From Lepidodermella squamata (Eukaryota > Animalia > Gastrotricha), in contig JBLDXI010000021.1 in assembly GCA_047495785.1 (NCBI GenBank), positions 496,001 to 560,000 on the forward strand: 64,000 bases of DNA, given 5' to 3'. The notes beneath the pieces were generated by a model. That model saw only the letters and a list, made by a program, of their open reading frames with translations. It was not told the origin of the DNA and ran no database searches. The stretch's first letter is position 1. Each line of letters opens with the position of its first letter. This document shows positions 1-64,000 of the stretch, one piece after another. Position numbers and translations under genes: made by a program.

Positions 1-70
1 GATTTCAGCATTTTTCGTAAGCAACTTGCGTCCAAGCCACAATGATATATTTCTATTATAACTTTTTCAG

Positions 71-448
71 CATTTGATTGTCCATGGTACAACAGCTCCT
101 ATTATTTTAACATTCGAAACACGTCAAACAGAACCGTCAACATATATAATTATTGCAGAACCGAAATACGGCTGGTTTGTGGACCTTTGATAATTGATTT
201 CAAAGATAACTCCGATGTATTTCTAGGGCGTTAACTACCTTAACCAGACCGCCAATATTACATCCAAGTCTTGCGCATTCACCTGTATTCCTGCTGTCAA
301 CGTTCGGTGCTGCGACTATAATGGATGCAATCATGGAAAGAAGGCTGTCGATTCTAAAGAGGCGATAATCATCCTACCATTTATTTTGATTTTGCTGTAT
401 TCAAGTGACATATTTAACGATTTTAATTTTATACGCAAACTATCCTGA
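71..448 (+). CDS. Ly6/uPAR (three-finger) protein 1, 5'-truncated by window; probable GPI anchor
   Basis: Exons ~71-174 and 227-448 read FDCPWYNSSYYFNIRN...YCRTEIRL/GVNY...SCAFTC...RCCDYNGCN, then the hydrophobic tail AIIILPFILILLY. CCxxxxCN is the LU-domain signature. Not in the ORF track. Confidence 0.8.
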
Positions 449-792
449 TGCTAAAAAGTCACATAAACCGTATTTTTTGTATTGGAAATCGCAGCATGGT
501 TATATTAACCAAGCAAGGGCCTAGAAAGTTGCGCCTGCTTGTAAGCTGAGATATAAAAGTATCGAGGGGCAGTTCCCCACCTAAAAAAATAGGAAGGCGT
601 CAATGGTCTTACGGTTTGCTTACTAAATACTCTTTGACTCGTGATTTAGGGCAGTGCATGTAGTAACATTCATGGAGGGAGATTCTAAACGTGACGTGTT
701 TTTCTCTCGTCTTGTGCACCCAGCAGTAATAATGCACATGTTCGAGTCACTCATCGACTCTGTAATGCACTCGGAACTTGAAATCTTTCGAG

Positions 793-1478
793 ATGCACGA
801 AATGGGCGCGACATCGGTTAATGTTTTTTTCATAAACATAAGGCATAGCTACTCGTCCAGATTGTTTCGCGGTGTTATTCTAGTGCTAACGATATGTTTC
901 GGAATTTCCCAATGCCAATCTGGTCGGCAATCTCGGGCTGTTTACAGATGTGTGCAATGCGGTCCGTGCACTTCCGTAAATTTGACTTGTAAGCCGGCAG
1001 TTTTATGCAAAAACTAAAGCCATAAAGCCAGTTATTCCATCGCAGACAGTGACTGCCCTTTCTACAACACTTCTACTTGGTACTACAATGTCCGTAACGT
1101 CAGGCCATACAACATTGGAGTAAATCAATCAGAACTTAACGGCTCGGTTATCATCAATCTCTACTACTACTGCACTACTGTTGGTGTCGTAAATTTCTTA
1201 CCACTGACAAAGGTTGCGAGAAAACTTGATTCTGTACGTTATAGGGAACCGATCAGCACAATATGACATACTATCGCAGTTGCGCAGATACCTGCACGCC
1301 AAGCAGAACCGCAAGTGGTTACACCCTATGTTGCGGCTGGAATGGCTGCAATGCATTGGCTCCGCCGAAACTTCAACAAGACTCCTATTTGGCCGTGATA
1401 TCAACTTTCATTGCGCTAGTTTCTGTGATCCAGTATTGGCCAAAGATTCTTAGTAATGAGCATAGACAAATAAATTGA
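793..1478 (+). CDS. Ly6/uPAR (three-finger) protein 2
   Basis: Hydrophobic leader (GVILVLTICFGIS), then a spliced 10-Cys pattern CVQC-GPC-DCPF-YCT-SCADTC-CCGWNGCN and a hydrophobic C-terminus. DCPFYNTSTWYYNVRN resembles gene 1. Start codon uncertain. Confidence 0.8.
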
Positions 1479-1760
1479 ATTGTTCGATTGTTTTTATAAG
1501 GAAGGGATAGGTTCAAAAGCTCCGATTGGATCCGCTATCAGTAATTCATAGGTTGGCGTCAGCGAATTTCATCCTGGTGATGATAGAAGGAGATTTTTTG
1601 AGGCTGCTCTCGTTGGCAGTTTACTATTACGAGAGCTTCAAAACACTCCAACTAACAATATTAATTTGCCAACAACAGCTTACTGTCATAATATTTACTT
1701 ATCTATTGTCTAAGTATTATGTTCACTTTTTTGTCAATGTGGCATGTGACATTTCAAAGG

Positions 1761-2155
1761 ATGTTGGGCTACTTCGTTTTACTGTCAATATTCTTCGATT
1801 TTTGTAACGCAGTAGAATGCTACATGTAAGGGTTATTAAATTTCCGAGAATAAAAATCTAATTTGCAAACTTGTCCTTCAGGTGTAGGAACTGCGAACAG
1901 GTTTACGGCGATCCTTATAGTGCACCGATTGTCAAGTGCCCATGGTCAAGCGGAGGAAGTTATTGCGCCAAAGCTACCATTTACTACCCAGCCGAAAAAA
2001 TCGTCAAATATTGCACCACCAACTGTTCAAACGAGGTGAATCAGATGTTCCGACTTGACTGCTGCTCCTCTGATCAATGCAACTCGAGTTGGATGTCCCA
2101 GTATCTGGACAAATCTTTGCTTTCACTATTTTATTTGATATTTATTTTGTGGTGA
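1761..2155 (+). CDS. Ly6/uPAR (three-finger) protein 3
   Basis: Signal peptide MLGYFVLLSIFFDFCNA, then VECYM/CRNC across intron 1826-1881. Ten Cys ending CCSSDQCN, and a hydrophobic GPI-type tail LLSLFYLIFILW. Confidence 0.85.
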
Positions 2156-2410
2156 ATAAAAAGTGTTAATAAGTTCGAGACAAATTGACTTCTTAATCAA
2201 AACATGTTTTTAGACGATTGACGGATCGCTGAATCCTCTTGAGAAAAGCTTTTCGACACCTCTAGCAAACAGCTATCACCACTTGAGGCAATAAACAATA
2301 GATGAGACAGTCCCAATTCGCTCCAATATGGTCGCAGAAGAGGGGGCCGGCTGATAATATTAAAATCCAACTTGAACTAGAAATTAAATCATAATTCTAA
2401 ATCTTCCCAA

Positions 2411-3128
2411 ATGAGCTCAGAAATTGAAGTAGCGAATAAAGATTCGACATTTGACGATTACGGCCTCCAAGAGGATAATTTGGTAGGTGAATCATTACAA
2501 CGCTTTTTAATACAATATTGTCTTTTATTCTACACAGGCAGGCGATCTGTTTCGCCGTATAGATGACAGCATCATTTCTAGGGAAACGAAGATAGTTGGC
2601 GCTGCCCTTGGTTTTTGTTTTCTGTGCTCAGTTTTAATTCTTATTAGCTACTGCATTAAACGGGCGTCCACTCCAGCTGCCCAATACGATGATTCGCCAG
2701 AGAAGTTCGTGGAAATAATGCGCGATTACATGCTGGCTGAAACGAAAATCCACAAAGAAGAAATTCGCCAAGCTCGGGCTGATTTCATGCGATCGATTGC
2801 CAATGAAGAGGAAGAGCCTGGGAAAATAAGTCAGGACGATATCAAATACATCCCCAACGAAACGTTGAAAGAAATTGTAATACGACCCCTGGAGCTAGCC
2901 AGTGCTGTCAGTTTCGCGCACAAGCCTGCTTGTAACACTGAGAAGCGGAGAAGAAGCGATACTGTCCCACGAGTACAATTCCTTCGCGAAGAAACTTTCA
3001 ACGTTTCGGACGAGAGTTTTTCTTTCAAGAGTGGGCTTTCGGAATCCGGGACAGCATCCAGCGACAATGATCCCTCCTCATCAGAAACTTTAACCATTCC
3101 GAACATTCTGCATGTCTCAAAGCAGTGA
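2411..3128 (+). CDS. Orphan single-pass membrane protein A (short N-terminus, TM helix, disordered tail)
   Basis: ATG 2411; intron 2483-2537 joins in frame to ORF 2709-3128. TM IVGAALGFCFLCSVLILISYCI followed by KR. Tail contains RVQF. Confidence 0.65.
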
Positions 3129-3534
3129 TTAAAAACTAGTCTGTTATGCAACCAGTCTGGAACTGGATAATTTTCGATAATCATTAAATATTCGTTAGAT
3201 CGTACTGATAAAGAGCTGAGTTCTAATCGATGCAGTTTTTGTCCCATTGCAGCAAAAAAATAGAAGTGCCGCTCCTCATCTCACCAACCATGATTACTCC
3301 CGAGATTCAAACTCGCTAATAGGGTCCTAATAATTCGGCATTTTCCAGTATATCAATGCGGCTCAGACACTCGTGATGATTAAATTACTGAATCAATACG
3401 ACCGATTGGGAAATAAAATAACAGCAGGCAACTTTGCTTGCCTATCTCTAGCTGTAAAACCGAAATTGTCGTTTTTTTTGTTCAGCCAACAAATAATTTT
3501 CGCCCATTAAATTTGATAATTGACACCGGAAAAC

Positions 3535-4631
3535 ATGGTTAATGGAACATTAGCTCCATTGATGAAGCTACCTGGCCCACCCCAGCCATCATTATCGAAT
3601 TCGGAAGAGGAGGAGCTGCAATTACTAGCAGAGACGGCAATGTCAGGGCCGATATTTTTCAAACACGACCAGCCGAGTAGAGTTCATTTATGGGATGGAA
3701 TTTACTACAACTCAGCTGGCAACCATTCGCATGGATTTAGAACTGAATTGGTATTTTATTTCAAATTTTCATACAGAGATCTAATGTTATAATTTTCAGC
3801 AAGACATTTCATTCGTTCCCAGGTATCCATCGAGTCCTATAGTTTGTATTGTCTCAAATAATTTTTTGCAGAGACGATGAGATGTTCGACAAAACTGTAG
3901 CAGAAATCACCGTGGTTTTCTCTTGTTTCATCGTCGTTGGATTTATAGCATTTTCAATCGTCTACGGCACACGGGTGGTTGCCCTTACAGCCATAGAAAT
4001 TCCGAAGTGCGAAAGCACAGATGATTCGAATGAGACAACTAAGGAATCAGAGTACGATGAAATCGCCGGGGATCAAGCAATGCCAGAAAGCTCAGCTATT
4101 TTAAAGCAGCCCCAACCAACACAAACTGCTATTAGTATGGACGACAGTATGATAACGTCACAAGGAGCAGTATCAAATACGAAGCGATCAGTCTCATTCG
4201 CGGATGAAATCAGCGCATTCATGCCAGCTAGAACGCCATCTTCCTGCCGATCGTCAACTGCCACTTTAACCAGGGTCAGCGTGTTTCCGTCTACGCCAGC
4301 TAATAAACGAAGCTGCCAGGCAGAAAATTTGTTCCCCCTAATTAAACCTACCTTTGCCGGTCAGTCGCTCTACGACTTTCCGACCCAGCGCTATGTAGAT
4401 GCAGCGAATAACCAGCCTCCCCGATCAATTAGCACAGATGTAGGCCGGAAAATATCTAATCGGCCTCTTCAGCATCGTACTAGCGAAGACTTTATTTGTT
4501 CTGACTACACCTTGACCGGTTCATACAGTTCGGTGACCGATGGCCTTTACGCTATGGAGAGAGTGGGAGGTGGCGCTGGCTATCCTAGCAGCGAAATATT
4601 TGTACCGGAACATATTATCAAACCTCGATAG
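3535..4631 (+). CDS. Orphan single-pass membrane protein B
   Basis: Exons ~3535-3750, 3800-3822 and 3872-4631 splice in frame. TM ITVVFSCFIVVGFIAFSIVYG, then a Ser/Thr/Pro-rich tail with KRSVSF and several Tyr motifs. Confidence 0.7.
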
Positions 4632-5537
4632 CAGTAGAGAGAAATTGATTTCCTATTGCGATATCACACTTTATGCCGTCGATTTTATTGTTCGCAGCTT
4701 GACATTTTCCTCTTTTTATATTCCATTTTTCACACAAGGAGAAAATAAGAAAAGCACTTGACTCAATGACTTGTTTTATGTGACACTTCTTGAAAGCTCA
4801 GAGGAACCATTCGCTTGCCAATTCGCAGGGACCTCAACTTTCCAAGAATAAACTAACCTCATTTTTATAGTCCTTTCTCAGAATCGACCGGATCGTTGGA
4901 CGGTTAATGCTTGGTATACGAAATCTACCTTAAGAAATTATTACATGCAATCAAGTTATTAATTTTCAGAGATCAAGTAAGTTTTCATGCGATCGGGAAG
5001 TTTTGATCTTTACCGAGGTAAAAACTGATAATTAACGAATTAACCGCTGTATTAAATGATATCATGTGTTTAGGTGCAATTGGTTAACTATAAGAGAGGA
5101 AAAGAGCAGCCATATAGGAACATGATTAGCAAGTTGGCTTTTGTTTCCATCGCCACATGCATGAATAAATAATAATTATAACACATGCCTTGATGTAGTT
5201 TGCTGACTCTGTGCGCACTTTACGCTCTTCATAGCGCTGCGAGACACAAAAATCGAACATCAAGCCGACTACGAAGAGCCTATTTGTTTCAAATATAGTA
5301 TATTTTCTTGCTATATGGTATAAAATGCGCTTATCATTGGCAGAAAATGAATGCGATGCGCATGCGGTAGGTGAATGACTTGAGCAGTAATCATGGCTAA
5401 AGCCGGAAAATTCACGTAAATATTGCGAACTTTGTTTATTTATTGCATGAATTTCAAAATTTTGCGGAAAATCCATCGTTCTTGTAGAGCTTATTATTAT
5501 TTGCCGCTCTTGAACGTGGCGCATCATTTTACCACTA

Positions 5538-6655
5538 ATGAGCTACCTATTTTCTTGTATATATTCCATTGTTGAAATTATGTTGAATTCAAACAGGTAC
5601 GGCCTACTAGCCTCGGCGCCGTCTGAAGTTTTTCACTTCGCCGACTACCAGCCGAAAATCAAAGGTGGGCAGACCGGACACATCCTGTATGAACAGGTCA
5701 GTTGCTTCGAAATTTCGATTTCCCTAACAAGATTGGAGGAAAATAAAGGGTCTAAATATTTGCATAACTAAAAATGATTTAGCGTCCTGGCACTAAATTT
5801 TTCCGATTCTTAGCAATTTCGGCTTTTTCGTCTGATGATCGATAGTCATGCCCTCTCTGTATCTGGGATTTTTTATTTTAGCTACATGGAACCTTAAGCT
5901 ATGAAGAAAAATTATCGATGTTGGTTTCCAATATTGAAAATATCCCTGATACTTGGAATCTATACCGGCTCTGCAGGCTGAAGTATTAATCAGTGTGTAG
6001 TTTCGAATTCAGTGCTGGAACCTTGGCTGGAACCCTAAATTTAGGGTGTGCACTCGACACACCTCGAAATAACGCTATTTTCTCTTCAGAATTTCAGCTT
6101 TCAGCCGAATTTTCAGATTGAGAGAAAGGTTCAATCTCATCATTTCGTATCATTTCAAGGATCGATATGTAGCTTGCTTTATACCCTTATTCGTTTTCAT
6201 TTCAGAATATTGTTATGCCCAATGCAATCGAGGAATATATTGGCACATACATATTCTTGGGATTCAGCCTGGCTGCCGTAATTGGTTTCATCCTGTTTTC
6301 GTTCTTTTGCGCCCGAAATTTACTCAAAGCCTCGTACAAGGACAAATACATCAAAAGATCTGCTGAGCGTGAAATCAGTGTAAGTACCAGTGACGATGAA
6401 TCGAAACTCAACCCTAACACGCAGGCGGACGATTTCATGCTTCAACTTATCCAAATACAACGAGATGTGATACGCGATCTATCCGGCATGAGTAAAACTG
6501 GCGGTGATAGTTCAGCGAAAACCTTTCTAGAAACTTCTAGTCAAACTGATCGGAGTCAAGTAAACAGCCCCAAGCGGCATGCCGTCTTCCAATCTTCCGT
6601 AATGCTGCCATCGATGAAACGCATCGGATGGCGGGACAACGTGGCATTTGTTTAA
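5538..6655 (+). CDS. Orphan single-pass membrane protein C (5' structure uncertain)
   Basis: The exon ending ...ILYEQ (donor ~5697), a possible 42-nt middle exon (~5882-5923) and exon ~6208-6655 are all phase 0. TM YIFLGFSLAAVIGFILFSFFCA; C-terminal KRIGW. Confidence 0.6.
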
Positions 6656-8188
6656 CGAGTCATTCGGTTTTATTGAACTTTCTCAGTTTTTTATTCGACT
6701 TTCAGTGACAGCGGCTCAATCGGCCGGCCTAACCTCGCTGCGTGTATTATAATCCATTTTTCATGTAAAGAAACGTTTGAACACCATACAGCATATATAT
6801 ATATGTAAAATCTGTAGAATTATAATTTTCTGTACAAAAGAATTTTTCGCGACGACAATATGTAGAGAATTTTAGAAGTGGTAATTTTATATATGTGAAT
6901 AGTTTTGCACAATTTTTCGGAACGGCACTTTACATAATATTGTTGTTAAATAGGGTCTTTGAAAAATTACTCGATTTTTTTTCCATGAAGGTATTACTCG
7001 CTTTGTACATGAATATGCATCGTATAAAATATCTTCCTTCGTTCGAATTTTTATATAAAAAAATCAACCAAAGATTTTTTGAAAAAATTAAACAGAGAAC
7101 GTTCTTCTGCACAGAATTATTTTGCGTTATTATTATATTTTTTCAAGCTTATTCGGTTCGATTTTAGCGGATCGTCTTCCTCTAGAAAACACGCAATCAG
7201 AAACAAGAAAACTGCGCTGCTAATTGTAAAACCAACCACAGCGTTGAAATGGCGATTTGACATGCAAAAAATGAGTGTAGAGAAAGATTCTGCAGTTTTT
7301 GCTATAACTCAAGGGCATTAGGTATAACAAGGACGAGTTTTCGAGAAGGCGCGCACAACCGCATATCAGGACATCCGAGTAGTTGTCAAAAGTAGCAACA
7401 ACAAGCTGGAATTTTCCAGCTGGGAATTTTACGGAAACAGGTTTTCGGTGCTTTGTTCGATTGAAGGAAGGAAAAAAAAACGATAGAAGTGACGGACACG
7501 CGCTTTTGGCAGTAAGTTCCACACACGCACATAAAAGGCTTATGAAGATCGGGTATTATTGTTGAAACATAAAAAACTACTAATATTATTATAGTATCTG
7601 AATTACATTCACGGCAACCATGATCACTGGATGAATTTTTCATAAAACTGATGAGCTCGTAATTAGAAGAGAACACGAAAATTGTCATCGTTACGAGTGA
7701 TAGCTTGTAGATAAAAGAAAACAAAAGAGTGACTCGCAATTTTTCTAAAATAATAACATTCATGTTTTTCAAGTATTTCAACGCGTATCAGTTAACATTC
7801 ACCGGAAGCACGCGACGGACGGTTGAAGAGTTAATGCATCGCATTGTAAAAAAAAAGATGAACTTCATCGTATTTACTATCGGTTTGATTCTCGCTAGAT
7901 TTTCATATTCAACAAAGGCTTTCAAAACGACATAGGGCACTCCAATGTAACAATAGGTAGCAAAACAAATTTTTTAAATGTTAAGAAGATAATTTGTATA
8001 TTTACATATCGCTTCTTTGTATAAAAAATTAGTCGATGCCAAGCTGATAAAAATTTGAATATTTCATTACATAATGTATATATTTATGTATATTTGACGT
8101 AATGAGAGACTTGTGTGACTAAATTTTGCTTGCAGCCAGGCATAACTGGTGCAAGGGCGGTCCAGCTATACCAGGACGAGGGCCGATA

Positions 8189-9823
8189 CTACCGCAGATG
8201 AGGCAGCGCGACTAGCACGGCAGCAGAAAGGGCGAGTAGAGACACCAAAGAAGGCGCAGAAATAAACGCTGCGCCCAATTGCTGAGCTGGTTGTAGGGGG
8301 TTAGGGCACCATGTTCCTTGGCAGTGAGTTGTTTCTATATCCAAAAAAAATCAGCTTAAAAAACAATAAATCCTATAAAATTTCCGATTTACCGTAGAAA
8401 TAGACGATAGAACAGCTGGCACCTAGCGCGTTCTGACCCGAACACATGTAGTAGCCGTAATGCGAATTTTTCACGTTTTTAATCTCCAGTCGAAAGAGCC
8501 AGGAGTCGAACTGTAAAAATATAAAAAAACATTAATTTCACGGCAAAATATAATCGTTAGAAAAATCGAAATATTTGGCAATTAAATTATTTTGAAAATT
8601 ATTTGGGACTTCATCAATCGATGGAAGGGTCCCGTGGCTTTTTGGAATTTTTTATTTAATTTCGGCAAAATATTCCGATTCTATCCTTTAGATTTCATTG
8701 ATGTAGAAATATTCTATACTTACGCTATCTGGCATTTGGTGATGGGAGAGAAACAGCTCTGATGTTTGTTTCAGCGGGCCTTGATCAATCTCCCACATTT
8801 TGAAGCACTCTTGCTGCGACGCGCCTTCCATTTGATAGACGAGTTCCAACGCCCCGAAAGGCCCATTTGTCGCAAGCATCGACGCATTTTTCGTCGGCTT
8901 CACCTTGTAGTAGTACATTTCCGGGTTCGGGAAGCCCGTCACGCGGCAATCCAAATGGCTGTAGTAATTTTTATTCGGCGCCTGGCCAACCTCTCGCTGC
9001 ATAGCTGACGATGACGGCCTGTAATGAACTTGCAACTGAATATCATATTGAGCCATTTCAATGTCATCAGGATCAACGTTATTCTTCGCCGAACACCGGT
9101 ATAACCCAGCGTCTGTCTGTTCAATGTTTTTGATGGTGAGCGTTTCGCCGTACATGATCCACGCGCCGTCTTTAAATCGAATATTTTTGTTGCCCTTGGC
9201 ATCGAGGCCAGCATACCGCGACCACGTGATATTCGGGTGAGGCTGGCCGCTAGCTTTGCATATGAGTTTAACCTCAGCTTCGTTAAGGTGGGCTGTAACA
9301 ACTGGCTTCATCGCCTCTAAATTGATCCTGGGCGGAACGACGATGGTTAGCCGAGCCAGCCTGCCAGTTTCTTTCGAAACATGGCCAGAAATGTAAAGAT
9401 CGCATTTGTAAAGACCACCATCGAGCATTTGCAATTTGTGAATGATCAGCTCGTAAATATTCACTCCACTCGTTGCATCAGACTAGAAAATATCAAAATT
9501 AATTTGATTCGACGCGAGATAGAAATTCTTACCTTATAAACAAGAATATCGTACTTTCTGATATGGGTGACCTCATCGAAAGTGTCGGCTTTAATGACGC
9601 CGTCAGCAGAAATCACATTTTGGGTGTCGACCTTCGTCCACATAACAGTCACGCCTGGGACAACGTTAGCAACCATGCAAAGCAGCCGCGCGGTGCCGCC
9701 AATTTTCAGCACTTCAGGATGTATAACCACGTCCTGAATTTGTGGCAGTTGGCACCGGTTGCCGGGTATAATTAAAACGACTAATAGCGTCGTTAAACAA
9801 ATCGGTATATTCATTCTAATCAT
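8189..9823 (-). CDS. Lachesin/amalgam/DIP-like three-Ig-domain cell-adhesion protein, probably GPI-anchored
   Basis: Signal peptide. Ig motifs ARLLC..VMWTK..DGGLYKC, LICKASGQPHPNITW..DAGLYRC and LDCRVTGFPNP..YGYYMC. Four coding exons; the last gives ETTHCQGTWC plus a hydrophobic tail SLVSLLALSAAVLVAL, stop at 8189-8191. Confidence 0.85.
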
Positions 9824-12800
9824 CTAAATAAATAGTAATAAAAAATTAGTGTGAACTGGTGCCAGAAGGGTAGTAAGTAGTAAAAGGCTTATGGCCTGGT
9901 GCGGCGTCTGTTTTACATGCTGTATCGCAATTAATAAATCTGCAATATTTCGACCAGCGCATGCGCATATGTTGTCCCAGTAGTCCGGACGTGGACGAGC
10001 GCAGATCTCACACTTCCGGTCAATTTCCGATCTTTTTATGTCTCTTCTGGCTGTCTGCGCATTTTGTTAATACAAAGTGATAGATGAAAGGAGCGCGCGC
10101 GGCCTAGTGTCTCTACGACTAATGCCAACAAATAAAAACTGTTGGCTACAAATCAGCAGTACCTGGCTGTCTAATTAATAAATATTATTTACGTTATATA
10201 AAGCACGACCTAACAGAGCGTAGTTATGAGTACATGTGAGTGAGACAGCAGAGAAGCGGGTCAAGTGTTGTAACGTATCCAGCAAATATTGGCCGACAAA
10301 TCACTGCTTCCGTATCGCCTTAATTGACCTATTCGTCGAGAGTTGGGGGTGATTGGTAAATATGTAGCGGGTATGCTGTGACTTTGACAGGCCGGAGTGC
10401 CACATCTCTGACAACCGCAATTAGATAGTAGTAGTAGGTATGTATGTATGTATAGGTATAGCATTATTAAACCTGGATGCGGATAAATCAGACCATCTAA
10501 GCCCGTTGGTATATATACATTTTTCAAGAGCATATTGTCATGGCTTTGCTGCGAAGGCGAGGTAATGGAGTTATTACAGCCAGCTATTGTGCGAATATAA
10601 GGATTTTTATACGCGCTTGATGCCGACATCTAGCGACCCTCTTGTAGCTGTGAGGTCTAATATGATCACATTACAAATGAGTCAAGAAAGCTGTTTGCTT
10701 TGTACCGGAACCTCGCCGAACAATAATAATATTAGCTGCGCGGTGGTGGCAATGGACAACGGCGCTGCCGAGCGGCATCCAGGTAGTAAATGGTGACAAG
10801 AATGAGAAGCCGAAGACAAATGAGGGCTTATCATTATATAAGGTGGCTCCATATACTCAAAACGGTGCTTTCGCGGTAAGTTAGACAGCCCGTGACCTCT
10901 GTGACATGGAACGTTTAATTGCCGGCACCAAACATGCAAGCCATAACGAGTCACAGAGTATCAAAGCCGGGTAGCGGCGATGAAAAAATAAGCGCGCATC
11001 ACTCAGAATAATCGAGCTTGAAAATAATAGCTTCGAAAATCCAGGCATGCGCTAGGTAGGTAGCCAATAATACTATATATGTATATAGCGTATACAAATA
11101 GAAAAATCTGAACAATAAGGAAATAAAGGCTATATAATAATAGCTATTTTCAAGTGGGGCCGGCATGTCACCGAATGAAACTCTCTAGTATTTGAATTTA
11201 GACAACCAGAAAACACAAATCGCCTTCGGTAGGGCTATTGCAGGCGAAAGCGAGACGAATATAATGAGAACGAGAATAATAGAAAAATAATAATAATGAT
11301 TTTGCAAAAATAACAAGCCTATAATGTTTAATACGGTAATATGTTCGGCACCTACGCCCCGTATTGCACAAAGCGGAACTTGTTTGTAATGAATGATTAG
11401 CGCCGGCCACGAATAAATTGGATTTGGAAAAAAGGAATGCGCACCACGGTACACTGCCACTCGCGACGATAAAAAAAAAGGTTGGCAATGTGAAAATGAA
11501 ACGGCTACGTCTATCTAATCAGTGGACTGTCACTCTGGTGCGATAGCGTGGCCATAAGTCCTTAGGGAAAAAACCAATACGAGACCATGATAACGAAGTA
11601 AAAAACGCGTGCGGGGCAGCGATTCATTGCGTAAGTAAACAAAAGTATCCACTTATTGGCGTAGCGGATGAATAATAAGAAAACTTTTTACTACTATAAT
11701 ATAGGGTGTTTACAGTTGTAAAAACAAGTGTCAAAACCGACGAGGAAAAAGTGCGCTTGAAATGACGCGATGATGTATAAGATCATACTCGAGCACGTAA
11801 CCGCAGAGAGCAAGAAGCCGCGAAACATATAAGTATCACTACGGTAATAAGGAAACATGGTAATCAAAAGTGTATACCTACAACTGTTTACGCGCCCTAA
11901 TGCTGCTAGAAAGCAAACACATAAAACACCCTCGGCCAGTCCTGTCTATCAGAGTGAGTGAGACATTAATAGTATACATAATAGTAATATCGGAAGAAAT
12001 ATGACAAGGATCATAGCGCATGGAGTTTTTGCCTCGTATGTTTACTCTCTGAAATTGCGCACGCGCTAACTACTCGGTTTACGCGCGAGCGCGGCATCTG
12101 CTGAACGATCTTTTACCGGCGCGGTTGTTGTTGTTAGTCGCTCGTAAAACAATGTCCACATTATTATTTATATAATATATTTTTCATTTCGTCCACACAT
12201 TACCAACATCATCATCATCATCAGAGGCATCATCATCATCTGTGCCAATATTAATACAAAATGTATAATATGCGACAAAGTTTCTGCCTCGCCCTCGTCT
12301 CAAACGCGGCCCTACCTGCCTTTTCATCAACATAATAACAAAAATCTCTGCTAAGTGTATACAATGCATATATTTTACGGCCACCACGGCAGACGAGCAG
12401 CAGGTAGCGTTAGAAAGCAGGCGCAATTAGCTGAAAAGAGAGGTGCTAATCTCACAAAGTTGTTGTCTATTTCGTTGGCCACAACGGAAGTGAGCGACGC
12501 ATTCTAAAATGAAAGAATAATGAGCCGCTCGCACCACTAGCATCGATACACGTCGTAAAAACATTGTTTTAAAACTAAAACCGTGCCATTTCTGTGATTA
12601 GAAAACGCCAAACTAAGGTAGGTATTACATAAATATATGTAAATAATCAACTATTGGCCTTACAAATCAAACGTAGGTATGCCAAGTTAGTAAAGCCAGA
12701 AAGTTAGAGAACTATAACGATGGGTAAAACTTATTTCTCAGTGCATGCATGTACACAAGCCATTTAGCGCTCGATTTTTGGTATAAATTGATTTTTTTCG

Positions 12801-14589
12801 GATGCTGCGTAATTTTATCTCGTTAGATTTAGAAGTGCAATCAGCGTCATCATTATCTTCGTCATCTATCGCAAATCAATCGTCCTTTCTTTGAACCAAG
12901 GCCTCATCTGTGGCTAAGCACCGAATTTGCGAAAAATAACGGTTCATCTAATCAGCGCCGCAAATCGCGTTTATATACCAAACAGACAAAAACATCAGCG
13001 CGCAATTTAAAAGTAAAATGGGATCAGTGAAATCAACTATAAACGAGAGATCTACGAAAATTCAACTTTATGGAAGGATTTCGAGTACGAGAGGCGTAAA
13101 ACATCTGCTTTCTGTTATTACCAGATAAATGCAGCAGAAAAATTCGCTTAAAGGCTAAGCGATCGATAGATTAATTAAAAGCGTCGCTTGGAACCAGTGA
13201 CTAACACCAAACAAGCGCGTAAAAATGACTTGGAATTATAAATCAATAAAATACAAGTCGCCGGAATGCGCGACTTCACCATGCGCATTGGCACGAGAAA
13301 ATGTGTAATTGGTAAACAATTTATTGGTCAACTCGAGTGGCCTAGATATTTGCTTATAAGCTGCTTCAAAACAAGTATAGTCGTCAATTTCAATAGGATC
13401 TGGCCAGGTATACAGACTAAATTATTCACAGTAAAAATTGTGCGTTTACATATAAAATTCCAATTCCCGCAATCTTCATTTAAAATGTACAATACTCATC
13501 AAGAGCCGAATAACTTGAAGTTGATTCTATTGAAGGCAATAAGTGATAATGTTTACACTTGTGTCTAGCGCTACTCTCGATATACAGCTTTGGCCGGCAA
13601 ACGTAAGAAAAAATATATCTTACAACGCCGTGGGCAATATGGATGCACTTCGAAATGCAAATGTAGTTACAGCCCTCACGAAATAAAACAATTTTCAACG
13701 ACCAGCAAAGCCCAAAGCAGATCAATACTTTTTCATGCAATTGCTCATATACCCTCACTATATATAACATTAGTGGGAGAAATGCACAGCGTATTAACTT
13801 CTCACACGGATAATTTCTAATTTTCTCATCTATAGATATTATGAACTTATTACTAGGCCTCATTACAAAAATGAAGGAAGCGAGGAAATTACATTAGGTG
13901 ATACTGGAAAATTATTTTCAATGAAAGAAAACAAAGGCTACGAAAGAAAGACATCGGCGAGACGTACCGATTTGAAGAAAAAACTGTGCAGCTGTTTGCA
14001 AATCGTTGCGCACATTTCATGCATCAGCGATAAAAAAGCGAGCGGATCGGCTCATTTTGATGATAATAGCGCAGATTAGGTCTGCCATCACATTGGCGAA
14101 AAATGATTTACCAAACAAATTTATGTAATATGCAATAGAAAATTTTCGAGATAAAAAATGGGAATGATTAAGTACTATTGTCTCCGCTAATGAAAGATAT
14201 ACATTGCGGAAATTACTAAGTTGTGCTTTACGCCGCCAAGGAAGTAAACAGATAAACGAAAATGAATTTTCTCAATAAATCACAACCGATATGATGATTA
14301 ATGGATTTCGGAAAAGATAACACGCAAAAGAACAGCGTCCTGTCATCGCCATGCCTGGCTGCGTTTTCTAAGCGATAAGGCGTCTGCTATTAATGGTCTA
14401 GAAAACGTACTCATGTGATCAGTATAATCAGTGCACCAGGATATCATGAGGCTAACTTGAAGAACCCAGCGAACAGCCTTTCATCCCTGCAAATTTCGAG
14501 AAGGATAAGTTAATATAATAGTTCACAAAATAAGAATAAGACGAAATAAGGTGGAGCGCGTGCCTCGCCCATTCCGATTTTCTCATATA

Positions 14590-14756
14590 CTGCATATCTA
14601 CTTATTTTCGGTGGTCATTAATTTTCGGCTTGATCTTTGAACTCATTGTTTTTGCAAAAATACTCAAGAATTCAAATCCACCGAAATTTAATGTACATGC
14701 CCAAAATCTGTAAAACCGAAAATTAATGACCACCGAAAATTAGTAGATATAAAATA
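14590..14756. mobile_element. Short MITE-like element with 35-bp terminal inverted repeats
   Basis: 14594-14628 atatctacttattttcggtggtcattaattttcgg is the reverse complement (one mismatch) of 14716-14750. A partial third copy of ccaccgaaa lies near 14678. No ORF. Confidence 0.7.
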
Positions 14757-15830
14757 GTGTGAGATATTACGAAAGGCAATAACCTTAACTGAGTATAAAA
14801 TCTTCAGCGTTGAGAAAAGTCTTGAGTGGGATAATTGTTGCTAATAGGCTAATGAGTGGCATGAGTGGGATAATTGCTGTATCCAACCTTGCAGTTGGAG
14901 TTTGGTAAATTGAGAAATCATTAATACTTTCAAAGTTTCACATCTCAGATTAATACCATTTACATAATTATAATTACTTTTTCACAGAAAAATTGTACCT
15001 CGAGGAAAGTCCGCGGTGAATATTAGATAATAGATGGAAGTCAGCGCGATTTGAACTGCTTCAATACATATTAAAGTAACTATTAACAGCTGACCAACGC
15101 TTATATAACATTTAGGCTGACAATCCTGGAATTCGACACGATCTCATGAGCGTATGCATCGCAGAACGTGATGATAGCTCGTTGTAGCAAGCCCACTTCT
15201 TCAAGGCGATCGGCGATCGGCATTCAACTATCCATTATCCACTCTCAAACAGGGAGCCCGATGTATAACCTACATATTGTCTATAAACTAATTTGTTCCA
15301 GAAAAAGCACAACAAATAAGAGAGCGTTTCGAGATATCCACTCAGCGACGGTCTAACTCACAGCGTGTCGCGAATAGGCTATCGGGCAAATCACGTTTTA
15401 CGTTTTGCGCCTGCGCGAAAAACAGCCAACTTACTGCTCCCAGCTCCCTTCGGTGCGCCGATGGTCAATGTTGACTGGTTAAAAAAGAAGGTGAACAGTC
15501 AAGGCCGAAGGCCGATCCACTCAATCGTAATTAAAAAGTCTCTCGTTGAGCTAAGACTTATGTCGGTGAGCCGGTTTAGGTTTAGGATCTTAGAAAATTC
15601 CACGACTTTAGTCTTCCGTCATCAGCCCGTATTGGTGACAGTGAGGTCAATCGCCAAGTCGCCTATTAGTGTTTAAATAACTCTGCCTTTACCCTCGGAA
15701 TGAAAAGCCGCGAATTGTTTCGCAACCCGAGCTCAATCTTGAAACCACTCATTACTTGACCACTATAAAACAGTTTGGTTCACAGATCAGATAGGTTCAC
15801 CTAGCAGTCAAAATTTGCCCCCTCAGATTC

Positions 15831-16311
15831 GGTGATTTAAAGAAGGAGCTGAGCTCAATGGAGCTGAGCTCTAACGGAGCTGAGCTCCCTGAATACCGCG
15901 CGCAAGTCAAAGGCCAAGTTCATGGAACAATGTCGGTTTTAATACCAAAATATAGATCGTTCAATTCTCTATCGACTGAATAAAGGTTTGTCACTCGAAA
16001 AACTAAACAGAAAAAAGTTAAGTTGGTAAATAAATTAATGCCATTTGCGCGCACTCTCAAACGATATGCACACTTAAATACGCAATCTAGCATGGGCGTA
16101 AAACTTTTTCTGATTGATTTTTTCCATCGAGAAATCTACATTCGATCGATAGAGAATTGGACGATCTATATTTTGGTATTAAAACCGACATTGTTCCATG
16201 AACTTGGCCTTTGACTTGACCGTGCGCGGTATTCATGGAGCTCAGCTCCGTTAGAGCTCAGCTCCATTGAGCTCAGCTCCTTTTTGAGCTCAGCTCCTTC
16301 TTTAAATCACC
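15831..16311. mobile_element. Foldback/MITE-like palindromic element with long inverted arms
   Basis: Arms 15831-15975 and 16146-16311 are near-perfect reverse complements (ggtgatttaaagaaggagctgagctc ... gagctcagctccttctttaaatcacc), with tandem GGAGCTGAGCTC subrepeats. No TSD recognised. Confidence 0.85.
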
Positions 16312-17217
16312 ACGTACGGAGCGGCCAAAATTTGCACATCAACAATCAACAGGTTGCCTACGATCTCAAGCATGCGGCGGCTCACGGGGGCAAGTGACCT
16401 AGAGTCGCGAGAGGTCACCGGTTTTAAAATTACCGCCAATATGAACCTTGATGAGTAGTGTGCAATAAATATTAGTTCTTTAATTAATTGAATAAAAAAC
16501 ATTTTGATGAAAAATTTTGAAATTTTGCCGCATGGATTTATATTCTTTGGCCTTTTCCCCTTTTGCTTCTTTTTGGGGCTGGGGACTGTGGGCTGTGGGG
16601 ATCGGTGAGTAAGTCAGAGCTCTTAAATCATCTCTGCTCTTTGCCAGCTTTTAACCTTAATGCAGGGCATTTAACGCAGCTTCTTTTTGTTACCTATAGA
16701 CTCCTGCCATTTTCTCTCAATGTTCACCGGTATAATCTACTGCATAAGATTAATATGGGTAGAGGGTAGAGGGTAGAGACGTGAATTGAAACTCTAACCT
16801 CCAAGGAAGCAATGTTCTATATGTATGTATTAATCGTATGTATAATATTTGACATTTAACATCTAACGCCGAATACTTACTTTTACCCGACTTGAGTGAA
16901 CGACACACGACGCCAAGCTATAATTTTTGTATCTTTTAGGGCTCCTAATTGCCACTGATTTATTGATTGAGATTTAGATTAGAGGTTAAGACATCAACAA
17001 TTTTAAATTATGGGGTCAATCGGAATAGTAAGGAGAGTAAATCAAGTAAGTGAATCAAGGAGAGTGACCTGACACACAGCCGAATCAGCGATTAAGTGTC
17101 GTCGTTGTTCTAAAACTATATTTACTATTTGCTGTTTGCTTCGTAGTTCCTTCAAAAGCTGCATCTTCAATTTTGGCTATACTTTTATTACACCCAATAG
17201 GTAGCATTATCGATAAA

Positions 17218-18369
17218 ATGATTCCTGACGTTGCCTTCAACATACACAGTGGCTATTTGGAGGGTCTAATTCGAGGTTTCAAGTCAGGGTTGCTCAAACA
17301 AGCTGACTATCTTAATCTTACACAATGTGAATCGCTTGATGGTAAGACGAATTTTGTAATTGCCGCTATCCTGACTTGTATTTTTCAGACTTGAAACTGC
17401 ATCTGCAAAGCACCGATTATGGTAACTTCCTAGCCAATGAAGCGGGTCCTCTGCGTGTTTCAGTTATCGATGACAAGCTTAAAGAGCGAGTTGTGGCGGA
17501 GTTCAAGCACATCCGTGCCCATTCTGTCGAGCCATTATCCACCTTCTTGGATTACATGACGTGAGCACCTTTTGTGTTAATATATTCGTGCTTATTCAAT
17601 ATCGCTGATTGTTTCTAGATATGGCTACATGATTGACAATATAATTTTATTGATCACTGGTACGCTTCATCAACGACCTGTATCAGAACTTATCCCCAAA
17701 TGTCACCCTCTGGGTATTTTCGATCAAATGGAAGCCATCAGCATTGCACAGACACCAGTTGATCTTTACAATGCGATTCTCATCGATACCCCATTGGGCC
17801 CATACTTCTTGAGCTCGCTATTGAAAGAGCAAGATTTGGACGAGATGAACATTGAAATTATCAGAAATTCCTTGTACAAGGCCTACTTGGAAGATTTTCA
17901 TCGCTACTGTACGCAGGAATTGGGAGGAACAACAGGAGACTTCATGGCCGAAGCTTTGGCGTTTGAAGCTGACCGTAGATCTATCTTGATCACAATCAAC
18001 TCATTCGGTACCGAACTCACTAAAGACGATCGAGCAAAGCTGTACCCGACCTGCGGTAAATTATTCCCTTACGGTATTTTCCAGCTGGCTAAAGCTGACG
18101 AATACGATCAAGTACGCCTTGTATCGGAAGCTTCCTCAGAATACAAGCAAATATTCGATGGTGTTATCGGAGACAAGACTCTGGAGGACAAATTTTTCGA
18201 GCAGGAAGTGAAGCTTATGATGCACGGATTTCTGCAGCAATTCCATTTCGGAGTATTCTACGCCTACTTTAAACTCAAGGAGCAAGAGTGTCGTAACATT
18301 GTGTGGATCGCGGAATGTGTTGCACAGCAACACAAAGCCAAGATCGACAGCTATATTCCGATTCTGTAA
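17218..18369 (+). CDS. ATP6V0D1: V-type proton ATPase V0 subunit d
   Basis: [69 protein letters not shown]. Introns 17342-17388 and 17561-17618. Confidence 0.97.
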
Positions 18370-20439
18370 TTAGCTTTTATTAAGAAGCGTGCAATATCTG
18401 TGCCTACATGACTCGATGAGCGCACGGTTTAATTGATTATCTTTTCTATTATTGTAATCACTGGCTATCAATCGCTACGTATTGCCGTTCGTCTATCTTT
18501 CGTATAGTGGCGAGCTCGGTCTCTTATTTCAGTCTTCAAAATTGCTACCGAATGTAGTTATAATTTTACAAGATGCATCTTCTATTTTGTTGTTACATGT
18601 CACGCCTATGATTTTGTGATGCACGGGCCACTGAATCGAAATTTTAATTGTCCGCGCGTGTTATCTGCGATGAACCCGATATTTGAAATCAAATTCATTT
18701 CGATTTTTATGATTTCCATCTTTTTCGTAGTCCTAGCCGATTTCATTACAATCTGTAAAATTAACTATTCGTCGCTTATTAGTGGCCGCATCAATTTGGC
18801 TATCTTACTTCAATATTGCTATATTTCCTTGACAATTCCATCTTCCACCCAAATTGTCGATTGCAATTTTGGCGTTGTGCATTATTTATTGATTGTAAAA
18901 CGTGATAAGCGTGAGTATAGGTATTGATAGCATCTGTTCTGTCAGTGGCGATAAAATAAAAATTCCTGTCTTTTAAAAGATGTCGCGTTGTCATTTTCAT
19001 TATGGTCAATTCAATGAGTTGCTTGCAGAAATAGTAACGTGAATTTAATTGAAAAAAAACGCGACAGGGGCAGCGCCGAGCTCAGTATGGTATTTTTCTC
19101 GGAATGAATCAACAACGCATGTGCCTCACTTTACGAAAAAAACCCACCAATTTTTTGTTTCACGTGTAAAAGACAATCCAAATTAAGTATACCCCTGATG
19201 GGTCACAGAGTGATGGGCAATGGGAATTGCTTACCATTTATTGTTGGCTAGTGTCTCTGTAATAACTCCATACTCCTGTCATAATACTCCAGGCCTAATA
19301 TAAAAAACATGCGTGAAAATGAGGGGTCAAAATCAAGTTTCTTGAAAGAGAGCATGCCAACATTAGGTACCCTGCCAAAGTTTTTCGGCAGCATTTTCTT
19401 ACTGGCATTCACTTTTCACTCAGTAATTCACAACTCCTACCTCAGTTTTTTACTAAATCTGCTGATATAAAACTAGAGTATGTCCGACTCCTCCGTTGAT
19501 CAAAAAATGTGTAATTTACTTTTGCCAAACAAGGTTGACCGAAACACCCTGTTATATCCCCATTTTGGCAGTTTTAAGAGGGGCTGAAATCAATATACTT
19601 GTAACAAGCATTCACCCGCCTGGAAACAGCTTGAAAGTTTGAACTTGGCTTTTACTTGATAACGGCTATACCATGCAATCCATGCTATTGCTATTTTTGT
19701 AACAAAACACCATTTTGCCGGTGCGGGCGTTGGGGGCGAAGGGCGGGAGGATGCAGGGGGCGTGGATTTAGCTCAGATGAGGGACTATTGGAGAAAAATC
19801 CTACTTATCCAACTATTAGAGTAATCGATTGCGATATTTATTTCATGGAATTCGGGTCGCTGGTCGCTGCTACTATTAAAATCGCATTTCATAGTCAGTT
19901 TTCGAGGTCGCGCGGGATTACAGGTTATTTTGTATTTGAATTTTATTTGCGCCGTTATTTCCGTTCAACCCAATCGATTATATTCTTTCACTGGATTTTA
20001 TTCAAAGCATACGGTGAAAATTCTATATTTTTGATCAGATGGTACGATTTATTGTTTCCGGCTTGCCCAGATTCTCATCGAATGGAATAGCCCATGGAGA
20101 GGAAAAGAAATGCTACACTTTTTGTCACCTTGTAATTGCTAAATTAATCGATAATAATACAGTATCAGCCCATGGCTGAAAAGTGTCAGACTGTCTCGCA
20201 CGCTGTTTCGACCATGTTTTCACTAAAGATCCAACTTCTAACAAGAGTTGCTAACTCATGCTGCTTGCATTGAGAGCAGCCCCGTCGGTGCGAAGAAAAT
20301 TTCCTACGACGAAATTTAATTGTTGCAATGGAACCTTCCGATGAATTCCGAATTTACAAGTGATCTTCAAACTTCATTACATATCGACAAACGATTCCGG
20401 CGCTATTTATCGTATTTTTCTGAAAATCATCCATCATCC

Positions 20440-21290
20440 TCGACTATGACCCAGCCTATCTCGGTGAGCATATTGTTTTGAGACATAACTTGAATACTTT
20501 TCATGTAGACTATTAAATATTTTCGAAAACTTTGAAGCAATTACGGAAACACAACGGACGATACTTCTTGAAAAGGCGGGGTAAATGTCCAACGCATCTA
20601 AATTTCGAGTTGAACTCAGCAGAAATTTCAACTGGACCCGTGCTATTAGAAGCATTTGGACACACTTTAAACCGAAGAAATTCCGATAATCCCATATTTT
20701 GTTCGGATGCGTTTCTTATGAGACACACTTTACACCCGTGAGAAGAGAACGGTAGAGATGTCTGTTTCATTACAGTGGTGATTGGTGATTAAGTCTGACT
20801 TTTTGGATGAATGTATGCTATTTTCTGCTTACTGGTTTGACTTCAGATCCACGAAGCATGACTAACGGGTGGCATCACTAATTTTGTCAATCGTTAGTTT
20901 TGCTTCAATAATTCCGTCGTGTTTCAACGTGTCAAACGCTTTCGATAAGTCAATTGCGACTGTGCCAACGAGCTTCCCGTCACACATCCATCGACGCAAA
21001 ACTTGGTAAACTCGGCAACGCGCAACACGTATATCTGTAGAATGCTTTTCACGAAAGCCATGCTGGGCTGACTGATGTCCACAACTTCGATAGATGCGCT
21101 TTCAACTTAGAGGCCAGGCATTTCTCGAATGTTAACGATAGTTGCCACCATCCATTCTACTCCCAGGTTTATGAATAGGTAGTAAGATCGAATCTTTCCA
21201 ATCATCAACGAATACACCCTCGTTGATTCCCATCTTGAAACTTAATGCTACCTATATATCGTGCTCGGGGCGATCGTGCACTACGTCAGC
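20440..21290 (-). mobile_element. Decayed non-LTR (CR1/L2/Jockey-type) retrotransposon ORF2 / reverse transcriptase remnant
   Basis: The minus strand reads, with stops and frameshifts, GVFVDDWKDSILLPIHKPG..GNYR (~21219-21135), QHGFREKHST (~21065) and VAIDLSKAFDTLKH (~20960-20920), which are ordered LINE RT motifs. A weaker pre-RT-like piece (VIASKFSKIFN) lies near 20520. Confidence 0.8.
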
Positions 21291-22887
21291 TTCATGCCGC
21301 AATCATCAAAGCTCGTCGTGGGTTTGTGTGAGAAATAAGTACAGACCGAAAATGTTTGATAGTTATTTCGGTGTCTGATGAAGCTGAGGCTCCCTGAAAG
21401 GGCTTGAGCGACCTTCGAACCAGCTTGCCACGAAAACAACATTGAAGGAGTTAGCCTTTTCCAGAGACGCATCTTTGCCAAGATCTCGAAAATTTCCACA
21501 GGGATTAGATTTTGGTCTCCTTCGATTGAGTTTTCGGCCAGCTGCTAAGGTTGGCAAAGAAAGATGCGTAGAATTTCAATTCTGAATTATAGCCGTGTCA
21601 GGGTTTTGATCGGGCAGGGTAGTTAGTTACTTTACGCCGGATCAACCTGTGCGCAAAATTAGGAAAGAGCAATGTGTACTCTGCGAGATAAATTTTGTAG
21701 TGAATAGCGCTGAAATTTGATATTCAGTTTGAGGGAATTCGGAAATTCATAATACAAAATAAAAAGACGAGACGGGGACCCAGTGGAGCCAAACGGTGCG
21801 CAACAACTTCAAAACTGGCTCTCATGCCCAAGTACTCCAGTCAGCAGCTACAGATTTATTGTGGGTTATCGGCATTTTCGAGGACTTTAACCATAACCAT
21901 TGGACGTATGAATAAGAATTGAACTGCCCAAGGTGACTAAAGACTAGAAAACTTCTACCGGCGCGGAACCGGCGTTTTCCAAAAGCCTACGGCAAAATTT
22001 TGCAAACTTTACAAAAAAAGAGATTTTGCATTAAAATTTGGTTTTTATTGTGAAAATATCTAAATATTGCTGTAAACTTATTTTGAAAGATTCAAAAATC
22101 TCTTGCGGAACCCGCGCTTTTCCAAGCGGCAACTTCGATTGATCAAAACGATTGGATTTTTAAATTCTATCTTCTATCGGAAAAGCGGATCACCTTTCAT
22201 GTTTAATGTACGCGCTTGGTTGAAATACTTACGCTTCCTGCTAGCCGGCCCTGGGGAAACTATAATTGTTATGACAAATCCGACCAATGGAGAATTGAGA
22301 ATAGAGAATACTAAGCGGGATTTCTTGTTGTGGCTGGGCTTGAACAGGCTAGAAAGGCTAGAGACTTGTGCTTCTGCGAGGTTGATAGTTGAAAGCGGGC
22401 TGCCGGGCTGCGGATTAGTTATGTTATCTGTTAGTATTTAGTATGCCAAACATAGTCTTAATTTTCGTAATGATGTAACATAATTTGGACGCTATAATTT
22501 GTTGTATGCTTATTGCTTATGGATCGAGATGCAGCGGAATATTTATGTTTTACTTGTCGGCACACTCCTATCTCCAGGAAGTTATGATTGGTTATTGGTT
22601 GTTATTGCTGATTTTGCGAAGCTCACGGAGAATCAATATATCCTTTTATCTGATTGTTGTTGAGGTAGCTGAGAGCATAACACTTTACTCGTAACTCGCC
22701 CCTGACCTGTATAAACTTGCTTCACGTTTCACGGGTTGGTATTTTTTACGAGTGCGGAGAATCGAGGAGTCATTCATTTGAGGTCTAAATTGTTTACTGC
22801 TATATATCTATTTAGATTCCGCTTGTTAGCGAGGAAAGATGTCGTGGTGAAGTGGCAGATTTCATATTCATATTGTTTTTAGGTATT

Positions 22888-25800
22888 ATGTATGCATTGA
22901 CACTCGTCGGTTTTTTGTTTGGATGTTGCATTTCCTCCGTGGGTAGCTCTTGTGAAGATGTAAGAAAATGCGCAAATGATGTAGTGAATTTATCAAGTAA
23001 GTTGTCTACCTTCCCCATTATTTAAAAATCATTTTGTTTCGTATTTACTCAGGTCGAGCGTTAAGTGAAAAAAGACAAGCCAATAGCTATTTTGGACAGC
23101 TTTCTACGGTAGTGAATACTTCATATTTTTTGGCTCAGGCTCTAATTGAGCGTTATAAATTTTTAGTGTTCAGCTGTGCCGTCTAAACCGTCCGATCCGA
23201 ACTTTTGTTACTCGCTTCTCAATCTTGCAGTTTCTCAATTCCCTCCTTGTCCTGCAACCGCGCCGATAGCGCCGATTTCGGGCTCTGGATCATCTAGCGC
23301 AGAGAAAGATGTACCTCTTGCGAAGAGTGAAGGAAAGGAAGAAGATAAAGAAGAGAATGGAGAGACTGATTGGATCCTGTTTGGTGCCAAGGGTCAGACT
23401 TGGCTATTCACCTTCGGCTCAGTCATCGGTATCAGTGTCGCCGGATTTGCTTGCGTCATGATTTTACCTAGCATGTGTACCGTCTGTTACAACCACTTTC
23501 AACAATTTCTGGTGGCTATGGCCGTCGGAACTCTTTCTGGCGATGCCGTGCTACACTTGATTCCTCACTCATTCTTCTCTCATGAAGATCACGGCGCTGA
23601 GGAACCAGCCAACATGACTTTACTATCAAATGCTACAGAAGAGGCGGCTAATGCAGTTGAACACAGCGAGCAGAAAATTGTATGATGTTATAATTATAGG
23701 AATTGTTGACCAAGTCCAAATTACTTTTCAGGTGATGAAAGGATCTGTTTTATTGTTTGGATTGTTCCTGTTATACACCATCGAGCAGCTTTTTGCAATC
23801 GTCCCGTCGTATATGGCTGCTCGGCGAGCTAGACTAGCTCATGCAAATGAGCCACCGGCGGTTCGGGCCCGACTGGAAAGCACAGCGTCAAGACATTCCA
23901 AATTACGATTTGTATGTTTTAATAGTTGATATTCTGAATTCTTCTCTCCCACCTTGTTTTTTTGCGCGCATGTCCTAGTTTCGCACTTAATACGGCTTGC
24001 TTCAGTCCAGTTTTTTTCATTTCATTCTCTTCGAGGATATTTTTGAGGATCATCAGTGCATTGCGAGTCACGCTTTTGACTTTAATTTGAATCTGGAGTG
24101 GGTGATTTTGCGATTGTTATTAGCTCTAAAACCAATGAGCCGGAGCTGGCTGCGAACAATAAGAACAAGTGATTGCCTGTGTATCAAATCAAATATTGCG
24201 AGATTTCCGTCTCCTTATTGGCGCTGCTCAGAAAATGCCCGTCGATGATCACACGCCTATAGAGCGCCCACCAAATTGCGTTGATTATCTAGTGTTCTAT
24301 GCTGCATGTGCAATGTGTCTCTCGCTCTCGCCCAGAAAATCAATTTCGCTGCCGCTTTCGTTTGTTTGAGAATCGAAAACGCATGTGGGCGACCATGCGC
24401 GCGCGCACTGGGGAGCGAGTATTATTGCAAACGACATTTTATTTTTTCTGTGAAGCGCACAGGGATGTAGGATTTTTCGATCATGTGTATCGGTGTTCTT
24501 CCATCCGGTGCGCGACGATCTCTCTTGAGTGATGCTGGGTCGCTGAACAAACAGCCGCGAACAGACGCAGTAATTCTGCTGCTCCTTTAAATTTTAATAA
24601 CCATTGCACATTTAAATGACGGACCCTTTTTAACTCGTGTCTCTTGAAATGCTTTCCGTTTCCTGCCATCTCGCTGCGACGTGAAATTACAAACCCCATA
24701 CCTGCTGTTTGCACTTGACGAGCACGACAAATTTTCGTGATCGAATTTACGAAAAGCTTCGTTGAAATAATACGGATCGCTAGTTAGCGAAGGACAAAGT
24801 TGTGTTATTACCTAAACCGGTAGATGTTAAATCATTAATTGCTGCGCTTCAAGCAGTGGTGAGATGAATATTTGCGGTACCACGGAACGAAAATAAATTG
24901 TGTCATCAAACCGCCTGCGCACTCTCAACATGCTTTTAATGAGATGCCACCCTTAAGCTGGAATAACGCGCTCCATCGACGTTATATATCGACTAAGACA
25001 TGCCGATCATGCCTCATGAATTATAAATTAATTTGCGTCTTGCTGTACGCGCCGTGCCGTCATTGATTGATAGAGAAAGGGAGGCTGCGATGCCGGGTGC
25101 CGATTGACTAGGCGGCTTCTCTATGCGTTCCGTGCGACGCAGTGCATCAGAAAACGATCCGAATAAAATCGATGAATAAATGAATTATAAATTGTTGAGG
25201 GAAACGTTGAAATTAACTTTTGCATTGAATATAGGCTCCGAGTACTGGTGGCCATCGTCCTAGCCACGACCACGGGCACAGCCATGGTGGTCACGGTCAT
25301 TCTCACGGTGTGCCGAGGGATGAAAGCAATTATCATTACTCGGATATGGGTGGCGAAAACCACGACGACCACGACCACGAACAAGCAACACCTCTCGTTC
25401 ATTTTCACGACCACTGCGGCGGATCGGTCAGTTCTCACCATTACGTCCAGCCATCGGTGGCCTACTCGACATCGTGCGAAGAGGTCGTCTTCCGCCTGCA
25501 CAGCCACAACAGACGTAATTAAAAGAAAATTAATGATTGATTGAAATTAAAAATTGTAAAATCTATAAAAGTGCTCGAACAAAAGGAATGTGCTGTTGTC
25601 ACACCTTGCCCTCATCCTTGTGTTCCAGAGACACCCTGCGGCGATAAGCCAGGTAATAACCACCTGGATGTTAGCAGAGTGGCTAGTTTCAAATGTATGT
25701 ACCCCGTTTGTTTGCACGCGTGTCGTGTTATCTTAAAGGTGTGAATTTCGACGATGTGTTTTCAGGCGCCGAGCCGACACCCGCCCCGGAGTCGCATATG

Positions 25801-28354
25801 ACAACATCGAAGTCGGAGCAGTACAAACACGGCACCGTGCTTCACCGATGCCACTCCGCAGACCCCGTCAGCATTATTTGCACCCCGGTGTGTCTGGTGC
25901 CGGAAGATGGCGCGGCTGTGGCGAATGGCGAAACTGATTTGACGACAAAACAAGCCCCAGTCGCGGCGACGGCCGTTCAGGCCAGTCCGATGGCAACTTC
26001 GATTTCAGCCCATTCGCAACTGCCGCGTAATGTCGCGACTGAAACCGAGAAGGTGCCACAGGAGAAGAAAGTTTCGCTCGTGCCGAGTGAGAAATTCGAG
26101 GCGTCGAAAGAGATGACGAAATACCCGGTTGAATCAGCTATTTCGATTGTAACTGCCACGGATCATGGCCATGGCCACGGCCACTCGCATGGGCACGGCC
26201 ACGGGCATTCCCACTCGCATTTTGGCGATGTCAATTCGCGAGCTTGGATGGTCATTCTTGCCGATGCTTTTCACAATCTAGTCGATGGTATGGCGATTGG
26301 TGTTGCGTTCAGCTCATCCCTAGCCGGAGGGTTCAGCACGGCGATCGCCGTGGCAATGCACGAATTGCCGCATGAATTGGGCGATTTTGCTGTGTTGCTG
26401 AAGGAAGGTCTGAGTATAAAGCGTGGTCTGATGTTCAACGCGCTTTCGTCTGTCATCTGCCTCATCGGCGCCTCTTTTGGCGTCATTTTTGGCTCCAACG
26501 AAGACTTTGATCAGATCATTTTCGCTCTTGCTGCTGGCGTTTTCTTGTACGTCTCACTCGTCGATATGTTGCCGCAAATCAGTTCCGTTGATACTAGTCC
26601 TTCTGAATCAGTATTCTGTCACTTGCTGATTCGATGCTCCGGAATGCTTACAGGTACAGTTTTGATAGTCGATTGTACTTTCATTAGTTACTATAGTTGG
26701 CAGTATTACATTAGGGTCATTTTTACAATTTATAAAGTGTTTTTCAAGCATTTTACAATCTAACAACCAATCAGAACGAGAGTAGCAACTAAAATTGAAG
26801 TAACGTCTGGAAAAGCGAGTTCTATCGTCATTTTTACGAGGTTTTAAAGCATGCCCTACTAAAATCCCAACAAATTCCCCGCCTCGCTAGTATTATCAGC
26901 TCAGATTGCATGTAGTTTTTACTAATTCGGCACAAACATTTTCATTTCCGAGAGGTTAACATCGAGAAACCAATGGAACTTGATGTGTCTGTCGTATCAA
27001 AGAATTGCTTCCCAATCGGCTAAACGAAATAGGAAACGTGAGCAGGAAAACTCAATTTTAAATCACGATAAAATCTCTCGTTTTTAACGACCCCCTCCGT
27101 TTCACCGGCTGCAAAGATATAATGCCCATGATCGCAGATAAGAATCGACGAGGCTTACGGGTGCCTTGGTGAGGGCGATAGAATTGTATTTCACTCGGCA
27201 AAACAGGAGCGTAACCACCAGTTTTACGATAATGAGCCGCGGCAATTTTTTGGTTCCTTTGAGATTTCCACCCACAAATCGCAAAATTCAATCATAGTAT
27301 TTTTGTAGAAGTGGCGCATCTTTGGCCTTTGAAGATAAGGTTTAATTTAATGGGAATGAAATACTTACATTTCTAACCTCGCCGAAAATTTCTTTGAATT
27401 TAATTACCATTCGTTTAAGAATGTTTCGCGTTTTACCCACGTGTTCAATTCAGCCGACGGAACCGAATAGGCCTTAACTTCGGCCTAGTACATTTCTCCA
27501 TGTTCCACGAGTTTCATTTGAGTTGATTCATGTTGCATCCTTTTGCAACAAGCTGGGGGAAACTTTTGGCTTCGGCCATTCGAACACCCGCTCGCTTTCA
27601 CCGTTGCTGCCTGATCCTGCTAAAGACAGTTTATCTTTTACAAAATCATGATGAAATTATGAACGCAGAAGTTGGGTGTCCATGACTGAATTTGCTTTAT
27701 TAGGCGCTTGACAAAAGAACCCTTCGACATCCTAGCTTGCTTCAAAATTTCTTCCGATTGAAAGTGTTTCGATTACCGTATTTCATCGAAAGTATCCTAC
27801 CTCAAAAAAATTACCCCCTCGAATGATAGCCCCAAAAATTCACTGGGTCCAATAGGGTCCAAGGGTTAATAATAGCCAGGCGGCTGAAAAACAGGTTGAC
27901 GCCTGGAATATCATGTGGCCTGAAATGATGAGGAATAGCTTTTCCGACTGCGGAATCACTACTGTTCAACCTGGCAAGCCTTTTGGAGGCTGCTCATATC
28001 AGCCTATGGTATTAAGCATATGACGCTTTGGGGGTTATAATTGCCCGATTTTTTCAATATTTTTCGAGTTCGATGAAATACGGTGATTATTTCTGAGTCA
28101 GTTAGGAAAATACCAAAACAGTTTTGTCAGTGGGGAAGAAGAAGAAGAAGAAATTTGAAGATATTTTGAGTACAGATACAGGTATTTGCAACTTCTGCTG
28201 TGCTCAGGGATCAAAATTCTTTAAATTGCGTAGAAACGTTTACTCACAATTCGAAATAATTATATTTTTCAATTTATTTGCAGGAACGGGAATAATGATA
28301 TGCGTCGCGATGCTGGAGTCTCGGATCGGCGAATTCCTGAAAGCTTTCGTTTGA
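22888..28354 (+). CDS. LIV-1 subfamily ZIP (SLC39A) zinc transporter, foi/ZIP6/10/14-like
   Basis: Signal peptide at 22888. Motifs FLVAMAVGTLSGDAVLHLIPH, WMVILADAFHNLVDGMAIG, HELPHELGDFAVLL and AAGVFLYVSLVDMLP. About 8 coding exons, the last 28284-28354. Confidence 0.93.
27883..27966 (+). mobile_element. Possible pogo/Tigger transposase C-terminal remnant in the last ZIP intron
   Basis: Translates AEKQVDAWNIMWPEMMRNSFSDCGITT, matching the recalled pogo pattern AW..I..E.I..SF..CGI. It is immediately preceded by a piggyBac-like end GGG-TTAA (27863-27869). Confidence 0.45.
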
Positions 28355-29529
28355 GTCGATAGCCGCTCATACCTTTATTTTCGATGTGCACATCTAGTCT
28401 CTTCTTTTTATACGCGTTATACTTCTGTAAATCTCGAAAATTTTCAGTTGATGCTTCGAAATAGAATGCGAGAATCTCTGTGTCAAAATCGAGCGCCAAC
28501 TACGTGAGAAAAACGTGTATGTGCCATGATTATATGCCAGTCTTATTATTTCCATTCAAAAGCTTACCAAGATTTTTAATGCAATGAAAGTGAACCTGGC
28601 ATGACTGTCGAAATTCTGGTCTTGAATCTTTAACGCAAGAATCTCGGTATTTACGCAACAAAAGAGGCCGAAATTCGTCATTGTGAATCAAATTTCTCGT
28701 TTTTGATGTTGAACCGAATGCGTCATTTACGTTGTTTGAATTCCCTCTTCTCCAGTGTTGTGCTGTCGCCCGGAATGATGAATGATTTCATAAATGGTAT
28801 TAAGTAGTTATCGTTTTTTTCTCGTTTCCGAAAAATGCTGATTATCAATTGTTGGAGATGTTTGAAAATGTATGATAACTATTCTCGTTACTCGCTTTCC
28901 TTTTTATGTCTGTAATTTGTAATGTAATGATACTGAATGATCGTTCTTTCGTTGTGTACAAATAATCTGCGAATGTTGACGCGAAAGATACCTGTGAGAA
29001 GAATATTCATGCAATCGGATCGTTATTGGAAAAACCCCTAATTGCCAAATCTGGCACCTATTTTTCGAAAAAACTCGTCAATTTATCAAATGTTTAAATC
29101 TCGTGAAGAAAGTCGCGAAATGATACTTCTCTTGTTGTTTGAAATTTCACTTTTAATTAGTTTTTTTCGAATCTGATATAAAAAAATCCGGCGAAATATT
29201 GTTCACTTTTTTATAACGATGATAACCATATTGCTGCTAGGCTCTGATGATATGAATGATTCACCTGCAAATACCTGATTGTTTGTACATTTGTTGTACT
29301 CGACCTGATTGCTGATAGAATTTTGAATTATATGAAGATGATCTGATGCGTTACGGTAGAGGTGTAATCCCGTTTTCTTGCTGTTTAAAATTCGTATAAT
29401 TGAAGAGAGGAATGAAATATGGCTATATTTACCCGATTACGGTTTTTGCTTGGAATAAAATTGTTATGTAAGAACATTTCCGCGTACTTTTTTTCCTGCG
29501 TTCACTTGATTCATCCCACCCTGCGAACC

Positions 29530-32500
29530 CTGGCATCCGGCGCGGCTGCGGGTTGATAGTGTCAGTAGTTGTTAGGCGCAAGGCTAGATAACAACCGGCC
29601 CGTGGCGCAGAAATTCATACTACAATAATATACGGTGCGGCACCTACGTGTGCGTTTTAGCGCATTCGCGACGGCGCTTGTCGCCCCGTCAGCTCGGTAT
29701 TTTTTTTTATCAGGAGCGAGCGCGTCGTTGTATATTGTGGCACACGGATAAAACACACGGCGAGACACGGTTCCTTTATTACTTTTTATGCCCGTGCACC
29801 GAGCGAGATGTGCGTGTGTTGAATGTACATAACCTTTTGTTATTGTTTACAACACTTTTTCGCCTCGCCGACCCGAGCGAGATCGAAGAAAAAATTACTA
29901 CCACCGCGCCAGTTGCTTCTCTCGCGCAGCTTTTCCACGCGTTTTAGCGTCATGCGCATGTATCATCATTATTATTTACAATTTTTCAACCGCAGCTGCG
30001 CTCTCGAAAGGCGCGATTTCTAGACCGTCATCAACCGAAACGCGCGTGCGATTTTGCGAAGTGTGGCGCGTTAGCAGCATAATCTCCATTAAAAGGGGCA
30101 ACAACAGCTTAATTTGCGAGAATAAAACGCTAGGCGCGTCGCGGAATAATTTGCGCTTAAAAAAACGCCGGTCATAAATCTCGCAATACACCTGGCTTTC
30201 GCATATTAATATCATCACCAACGCGATGTTATATAGCATCAAAACGAGGCGAGAATAGACATGAGGCTGTTTCTTCCCAACCGACCTTCGCGCACGGTAA
30301 AGTGCCTCTCCGACGCCGCGCGCGCGCGCGCAAGGATATGCATGGATAGGTCGAGGCATTTACGCGGCCCATTATCGGTTCGTCAAAAAAGCAGCAGTAT
30401 AGGCTGACAAGCGCATGCGCTCTTTTGCGACTATACCTTTATGCGCTCTTTACGCGCTCGACATGCAATACTACGTGGCGACGGTGGCGGCAGCGGATTT
30501 TAGCGGCGGCGCAAAATAAAAAATCATCCCTCACTTTTGCGAAGCGCGGCGACAACCACGCGCGTGTTTTATATGTGGGTCGCGTTCGTGCCAAAATTAT
30601 GCCGTAGCGCGCGGCCGCATCGTCTCGCGCGATGATGATTACTTCGCGCAATTTTTTTGCGCTCTCTAGTCTGCGCTTTCAGCCGGCTGTGTGTGCGCCG
30701 CCGCCGCTGCGAAGCGCGCGCGCGCAATATTTTTTATTATTTTTTTACGAAACACGGTCCGCCTATCGCTCTTTTTAGCCCGTTTTATAATACCATTATT
30801 ATTATTATATGACGTTTTGCCATGCTTTCCAGATACATTATTAGTTTGTATGTACAAACAACGTTCATTTACCACAAGTGCTGCTCTCGTGCTACGCGCT
30901 TGGATAGCGTAGGGTCAAGCGCGCAATGTATCAGTCGCTCAAATAATTAAGGGAGTCATATGCAGCTTTTTTGTGGCTACCTGTGTTGTAGTCATTGGCC
31001 ACCAGTGCCGCCACAGTAGCACCCGGCGATTGATCTTAAGTCGATTTTTCGATTACACGTTCAGTGTTAAACAATTTTTAGATTTCAGTTTGTGACCTAA
31101 TTTTTTGGGTAAAACCTATAACCTTTTTTATGATTGCATAGGTCTAATATTTCGCAGCAAAGGAACGCTAAGCTAAAATGAGCTAATCATGCGAAAAAAT
31201 AGCGATACAGCGCTTTTCAACGAGCTTTCGAAAGCTAATCTGATAACTAGTCATTTTCATTTGACAGCTGTAGTATTATAGCGTTAGATGTATTTTTTCC
31301 TAACCGTCTGAGTGTATGTATGTATATGTGTGTTTGATATATAGATGTGTGTATGTGTGCGGCTTTATTCGACCGCGCGCCGCGCGCCTGCCGTCACGCC
31401 GCCTCTGATAAAAGCGCTGTATTTGTTCATTTTTTGCGCGCATTTTTCGCCTCGCTCGCTCTCACTGCCTCTTTCGACTCATTTCGCAGTCGGCTGGCAG
31501 GCGTGTTCAACTTGTCGCCGTAATTATTTGGCTTAGCATTATATTATATTAAAACAATTAGGGGAAATAATATTTCTCATTATATTAAGGCGATTGCGCT
31601 TCGTTACTCACTGCTGGTGTTATAACTCGATTCAAACACCGCGCCTTTATACGCGCTGAAAGCGTTGCTTATCGCACCTTACCAATAGTATACTTGTCGG
31701 CGGTCGTGTAGGTTCGCCAAAATTGCGCCAGAGTTGCGCTTGCGCATAATCAGTCGTAAAATAATCGCGTCGTGGCGTGTTTTTGACGGCGACCCAGCCC
31801 TGCGTTCCGCATATCTGCAACGCACGCACCTGTGTTGCACAACCGCGTAAATTACCCGAGACCTGGTGGTGGTTGTGGCGGCGCTTGCTGGGGCGGTGGC
31901 TGCGCTGTCGTCGCCGGCGGCCTTGCGCTGCGCATAATCATCTCTATGCGCGCGCATTCAGTTTCCGCGCGCAGCTCTCGAGCGCGTTATTTTAGCGGCC
32001 GCGGCACTGGCAAACAGCCAATAACTCACTCACTAGCCGCGTTGGTTGGATGTTATTATATTATTACTATTATTATAACTACTCACCGCGAAAATTATTC
32101 AGCTGCGCGGCGGCGAATCTTGCCCGTGTAGCGCGCACGAGCGTCGTCCGTTCATCGCTCATCATAATCATCATCAGCCAGCCAACCCTTCTACTCGACG
32201 CGCAATGTGTACAGTTGCGCGCCCGCGCGATGTTGACCTTGAACGCTTCTTCCCTGCCCTACTCAAACGCGTGCTCAGCCTAAATACCGAGCTCTTCACC
32301 CCGCCGCAATTTTTCGCTCGCGATCTACCGTCACAATTAAAAAAGTCCACCTCAATAATGATACTCGCGTAAATTTTCGAATCTCAGGTTTTACGCTTGA
32401 ATATTAATCATCACACAGGACGAGACGGTGCGCATGCGGTGTGTTTAATGTTTTTATTGTTGCTAGTATTTTTTACGATATGTATTGCGCAGCGCTCATA

Positions 32501-35500
32501 GCTTCAACTTTTTTCGCGCTCAGTCTGCTATGCTTGGCGTGGATGAATTAAATGCGCGCCAAATGAATTCAAAATTTGTGTGATGTTTGTACTCGGCGCG
32601 CTTCTAAAGCCTCAACTCAGCTACTATTACGCGACGACGGGTGTGTGCGTTAAAAATACTGCTGTTGCCCCAGCCAGCCTCACTTTTTCATCATTCCACA
32701 TGACGCGTGCGGCGGGTTGAGAGCTCGAAAACTTGCGAATGCGTTTTCGTTATTCTTCTCCTGTGTTGCGCGATTACCATTATATTACACTCTCTTCGCA
32801 ATTCGCAACAAACAGTCGCTCAGATCAACGCACTTGTTGTGCTCATTTACGCGAACTTTATTCGATTTTATTACATGGCGGCTACCGACGGTCAAAGCGC
32901 CCACCGTCGACGAGCAAGTAGTTCAATTAGTGGGCCAGCACGTTGTTTGTGATGATTATTATTACTTCTTCGTTTCTTGATAACCACACCATTTATGGTA
33001 GGTATTTAGCATCGCTTTCGATGCGGTGTGAATGCTATTCTCACATTTCGGAATTTTTACCTTCCGGCAGCATGTGCGTGTTAGTGTCAAAGTGGTCTGC
33101 TGGCGCCAATTATCAAACATTGGGTGTATTTAATATCTCTCGTGGCGCTCTTTCCGGCACGATCTGTTAGTTTCGCCGGCGCGGTTGACAGCGCGAGTTT
33201 ATCCCTTGAAAAAGCGACGGCTGAGCACGCGGCGCCGGTATAGGTCGACTTGCGCGGTTCGTTATTAAAACCCGCGGCAAATAGGAGGCGGTCATTGGGT
33301 GCGGCAAGTCTACACTAATAATGAGCGAAACGTGGCGCATCCAGGCAGGAGCATCCAGTATAATATAATCCCAGGTCCTGCGCAATTTCGCCGCGCGCCC
33401 CCTGCAAACAAGCGCGCGCTCTTTTCTAACGCACGAACTACGCATTGCGTATAATATTCGAAATAGCACTGCCAATCTTCGGCGTTTCGCAACAAGTAAT
33501 AATGGAAAATCTACATCGCTCCGTTAATATTAGCCGCGATGAGGCAGTAGTTTGCCTTTTATTAGTAAAAGAGCGAATAGCGCGCGCGCGCATATTGATT
33601 CAGAGCGCGCCTGCCTTGCCGCAACGGCCGCGCGCAAACGGCACAAGCGCGCGCGCTTGCGCTGATAATAGACTGCAAAAATAAATGCAATGAAAGCATA
33701 GCCTTTACGCACGAGCCTTCTCTCGTTCGAGCCCTGGTACGCCGTGCTTCATCACTTCGCCTCGCTCGGCTTCGTAATAAAGCAATAATAATACAGTTTT
33801 ATTATTAATATTTCTTATAGCCTTCACTTTCTTGTTGCAGCGGCAGCTCAGCCGCCGTCTCGTAATCGTCACCGCGAGCGCGCGCGGTGCCGCTCACGTT
33901 ATAATGCCGCTATCTTTCGCGCGCGCTCATCGCTAAATTGCTGGCAAAGAGCGCGGCTTGTCATAAACGCGCTCAGGCCGTCAGCAGGTCCTTCCAGTTT
34001 TTTTCGACTTTTTTCGCACGCGCGTCTTCGCCAGGTGCGTTTGTTTTCGCGGCGGTTACACTCGAATCCAAAATGCAACACCTGCTCCGCCTAAACTAAT
34101 CAGCGAGAGAGCGAACGTTGTTAAATGTCACAGTTCCAATGTTTCTGACATTGCTATTTCTGTCTTGAACTAATTCGTCAACGTTTTTCGAGCGCTTCAT
34201 TATTTTTTGTCCCCGTAATATAGTTATGCGTCGCTGTAAATAGCGCGCTGTTTTTCGATCATTATCGGCGTGTTGGTGGTGTTGGCGTCGCGCACGTGGC
34301 GCGTTTTTTTCTTTCGCCCAGTGTTCGTAGCGTGCGTGATGCGGCAGGCAGCGCGCGACAGGAGTTGTGGCTGCCGACTTGTTGCGTGCATGCGACCCCT
34401 CAACACCGATGAGAAACATGAGCTGCCTCGCCTCGCGCCGCCAAGTGCATTCGACAACATATTTTGTACTCGCCCGACTATCGCACCATTTACCCGCTGT
34501 ATAATGCTATTATTACTCAGTATTACTATCGCTTTGGCTTTGGCGCCTACGTGGTGATGTCTAATAATAATAACATAATTGTTTGCGTTTGCTTGTGCGC
34601 GCGCGCAACTGGGCTGCCGAGCGCTTAGTTGATAAGCGCCTCGCCGAGCGCGCGTATCGCCGTCACTGTTCGCGCTCGGATCTGTTCGTTCGTCGCTGAC
34701 GACGGCGACGACAACGACGACGGCCGCGACCAACCACGAACGAGAGCGCGTGCGCACGACCGTGTTTTAATAATTCGCGCTTTAGTACTAGTGAATATAG
34801 CCGTCTTCTATGCTGTTGCTGCTGCTGCTACGTATAATATAAGCAGCAACATTTTCGCTGTTTTTATGTGTAGTCGTCGTATAATATCGGCGGCCGTGTA
34901 CCTCCTACACATGCGCGCGCGAATCGCAGCCCGTGTACAAACACACGGCATTTTACTATGCGCTGCGCATTTTTCGCCTTCGTTGCTCGCCTAATATAGC
35001 CTTCGCGCTCATTCGCTCGTTGACCGAGCGAGACAAGAGCGAGCGAGCGAGAGAGCGAACAGGTTTGCCACGGCAGTAACACACAAAAAATAAAGCTTAC
35101 GCGCTCTTGTAATTATTATTGTTGCGTCTCTTCTCTCGACGCGTTTTTTTACTGTTTTATAATACTGGCAAATTTTCTGTCATCGCGCTCGTTGGTGTTG
35201 GCGCCACATTTGCGTCGTTTCGTCAAAACGTCTTGTTGCTCCCATGTGCGCACGCGCCACACATTAAACCAAGCGCGCTCGTCTAGCTATTCGTTTTAAT
35301 AAGAATAATATTTGAAACTCTAGTTAAATAACAGCTGATGACTTGGCGCGCGCTTTCTTGATTTTGCGCGTCTCTTTTCATTTTTCGCTTTTTCTTTTCA
35401 AGAATCATCTAGTGTTTAATTTTACGTTTGCTTACTGCATGGACGGTTCGATCGCTATGGATGATCGGCTGCCGTCACAGCCTAATAAATGCGAAACAGC

Positions 35501-37640
35501 CAGTGAGGCTGCTGTCAGCGAGTCGCTAGTACTTGCTAGATCTGCATCACCTTCAGCCGCTTCTTCATCAGCACCTCTGCCCAACTCGGCGGAACTTGGT
35601 GATGACGCTGATATGTTGGACGATGCGGAAGTTGACGATGACAACGCGTCGGGCCCTGATGGCTTCCCAATGTGTGGCTCATCCTTTGCGATGGGTGTGG
35701 TCGCCGAGCCAAACCGATCTCCGACACCCCTTATGATGGGTGGCGGGACGGGCGAGTCACCTGAATCATCGGTAGGTGCCGCTGACGATGACTCATTCGG
35801 CGGTGCTCATTCACCGCAGCCATCTGGCTCCATTCCACCGGTTCGCCGTTCCCTGAACCAACCGGGCCCCAGCGCTCCGCAGCTGCCGCCTGATATCGAC
35901 GTTCTCAATGACGAAATCGGCGACATGCTTAAAGCTGCCGTCCTCACGACAATCGACGATTTGCGCCGGCGAAAGGCGCGTCCCAATTTAAAGAACATTG
36001 GTCACATGATGCTGCGACGACATGGCTGTTCTCCGCGTCAGGTCGAAGCCCTACTGGAATTTCTCGTCGAACGTGACATCGTCATTAAGGTTGATTACAA
36101 GGGACAAGCCAGCTACCGCAACGCCTCAAAATGGAAGAAGGGCCACATTTTGAAAGGTTTGTTGTTTATTTTCACTGTATTTTACCATTTATATAGGTAT
36201 TAAATTTTTTTACTATTATTGTTGTCACGACTTGAGTTTTTTTTTACGTCGAGAGTTTGTTAAAACATAGCTCGTGCTTCTATAGCGTAATTTTTTTACG
36301 CGTTTTTTTATGAAGAAATTATTGCGTGCGCGACGACATGTGCGGCGGCGACGACGGCGACGTGTGTGCGCGCAGGGTCACCGTCGTCAATTATTCCACG
36401 CTGAAATGTTATTATTATTTTTCGCGTATTAGTACAGCCGCAGTTTAGAGGAAGGCCCGCCTGCCTTCAATGCAGCTGATGATGATGATGATTATTACAA
36501 CGGCGGCGCATTTTTTGCGCAACGCCCCTCGATTATTTATAATATTGTGTATAATTATATTGCCGTCGGTTAGCTGTTGCCGTCGCCGCCGCCGCTGCTG
36601 CTGCAGATCAATTCATTTGCGCGTGCGCGCGCGGACTCATCGCTAGCGCACAAATTTTAGCGCGCACTATGCGCTCGCTCGCGCGCTTCTTCTACTCCTC
36701 ATTACGTGTTTGTCTGTGGCGCGCGCGCGCGCGCTCAGCTAATAACGGCGACTGCGCGCGCAAAAATTTTGCGCATCGTTGGCGCAACGCGTCGAAGGGG
36801 TGATAATATTATTAATATTGCGAGACCCGGCGGCCGCTCGCTCGTCGCTCGTCGCTCAAACAAGTGTCGCGCGAGGAAGGAAGGGCTTGATTGTTAAATT
36901 GGCCGGGGTGTCATCCATCCATCCTTGTAACCCGGATGGCTGCGGCTATTACTTTTGCGGCCGCATTATACTTATTAAAGCGCGGCTTTATTACCAAAAC
37001 GCATGCGCAGGGCTGGCCGCGCCGCGAGCGTTTTCATTAGCCCACCCGACACGCGACCCTTCGCCGGAGTTAGGTGCGTGAGCGCGGCGCATCTTCCGTT
37101 TGTTTATTACGCGCAGTTTTGTAATATATATAAATATCGCCTACGTCTTCACAGCCTATTTAGCATAGCGTTTGTTCAAGGTGCGCATGTACGCATGTAC
37201 GCTATGTATGAGCTGGAGCGAAACGCGATAGGCGCACAGCCGCAAAAACGCACGAATCATCGCTTCATTATCATCGCGAGCCGTTTGTGATGTCGATGGC
37301 TTGGTAATGATGATGATGACGGTAAAATTAATACTGCCGGAAAGTGCGCGCGCGCGCAACGCCTAAATTGGCGCGCCATGGCGAAATCGATGCGGAGCGC
37401 GCGCTTTGCGCATACTTGACGTTGTCGGCGGCGGCTGCGCGCCTATCGCGTTCGCCATCGCGAATATTTAGTTGGTAGTAGAAGGGAAATAATACTACTT
37501 TGTTATTGTTGATAGCGAGCGCAATAATGAGCGCACGCCCGTCGGCCAAGTGCGCTAATTTAGCGCAGGTAATAACGGCAGCCAGCCCGCCGCCGGCTAG
37601 TTTACACCTTCTTGGATTTGTTGACGATAATAATAATAAT
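29530..37640. promoter_or_regulatory. GCGC/CpG-dense non-coding domain (upstream region and first coding intron of the WH-PHD-SAM gene)
   Basis: Visible shift to abundant CGCG/GCGC runs, e.g. (CG)7C at 30317-30331 and (GC)8 at 36719-36734, interleaved with (ATT)n/(TAA)n and poly-T tracts. The next intron (38633-38978) is AT-rich and lacks them. A regulatory role is inferred. Confidence 0.6.
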
Positions 37641-39153
37641 AATGGCGCAAAGTTTTATTCGAGAGAAATAATCAAGTTAAATTGAAGAAATGAAATGAAA
37701 AAATGACTTTAATTTTTTCTTCAGGAACCATCATGAACCCAGCTCATATCAGCCGGTTGGTGCTAGATGTCATCACAGAACTTGAGCGCCGTTTGCCGAC
37801 CCAGGCCGGCGTGCACCCGGATGATATTGAAATGATGGTCCTAGCGAGGGCAGCTCAGCTGCAGGTGCCTATGAATAAGCAGAAATTCCTCGAAGCCATA
37901 ACTCGTGAGGTCGACCTCGGCCGGTTGCAGAAGTTGAAAAACGGCTTTTTCAAGGTCAACGAAGCCGCTCTTGCCAACTCATCTTCAGCTCAGTCCAGCA
38001 ACCAGTCTAATATTATTTCGCCGTTGAACATTCAACGCGGCCCGCCATCTATGGTTGTGTCGTCGTCGAATCGCAACTCGCTAGGCTCGAGCAGCGGCAG
38101 TGGCGGGTCGGGCATGACGCCGATCAAGCAGCACTCGCCGAATTCCATGGGCCAGTTTCGTAAAACCTCGCCGCAAGACCGCATGCTGGGCAGTAGCAAT
38201 AACCGGTTATCGCCGCCGAAAACGCAATACCCAAGCGATTTGAGCAACGAGCCGTCGTTGAAACGGCCGAAAATGACGCCGGGCGCGTCTGACTTCTCGA
38301 TTTCAACCGGTTTCTCCGCGGCGAACAGCGCCCACTCGCCTGGCCTGCAGCGCCTCACCTCGTCGTGCCGCATCTGCACGCTGCCGCTATCCGGTCCCGG
38401 CGCGTCGCCGTCGCTGCGAGGCGTCGTTCTCGGCGCCTCGGCTGTCAACAACAACAACGCCTCGTCTGATGTCACCCTGACCTGTGCAACTTGCCGCTTC
38501 TCTGTTCATTCCTCGTGTGCTGGCTACGCCCTTGACCAGGCGATGCGGTATCGCGAAACCGGTTGGATGTGCCCCTCGTGCCGAACTTGTACCTTTTGCG
38601 GATTCGGACCGAGTACCCAAGCTGGCGACGGGGTAAGACATTTATCTGTTCTTCTTAGATAATTTGGCAATATCCCCAATTTTCTTTGCATTTTGGAGGA
38701 AAAATTTGGGGGAAATTGAAAAATTCGAATTTTGAGGTAAAAATATATAAACGCGGAGAATTATGAAAAAGGGCATGGTTTTAAAGCTGGGCTCAAGACC
38801 ATTATTCTTGTATTTTCACAAAATTTATTGCTTATTTTTAGAAAAATCCTCTGAACTATTAGAATTTAAACATTTAATTTAAAAATATTTTTATGCATTT
38901 TTTCGAATTTTTTTAACTTTCCCCTATTAAGCAAAAACCTTTGAAATTCAATGAATAATTTTTTATTTTTTTCCTTAGATGCAACTTGTTGTTTGCGATC
39001 AATGCGACCGAAGTTATCACATGACGTGCCACATACCGCAACTTCTGACCTCGCCGGCGAAAGGTTCTCGTTGGTTGTGTTCCGCCTGCGATCTCCAACC
39101 CATCCCGTCTAATCGCCTCAACCGCGGAAGTGTTTCGGCACAAGTCCAAGCTC

Positions 39154-39185
<32 letters not shown>

Positions 39186-39748
39186 AAATCGCGGACTAAT
39201 TCATCCTCGCAAAACACTCGTTCTTCCAACGATGCGACGCCGTCGGTGAACGGTGGAGCGGCTAGCAATCACCGGTCGAGCAATGGCGTCGCGAGTCGAA
39301 CGGCAGTCGGCGGCCTGCCGACGCCGAGCGGCAGCGGCGAATCGACCGATGAAGACATTTCCGGTTCGCAGTTCATGCCAAGTGGCCCCGTACCCCCTGT
39401 CCCGCCTGGCCTGTCTGACCGCATAGCTGACTGGTCGATCGGTGATGTTGCTACCTACTTCCGTTCAGCTGGCTTCACTGATCAGGCTCGCCTAGTCTCA
39501 GATCAGGTAAAAATTTCAATTTTTTATTTTTAAATATTTTTAATAATTTTTTTAATTAGGAAATTGATGGTGCTGCGTTATTACTCCTGAAACGTGATGA
39601 TATCATTCACGAACTCGGCTTTAAGCTGGGGCCAGCTCTCAAAATTTATCAAATCATCGCTGCGTTGCAACGGAAAACAGTTCTGGCGAGTACATGCCAT
39701 GGCCCTGATGGCGTCGATGCCGCTGGACCCGACGTCATGGTCGGCTGA
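35439..39748 (+). CDS. SAMD1/KAT6-related chromatin reader: SAMD1-type winged helix, second (H15-like) winged helix, double PHD finger, Polycomb-type SAM
   Basis: Exons 35439-36156, 37725-38632, 38979-39506 and 39560-39748. WH: TIDDLRRRKARPNLKNI...KVDYKGQASYRN. DPF: CRIC..CATC..HSSC..WMCPSCRTCTFC..CDQCDRSYHMTC..WLCSAC. SAM: WSIGDVATYF..QEIDGAALLLLKRDDI..LGFKLGPALKIY. Confidence 0.88.
39153..39185 (+). repeat. (CAA)11 coding microsatellite, polyQ
   Basis: Pure CAA run within exon 3 of the WH-PHD-SAM gene. Confidence 0.95.
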
Positions 39749-42732
39749 TTGTTGTTTTACGAAATCCAGTCATCTCTCAAATGATTGTACGAAAGGATAA
39801 AAAAATCATTATATTTGAAACGCTTGTTGTCACCGCCGGAAGCATTTCTTTTGTATCAGCACTCTGACTTATTGTGATGATTTTTTTTGCAAGCTGCAAC
39901 TCTGCCGCGTAGCCTCTTCTTAAACGTCTTCTTCTCCTTATTATTATTACCATCACAGAAATTTATTCTAATCATTATTACAATCGTAACTATGGCAAAG
40001 TTCGATGTGCTAACTAAATCTCGCGAACTAGATTTCTATTCATGCAAAACAGCAGCACGCCTCGACTGAATTTCAACCAGAAAAAAATGCACTTGATATA
40101 CGGCTCACTTTCGCTATTTTTCCTCGCGCGTTTTCATGTAACTTGAAAAAAACAGTCAATTTTTTGGTTGGAAGTTTCTGCAATTGAAAAATGATTTCTA
40201 ACTGTGAACGCGTGGTATTTGATATAAAATGGTTAGATATACTTTCAGCTTTTCTTCTTATTCGGTAAACGTTGGCAAAATGTAAATATCTTTATTATAC
40301 GCGGTGGTTATTGAAGCGCCGTCAAATTTCTGTAAATAAGAATTTGTGAGCGGCTGAAAAAATTCGGTAAAAAATGTCTAGCGAGGCCTGCGTGCTTTTT
40401 ATCTCTGGGTTCGCTAACAAGATTAAATTTTTCAAACAAATGGATTCAAAATGACGATAATGTTGATTAAAAGATGATGATGTAAACAATAAAAATATGA
40501 CAAATCTTCATTCAAGTCTGTTTGTTGTTTTCAAAAAATCAGGCGTTAATGGCAAATTAGCCGCTGTCAATCGCTGCTCTCTGAATAAGATGATGCGGCG
40601 TCGTAAAAACACAGCCGAGTGTCACATAACGCGTCTCGCCTGATGAGGCACTCGAAGGCTACCTTTTCAACATGGCGTCTGCCTTAATCGGCTTTTAATT
40701 AATCGCGAAAAAAGGTGCGTCTTTCAATCGTCTCAATTGATCGAGCGCGCATCAATCCTCGGCGAAATTTCTGTTTTATCGCGCTAGGTAAACAAACCTC
40801 GCAAAAGCTACTTAGCCAGAGAAAAATTAATTTCGCCTCTTACACACAGCCAAAATCACCCAAAAGTGACGAAAATTTCGGTATAGATTTCTAGCATTAT
40901 TTGGTACTTTGTGACCGTATATAGGTCCTCCGCCTTCCAACTGCTAATATGTACGAAATAATGTTATTTACGGGGATAATTGTTTTCTATTTTTACAACC
41001 TTATATGGTCGCTGTTATGCCTTGGGGATAAAGGCGCAGCACGTTGCAAGGCTTGCGTTTTCGCGCAAATTTTGGTCGACGTTTGTTGACGCGCTTTACC
41101 ACCTAGAGCGCAGCCGTTTACGCGCGAGTGCGGTTCTGCCGCGCTTGCTTGAGACGCGTCGTCCAGAGTTCACGCAAATGTAGGCTCAGCGAACCTTGTA
41201 AGAACGTACCCAAAAGCAGCAGTTTAATAGGATAACAAAACGATAAAATTCACTCGTCATGCCAGCTTTTATATCCCGAAATGCAATGGACTGCTGTGTG
41301 GAATTTAACAACTTATAATTAATATGTAACAAATTTACTAACCCCATCAATGATACATGCAGAGTTTTCTCTAAAAGTTTGCATCCCGTCATAAAAAAAC
41401 GATCACACGATCTATTGATGCCCTTCCTCAACTTCGGCTATTTTTTGCTACTTAAGCCTGGTTATCTCAGTCTCGGGGTCATTGCAATTTTAATCCAACA
41501 AAAAGTTATAACATTTATGAAGTAAACCTCTCCTTTGGTGGATATTCGAAATCTGAGCCTTTTCTGGCTATTCTCGCTGAAAAATCATCCAAAAATCCTT
41601 AGCTAAAGCTTGCTTCGCTCGCGTCATTCTCTGCAGAAATTGCATGTAGGTCTTGGAAAATATTGGAAATTTCAAGAGAAAATAGCCATGCAGGCGCGAT
41701 ATTTCTATTTTTAGCTTGGTTTTCTGGGCGTTTAGATGAGCGGATTGGAATTCTTTGAGGTCGCAAATTCGCTTCAAGGTTCTTTTAGGTCGCCAGCAAC
41801 GACGCATCTTTAACCAAATCCAAGAATTTTTGAAATTGATCACGGTGCAATCCATCTATTCAACAATTTACAATCCAACTAATTCTTGTTGAGCTGATCA
41901 TCACTATTCCTACTATAAACTTAACCTCGGGTATAAAGAAAATTCGGTCTGTACCAAAAGTATAAAATTGAGGCACTTATTCCTCCGTGTTTTCATTATT
42001 CAATAATAGCAAGTATGAATCTTGACTGAGAAACGTATTTACGCCATTTCCATTTCCCATGCCCCACGCTGATACCTAAAATTAAACAACAATCCAGTTT
42101 CCGTGACATGGTTTTTATTGACACAATAATCTTCAAGCTATAACGCTGCCTACCTTGCGTGGATGACTGCTCACAATTATTTTGAAATACCAACGCATTC
42201 TGCTGGGTAATATTTTCAAGAAGCGGACGAAAAAGTACCACGCGCTAAAACCAGATGAAGTTCTTTTTATGGAGCGCGCCGCCCCCCAGGAGAGCGCTCA
42301 CGCGATAAACAGTCAAAAACTTGCGGAGCGTAACGTTGTCGACGAAACTCAAAAATCTCATTGTTGACAGCGGCGCGTTCAGCGACGGGCGCCTCATGTC
42401 ACGCGGCATTGTCGCCACGCTTTGTTCTGGTCCTTGCTTGCTGTACACATCCCACTGTTTTGCGACCACTTTTTGCCCAAACAGAAGCAGCGCCATATCA
42501 CACGCTTTTCCGCTGCAGCCGTTGTCGCCTTTATTTGGTCTAAATTGGTTTATTGTGCGCGCTATGACAATATTATTATTACCATAACCTGTAATTCGTA
42601 AACGCGGCGTCTTACATAAGGTAAACAAAACGAAATTGCGTTGCTCCTTCCTTGAATCGCCGTTTAAATTTTGCTAAAAAATTTAGCGATTGTTTTAATA
42701 CATTGTAACAGCGATCCAGTTGCACGGAAATT

Positions 42733-45539
42733 ATGGGGCGGTGTCGCGATGGTTTCGGCGCAACCGCTTTACTTTTCATCGCTACATTATCGGCAAAAGT
42801 TCAAGCTGTAACAAGTAATGATTCGAATACCGTTTCAAGTTGCCAAGATATAACTTTCTTTAAAATTAGTTGGATGTCCGACAAATGCGTTACCTTATGT
42901 GAATGCTGCCACAACTAAACTCAACTTTCCTCCCCCTTACAATCTATCCCCGATCGGAGGCACTGTTTTGTACATTTGCGATGCTGGGTACGACCTTGTC
43001 GGATCGGCTAATGTTACATGTCTTTCAACATCGCGCTGGAGTCGTTCGCCTCTCTGTTTAAAACGTAAGAATTATTATTACGATTTACTAAATTTAATTG
43101 GTGAAAAGATGGAATATTTTCAAATGCGAAGAAGCTTGCTTGTGAAACGTCGAATTGGGAAGTACTTTATCTCTTAACGTTCTGGCGAAACACTTACTGC
43201 GTAGATAGGCTTCAATGTAACTGGCCGCTTAGCTCAGTTGGTTAGAGCGTCGTGCTAATAACGCGAAGGTCGTGAGTTCGATCCTCCCAGTGGCCACATG
43301 TTTTTACTGTTTTTTTATTTTATTTATTATTTTATTTTTTCAATAATTACTAAGAAATGAGTGAAGCAATTTGAGCAGAGACAGAATTTTCAGAAATTCC
43401 GAAGTTTATTCCCCACTATTTCTACAATTCTTTTCAGGAAACGGAGACGCGAAGCAGCAAATGAGCGGCGATGCAATGAGCATGCAGTTGCTGTACCAGC
43501 CGAAAGTGCTTGGTCAACTGAATCCCTCCCAAGTAGTTCGAGACTCCATCGCGCAACCGGAACAGGGTGTCTCAAACGACCAAATGTCGCAGTTTTCAAA
43601 GAGTCAAAAAGTAGCCGACGAATATTACATAATTTCACCTGGAAACAGTAACACAAATACGCGATTCGTGTCCAGCGACCAGCCAAAAGACACGCCTAGT
43701 ATCCAACCAACAAAGCAATCTATCGCTATGCTGTTCGCTAACAGCCGGCCAAGCACCGAACCTATCCCCCAGCTGTATCCTAAAACAGGAGGAGCAGCCA
43801 TGCAGTTTTGCCCGCCGGCTCCCAAGTTGGAATACGCTGATGTCTCTGCTACATCAATTTGGCCGGGAGACATTGCTCGAGAAGGAGATACAGTCGATGT
43901 AAATTTTAAAATGTACCTTCAAGGTCAATTTTATTGTTTTAATAATTTTAGTACAAATGCTTGGAAGGCTTCATGGATCAGCATAACTACGGTACTCTAC
44001 TTCGGATGACCTGTGCATCGGGTGGGGTGTGGCGGAGTGAGTTTGATGCCTCATCTCGGAAGCCACTTTGCGTTCCCTCGATGGCACGTTGGCCGAAGGT
44101 GGAACAAAAACCAGCCCCAGTTGAGGAAGTCCCTATGTTGATGCGTAAGCCATCCGTCGTAGCAAATTTACCGCAGCCAGTTAAGGCGAACCAAGGCGAA
44201 TCTATTCTACTTGTGCCTCCCATGGAGCCGCCGAAACCGGCCCCCGAGCCTAAAAAGGATGATGAAGATGCGCCTATGATTCTGCGGAAAGAGGACAGCG
44301 GAAACGCAGCTTTGCCTAAACCCGTTAAAGCTATCGAAAACAACGGTGATTCAGGGTCTTCTGGATCGAATCTAGCCTCTCAGTTCCAGCAAAAAGCACC
44401 AGCAAAAACCGACAATAATGGTTTGCCGAGAATGACTTGCTAGGCGGCATCACTTAAATGTTTATTTTCCCAGTTTTCAAGTCTGCGCCAGTGGCTGTTC
44501 CTTTCGAGACGAGCGAAGATGAGGCTGAAAGCGAGGAAAATCAAGAAAATGAAAATGAAAATGAAAAGGAAAAGCAAAGTAATTTCAATCATTTTTTTTT
44601 AATATTTCTTTCAACGTTTTAATTACTCATATAGTGGATGTTCCTGGCATCATCGGGAATATCAAGGCGTTCTTAGAGGTAACCAAGCCAGTGGCTGCAA
44701 AGAAACTGGTGACTTGCGGCCCGGCGCCTGACGTTGTTTCTGCCGGTGTGATAAACCAATCCTTCAACAATCGGACATCAAAGCCGTCCGATTGGGTGCA
44801 GTACGAATGCGAGCGAGGCCTAAGTATGGTTGGCGACTCTTTTGTCATCTGCATGCGCGACGGCCGGTGGCAAACGATGGAAGGCTCTCTGCCGCTCTGC
44901 ATGGCGGAAAAGTGGTGCGATGACCCGCCGAAAATCACTTCGACTACGCTCGAACCGATCAACAAGACATCTGAGTGGGAGTACGCAGTTCACACGCATC
45001 AATACCCACCAGGCACTGTGCTTAGGTACAAATGCCAGCCACCTGAGTTTTTGATCGAAAGCGGCGCGGGAGAAATCGAGTGCAAAAAAGACGGCAAGTG
45101 GACTCAATCTTCGATTCAATGCATACGTAAGTGCGTGACAATGATTTCTAATGTGCCCTAATTTCGAGATTGTCCAGCGAGATTCAGACGTGAGTTCTGC
45201 TCACCGCCGCCTCTTATCAGAGGGGGCCATCCAATTTCGTTCACCGGCCTCGGCATAGGTGCGACAGCCACCTACGTGTGTGATCCTGGATTTCATTTTC
45301 TTTCAAAACAAACCGCAGGTGAGTGTCTCTCTTACGTCAATCATCCCTAGATTCTAGCTGTGTCACATCGTGTAGGGTGCAATCGATACGGCCAATGGTC
45401 GCCACTCCCTATCTGTGCTGCGTTCAAACATCGGTCGGCCGATCGAAGCGAGAAGACAAGCACGACTAGCATAAATAATAGCCTTAACAACAACAATAGC
45501 AAAGAACTCGGCAAGAGCGAAGCGGCGGCGTCGAATTAA
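42733..45539 (+). CDS. Secreted multi-sushi (CCP/SCR) protein with low-complexity linkers
   Basis: Signal-like N-terminus. About five CCP modules (YICDAGY..VTC..W..PLC; CPPAP..C..W..LC; CGPAP..YECERG..C..W..LPLC; CDDPP..YKC..W..C; CSPPP..YVCDPGF..QWSPLPIC). No TM helix; stop at 45537-45539. Confidence 0.85.
43223..43296 (+). tRNA. tRNA-Ile (anticodon AAT)
   Basis: The cloverleaf folds: acceptor GGCCGCT/AGTGGCC, D-arm GCTC/GAGC, anticodon TCGTG-CTAATAA-CGCGA, T-loop TTCGATC, discriminator A. A poly-T Pol III terminator follows just downstream. Confidence 0.95.
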
Positions 45540-45968
45540 TGTATAACACCTCTACCTCATCTCGTCTCGTCCCGACCCTATTGTGCCAATCTTATTTGTT
45601 ATGACGACGCTCGTCCCTAAATCTGACAGCAACTTATTCAGCAATCACGTTCCATCTTCTTTCTGAAATTTATGCATGTATATTTAATGTCCAGCTAATC
45701 GATATGTACTAGTGTTGAAAACACGTATACAATTTGAGTTTTTTGTATAAAAACAAAATCCGCTGGTACTTGGTGTTCGAAATGACATAAAATAGAAACA
45801 ATAAACCACAACGGAATGAAGATTTTATTTTTGGTTTTTTTTTCTCATGAAATGTTACACATTGTGCAGAAATTCTATGTATATTATCAAACGTTCACAT
45901 CATCTTCATGTCGGGTTCCAGCAAACGGCTAACAATGGCAATTAACAATGGCGGTGAGCTATTAATTA

Positions 45969-47925
45969 TTATCGAGATGGCGCTTGTTGAGCGTTCTTGA
46001 ATTTCACTTGCATAGGTCGCGGAGTGTAGCAGTAACCGTTCAGCGCTTGTACAGCTGCCACCGCCGCGTTGTAGTCCGGCATTGTCACGAACGCAAACTT
46101 CGTATTACCATTCATCGGGTCTCTCACAACATCAATTTTCTGTAATAAAGAAATAAATATATATCCTGTCATACGGACAATATGCACGCATCTAACTCAC
46201 CGAGACAGCGCCGTAATGTCCGAATAGCTCGTACAGCTCGGCCTCACTGCAAGTAGTACCGCAATTGTAAACAAAAAGTTGGTAGCCAGCGCCGTTGGGA
46301 GTTGCTGACGCTGGGTCAGCAGAGCAATCGAACTGAGTGAGCTGTGACGCAGATGGCGGCGGTGGGGGCGGAGGAGGAGGTGGTGGGACTGGGCCTCGTA
46401 CCGCCGCATATCCCGGCAACGGCGGTCTAGGCCTCGCAACAGCGCCGGTCGCACTCAGCATGTCCGCTGTGCTCGCGACATTAGCTGTAATAAAAATTTA
46501 AAAATCCGCCTTAATAACACTTTTATTACGCGTCGTCGAACCTGCGGGGTACGGAATGCGTGGATTTATGACATTAGCCGCGCTGGCTGGCGGATATGCG
46601 ACGACAGATGGTGCCTTCGGCATGTGCATTTTGACCGAGGACGCTACCATTGGGTTGTATCTCATCCTCGGCGTTGAGGTGCCTGTGCGAAGAGGACCAC
46701 CGACAGCGGCTGTCGCCATGCCATACGGCTGTTGAAAATAACGCTCACCGGGAACGCCAGGCTGAAACGGCATCGCTTGTGCGTACGGAGGTAGAAAGAC
46801 TGGCGGCGCAACAGGAACTCCTGGTGGAGGCCTTACTTTTTGTTCATTACCTATAAAATCGATAGGAATCGCGTGAACAAAAACAAAATCATAATCAGGG
46901 TTGCATGATGTGTTCTGCCTAAATGCGAATGTTTGCAAATGACAATGCGTGGATTTCCTGACCATATCTTGCTATCTACATCAATTGTGTCCCTAACTAG
47001 CGTTAAGCGTTTTAAAATATTTACCACCAGGACCTTCGGCAACTTTAACAACAAGAGGCTCCGTGCATTCGGGTAGAACAGCCCCGCTCATCTCTGCACG
47101 GCAAGCATCAGCCTCACTCTTTCGATTAAACAAAACGAAACCGGTTCCTCTGGAGGTGCCGGTGGTTTGATCTTTCAGTACACGAACTTGAATGATCTGA
47201 CCGAATTTTGAGCAGTATTCCTGAGAAACGAAAAATGCAATTTTGCAAAATAAAAAATATAAATAGCAGGTCATTACTTTGAGTTTTTCTTCGTCCCAAG
47301 ATTTGGGCAATCCGCGCATGTACAGATTGGCTTCATGCATATCCCGAGTAGGAGGACGACTAAATGCAACCTTGAGCCTTTTGTGTCCCATAACGTGGCC
47401 ATTCAGAAGCTCTATTGCCTTCGTAGCGTCGGCAACGTTCACGAATTCAACAAAGCCGAAACCGTAGCTGAAACCTGAAGAATGGGACATCAGAAAAGCT
47501 AGGTCAGAAAAAAAATAATAACCTGTTTCGCGATCTCGGCAGATCTTGCTGGCTTTCACCGGGCCACATGATAGAAACATCCCTCGGAACTCGTCGTCCG
47601 ATAAGGTTTGTGGCAAGTAATTTACAATGAGTTTGGTATTCGGCCCCTGAATGAAAATTTAGAATATTTGACGTAAAAGATAGAACCAAGAATAACTCAC
47701 CGTAGGATTGGAGTTATTCGCAGATTCTTCGGCAGCCATTCGCATTTCAACGCTGCTCTGGCTTCCATCCTCACTGGGCGAGTGTGCGGTGGATGGATTG
47801 AGACAAGCCTGCATGCCATTTCCGCTATTGCTCGAGTCGTAGTTGTCGCTCGAATCCGTTTTGCACTCGCCACCATTGCCGAAAGCTAAATCTTGAAATG
47901 TGTTCGGATGTGACACTGAATCCAT
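45969..47925 (-). CDS. ELAV/Sex-lethal family RNA-binding protein (RRM1-RRM2-Pro-rich hinge-RRM3)
   Basis: TKLIVNYLPQTL, FSYGFGFVEF, KRLKVAFSRP, ANLYMRGLPK, TGTSRGTGFVLF, LFVYNC and FAFVTMPDYNAAVAAVQALNGY, across several small introns. Confidence 0.9.
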
Positions 47926-49122
47926 AATTGGAATTTCAGTGGAACACCGTCAGCAAGACAAAATGACAACAATGTTAGATGATGTCACAATATTAGGAAT
48001 AAATAACACCTCAAAAAAGAAAAGACTCAACAATGAGGAAGGGTGGCGATTGATGTAATTGAGGTCAAATTAAGCACTATGCATATAACATTATCATCCG
48101 CAAAAAATTATAAAAATGTCATGGCAAAAATTGTCTCTTCTTGCAAGCCATCTGTAAAAATAAAATACAGCCAATAAGGAAACTATAGTCGATATCAGGG
48201 ATTCAGTATCAAAAGTCGCCCATTTTACTCCGAGCCATCCAAAAAAATACGAAACTGCACAATAAATAGAGTACAAAAATAAACATGAAAACGTGCGCTT
48301 AATTGGGGGTGCAAAAAAGTGATAAAAAAATAGAACACATACCGGATAAAAAAATTCAGCAGGGTTTGAATTGAGAGGCGGCTTGCTAGTAAAACCGGTC
48401 AGCAAATTCAGCAATATAAACTCCTAGAAAGTCAAGAACTTGAGATGTAAATGGATAGCGGATACAATAATAGCAAAAAGCAAAGATGTCACATATTAGC
48501 TAAATTGGCTATCGGATTCGTTACTCCTCAAGTACTGTAGAAATTGAAACCCTCACCGATATGTATACAAACTACAGACTTGACGAAAGTGTAAACAAAT
48601 GTACATTACACTGACGAAAAATTCGAAGATACTTTAACCACCATCTCCAATTGTCGAACATGATTTCACCAAGACACTGTTTCCAATCTCCATAGATATT
48701 AAATGTAACAAGCATTTGAAAATTCGGTAGAAGCCTAACTAATTTATTGAAATGGAATTCATAACTGGTTTAACTTATAGCCTGAAGTATGAAGTATCTA
48801 ACCTAGCAAAAATCGGCATTGAGCTTCGCTGATATTTAAAACTAATGAAGTGAATCTAAAGTCAATTGAAAACGGTAAAAGCATAATGAATACCATAACA
48901 CAAATCCGATAAATGAAGCAATATCAAGACAACATCGATCAAAATAATTCAGTTGATGTGGTATTCGCCTGCGATATGAAATCGCCAGTTAACGACAAAC
49001 CAGCACCAATCACTTAGCAGTTGAAGCCTTAACTAAGTTTAGACTAATGACTTGATACATTTTAAGATTGTTCGGGCCTGGTTATATTCTAGGCGCTCAA
49101 CCTCAAAAGCTTAGCACGTGAT

Positions 49123-49210
49123 GTCTGTCTACCGTCTACCGTCTACGTTAAGTGTCTCCTGTGTGTACTGTCTAGTGTGTACTGTCTACCGTCTAGCGTC
49201 TACCGTCTAC
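49123..49210. repeat. Imperfect (GTCTACC)n tandem repeat in the divergent ELAV-like/LACTB intergenic region
   Basis: gtctgtctaccgtctaccgtctacg ... gtctaccgtctagcgtctaccgtctac, preceded by CACGTG at 49115-49120. Confidence 0.75.
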
Positions 49211-49558
49211 GTTGTACCACGAAATTCTGCAGGAGCATCATCTGCTCTGTCACACCTGTCCCTTAAACCGGAGTATTTCTCGAAGTTCCAGGTGCCCCTT
49301 AAGAAAACTGAAAAATATTAGAACCTTTTTGGAAAAGTACAACTTACGTATTTTTTTAATTTATGCACTCAAATCGATAAAACAATGTAAAAATAATGTG
49401 ACTATAAAATAATGCTATAGAATAGCCAAAAGCTGCAAAAAGAATTGGATCTTCGATATATGCTATTTTCGGCGCCGATTTTACCGGCTACTCATGCTTC
49501 GCTAAGATATTCTTCAGTGTTCCATTTACCGTCATTTGAAGAAGTCGCTACTGCCGCC

Positions 49559-51001
49559 ATGTTAAAATGCGTGCTAAATTTCAAGCGAGCGTCAGTGGCC
49601 TTTGTCGCAGGGGCTGCTGTTGTTGCTGCGATTCGTGAAGTTGAGGATGGTCAGGTAGCAAATGACGATTCTTCTCAAAAAGAGGGTTCTCTTCTATCCA
49701 CAGCGATTGAACAGAGCAAGCGTCAGATAATGCTGTTCAGAGAAGAAACTGGCATTCCTGGTTTGTCGGTAGCGGTTGAAATTGACGGTAAATCAGTTTG
49801 GGCCGACGGCATTGGATATGCGGATGTTGAAAATCACATTCCTTGCTCTGGCAGTACAGTGATGCGTATCGCTAGTATTTCCAAACCAATCACAATGGCT
49901 CTTGTCGCGCGTTTATGGCAGGAAGGCTTGCTCGATATAGACAAGCCCATTCATCATTACGTTCCCGAGTTTGCCCCGAAAACAACCAGTGATGGAAAAC
50001 AAACTAGTCCATCATTGCGCCAGTTAGCCGCTCATTTGGGTGGCATCCGTCATTATCGTTCTGTTCATGAACAAAGAAATATTGACTCCGACCCGGCAGC
50101 CTCGCGTTTGGCTTCTCATGATGATTCCGCGCTAAGAGAGTTCTACAGTCGCAAGCGATATACTGGCGTTCGCGAGTCTCTGTCCACTTTTAAAGATGAC
50201 GAGCTTGTCTATCCTCCCGGCGAACGATTTCTCTACACGACTTACGGATATTCGCTATTGGGTGCGGCTGCTGAAGTTGCTGGAAATCGCCCGCTACCCA
50301 TACTTTATCGTCAGTTGTTTCGACATCTGGGTCTCCATAACACGCATCTGGATGATCCTCTCATGATCATTCCTCACAGATCTCGCCAATATGTTCGAAC
50401 CAAAGACGGCCGACTGGAAAATGCCCCCTACGTAGATAACTCTAATAAATGGGCTGGTGGTGGACTTATCAGCAGCGCCAAAGACATCGCTCATTTTGGC
50501 TCGGCCATGCTCAAATGCTACCAATGTGCTGAGCCCGGCTCAGTTGATTGCGAAGGCGCATACCTTAGCGGGTCAACTATGCGTGCAATATGGACACCAG
50601 TTGACCGCACACATTGTTGGCACAAGAGCGGCAAGTATGCTCTCGGATGGTGCATTTTAGAGCCACCCAAGAAAAACTCTCCGACTCCTGCTCATCCACT
50701 TCTTGATGATAACCGACCCATTTTTACTCATTCCGGTGGTGCTGTTGGCGGTACCAGTATGTTGCTTGTTTTACCAGCAAGGCAATCAAATTTTATGAAA
50801 TTGGCTCAAAACTATGCGGAGAATAAGAGGCAACAATTTGGTACGGTTAAAGCCGCTGAAGTATACAATCCTTCACAGTCTACAACAGGAATTCCTCGCG
50901 GTGTAACTGTTGCTATTCTCGCGAATCTTCAAGGTGTATCTGGCATCGGTGATCTCGCTCTCGATATTGCTCTACGATTTGACCGCGTTCGATCTGAATG
51001 A
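49559..51001 (+). CDS. LACTB: Serine beta-lactamase-like protein LACTB (mitochondrial), intronless
   Basis: GCCGCCATG at 49559. GIGYADVENHIPC..TVMRIASISK (SxxK), LAAHLGGIRHY, FLYTTYGY, NAPYVDNSNKWAGGGL, HSGGAVG. Confidence 0.93.
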   Translation: MLKCVLNFKRASVAFVAGAAVVAAIREVEDGQVANDDSSQKEGSLLSTAIEQSKRQIMLFREETGIPGLSVAVEIDGKSVWADGIGYADVENHIPCSGSTVMRIASISKPITMALVARLWQEGLLDIDKPIHHYVPEFAPKTTSDGKQTSPSLRQLAAHLGGIRHYRSVHEQRNIDSDPAASRLASHDDSALREFYSRKRYTGVRESLSTFKDDELVYPPGERFLYTTYGYSLLGAAAEVAGNRPLPILYRQLFRHLGLHNTHLDDPLMIIPHRSRQYVRTKDGRLENAPYVDNSNKWAGGGLISSAKDIAHFGSAMLKCYQCAEPGSVDCEGAYLSGSTMRAIWTPVDRTHCWHKSGKYALGWCILEPPKKNSPTPAHPLLDDNRPIFTHSGGAVGGTSMLLVLPARQSNFMKLAQNYAENKRQQFGTVKAAEVYNPSQSTTGIPRGVTVAILANLQGVSGIGDLALDIALRFDRVRSE

Positions 51002-51116
51002 AATTTACGATATTAATAACTGCTGTTCTTTCAAGAGTCTCGTCGTTATTAAAACATGCATGCAATCTTTTGGAATTAACATTGGATTATTTTTTCCGTA
51101 GAGTTGATTATAAAGT

Positions 51117-53198
51117 ATGGCTGAGTTTGTTGAAGCCTGGACTGAGCGGACCATCGAAAATCTTAACCAATATCGGCAACTGGAATTGCTGACAGATGAC
51201 GAGGCGAAAAATGTAGTGAAAGCCAGGCAGGCTCATGAGTACCGATTAGCCCGACATGTCAAAAATAAGTCGGACTATACAAAATACATTCAATTTGAGA
51301 TCAACTTCCTAGAAATGATTCGTCTTAGACGCAAGGCAAGTAAATTTTGTTTAGCTAAGATGATTAATCTCGCATTTTTCTAGAAATTTCGAAACTTCAA
51401 CCGCCTGCAATTGGACTTTGATCAGAAAAATCGAATTCATGCCCTATTTCGAAGCTGCACGACGCGATTTCAAGACGATATTTCACTTTGGCTGTCCCAA
51501 ATTGAATTTTCAAAGAAACAGGTTTGTGCTTTATGCTGTCTTCTATTGTTTGCTACATTTTCTCATTAAACAGAATCAGACTGTTTACACCGGAAAAATT
51601 TATAAGCGAATGCTGCAAATTCATGCTCATCGACCCGATTTATGGTTGGAAGCTGCAAGTTGGGAAATCGAAATCGGGCAGCACGAGACTGCGCGTAAAA
51701 TATTTCTGACAGCCCTGCGCTTCAATAAGAGCGAAAAGACCTTATGGATTGCTTATCAACGATTTGAACTTCAACAGTGTATGAATGCTCAAAAGCTCGC
51801 TGCCGAGAAACCAAAGAAAGAAAAGTCAGAAGTTGAAGCGGCTGAGACTGCAAAAAAACAAGAATACCCTGAAGCTGTAAAAGATGGTCGCTTAGCCGTT
51901 CTCGCTTTTCGTAAAGCCATTGAGGCTAATGCGGGTGATGAATCTTTTACTGTTCAGCTGCTGGAGGCTTGGCGAGAAATAGCTGATAACCGACTCGCAA
52001 CGCTACGTCTAGACGATGTATTCTCTCTTCTGACCATCGACTATCACCACCCTAAACTAGCTGCTGCATGGTGCAGGCGCCCTATGACTGGTATTGTTGC
52101 TGACTGCCGAATTGAAGCCGTCCGTGCGGTTATTTCTAACTTTGATGAAAAACTTGCCGGAGATGAAGAGTTGTCGAATAACGGTGAATTCCGAAGTCTT
52201 CAGGTTCGATTTATTATCGAGCAAATTAACAAGGTTGCACCGAAGTCAAAGTCAAAAGAGAGTCCGAATCCTGAGCGTTCGTTTTTCCTATCAAAAATAC
52301 GGGTTTTGGTTGAAGAAGCGGAAACCAAGCGAATTGTTCTCAACGAAGAAGTACTCGCTGATTCAGTAAGATTTGATGTCTCAAGTTTAAGGAATTGCTA
52401 TAATTTACCTCATTACAGTTTGATCTTCTGGACACGGAAGGCTATCAAGTACCTCATTCTGTGGTTCGATCAGCTTTGACTGCTTACCCTAGCTCCAGAC
52501 GGCTTTGGATATCTTTATTCGAGACTTATGTATCCACTAAAGCTGGCAAAAGCTTCGACTTTCTTCCAGATGTGATTAAAAGCTTTTCGACTGTCTTCCC
52601 GGAAACTGTGAAAGGTCAGAACGATGGAATGGCTGTTTGGCATGCAGCCCTACAATTGTGTGTTTTGAAACGACTACCCGTCGATCGTTTCGAAAACGTG
52701 TGGACCGAGGCAGTTTCGCGTCATAATGCGGAGCTTGGGCCAGCTTATTTAGAGTGGGCATATCACTCATGTGCATTGTCATCAACGCCGTGGAAGGCTG
52801 CCGAAAGAGCTTTCTCCAAAATGTCAGCAGTTTCAGTTAAAAGACCGCTCCCATTTGACCTTCATTTGACGCGGTTGAAACTTGCTATTTCGACATGTGA
52901 TTGCTCTCAAATTTTCGGCGAAGTGAAGGAGACAGCTCAATTTTGCGAGTTGGACGCTGCTGCTGTGAGAAAAATTTTCGAGGAGGCGTTTCTCGACGTC
53001 GGAACTGCTCATTTGGATCTGTGGTTGCTGTATACGCAGTTTGAAGATTCGCATGGCGATTTGGAGTCTTTGACCCATGTTGCCTGGCGCGCCCGGCACT
53101 CGCTGCCCGGCGATCAACTAGTCCAGTTCAATGTGGCTTACAACAATATTACGTCAAGTTGTGCTCAAGTCGGGTCAAAATTGCGCAAAACTTTTTGA
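51117..53198 (+). CDS. UTP6: U3 snoRNA-associated protein 6 (HAT-repeat SSU processome factor)
   Basis: MAEFV..E....R..HEYRL..DY..YIQFEINFLE; RIHALF....RFQDDISLWL; RMLQIHAHRPDLWLEAASWE..ARKIFLTALRFN; C-terminal HAT DLWLLYTQFE. The first intron is GC-AG. Confidence 0.88.
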
Positions 53199-53403
53199 TG
53201 TTTAAAGCTTTTATTGTTGCTTCCTTCCAAGAAAATACAAGTGCATTCTTCAAGTATCATAATTTGTTGTTGGCTGTTTTCATGAAGCTGTAGTCAATTG
53301 GCGCGAAGGAGTTGAGAATCGCGATTCTACGTCAGGGTCATATCCCTCCAATTTTAAAATTTGTATTTCCCCTTCCAACTTTAGTGAATATTTAATTGAA
53401 GAA

Positions 53404-54325
53404 ATGCCTGGTAGAAGCCGCTCCGGTTCAACCTCGAGCGATGATTCCAGCTCGTCCAGCGACTCAAGCAGCTCAGGATCGTCATCGGACTCGTCATCAA
53501 GCTCGTCCAGCTCATCTTCGAGCAGCGCGTCCGACCGCGGCCAACGTCGCCGGTCGCCGCCTCAGCGAGGTGGCCCTCCCCGTCGTGATGACAGCCGAGA
53601 CCGAGATCGAGACCGGCGCGCCCCGGCTCGCCGACGATCGCGATCCGCGTCTCGATCGCCACCCCATCGAGGCGGCCGAGTGTCACCGCCGCGTCGCCGG
53701 GCATCTCCTCCGCGGCGCGATGACCGTGACCGCGATCGGGACCGCGAAAGAGGAGATCGAGATCGCGACATTCGAAAACCGCGGGGCGATCTTGCTAACC
53801 AGGAGAACAAGCAACCCAATGATGAGAAGCCGGCAACAGAAGCTCGTTCGTCACCCTCCCGTGATCGGGAAAGACCGGCCCGTAGACGCAGCCCGTCTCC
53901 CGCCCAACAACAGCCGCCGAAGCCCCTTACTACAATTCAAGTTGGCCGTTTGACGCGGAACGTGACTCGTGAACACCTGATGGAGATTTTCGGCACATTT
54001 GGAAAGATCAAGACTCTCGACATGCCAACTGAGCGTTTACACCCGGAATTTAACCGTGGCTATGCTTATGTTGAATACGAAACACCAGAGGAGGCTGCTG
54101 AGGCGATGAAATTGATGGATGGCGGACAAATTGATGGCGCTGAAATTATTGTTTCCACTCCTCGGGACGGTATAATTGGACAAATGTTCGAGACCGTTAA
54201 ATTTATGTAATTTTCTTTTCATAGTGCCGAAAGCTCGTAACGAACCAGGTGATCGCAGGGTTGCGGCTGGTGCCAGGTCTCGCTCTCGCAGTCCTCGTCG
54301 CCGACGTAGGTCGGGCAGTCGATGA
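53404..54325 (+). CDS. RNPS1: RNA-binding protein with serine-rich domain 1 (EJC/ASAP component)
   Basis: Poly-Ser and RS/RD region. RRM IQVGRLTRNVTREHLMEIFGTFGKIK..RGYAYVEYE..AMKLMDGGQIDG. A short last exon ends at 54325. Confidence 0.92.
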
Positions 54326-54692
54326 TGAATGAACAGAAGCGCATTGTTTCTTTCAAGCGCCGTTATGGCGGTTCAACTTGCTCATAATATCTGATGCAGC
54401 ATTGTGAATGTGATTATTTCGTCAGTAACTTCTAGCCAGTTCTTTTCGTGTGTGGTGTAACGAAGAATTTTCCTGTTCTTCAGCTGAAATTTTCTTACGC
54501 TCATTATATAAATAATAAAATTGATTTCTCATCACGGTGTTCTTTCGATTTTATTTCCTACTCAACGCGTTACGAAAAGAAACTAGATAGACATCACCTA
54601 CATAAATAGAAAGAGACAGATTTTTGTCATGGAAGAAATCATGGCTTCAAAAAATAGGGTAATATACTAATAATATCACAGAATATCTAATG

Positions 54693-57555
54693 TCATGCCC
54701 GCTCTTGCTCTTGAGAGTATTTTGGCACCATTTGTGTTGCGTTGCTTAGTTTGAGTCTCTGATCATTCGGCACGTTTTCAGTTTGACGGACAGCTAGTGA
54801 GTATAGATTGACAGTCGACGATGTCGGCACAACGCCATCAGCAGGTACTTGCATCGCAAAGACCGAAGGAGGTTGAGTCACCCGTCTTCCAGCGTGGCCG
54901 ATCGGGTGGAAATAATTCGAAGCTCGCGCGTTGTAGGCATGGCCCAGAGGCGACGGCATGTAAATAGCAGGCAACGTCACGATCGAGTCATTTGTTCGCT
55001 CTCTGACTATGCTGTCAGCAACGGCGTATCGAACAGGCGGCACCGGTGTTCCGGTTAAAGCGCCTGTGTGCCTACTGAAACCAGACGGCTTTTGGTGTTG
55101 CGTTCGTGTGTGGCGAGCATCTCCAGACCCGTACGTTGGAGCTCGTCCTGAGCAATAATCACATTCATTCATTCTTTGACGAAGTTGGCGTAATTCAGCA
55201 TCCATGGATCGCAGCGCTTGAGACATGTTTCTCTGTTGCTCTCTGCAAAATTATGAATTTTAAGGAATAGGGGGCAACAAGCCGGTGAAAACTTACTGAA
55301 ATTTCCGACGAAGTTCAGTTACAGCTTCAGATTCTATAGTCAAATCACTAGGTTCACGATCTGGGCTTTCAACAGTGTCCCATCTAACAGGCGAAAGAGC
55401 GACAGAATGGCTGCTAAGGGGCCGACGAGCTGTAAAGACGTCTCGAGGCTGTTCCGAGGTTTGAGGCGCTGCTTTATATATTGGCTCTGGTTCGTATTCA
55501 ACTTGAGCGCTGCGTGGAGGCGATGGTGGTGGTCGTTGAGGAGTTGGAGAAGCTTTTCGTTGTTGTGCTACTAACGGGGGTGGCGATGTTGGTTTTTGAG
55601 CAACTGGAGGCATGGGCGCCACGACGATTGGTAGTGTTGGAGGTGGACTGATCGAAGTCGCAGGAGTGGGATCGGCTAATTCGGTAATTGTTCCGTGATC
55701 GGCGACCCTTAGCAGTTCATAGCGAATGCCGAAAACTGAAATAGGCGCAGAACCGACCGCTACTCGAACTGTTGTGCCAAGGCTAGTGGAATATAGAGGT
55801 ATCGACAAACGAACTGCGAAGGGGTAATCTTCTGGCAACGGAGCATCAGGATAGGGCAGCAATACTGGAGATGGGTCGGAGGCAGACAATTGCCGCATGT
55901 TAACCGATCCCACTGCCACAGTTCTATCGCCAATAATCAAATCCAGCTGCGCTTCTTCTGACATGACGGTTTGGGCATCAACAACGAAGTCTCCGATAGG
56001 TAAATTTGCATTTGGATCGTTGAAGGCAGCGGCGCCAAGAGGGAAAAATATGCTGGACTGAAGGATGGTGATGGATGAAGGGTTCGCACGAAGAGCGTAA
56101 CGTCCATCTTTGTTGCCCGTGGCGATTCGTAATCCAGTAGGACGAAAAAGCCTAACGACTAATTGCTTTGCAAATTCTAAAAAAATATTATTCCAAAGTA
56201 AGTTCGAAATGGAAAAGAAATTGGAGAATACCAGGCTCATGAGTCCAACATGCGACACTTGCTGTGACAATTGGAGGTTTGGCTTTTGGCTTTTCTGCAG
56301 AATCCTCGAAATCGTCTCCTCCGTCGCTGAATCTTACGCTTTTCTGGTAGGTAAAAACATCAGTGAAATATACAGTTAATATTACAAAAGGTTAGCTAAC
56401 CTTCTCTTTGCCATCCTTGTCTTTGCCAAATCTCTTTTCCTTAGAATACAAAATATAGGTATTTATTTTCCCCAAAATAAATGCTTAGTAGGCTCACATC
56501 AAAATCTGACATGTCAGACTCATCATCGTCATCGTCATCATCATCCTCTTCGTCACTTGGTTTGATTTCGTTTCCGGTGAGATTTGCCTCATCTTTAGTT
56601 GGCGAATAACCTTCACCCTCCATTGCCGATGCAAGCCGATCATCTACGGGGTCAGCTAGGTTTTCGACGCCTTCCCGTCGAACCATCGGTGCTGCAGGTT
56701 GGCGGAATTCGTTAGCCAGGTAAGCCTCCACAGCATCAGGTCTAAATTCAATTTTTCATAATTTATGCCTGAATTGTACTTAATTCATAAGACATACCCG
56801 CGATTGGCGGCATTCCTTAAACCAGGAAGTTTGAACTTCCATCTTCTACCGACACCTCTCGCAAGCATAACCACGCTAAACAGTTGCTCCCATTTGTTTA
56901 ATATTCGCACTGCTCGAAATTGTTCAGAACTAGCAGTTGCTAGGTGCAGCTTTCTAATAGCAGCATTCAGAAGCCTGCAATTGCGCCGGTATTGTGCGTG
57001 CAGTCGACGAAGAGCCTCTGCCCGACCATCCCAGGGCGCTGAATATAGTTCGATAAGCCGTGAAAGTTCACATGCAGTTTCGTCGAGATCCCCCATGCTA
57101 GCGGCGATAAAATTAGAAATTTCCGCAGTAAAAAAGTATCTTCTTACTTTCGGAACAGCCGAGAACATAACAATCCAAGAGTAAGCTTTAGGCTAATGGG
57201 CAACATGCTATTGTTGATTTCATTGTAGAGAGCAATCAGCTGTGAAAATAATATGAGAAACATTTACTCCTATGCGATCCCAGGTAAAACTTGTATTACT
57301 TCATTCACGTCTTTTGACGCCGTTACAATGCTTTCCATTAGGCGGTCACAGTGCAATTGAAATTGACCTCTAGCCAGCTCAGCATCCTCGTCTCGCTCCT
57401 CCATCAGAGTCTCCTCTTCGACAAGGCGAATATCCTAGCACAAAATATTCGATGAAATTTGAATGAAGATGGGTCAATAATTGACAAATTACCTCGTCAT
57501 TATCTTCTTCAACTTTATCTCCTTCTTCTCCTTCGCCTATCGCTGGCAGGTCCAT
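54693..57555 (-). CDS. Uncharacterised multi-exon protein (acidic N-terminus, helical domain, beta-rich middle, Pro-rich region, coiled coil)
   Basis: ATG at 57555 lies 5 nt after an acceptor. About 8 exons with canonical junctions link ORFs 56785-57100, 56441-56740, 55293-56170 and 54693-55240. Motif LIELYSAPW...ILNKWEQLF..GRRWKF. Confidence 0.7.
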
Positions 57556-58696
57556 TTCAACTAAAAAGTGGCAAGAACCCTGTCTATCAAAACGAAATGT
57601 AAGTGAACAAACTGAATAAACATTATTTTATGCTGAGATGATTTTCTAGAGTGCTATGAATGATCTGTGCCCAAGAACTTTTCCAAGCTGACCCCGGTTC
57701 ATCGTTAACTGAAATAGGTTACCTATTTTTCTAGCACGCACTGTGGGAAGCAGTATGTGGGCGATTGCGGTAGATAAAATTAGAATTCCTGCAAAAATGA
57801 GCAATGCCGCGGACAAAGGGCTACAGAAAAATCAATGACATCAATATTCGGCGTCGTGGACACGTTATCGACGTCGCGCAAGGGATCATTCAATTCAATT
57901 CGATAGATCATTCCATGAAAGCGTCGCTAAGCAACAAAAGCAAAAGTTGTATTTATATCAGACATTGGTAAATTATAAATTTACTTGATGGAGACAAAAT
58001 AAAGTTCTCAATTTTTTTCATGCATAAAAACCTACCTCAGGCTTTTTGCCAGCGTCGCGAAAGCGAATAAAGATCTCGAGAGTTAAGCTCGAGTTAGAGC
58101 CATCGCTTAGTCCTTAGTCCTTGCTTGTTGCTTATTGCTTCTTCCCCAGGAAGTTTAACGGGTGGATAGTTTGATGCTTTCAGTGTAATCTACCGTTTCG
58201 ATCTGTGGCAGGAGTTTTCGGAATGTAGCTAACCATGCCTTGATTTTTCAATTACATCTACTATTTGTCGGTAGTTACGGGTGGAGCAAAATTTTGTCTT
58301 ATCCAAGAGCCAAAAATGGGAATTTGCAACTTACTCTTGGCCAAGCAATAAATGAAGTGATGCGTGAAATAAATGTTGCACATTTGCTATAAGTGAAGCG
58401 AGAAGGCATAGCTATTTATTTTGGTTTCTTTTCATTCAGTATTGCACACCATTTTGTTAACCACCACGAAATACTCATTCGGAGTCATCAGTCATCTTGA
58501 ATCTTGGCATAATGCTCTCACGCACCTGTGCTAGTTATTTGTTATTTGGTACCTGCAGAACATGCGATTCTGTGTGTTTTACCATCAGGCTTGTCCTATC
58601 CGTGATAATAACCATCTTCGATCCTCTAAGCAGCTACTTATTTACCAAAGCTGCTGTTTTGTTTATTAGCTAAACTTCTCATTTAATAATTTTGAA

Positions 58697-59223
58697 ATGA
58701 GTCAGACGGCAGGAAAAGCTGCAGATTCGAAGCGTGAAGAGTTCCGTCGATACCTTGAGAAAGCTGGTGTGATAGATGCGTTCACAAAGGGTTAGCTTCG
58801 AATGTTTGAATGAGTTGAAAATATATCTTATTCGTTTGCAGTTTTAGTTGCCTTGTACGAATCTCCAGACAAGCCCAATAGCGCCTTGGAGTAAGTGCCA
58901 TCAGCTGAGTTCTAGGTTGTATTGATCATACCATTCTTGTTCTTCTTGTCAGGTATATTAGGCAGCAGCTGGGCGGGGCTGGACCCGAGCCGGCGGATGT
59001 CGAACAACTTCGAGCTGAGGTGGGTTTTACCATTCTCCTTTATTTAACGATTAATGTGCTCCATACAGGTGGCCGAGCTGAGATTGCGCAATGAGGCCCT
59101 TGCAGAAGAAAACTCCGATCTTCGGGCGAGGGTATAGTTAATGATCATGAAAATTAGCTTTACAATGTGATGATAAAATTTCAGATTTCTCGCTACGAGG
59201 AGGAGCACCCAGGGGCGCAGTAG
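58697..59223 (+). CDS. MYCBP: c-Myc-binding protein (AMY-1)
   Basis: Five small exons absent from the ORF track: KAADSKREEFRRYLEKAGVIDAFTKVLVALYESPDKPNSALEYIRQQLG...ENSDLRARISRYE. Confidence 0.92.
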
Positions 59224-59530
59224 AGCCTTCAAGATTGTTGCCTGTCAAGAATAATATTAACTTGCTGGACGTTGGTTGTTGGTGATCTCTTCTATACTCT
59301 ATTTAAATATCCTTATTCCTAAGCTCTGTGATAAACCATTGATAGATTAATACACATTATTGTAACGTGAAGCTTTTATCTGGTTGAAACTGAATGCATC
59401 AAAATTCCAACGGTCAGCCGTAGCACGTGGGCCATTTGAACTAACGAAAGGATGATTTTTAAGAAATAAATAATGCCTCGGTTTAAACATGCTCTATCTT
59501 TCTATTTTAGAGATTATTGACAATTGTATA

Positions 59531-60250
59531 ATGTCCGCCTCAACCGAGCAGTCAAAAGAGGTTTCCGAGAAGCCCAAGGAAGAGCACAGTGGAATTCCGA
59601 GATCTGATTTTATTGTTTGTTAACTCAATACCTATAAATGTTAGCTGAATATTACTTCTTTATTTTCTCCAGGAAGACATTCCCGGCGCTATCAAGAAGG
59701 AGGCCTCAGCTGAGGCCCTCATGACCCTTCTTGACCAGGCTTTGAACAAATACCGGTTCATGGAAGTGAATCTGGGAGCTAAGAAAGCACGTCTGTCTCA
59801 GCAAATTCCTGATCTAAAGAGTGCGTTGCAAATTGTCAGCGAATTGAAGGCAAAGCAACTAATTACCGACGACAACAAGGATTCCGAGTCGTTGGATGTA
59901 CGATTTTTGTTGAGTGATCATGTCTACTCGAAGGCTCGGATTGGAAAGACGGAGAAAGTCATGCTTTGGCTAGGGGTGATTTATTGTAGATATGCCTCTG
60001 TACAATAATGTTTACGTTATTTTCCCCATAGGCTAACGTCATGCTGGAATACCCGCTTGAAGAAGCCAAAGAAGTGCTAGAGAAGAGTTTGAATTCTGCA
60101 ACCACGAGCTTGGAGCGCACTGACAAGGATCTGGCTTTCCTTCGTGACCAAGTCAATACCACCCAGGTTAATATTGCTCGTGTTTACAACTGGACGGTGG
60201 CCAATGCTCCAAGCACTCCTGCGCCTGCTGCTGTTGCGGCAGAATCTTAG
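59531..60250 (+). CDS. VBP1: Prefoldin subunit 3
   Basis: [79 protein letters not shown]. Confidence 0.95.
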
Positions 60251-60486
60251 TCATCTTCTAAGTCAACAACTAATTGTGCTCACTTATTATTGCCTTCACC
60301 AAAATGTATAAACCTGCTGATGCAAATGGCAGTTGATTTCTGTGTTAAAACTATTGCTCGATGTTTTTTGTGATGCTGTGTAGAGATATATCAACGAATA
60401 TATGTACTTATCAAAGAACAAGCAAGCCTATCACCAATTATTACAAACAGAATTTCCACCTCTAGGTTGAATTTATAATCGATTTA

Positions 60487-60657
60487 ATGTTTCGGCGGCG
60501 AATTTCGCGTATCGATGTTGCTATTGGAGCGATTCTCGGGGGCCTCTGCTCGTATTACATGTATAAACCCTATTTCGTTCGCGTAACGCCCGGTGATCAA
60601 TCATCGACTACTGGTACAATTCCAGCAAACCCGGCTCCACCGAGCAAAGCTACCTGA
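60487..60657 (+). CDS. PIGBOS1: 56-aa PIGBOS1-like single-TM microprotein
   Basis: MFRRRISRIDVAIGAILGGLCSYYMYKPYFVRVTPGDQSSTTGTIPANPAPPSKAT resembles the recalled PIGBOS1 N-terminus (MFRRL....LG..GG.YI..P.F). It has its own acceptor (60465) and AATAAA (60702-60707). Below the ORF-track cut-off. Confidence 0.7.
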   Translation: MFRRRISRIDVAIGAILGGLCSYYMYKPYFVRVTPGDQSSTTGTIPANPAPPSKAT

Positions 60658-60769
60658 CCCCGTCCCTTTTGCTCAATTGGGTGCTATCGATATTTGTTGT
60701 CAATAAATATATTTCTCATCCTTCGTTTAGATCTGTTACATCACATTTTTTCATCACTAATAGTTCAAA

Positions 60770-62185
60770 ATGCCTCGGGTAAGTTCTAAGGGTTTGAATT
60801 CTGTAAATAAATTCATTCGCATTTCTACTAGGGTGTTCGCTCTCGTGTTTACCTGGGTCGCTTGCCATATCGTGCCACAGTTCGCGATGTTGAGCGCTTC
60901 TTCAAAGGATTCGGCGATATCGTTGACATTCAGTTGAAGAACGGATATGGTTTCGTGGTATGCTTTCGACATTTGAGTGTTACTTCGAATATAAAGAAAT
61001 TTCATTTTCAGGATTTCGCCGACCCACGTGATGCCGAAGACGCGGTTTACGATAAAAATGGCCGTGATTTGTGCGGAGAGCGCATCATTGTAGAGTTAGC
61101 CAGAGGAACACCCCATGGCCGGGACTTGGACCGCGATCGCTCTTACCGCCGTCGTCGTCACTCAAAGTCGCGTTCCCGATCGCGATCTCGCACTCGTTCG
61201 CCTGTTCGTCGCCGCTCTCGCAGTCGCAGCCGGTCACCCCGTCGCGCCGCGCGCCGCTCACCTCCTGCCAAGTCAAAGTCTCGGACTCGCTCCCGGTCAG
61301 CGTCTCACTCGCGCTCACGTAGCCGCGATAACGGAGACGTCCGCTCGAGCTGGCGCCTAGATGTCGACAATCTTTCAAGCAAAGTTTCGTGGAAGGCAAG
61401 TTCACTCCGAATTTAATTAGCATCTTATCGAAAATTTGATTTCTCTGAGAGTTGATCAATGATATTGTTGGACGCAAATTGACGTTTATTACTTTGTTGT
61501 AATAATAGTTGATCCAAGCTGCAAAAATACTACCACTACCACTATTCTAAGCAAATCAAGCACTAAATCTCATCCCACCACGACTTGTTACTACTACCAC
61601 TCATTCGAACGAGAACCACTCGCGCTCGAAAATACTATGTGCGTGTACTGCGAAAAAGGGTTTCATCGATTGTCACGAGCTAAAAAATTTCATTTTCCGC
61701 TGCAGCTGCGCTAATTAACAAGTTTTTCCGTTATTTCATTTGTTTTCGTGTGTTTCCAACAGGATTTGAAAGAGCACTGTGGAAAGGGGGGTCGTGTAGT
61801 TTACTCGGAGGTCCTTGGCAACGGCAAAGGGTATGTTCTTTCATTTACCGAGATGAATAGCCTATTCAATATTTATTCTTACGTATTGCGTAGGTTCGTT
61901 GAATTCGCGAACGAAGCTGATTTGCTAGATGCCGTGCGTTCGTTAGAGGACACTGAGCTCTGCGGTAAGAACATTCGCGTTTCGGCCGCGAGCGGAGCCG
62001 CCGCAAACGGCAACGGAAATGGCAATGGCAATGGCAATGGCAAAGCCAAAAGTCATTCACGGTCTCGTAGCCACTCGCGCAGCCGAAGCGCTAGTCACAG
62101 CCCGAGCCGAAGCCGATCACGAAGTGGCAGCCCAAGGGCTAATGGCAACTGGAACGGAAACGGCGACGAGGAAAAGAGCAATTGA
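60770..62185 (+). CDS. SR splicing factor, SRSF4/5/6 (B52/SRp55) family
   Basis: RVYLGRLPY..DVERFFKGFG..LKNGYGFV/DF.DPRDAEDAVYDKNG.DLCGERIIVELARG. Second RRM RLDVDNLSSKVSWK/DLKE. RS tracts present. Confidence 0.92.
61509..61638 (+). other. Candidate poison (PTC) cassette exon in the SR gene
   Basis: Acceptor ...ctttgttgtaataatag (61508), in-frame TAA at 61548-61550, and donor GTGCGT at 61639, all inside an unusually long 367-nt GC-AG intron. Confidence 0.55.
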
Positions 62186-62414
62186 AGGCCAAAGGCTGTC
62201 AAAATTGAACTGAAGTGTTGTACCTAGTGGGCTAATTTTTTGTTCTAGGTGTTCTGGTGTATACTGTTTTTACATAGTTAAATGTAAAAATGTTAGTTGC
62301 TTTAAGAAGTTCGATTCAATATTACACATAATGTTACAGGACATATAAAAACGTTGTTTCATGAACAAGTTGGTTCTTTTTGTGTTTTAGGCAATAAAAT
62401 TTTCTGTATTGAGA

Positions 62415-64000
62415 ATGATGCTTTCGGCACAAAATCTTTTGCCTCGCTTGCCTGTTCCGAAATTGGCGGAAAGTCTGACCCGATTTCTTCGAGCTGTGAA
62501 GCCGCTGTTGTCCGAGCCCGAGTACTCCGAAACAGAATCAGCTGTATCAGAATTTGTCAACTCGGGCATTGGACCGAAATTGCAAGCTCATTTGGAACAG
62601 CGAGCAGCCAACCCTGATACGGATAATTGGCTCTCTGACTGGTGGTTGAAAGCTGCCTACCTCGAATATCGATACCCGCTGCTATTTTTCTCAAATCCAT
62701 CCTATTTCCTACCTCCACAGCAGTTCAGGTATAATCAAATAAAATCATGAATAATTTCGGTTTTGATGGTGAGGTGATGAAAAAATTCCCGTAATTTCTG
62801 TGAATTTTATTTCGCATCGTAAAGCCACTTGGTTCTAATTCGAATTTTTACTTATTAACACAGTTCACCTGAGGATCAATTCCGTTTGGCATCTGGAGTT
62901 ATATCGGCAGCTTTGGATTACCGCACCCGGATTGCGAGGCATGAGCTTGCTCCCGAGGTTGTCGGAAAAGATCGCCGGCTATGCATGTCCCAATACACCA
63001 AGCTATTTGACAGCTGTCGAGTGCCTGCCCCGGAGGTTGATAAATTGATTTCCGGTGATTATTCAAAGCCTGTAACTGGAAAACCAAAAAGTGTCGACGT
63101 TGTTTTGATGTATCGCAATCGGTTCTTCAACTTAACAGTTGACAGTGCTACGGCTGATCCTCAGTCGATTTTTGACTCTATCATCAGTCTGAAGCAGCAT
63201 TCAAAAGCTACTCCGGACACCCCGATCGGAATTTTAACCTCATGGCACCGTGACAAGTGGGCTGTTGCTCATGAAAAACTAGAAAAAGCCCACCAGTTGA
63301 ACGCAGTTAGTTTGGAGGCTGTTCGGCGCTGCGCTTTTGTAGTTTGCCTGGATTCACAGCCACTAAAGCCCGAAAATGGCAATTATTCGCGATTTACTCG
63401 CAGCTTTGACCTCGTATTACATGGCGGCGGTTCTTCGGCCAATACAGGCAATCGGTGGTTTGATAAAACCGTTCAATTTATCATCAGCCAAGATGGCATG
63501 TGGGGCGTTTGCCAGGAGCACGCGCCTTGTGAAGCGCTCCCAGTTGTAGCTTTGGCTGATTATGTGGGTTCTGCATTATTGAAACAACCCCACGTCTGGC
63601 GTAATTTAGCATCGGGTCGAGATGCTCGCATGAAAATGAAACAACTGCAATTCAAGCTCACGCCTGAACTTGAGGAGGCGATTTCCGCCGCGGCCCGAGA
63701 TGCTGATACGTTGATTTCAGACCTCGAGACGTATGTCAATGTATTCGATGGTTGGGGTCGCGATGGCGCAAAAGCTTTATCAATATCCGCAGATGGTTTA
63801 GTCCAAATGGCTATGCAGCTTGCTTTCTATCGTTTGCACGGAACTCCAGCGTCGTGTTATGAAACCGGGTCCACCCGCCGATTCCGGCTCGGTCGAACTG
63901 ACACGATTCGCCCGTGTTCGAATGAATCACTCGCTCTATGTCAAGAATTGTCTAGCAAACATAACGTCAAAACTGACGTTGCTAAACAGCTCTTGACCAA
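62415..64000 (+). CDS. CRAT: Carnitine O-acetyltransferase (choline/carnitine acyltransferase family), 3'-truncated
   Basis: LPRLPVPKL, NWLSDWW..AYLEYR, LCMSQY..LF.SCRVP, NRWFDKTVQF, catalytic EHAPCE, YETGSTRRF..GRTDTIR. Intron 62729-62863. Exact family member uncertain. Confidence 0.85.

What the first reader, a model, noticed from the sequence alone, without database searches (positions are those of the whole stretch)
29530..39748. A GCGC/unmethylated-CpG reader gene embedded in its own ~8 kb GCGC island: candidate autoregulatory CpG-island system in an invertebrate
Seen: from the end of the ZIP 3'UTR to exon 2, non-coding DNA becomes saturated with GCGC/CGCG runs separated by ATT/poly-T tracts, unlike the housekeeping clusters in this window. 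The only gene inside encodes a winged helix with RRRKARP and YKGQASYRN. Known: the SAMD1 winged helix (RKARP...YKG..SYRN) binds unmethylated CpG in a GCGC context, and SAMD1 represses CpG islands through a SAM domain that can polymerise. Inference: the protein may coat its own locus through multivalent GCGC binding plus SAM oligomerisation. That would be a feedback loop and a CpG-island/Polycomb-response-element-like mechanism in a lineage where CpG islands are not normally described.
Basis: partly seen in the sequence, partly recalled or inferred. Interest (0 to 1): 0.85.

Follow-up and report, generated by a model that had tools for sequence, protein, structure and literature searches.

The report
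GCGC-dense island around SAMD1-like gene
An invertebrate gene for a SAMD1-type reader of unmethylated GCGC DNA lies in about 7.4 kb of non-coding DNA packed with GCGC words, and a related species keeps this composition at the same place without keeping the sequence, but nothing yet shows that the protein binds or regulates its own locus.

Summary
The non-coding DNA at 29530-35402 and intron 1 (36157-37724) carry 27-34 GCGC per kb, against 3.9 per kb in the other 54 kb (213 seen, 29 expected). The rise comes only from CG and GC steps (x1.9). GG, CC, GGCC and CCGG are not enriched, so this is alternating (GC)n, not general GC-richness. There are no repeats, transposons, Rfam RNAs or hidden conserved exons.

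The gene (ATG 35439, four exons, 781 aa) is a SAMD1/Atherin orthologue. It has a SAMD1_WH domain (E 1.8e-22), 8 of 9 DNA-contact residues identical to human SAMD1, a double PHD finger and a SAMD1-type SAM domain. This architecture is common in arthropods and molluscs.

New here: a syntenic orthologous locus from a related species has the same signature upstream of the gene (GCGC x9.9, GCGCGC x44), although the non-coding DNA no longer aligns. Composition is maintained, not sequence. Short GCGC clusters (0.3-0.9 kb) also occur elsewhere in the window, several in places that look like gene 5' regions, so this island may be an oversized form of a general feature.

Self-binding, feedback, methylation state and genome-wide outlier status could not be tested. 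No other note of the scan on this genome mentions such islands.

The parts
29530..35402 (.). Upstream GCGC/(GC)n-dense non-coding domain. It runs from just after the ZIP gene's AATAAA (29455) to the AG (35401-35402) before the start codon. It consists of irregular GCGC clusters of 100-600 bp separated by 11 GCGC-free AT-rich gaps of 150-290 bp.
   Evidence: 27.1 GCGC/kb, CpG o/e 1.70, GpC o/e 1.81, GC 48.8%. Gaps. No significant periodicity. No long repeats. No Rfam hit. No DNA or protein-level alignment to the orthologous island. T>A skew of -0.09 to -0.20, like the gene's introns.
35439..36156 (+). Exon 1 of the SAMD1-like gene: acidic, low-complexity N-terminus and the winged helix. It is followed by a phase-1 intron.
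   Evidence: ORF and translation; Pfam; aligns to L001 exon 1 at 77% DNA identity; covered by X1 contigs.
35937..36122 (+). SAMD1_WH domain, with RRRKARP (major-groove CpG contacts) and YKGQASYRN (wing, minor-groove and backbone contacts).
   Evidence: PF21524 E 1.8e-22; 6LUI Atherin E 6.9e-16 and KAT6A WH1 E 0.0021; contact residues from PMC8115922; these residues are invariant across 9 family members.
36157..37724 (+). Intron 1 (1,568 nt, GT..AG), the second part of the island. It is GCGC-dense to about 37620 and then has an AT-rich 3' splice region.
   Evidence: 34.4 GCGC/kb, CpG o/e 1.88. The reading frame continues across the junction. The orthologous intron in L001 is only about 613 nt, with about 3 GCGC. 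(GC)n length differences against run X2 at 36719, 37345 and 37397.
37725..38632 (+). Exon 2: a helical region after WH1 (possible WH2, not confirmed here), a Ser-rich linker and PHD finger 1.
   Evidence: PHD E 1.1e-06. No PDB sequence match for residues 1-98 of this exon. The 3' junction is confirmed by an X1 joint, 38631->38978, GT..AG.
38979..39506 (+). Exon 3: PHD finger 2, a poly-Q run, a linker and the first half of the SAM domain.
   Evidence: PHD E 5.3e-09; CAA x11 repeat at 39153-39185; X1 joint 39504->39558, GT..AG.
39560..39748 (+). Exon 4: the second half of the SAM domain and the stop codon.
   Evidence: SAM_1 E 0.0049 on this half-domain. The orthologous uninterrupted SAM domain in L001 matches the SAMD1 SAM structures 6LUK/6LUJ at E 1.3e-16, ahead of Ph, Sfmbt and L3MBTL3.

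Best explanation
The island is a maintained cis-regulatory platform of the SAMD1/Atherin orthologue. It comprises about 5.9 kb of upstream DNA, probably transcribed as a leader, plus the 1.57-kb first intron. It is built of hundreds of short alternating (GC)2-4 words set between AT and T tracts. It looks like a greatly enlarged version of the short GCGC clusters seen elsewhere in this window, in a genome without CpG depletion. The inferred mechanism is multivalent, low-affinity binding of readers of unmethylated CpG/GCGC: SAMD1-type and KAT6-type winged helices, and possibly CXXC proteins. These would set the chromatin state of the locus. The gene's own product is one plausible occupant, because it has the conserved GCGC-contacting residues and a self-associating SAM domain. 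Shown: the composition, its limits, its absence from the exons, its conservation in a second species without sequence conservation, and the identity of the protein. Inferred: that the words are binding sites, which proteins bind them, and any effect on transcription.
For: The island is extreme and specific to the alternating C/G context. It is unique DNA, not repeats, transposons or a known RNA. The syntenic locus L001-L003 (ZIP, a 6.4-kb gap, WH/PHD/SAM, Sushi, RRM) shows the same signature in the 5 kb upstream of the gene: CG x1.92, GC x2.07, GG x0.70, GCGC x9.9, GCGCGC x44. The two islands share their top enriched 5- to 7-mers. Only exons align between the two loci. Shorter GCGC clusters lie at 24.2-24.7, 40.9-41.3 and 42.1-42.6 kb, upstream of the ZIP and Sushi coding ORFs (transcript starts not mapped), and at 9.8-12.3 kb. 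Distant orthologues L007 and L008 also have CpG/GCGC-enriched 5' regions of 2-4 kb. The enriched word matches the published in vitro preference of SAMD1-WH (GCGC) and KAT6A-WH1 (GCGCG). The protein's contact residues are conserved. CpG-dense promoters bound by CFP-1 are described in unmethylated C. elegans (PMC4079969).
Against: There are no binding, chromatin, methylation or expression-perturbation data. The transcription start is unknown. Genome-wide frequency of such islands is unknown, so the link to this particular gene could be coincidence. No specific transcription-factor motif stands out beyond GCGC. The orthologous intron 1 is short and not GCGC-rich, so that part of the island is not conserved. 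Over-long (GC)n runs and their length polymorphism show that slippage contributes.
Confidence: 0.5

Rival explanations
1. One reading: a dedicated autoregulatory loop. The SAMD1-like protein coats its own locus through many WH-GCGC contacts plus SAM self-association and represses (or buffers) its own transcription. The island exists and is maintained because of this feedback.
For: The densest GCGC target in 64 kb surrounds the gene for a GCGC reader. Contact residues are conserved. The SAM domain is closest to the self-associating SAMD1 SAM. SAMD1 needs both WH and SAM for chromatin binding and acts as a repressor (PMC8115922, PMC11969672). The association is kept in a second species by composition alone, as expected if the number of sites matters and their exact sequence does not. 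The bias is for GCGC rather than CpG in general (28% against 7% of CpGs in GCGC).
Against: No binding or perturbation data exist. No autoregulation is mentioned in the two SAMD1 papers searched. Other GCGC/CpG readers would see the same DNA. More distant orthologues have only ordinary-sized 5' CpG-rich regions. Short GCGC clusters occur at other genes. The pairing was noticed after the fact and the genome-wide base rate is unknown.
Confidence: 0.2
2. A largely neutral by-product. A field of decaying and re-expanding (GC)n microsatellites persists in open, transcribed leader and intron DNA through replication slippage or structure-prone alternating purine-pyrimidine tracts. It has no site-specific regulatory role.
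For: Longer alternating runs exceed first-order expectation (GCGCGCGC 31 against 5.5; runs up to 16 nt). Two-base indels in (GC)n runs differ between the window and run X2 (36719, 37345, 37397). There is no conserved sequence block and no periodic organisation. The T>A skew suggests the region is transcribed.
Against: Most of the signal is short GCGC and CGCGC words (92 runs of 4 nt, 41 of 5 nt), not long arrays. The same signature is confined to the same interval in a species whose non-coding DNA is otherwise unalignable. Other intergenic DNA and introns 2 and 3 lack it. A neutral process would have to be targeted to this locus in both lineages.
Confidence: 0.2
3. GC-biased gene conversion at a recombination hotspot raised the GC content locally.
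For: GC content rises from about 41-44% to about 49%. Hotspots at CpG-rich promoters are known in some animals (general knowledge, not tested here).
Against: The rise comes only from CG and GC steps. GG, CC, GGCC, CCGG, GGGG and CCCC are flat or depleted. The exons and introns 2 and 3 inside the same locus are unaffected. AT and T tracts persist.
Confidence: 0.03
4. The region hides another gene, a transposon remnant or a structured RNA locus that explains its composition.
For: GC-rich ORFs of 70-177 aa occur on both strands. X1 contigs give low depth at 33900-34299 and 36700-37899.
Against: tblastx and blastn find no conserved ORF or block against the orthologous island. No repeat families beyond 16-34-nt compositional matches. 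No Rfam family. The low RNA depth fits unspliced precursor RNA.
Confidence: 0.04

Closest known systems
Vertebrate CpG islands bound by SAMD1 (Stielow et al. 2021, PMC8115922)
   Same: Clusters of GCGC-containing CpGs are the preferred target of a SAMD1 winged helix. Binding needs WH plus a self-associating SAM domain.
   Different: Vertebrate islands stand out because the bulk genome is methylated and CpG-depleted. Here the bulk has CpG o/e of about 1.2 and the island o/e of 1.7-1.9, an active excess. The GC content is only 49%, G and C runs are depleted, and AT/T tracts are interspersed. The domain is 8 kb long. The protein also carries a double PHD finger that vertebrate SAMD1 lacks.
CpG-dense promoters / HOT regions bound by CFP-1 in C. 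elegans (Chen et al. 2014, PMC4079969)
   Same: CpG clustering at regulatory regions of an animal genome without CpG depletion, read by a protein that binds unmethylated CpG. The short GCGC clusters elsewhere in this window resemble these.
   Different: This domain is 7.4 kb of non-coding DNA with a marked GCGC/(GC)n bias.
KAT6A/KAT6B (MOZ/MORF) N-terminal WH1-WH2-DPF module (PMC9881136, PMC9908889)
   Same: WH1 belongs to the same subfamily (7Y43, E 0.0021), prefers GCGCG in vitro, and is followed by a second helical domain and a double PHD finger, as in this protein.
   Different: This protein has no MYST acetyltransferase domain and ends in a SAMD1-type SAM domain. Its WH is much closer to SAMD1 (E 6.9e-16).
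Drosophila Polycomb response elements
   Same: Multi-kb, multivalent cis-elements are thought to recruit SAM-domain chromatin repressors (Ph, Scm, Sfmbt). The SAM domain here is related to theirs.
   Different: No PHO sites, few GAGA runs, and PCL-type TCGG is depleted. The sequence grammar is different.

Membership tests
SAMD1/Atherin protein family | N-terminal atypical winged helix of the SAMD1_WH type | tested here: met
   PF21524 E 1.8e-22, 79.7 bits against a cut-off of 24.5; 6LUI E 6.9e-16.
SAMD1/Atherin protein family | DNA-contact residues R43, R45, K46, R48, R56, Y87, K88, S92, R94 (PMC8115922) | tested here: met
   8 of 9 are identical and R56 is His. The same 8 are invariant in 9 invertebrate family members.
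SAMD1/Atherin protein family | C-terminal SAM domain of the SAMD1 type | tested here: met
   The L001 orthologue's SAM domain matches 6LUK/6LUJ at E 1.3e-16, ahead of Ph at 2.2e-10. The window's exon 4 half is identical over the stretch EIDGAALLLLKRDDIIHELGFKLGPALKIYQI. In the window itself Pfam SAM_1 reaches only E 0.0049, because an intron splits the domain. Ring or polymer formation was not tested.
SAMD1/Atherin protein family | Preferential binding of unmethylated GCGC DNA | not testable with these tools
   Needs EMSA, PBM or SELEX with the recombinant WH domain.
Invertebrate WH-DPF-SAM subfamily (database names 'Atherin', 'KAT6B-like') | Domain order SAMD1_WH, two PHD fingers, SAM | tested here: met
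   Window gene. The same order is seen in P0004, P0031, P0038, P0093, P0100 and P0106 (P0086 shows one PHD stretch). Atlas clusters with this domain set are commonest in Arthropoda and Mollusca.
CpG island (classical sequence criteria) | Length over 200 bp, CpG o/e over 0.6, G+C over 50% | tested here: inconclusive
   Length and o/e (1.7-1.9) are far exceeded. G+C is 48.5-48.8% overall and 46.5-51.4% per kb, so it straddles the threshold.
CpG island (biological sense) | An unmethylated island in a methylated, CpG-depleted bulk genome | tested here: not met
   Bulk CpG o/e in the window is 1.17-1.18, so there is no depletion to escape from. Methylation itself was not measurable. The sister locus has flanks at 0.5-0.9, so the contrast is partly present there.
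Drosophila-type Polycomb response element | Clusters of PHO (GCCAT), GAGA and related motifs | tested here: not met
   PHO-type sites 0, GAGAGAG 2, TCGG 2.0/kb against 3.65/kb outside.
Autoregulatory loop | The product binds its own locus and changes its own transcription | not testable with these tools
   No ChIP, CUT&Tag or perturbation data. Only RNA-type contigs showing that the gene is expressed and spliced.

The most novel reading that the evidence does not exclude
The SAMD1 orthologue (WH + DPF + SAM) self-associates over a site-number-selected field of more than 200 GCGC words around its own gene and so sets its own dosage. That would explain why two species keep the GCGC count at this locus while the sequence has turned over completely. 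It would be an example of a CpG-island-type system maintained by selection for reader binding rather than by escape from methylation decay.
Probability: 0.2. Interest if true: 0.75.

Novelty: new variant of a known kind. Interest (0 to 1): 0.5.

Why it matters
Why CpG islands exist, and whether their readers shape them, is hard to separate from DNA methylation in vertebrates. Here a CpG/GCGC excess (o/e 1.7-1.9) is held in place in a genome that shows no CpG depletion, and a related species keeps it by composition only. That cannot be explained by protection from methylation-driven decay. It points to selection on word number or to a locus-targeted mutational process. The locus encodes an unstudied invertebrate SAMD1 orthologue that still carries the KAT6-like double PHD finger. 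It therefore offers a compact system (one gene, one 8-kb domain, two species) for testing multivalent reader binding and possible dosage feedback. If islands like this prove common in the genome, the finding reduces to a description of this lineage's promoter style.

Tried and rejected
1. Repeats, transposon or satellite: only 16-34-nt compositional matches were found, and tandem repeats are tiny.
2. Known RNA families: none in the island.
3. Hidden conserved exon or conserved non-coding block: blastn, blastn-short and tblastx against the orthologous island found only exons 1 and 2 and simple-sequence matches.
4. Specific factor motifs: NRF1, E2F, BANP, DRE, GAGA, PHO, PCL TCGG and KAT6 CCGNCGG are none of them enriched beyond the general GCGC enrichment.
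5. Periodicity: 10-bp A/T periodicity (PATC-like) and nucleosome-scale periodicity of clusters give weak or no signal, and the 290-bp peak lies below the shuffle 95% level.
6. GC-biased gene conversion: rejected on context-specificity.
7. More relatives: the exhaustive protein search found only one close relative (P0001) and a multi-WH protein (P0002). The 90%-cluster search added nothing useful. The JGI metagenome scan found none. P0093 has no contig on record.
8. Genome-wide outlier test: not possible. The genome's proteins are not in the searchable collections, and the scan's notes hold no other mention of 'GCGC' and only one unrelated mention of 'CpG'.
9. Organism identity: not established. 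Run and organism names are coded, and a paper search for assembly GCA_030522445 gave nothing.
10. WH2 by sequence: no PDB match.
Full report
OBSERVATION. The window has 43.5% G+C and CpG o/e of 1.27 overall, so it comes from a genome without CpG depletion. GCGC and CGCG counts per kb jump from 0-11 to 15-35 between about 29.5 and 37.7 kb.

I split the region by the gene model. The upstream non-coding stretch 29530-35402 has 27.1 GCGC/kb, CpG o/e 1.70 and GpC o/e 1.81. Intron 1 (36157-37724) has 34.4 GCGC/kb and CpG o/e 1.88. The two flanks of the window have 3.9 and 3.8 GCGC/kb. The gene's own exons have 3.8/kb, and introns 2 and 3 have none.

At the background rate 28.8 GCGC are expected in the 7,441 non-coding bases, and 213 are present (log10 P = -107). 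GCGCGC is enriched 28-fold. Inside the island, 93% of 300-bp windows hold 6 or more GCGC+CGCG, against 8% outside.

The enrichment is not general GC-richness. CG and GC steps rise 1.95- and 1.88-fold, while GG (0.82), CC (0.96), GGCC (1.03), CCGG (1.0), GGGG (0.56) and CCCC (0.81) do not. 28% of the island's CpGs lie in GCGC, against 7% elsewhere. Alternating runs are longer than the island's own dinucleotide content predicts: GCGCGCGC 31 seen against 5.5 expected, with runs up to 16 nt.

The words form irregular clusters separated by eleven GCGC-free, AT-rich gaps of 150-290 bp. There is no significant 10-bp or nucleosome-scale periodicity. One correction: the island ends at about 37.62 kb, so 37725-39748 is gene, not island.

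WHAT IT IS NOT. There are no repeat families beyond 16-34-nt compositional matches, only trivial tandem repeats, and no Rfam family in the island. The ORFs of 70-177 aa on both strands have no counterpart in the orthologous island by tblastx. Named motifs (NRF1, E2F, BANP, DRE, GAGA, PHO, PCL-type TCGG, KAT6-type CCGNCGG) are not enriched beyond the general GCGC effect. PHO sites are absent and TCGG is depleted, so the grammar is not that of a Drosophila Polycomb response element.

THE GENE. The start codon is at 35439. The exons are 35439-36156, 37725-38632, 38979-39506 and 39560-39748, giving 781 codons plus the stop with the frame kept across all junctions. Contigs of run X1 behave as RNA: zero depth in intron 2, and GT..AG joints at 38631->38978 and 39504->39558. 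They confirm introns 2 and 3 and cover the exons.

Pfam finds SAMD1_WH (E 1.8e-22), two PHD fingers (1.1e-06 and 5.3e-09) and the second half of a SAM domain. The WH domain matches the SAMD1-DNA complex 6LUI at E 6.9e-16 and KAT6A WH1 at 0.0021. Stielow et al. list nine DNA-contacting residues (R43, R45, K46, R48, R56, Y87, K88, S92, R94; PMC8115922). Eight are identical here and R56 is His. The same eight are invariant in nine invertebrate family members.

The orthologue's uninterrupted SAM domain matches the SAMD1 SAM structures at E 1.3e-16, ahead of Ph, Sfmbt and L3MBTL3. The protein is therefore a SAMD1/Atherin orthologue that also carries a double PHD finger. This architecture recurs in many proteins. 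Database clusters named 'Atherin' or 'KAT6B-like', commonest in arthropods and molluscs, carry it, so it is not peculiar to this genome. I found no paper on these invertebrate proteins.

COMPARATIVE EVIDENCE (new). The exhaustive search with exon 1 found one close relative, P0001 (69% identity). It lies on three 22-36-kb metagenome scaffolds with the same gene order: ZIP, a 6.4-kb gap, WH/PHD/SAM, Sushi, RRM and (on the two longer loci) HATPase_c.

In L001 the 5 kb upstream of the WH exon hold 60 GCGC (12/kb) against 1.2/kb in the other 15.7 kb. The dinucleotide signature is the same (CG x1.92, GC x2.07, GG x0.70, GCGC x9.9, GCGCGC x44). The top enriched 5- to 7-mers are shared with the window's island.

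Between the two loci only coding exons align (72-80% identity). The islands share nothing but simple-sequence matches. The composition is thus kept at the same place while the sequence has turned over. The conservation is partial, because the orthologous intron 1 is about 613 nt with about 3 GCGC. The sister locus also has lower CpG o/e in its flanks (0.5-0.9), so there the island stands out more in the classical sense.

More distant orthologues, in CpG-depleted genomes, show ordinary 2-4-kb CpG-rich 5' regions. L008 has GCGC x5.7 over 4 kb and L007 x6.6 over 2 kb. L005 has little, and L006 shows a broad region with o/e of about 1. The multi-WH gene in L004 has none. These loci lack matched controls, so they say only that a CpG-rich 5' end is usual for this gene family.

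CONTEXT IN THE WINDOW. Short GCGC/CGCG clusters (0.3-0.9 kb) occur at 9.8-12.3, 24.2-24.7, 40.9-41.3, 42.1-42.6, 53.4-53.9 and 61.0-61.4 kb. The 24.2-24.7 kb cluster lies upstream of the ZIP coding ORF. The 40.9-42.6 kb clusters lie upstream of the Sushi ORFs. The 9.8-12.3 kb clusters lie near a minus-strand Ig-domain ORF at 8.7-9.5 kb. Two clusters lie inside GC-rich coding ORFs. No transcript starts were mapped. The sister locus has small peaks at comparable places. The island may therefore be an extreme case of a general feature of this genome, comparable to the CpG-dense, CFP-1-bound promoters of unmethylated C. elegans (PMC4079969).

The upstream island has the same T>A asymmetry as the gene's introns (AT skew -0.09 to -0.20; 33 T5+ against 10 A5+ tracts), whereas the downstream intergenic DNA is near neutral. 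X1 gives low depth at 33900-34299 and 36700-37899. Both hint that much of the upstream island is transcribed as a long leader.

MECHANISM. I favour (0.5) a maintained cis-regulatory platform that works through multivalent, low-affinity binding of readers of unmethylated CpG/GCGC. The enriched word is what SAMD1-WH (GCGC) and KAT6A-WH1 (GCGCG) prefer in vitro, and SAMD1 needs SAM-mediated self-association for chromatin binding. The gene's own product is therefore a plausible occupant.

The stronger claim is that the island exists because of a self-repressing loop. I rate it at 0.2. The GCGC-specific bias and the composition-only conservation favour it. But nothing shows binding, the two SAMD1 papers searched mention no autoregulation, other readers would see the same DNA, and the base rate of such islands in the genome is unknown.

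A neutral slippage field in open, transcribed DNA (0.2) is supported by over-long runs and by 2-bp (GC)n indels between the window and run X2 at 36719, 37345 and 37397. It does not easily explain why most of the signal is 4-5-nt words confined to the same interval in two species. Biased gene conversion and a hidden gene are disfavoured.

LIMITS. I could not scan the genome. Its proteins are not in the searchable collections and the JGI metagenome scan found no relative. The scan's notes on 1,993 windows of this genome contain no other mention of 'GCGC' and only one unrelated 'CpG' note. That is weak evidence that such islands are not conspicuous elsewhere. The organism was not identified, because run and organism names are coded. 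Methylation, binding and regulation are untested.

VERDICT. The protein identification is confirmed. This is a new variant of a known kind: CpG-reader target domains. Its most interesting property is a positive GCGC excess conserved by composition alone in a genome without CpG depletion.

Noticed in passing
window 35439-39748 (exons): The SAMD1-like coding sequence is depleted of GCGC relative to its own dinucleotide content (9 seen, 24.9 expected, P = 0.0002; CGCG 11 against 25.9), although it is 57% G+C. Other ORFs in the window are depleted less (40 against 61.2 in total). The exons thus look like holes in the island.
   Followed up: partly
window 9800-12300, 24200-24700, 40900-41300, 42100-42600, 53400-53900, 61000-61400: Short GCGC/CGCG clusters of 0.3-0.9 kb. 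Several lie upstream of coding ORFs (ZIP, Sushi) or near the Ig-domain ORF, and two lie inside GC-rich RRM-gene coding ORFs. They may be this genome's ordinary promoter style, but no transcript starts were mapped.
   Followed up: partly
window 43223-43296 (+): A tRNA gene (Rfam RF00005, 60.7 bits) lies among the ORFs of the Sushi-domain gene region.
   Followed up: no
L001 (whole locus) against the window: The related species has clearly lower CpG o/e in gene bodies (0.5-0.9; 0.52 over the RRM gene) than the window (1.0-1.3 for the same genes). The two relatives may differ in CpG methylation or in mutational bias.
   Followed up: no
L004 (GCA_030522445.2, JALIZG020000965.1): A predicted 850-aa protein (P0002) with three SAMD1_WH domains lies next to another SAMD1_WH gene. 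A separate protein from the search, P0003, has two WH domains. This suggests tandem expansion of the WH domain in some lineage, with no PHD or SAM domain and no GCGC island.
   Followed up: partly
L006 1-20035 (GCA_018292915.2): Two SAMD1_WH+PHD genes lie head to head about 9 kb apart, and the region between them has CpG o/e near 1 in a CpG-depleted genome. This looks like a paralogue pair sharing a CpG-rich 5' region.
   Followed up: no
window 36719, 37345, 37397 and 35025: Run X2 (a DNA assembly of another individual or strain, about 1% different) differs from the window by 2-base indels inside (GC)n runs and by a 15-base deletion in the GAGC/GAGCGA repeat near 35025. The island's simple runs are length-polymorphic.
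   Followed up: no
window 37727-38020 (+): The helical region right after WH1, which another reader calls WH2, has no sequence match in the PDB (best E 0.32, a ribosomal protein). Its fold was not tested here.
   Followed up: partly
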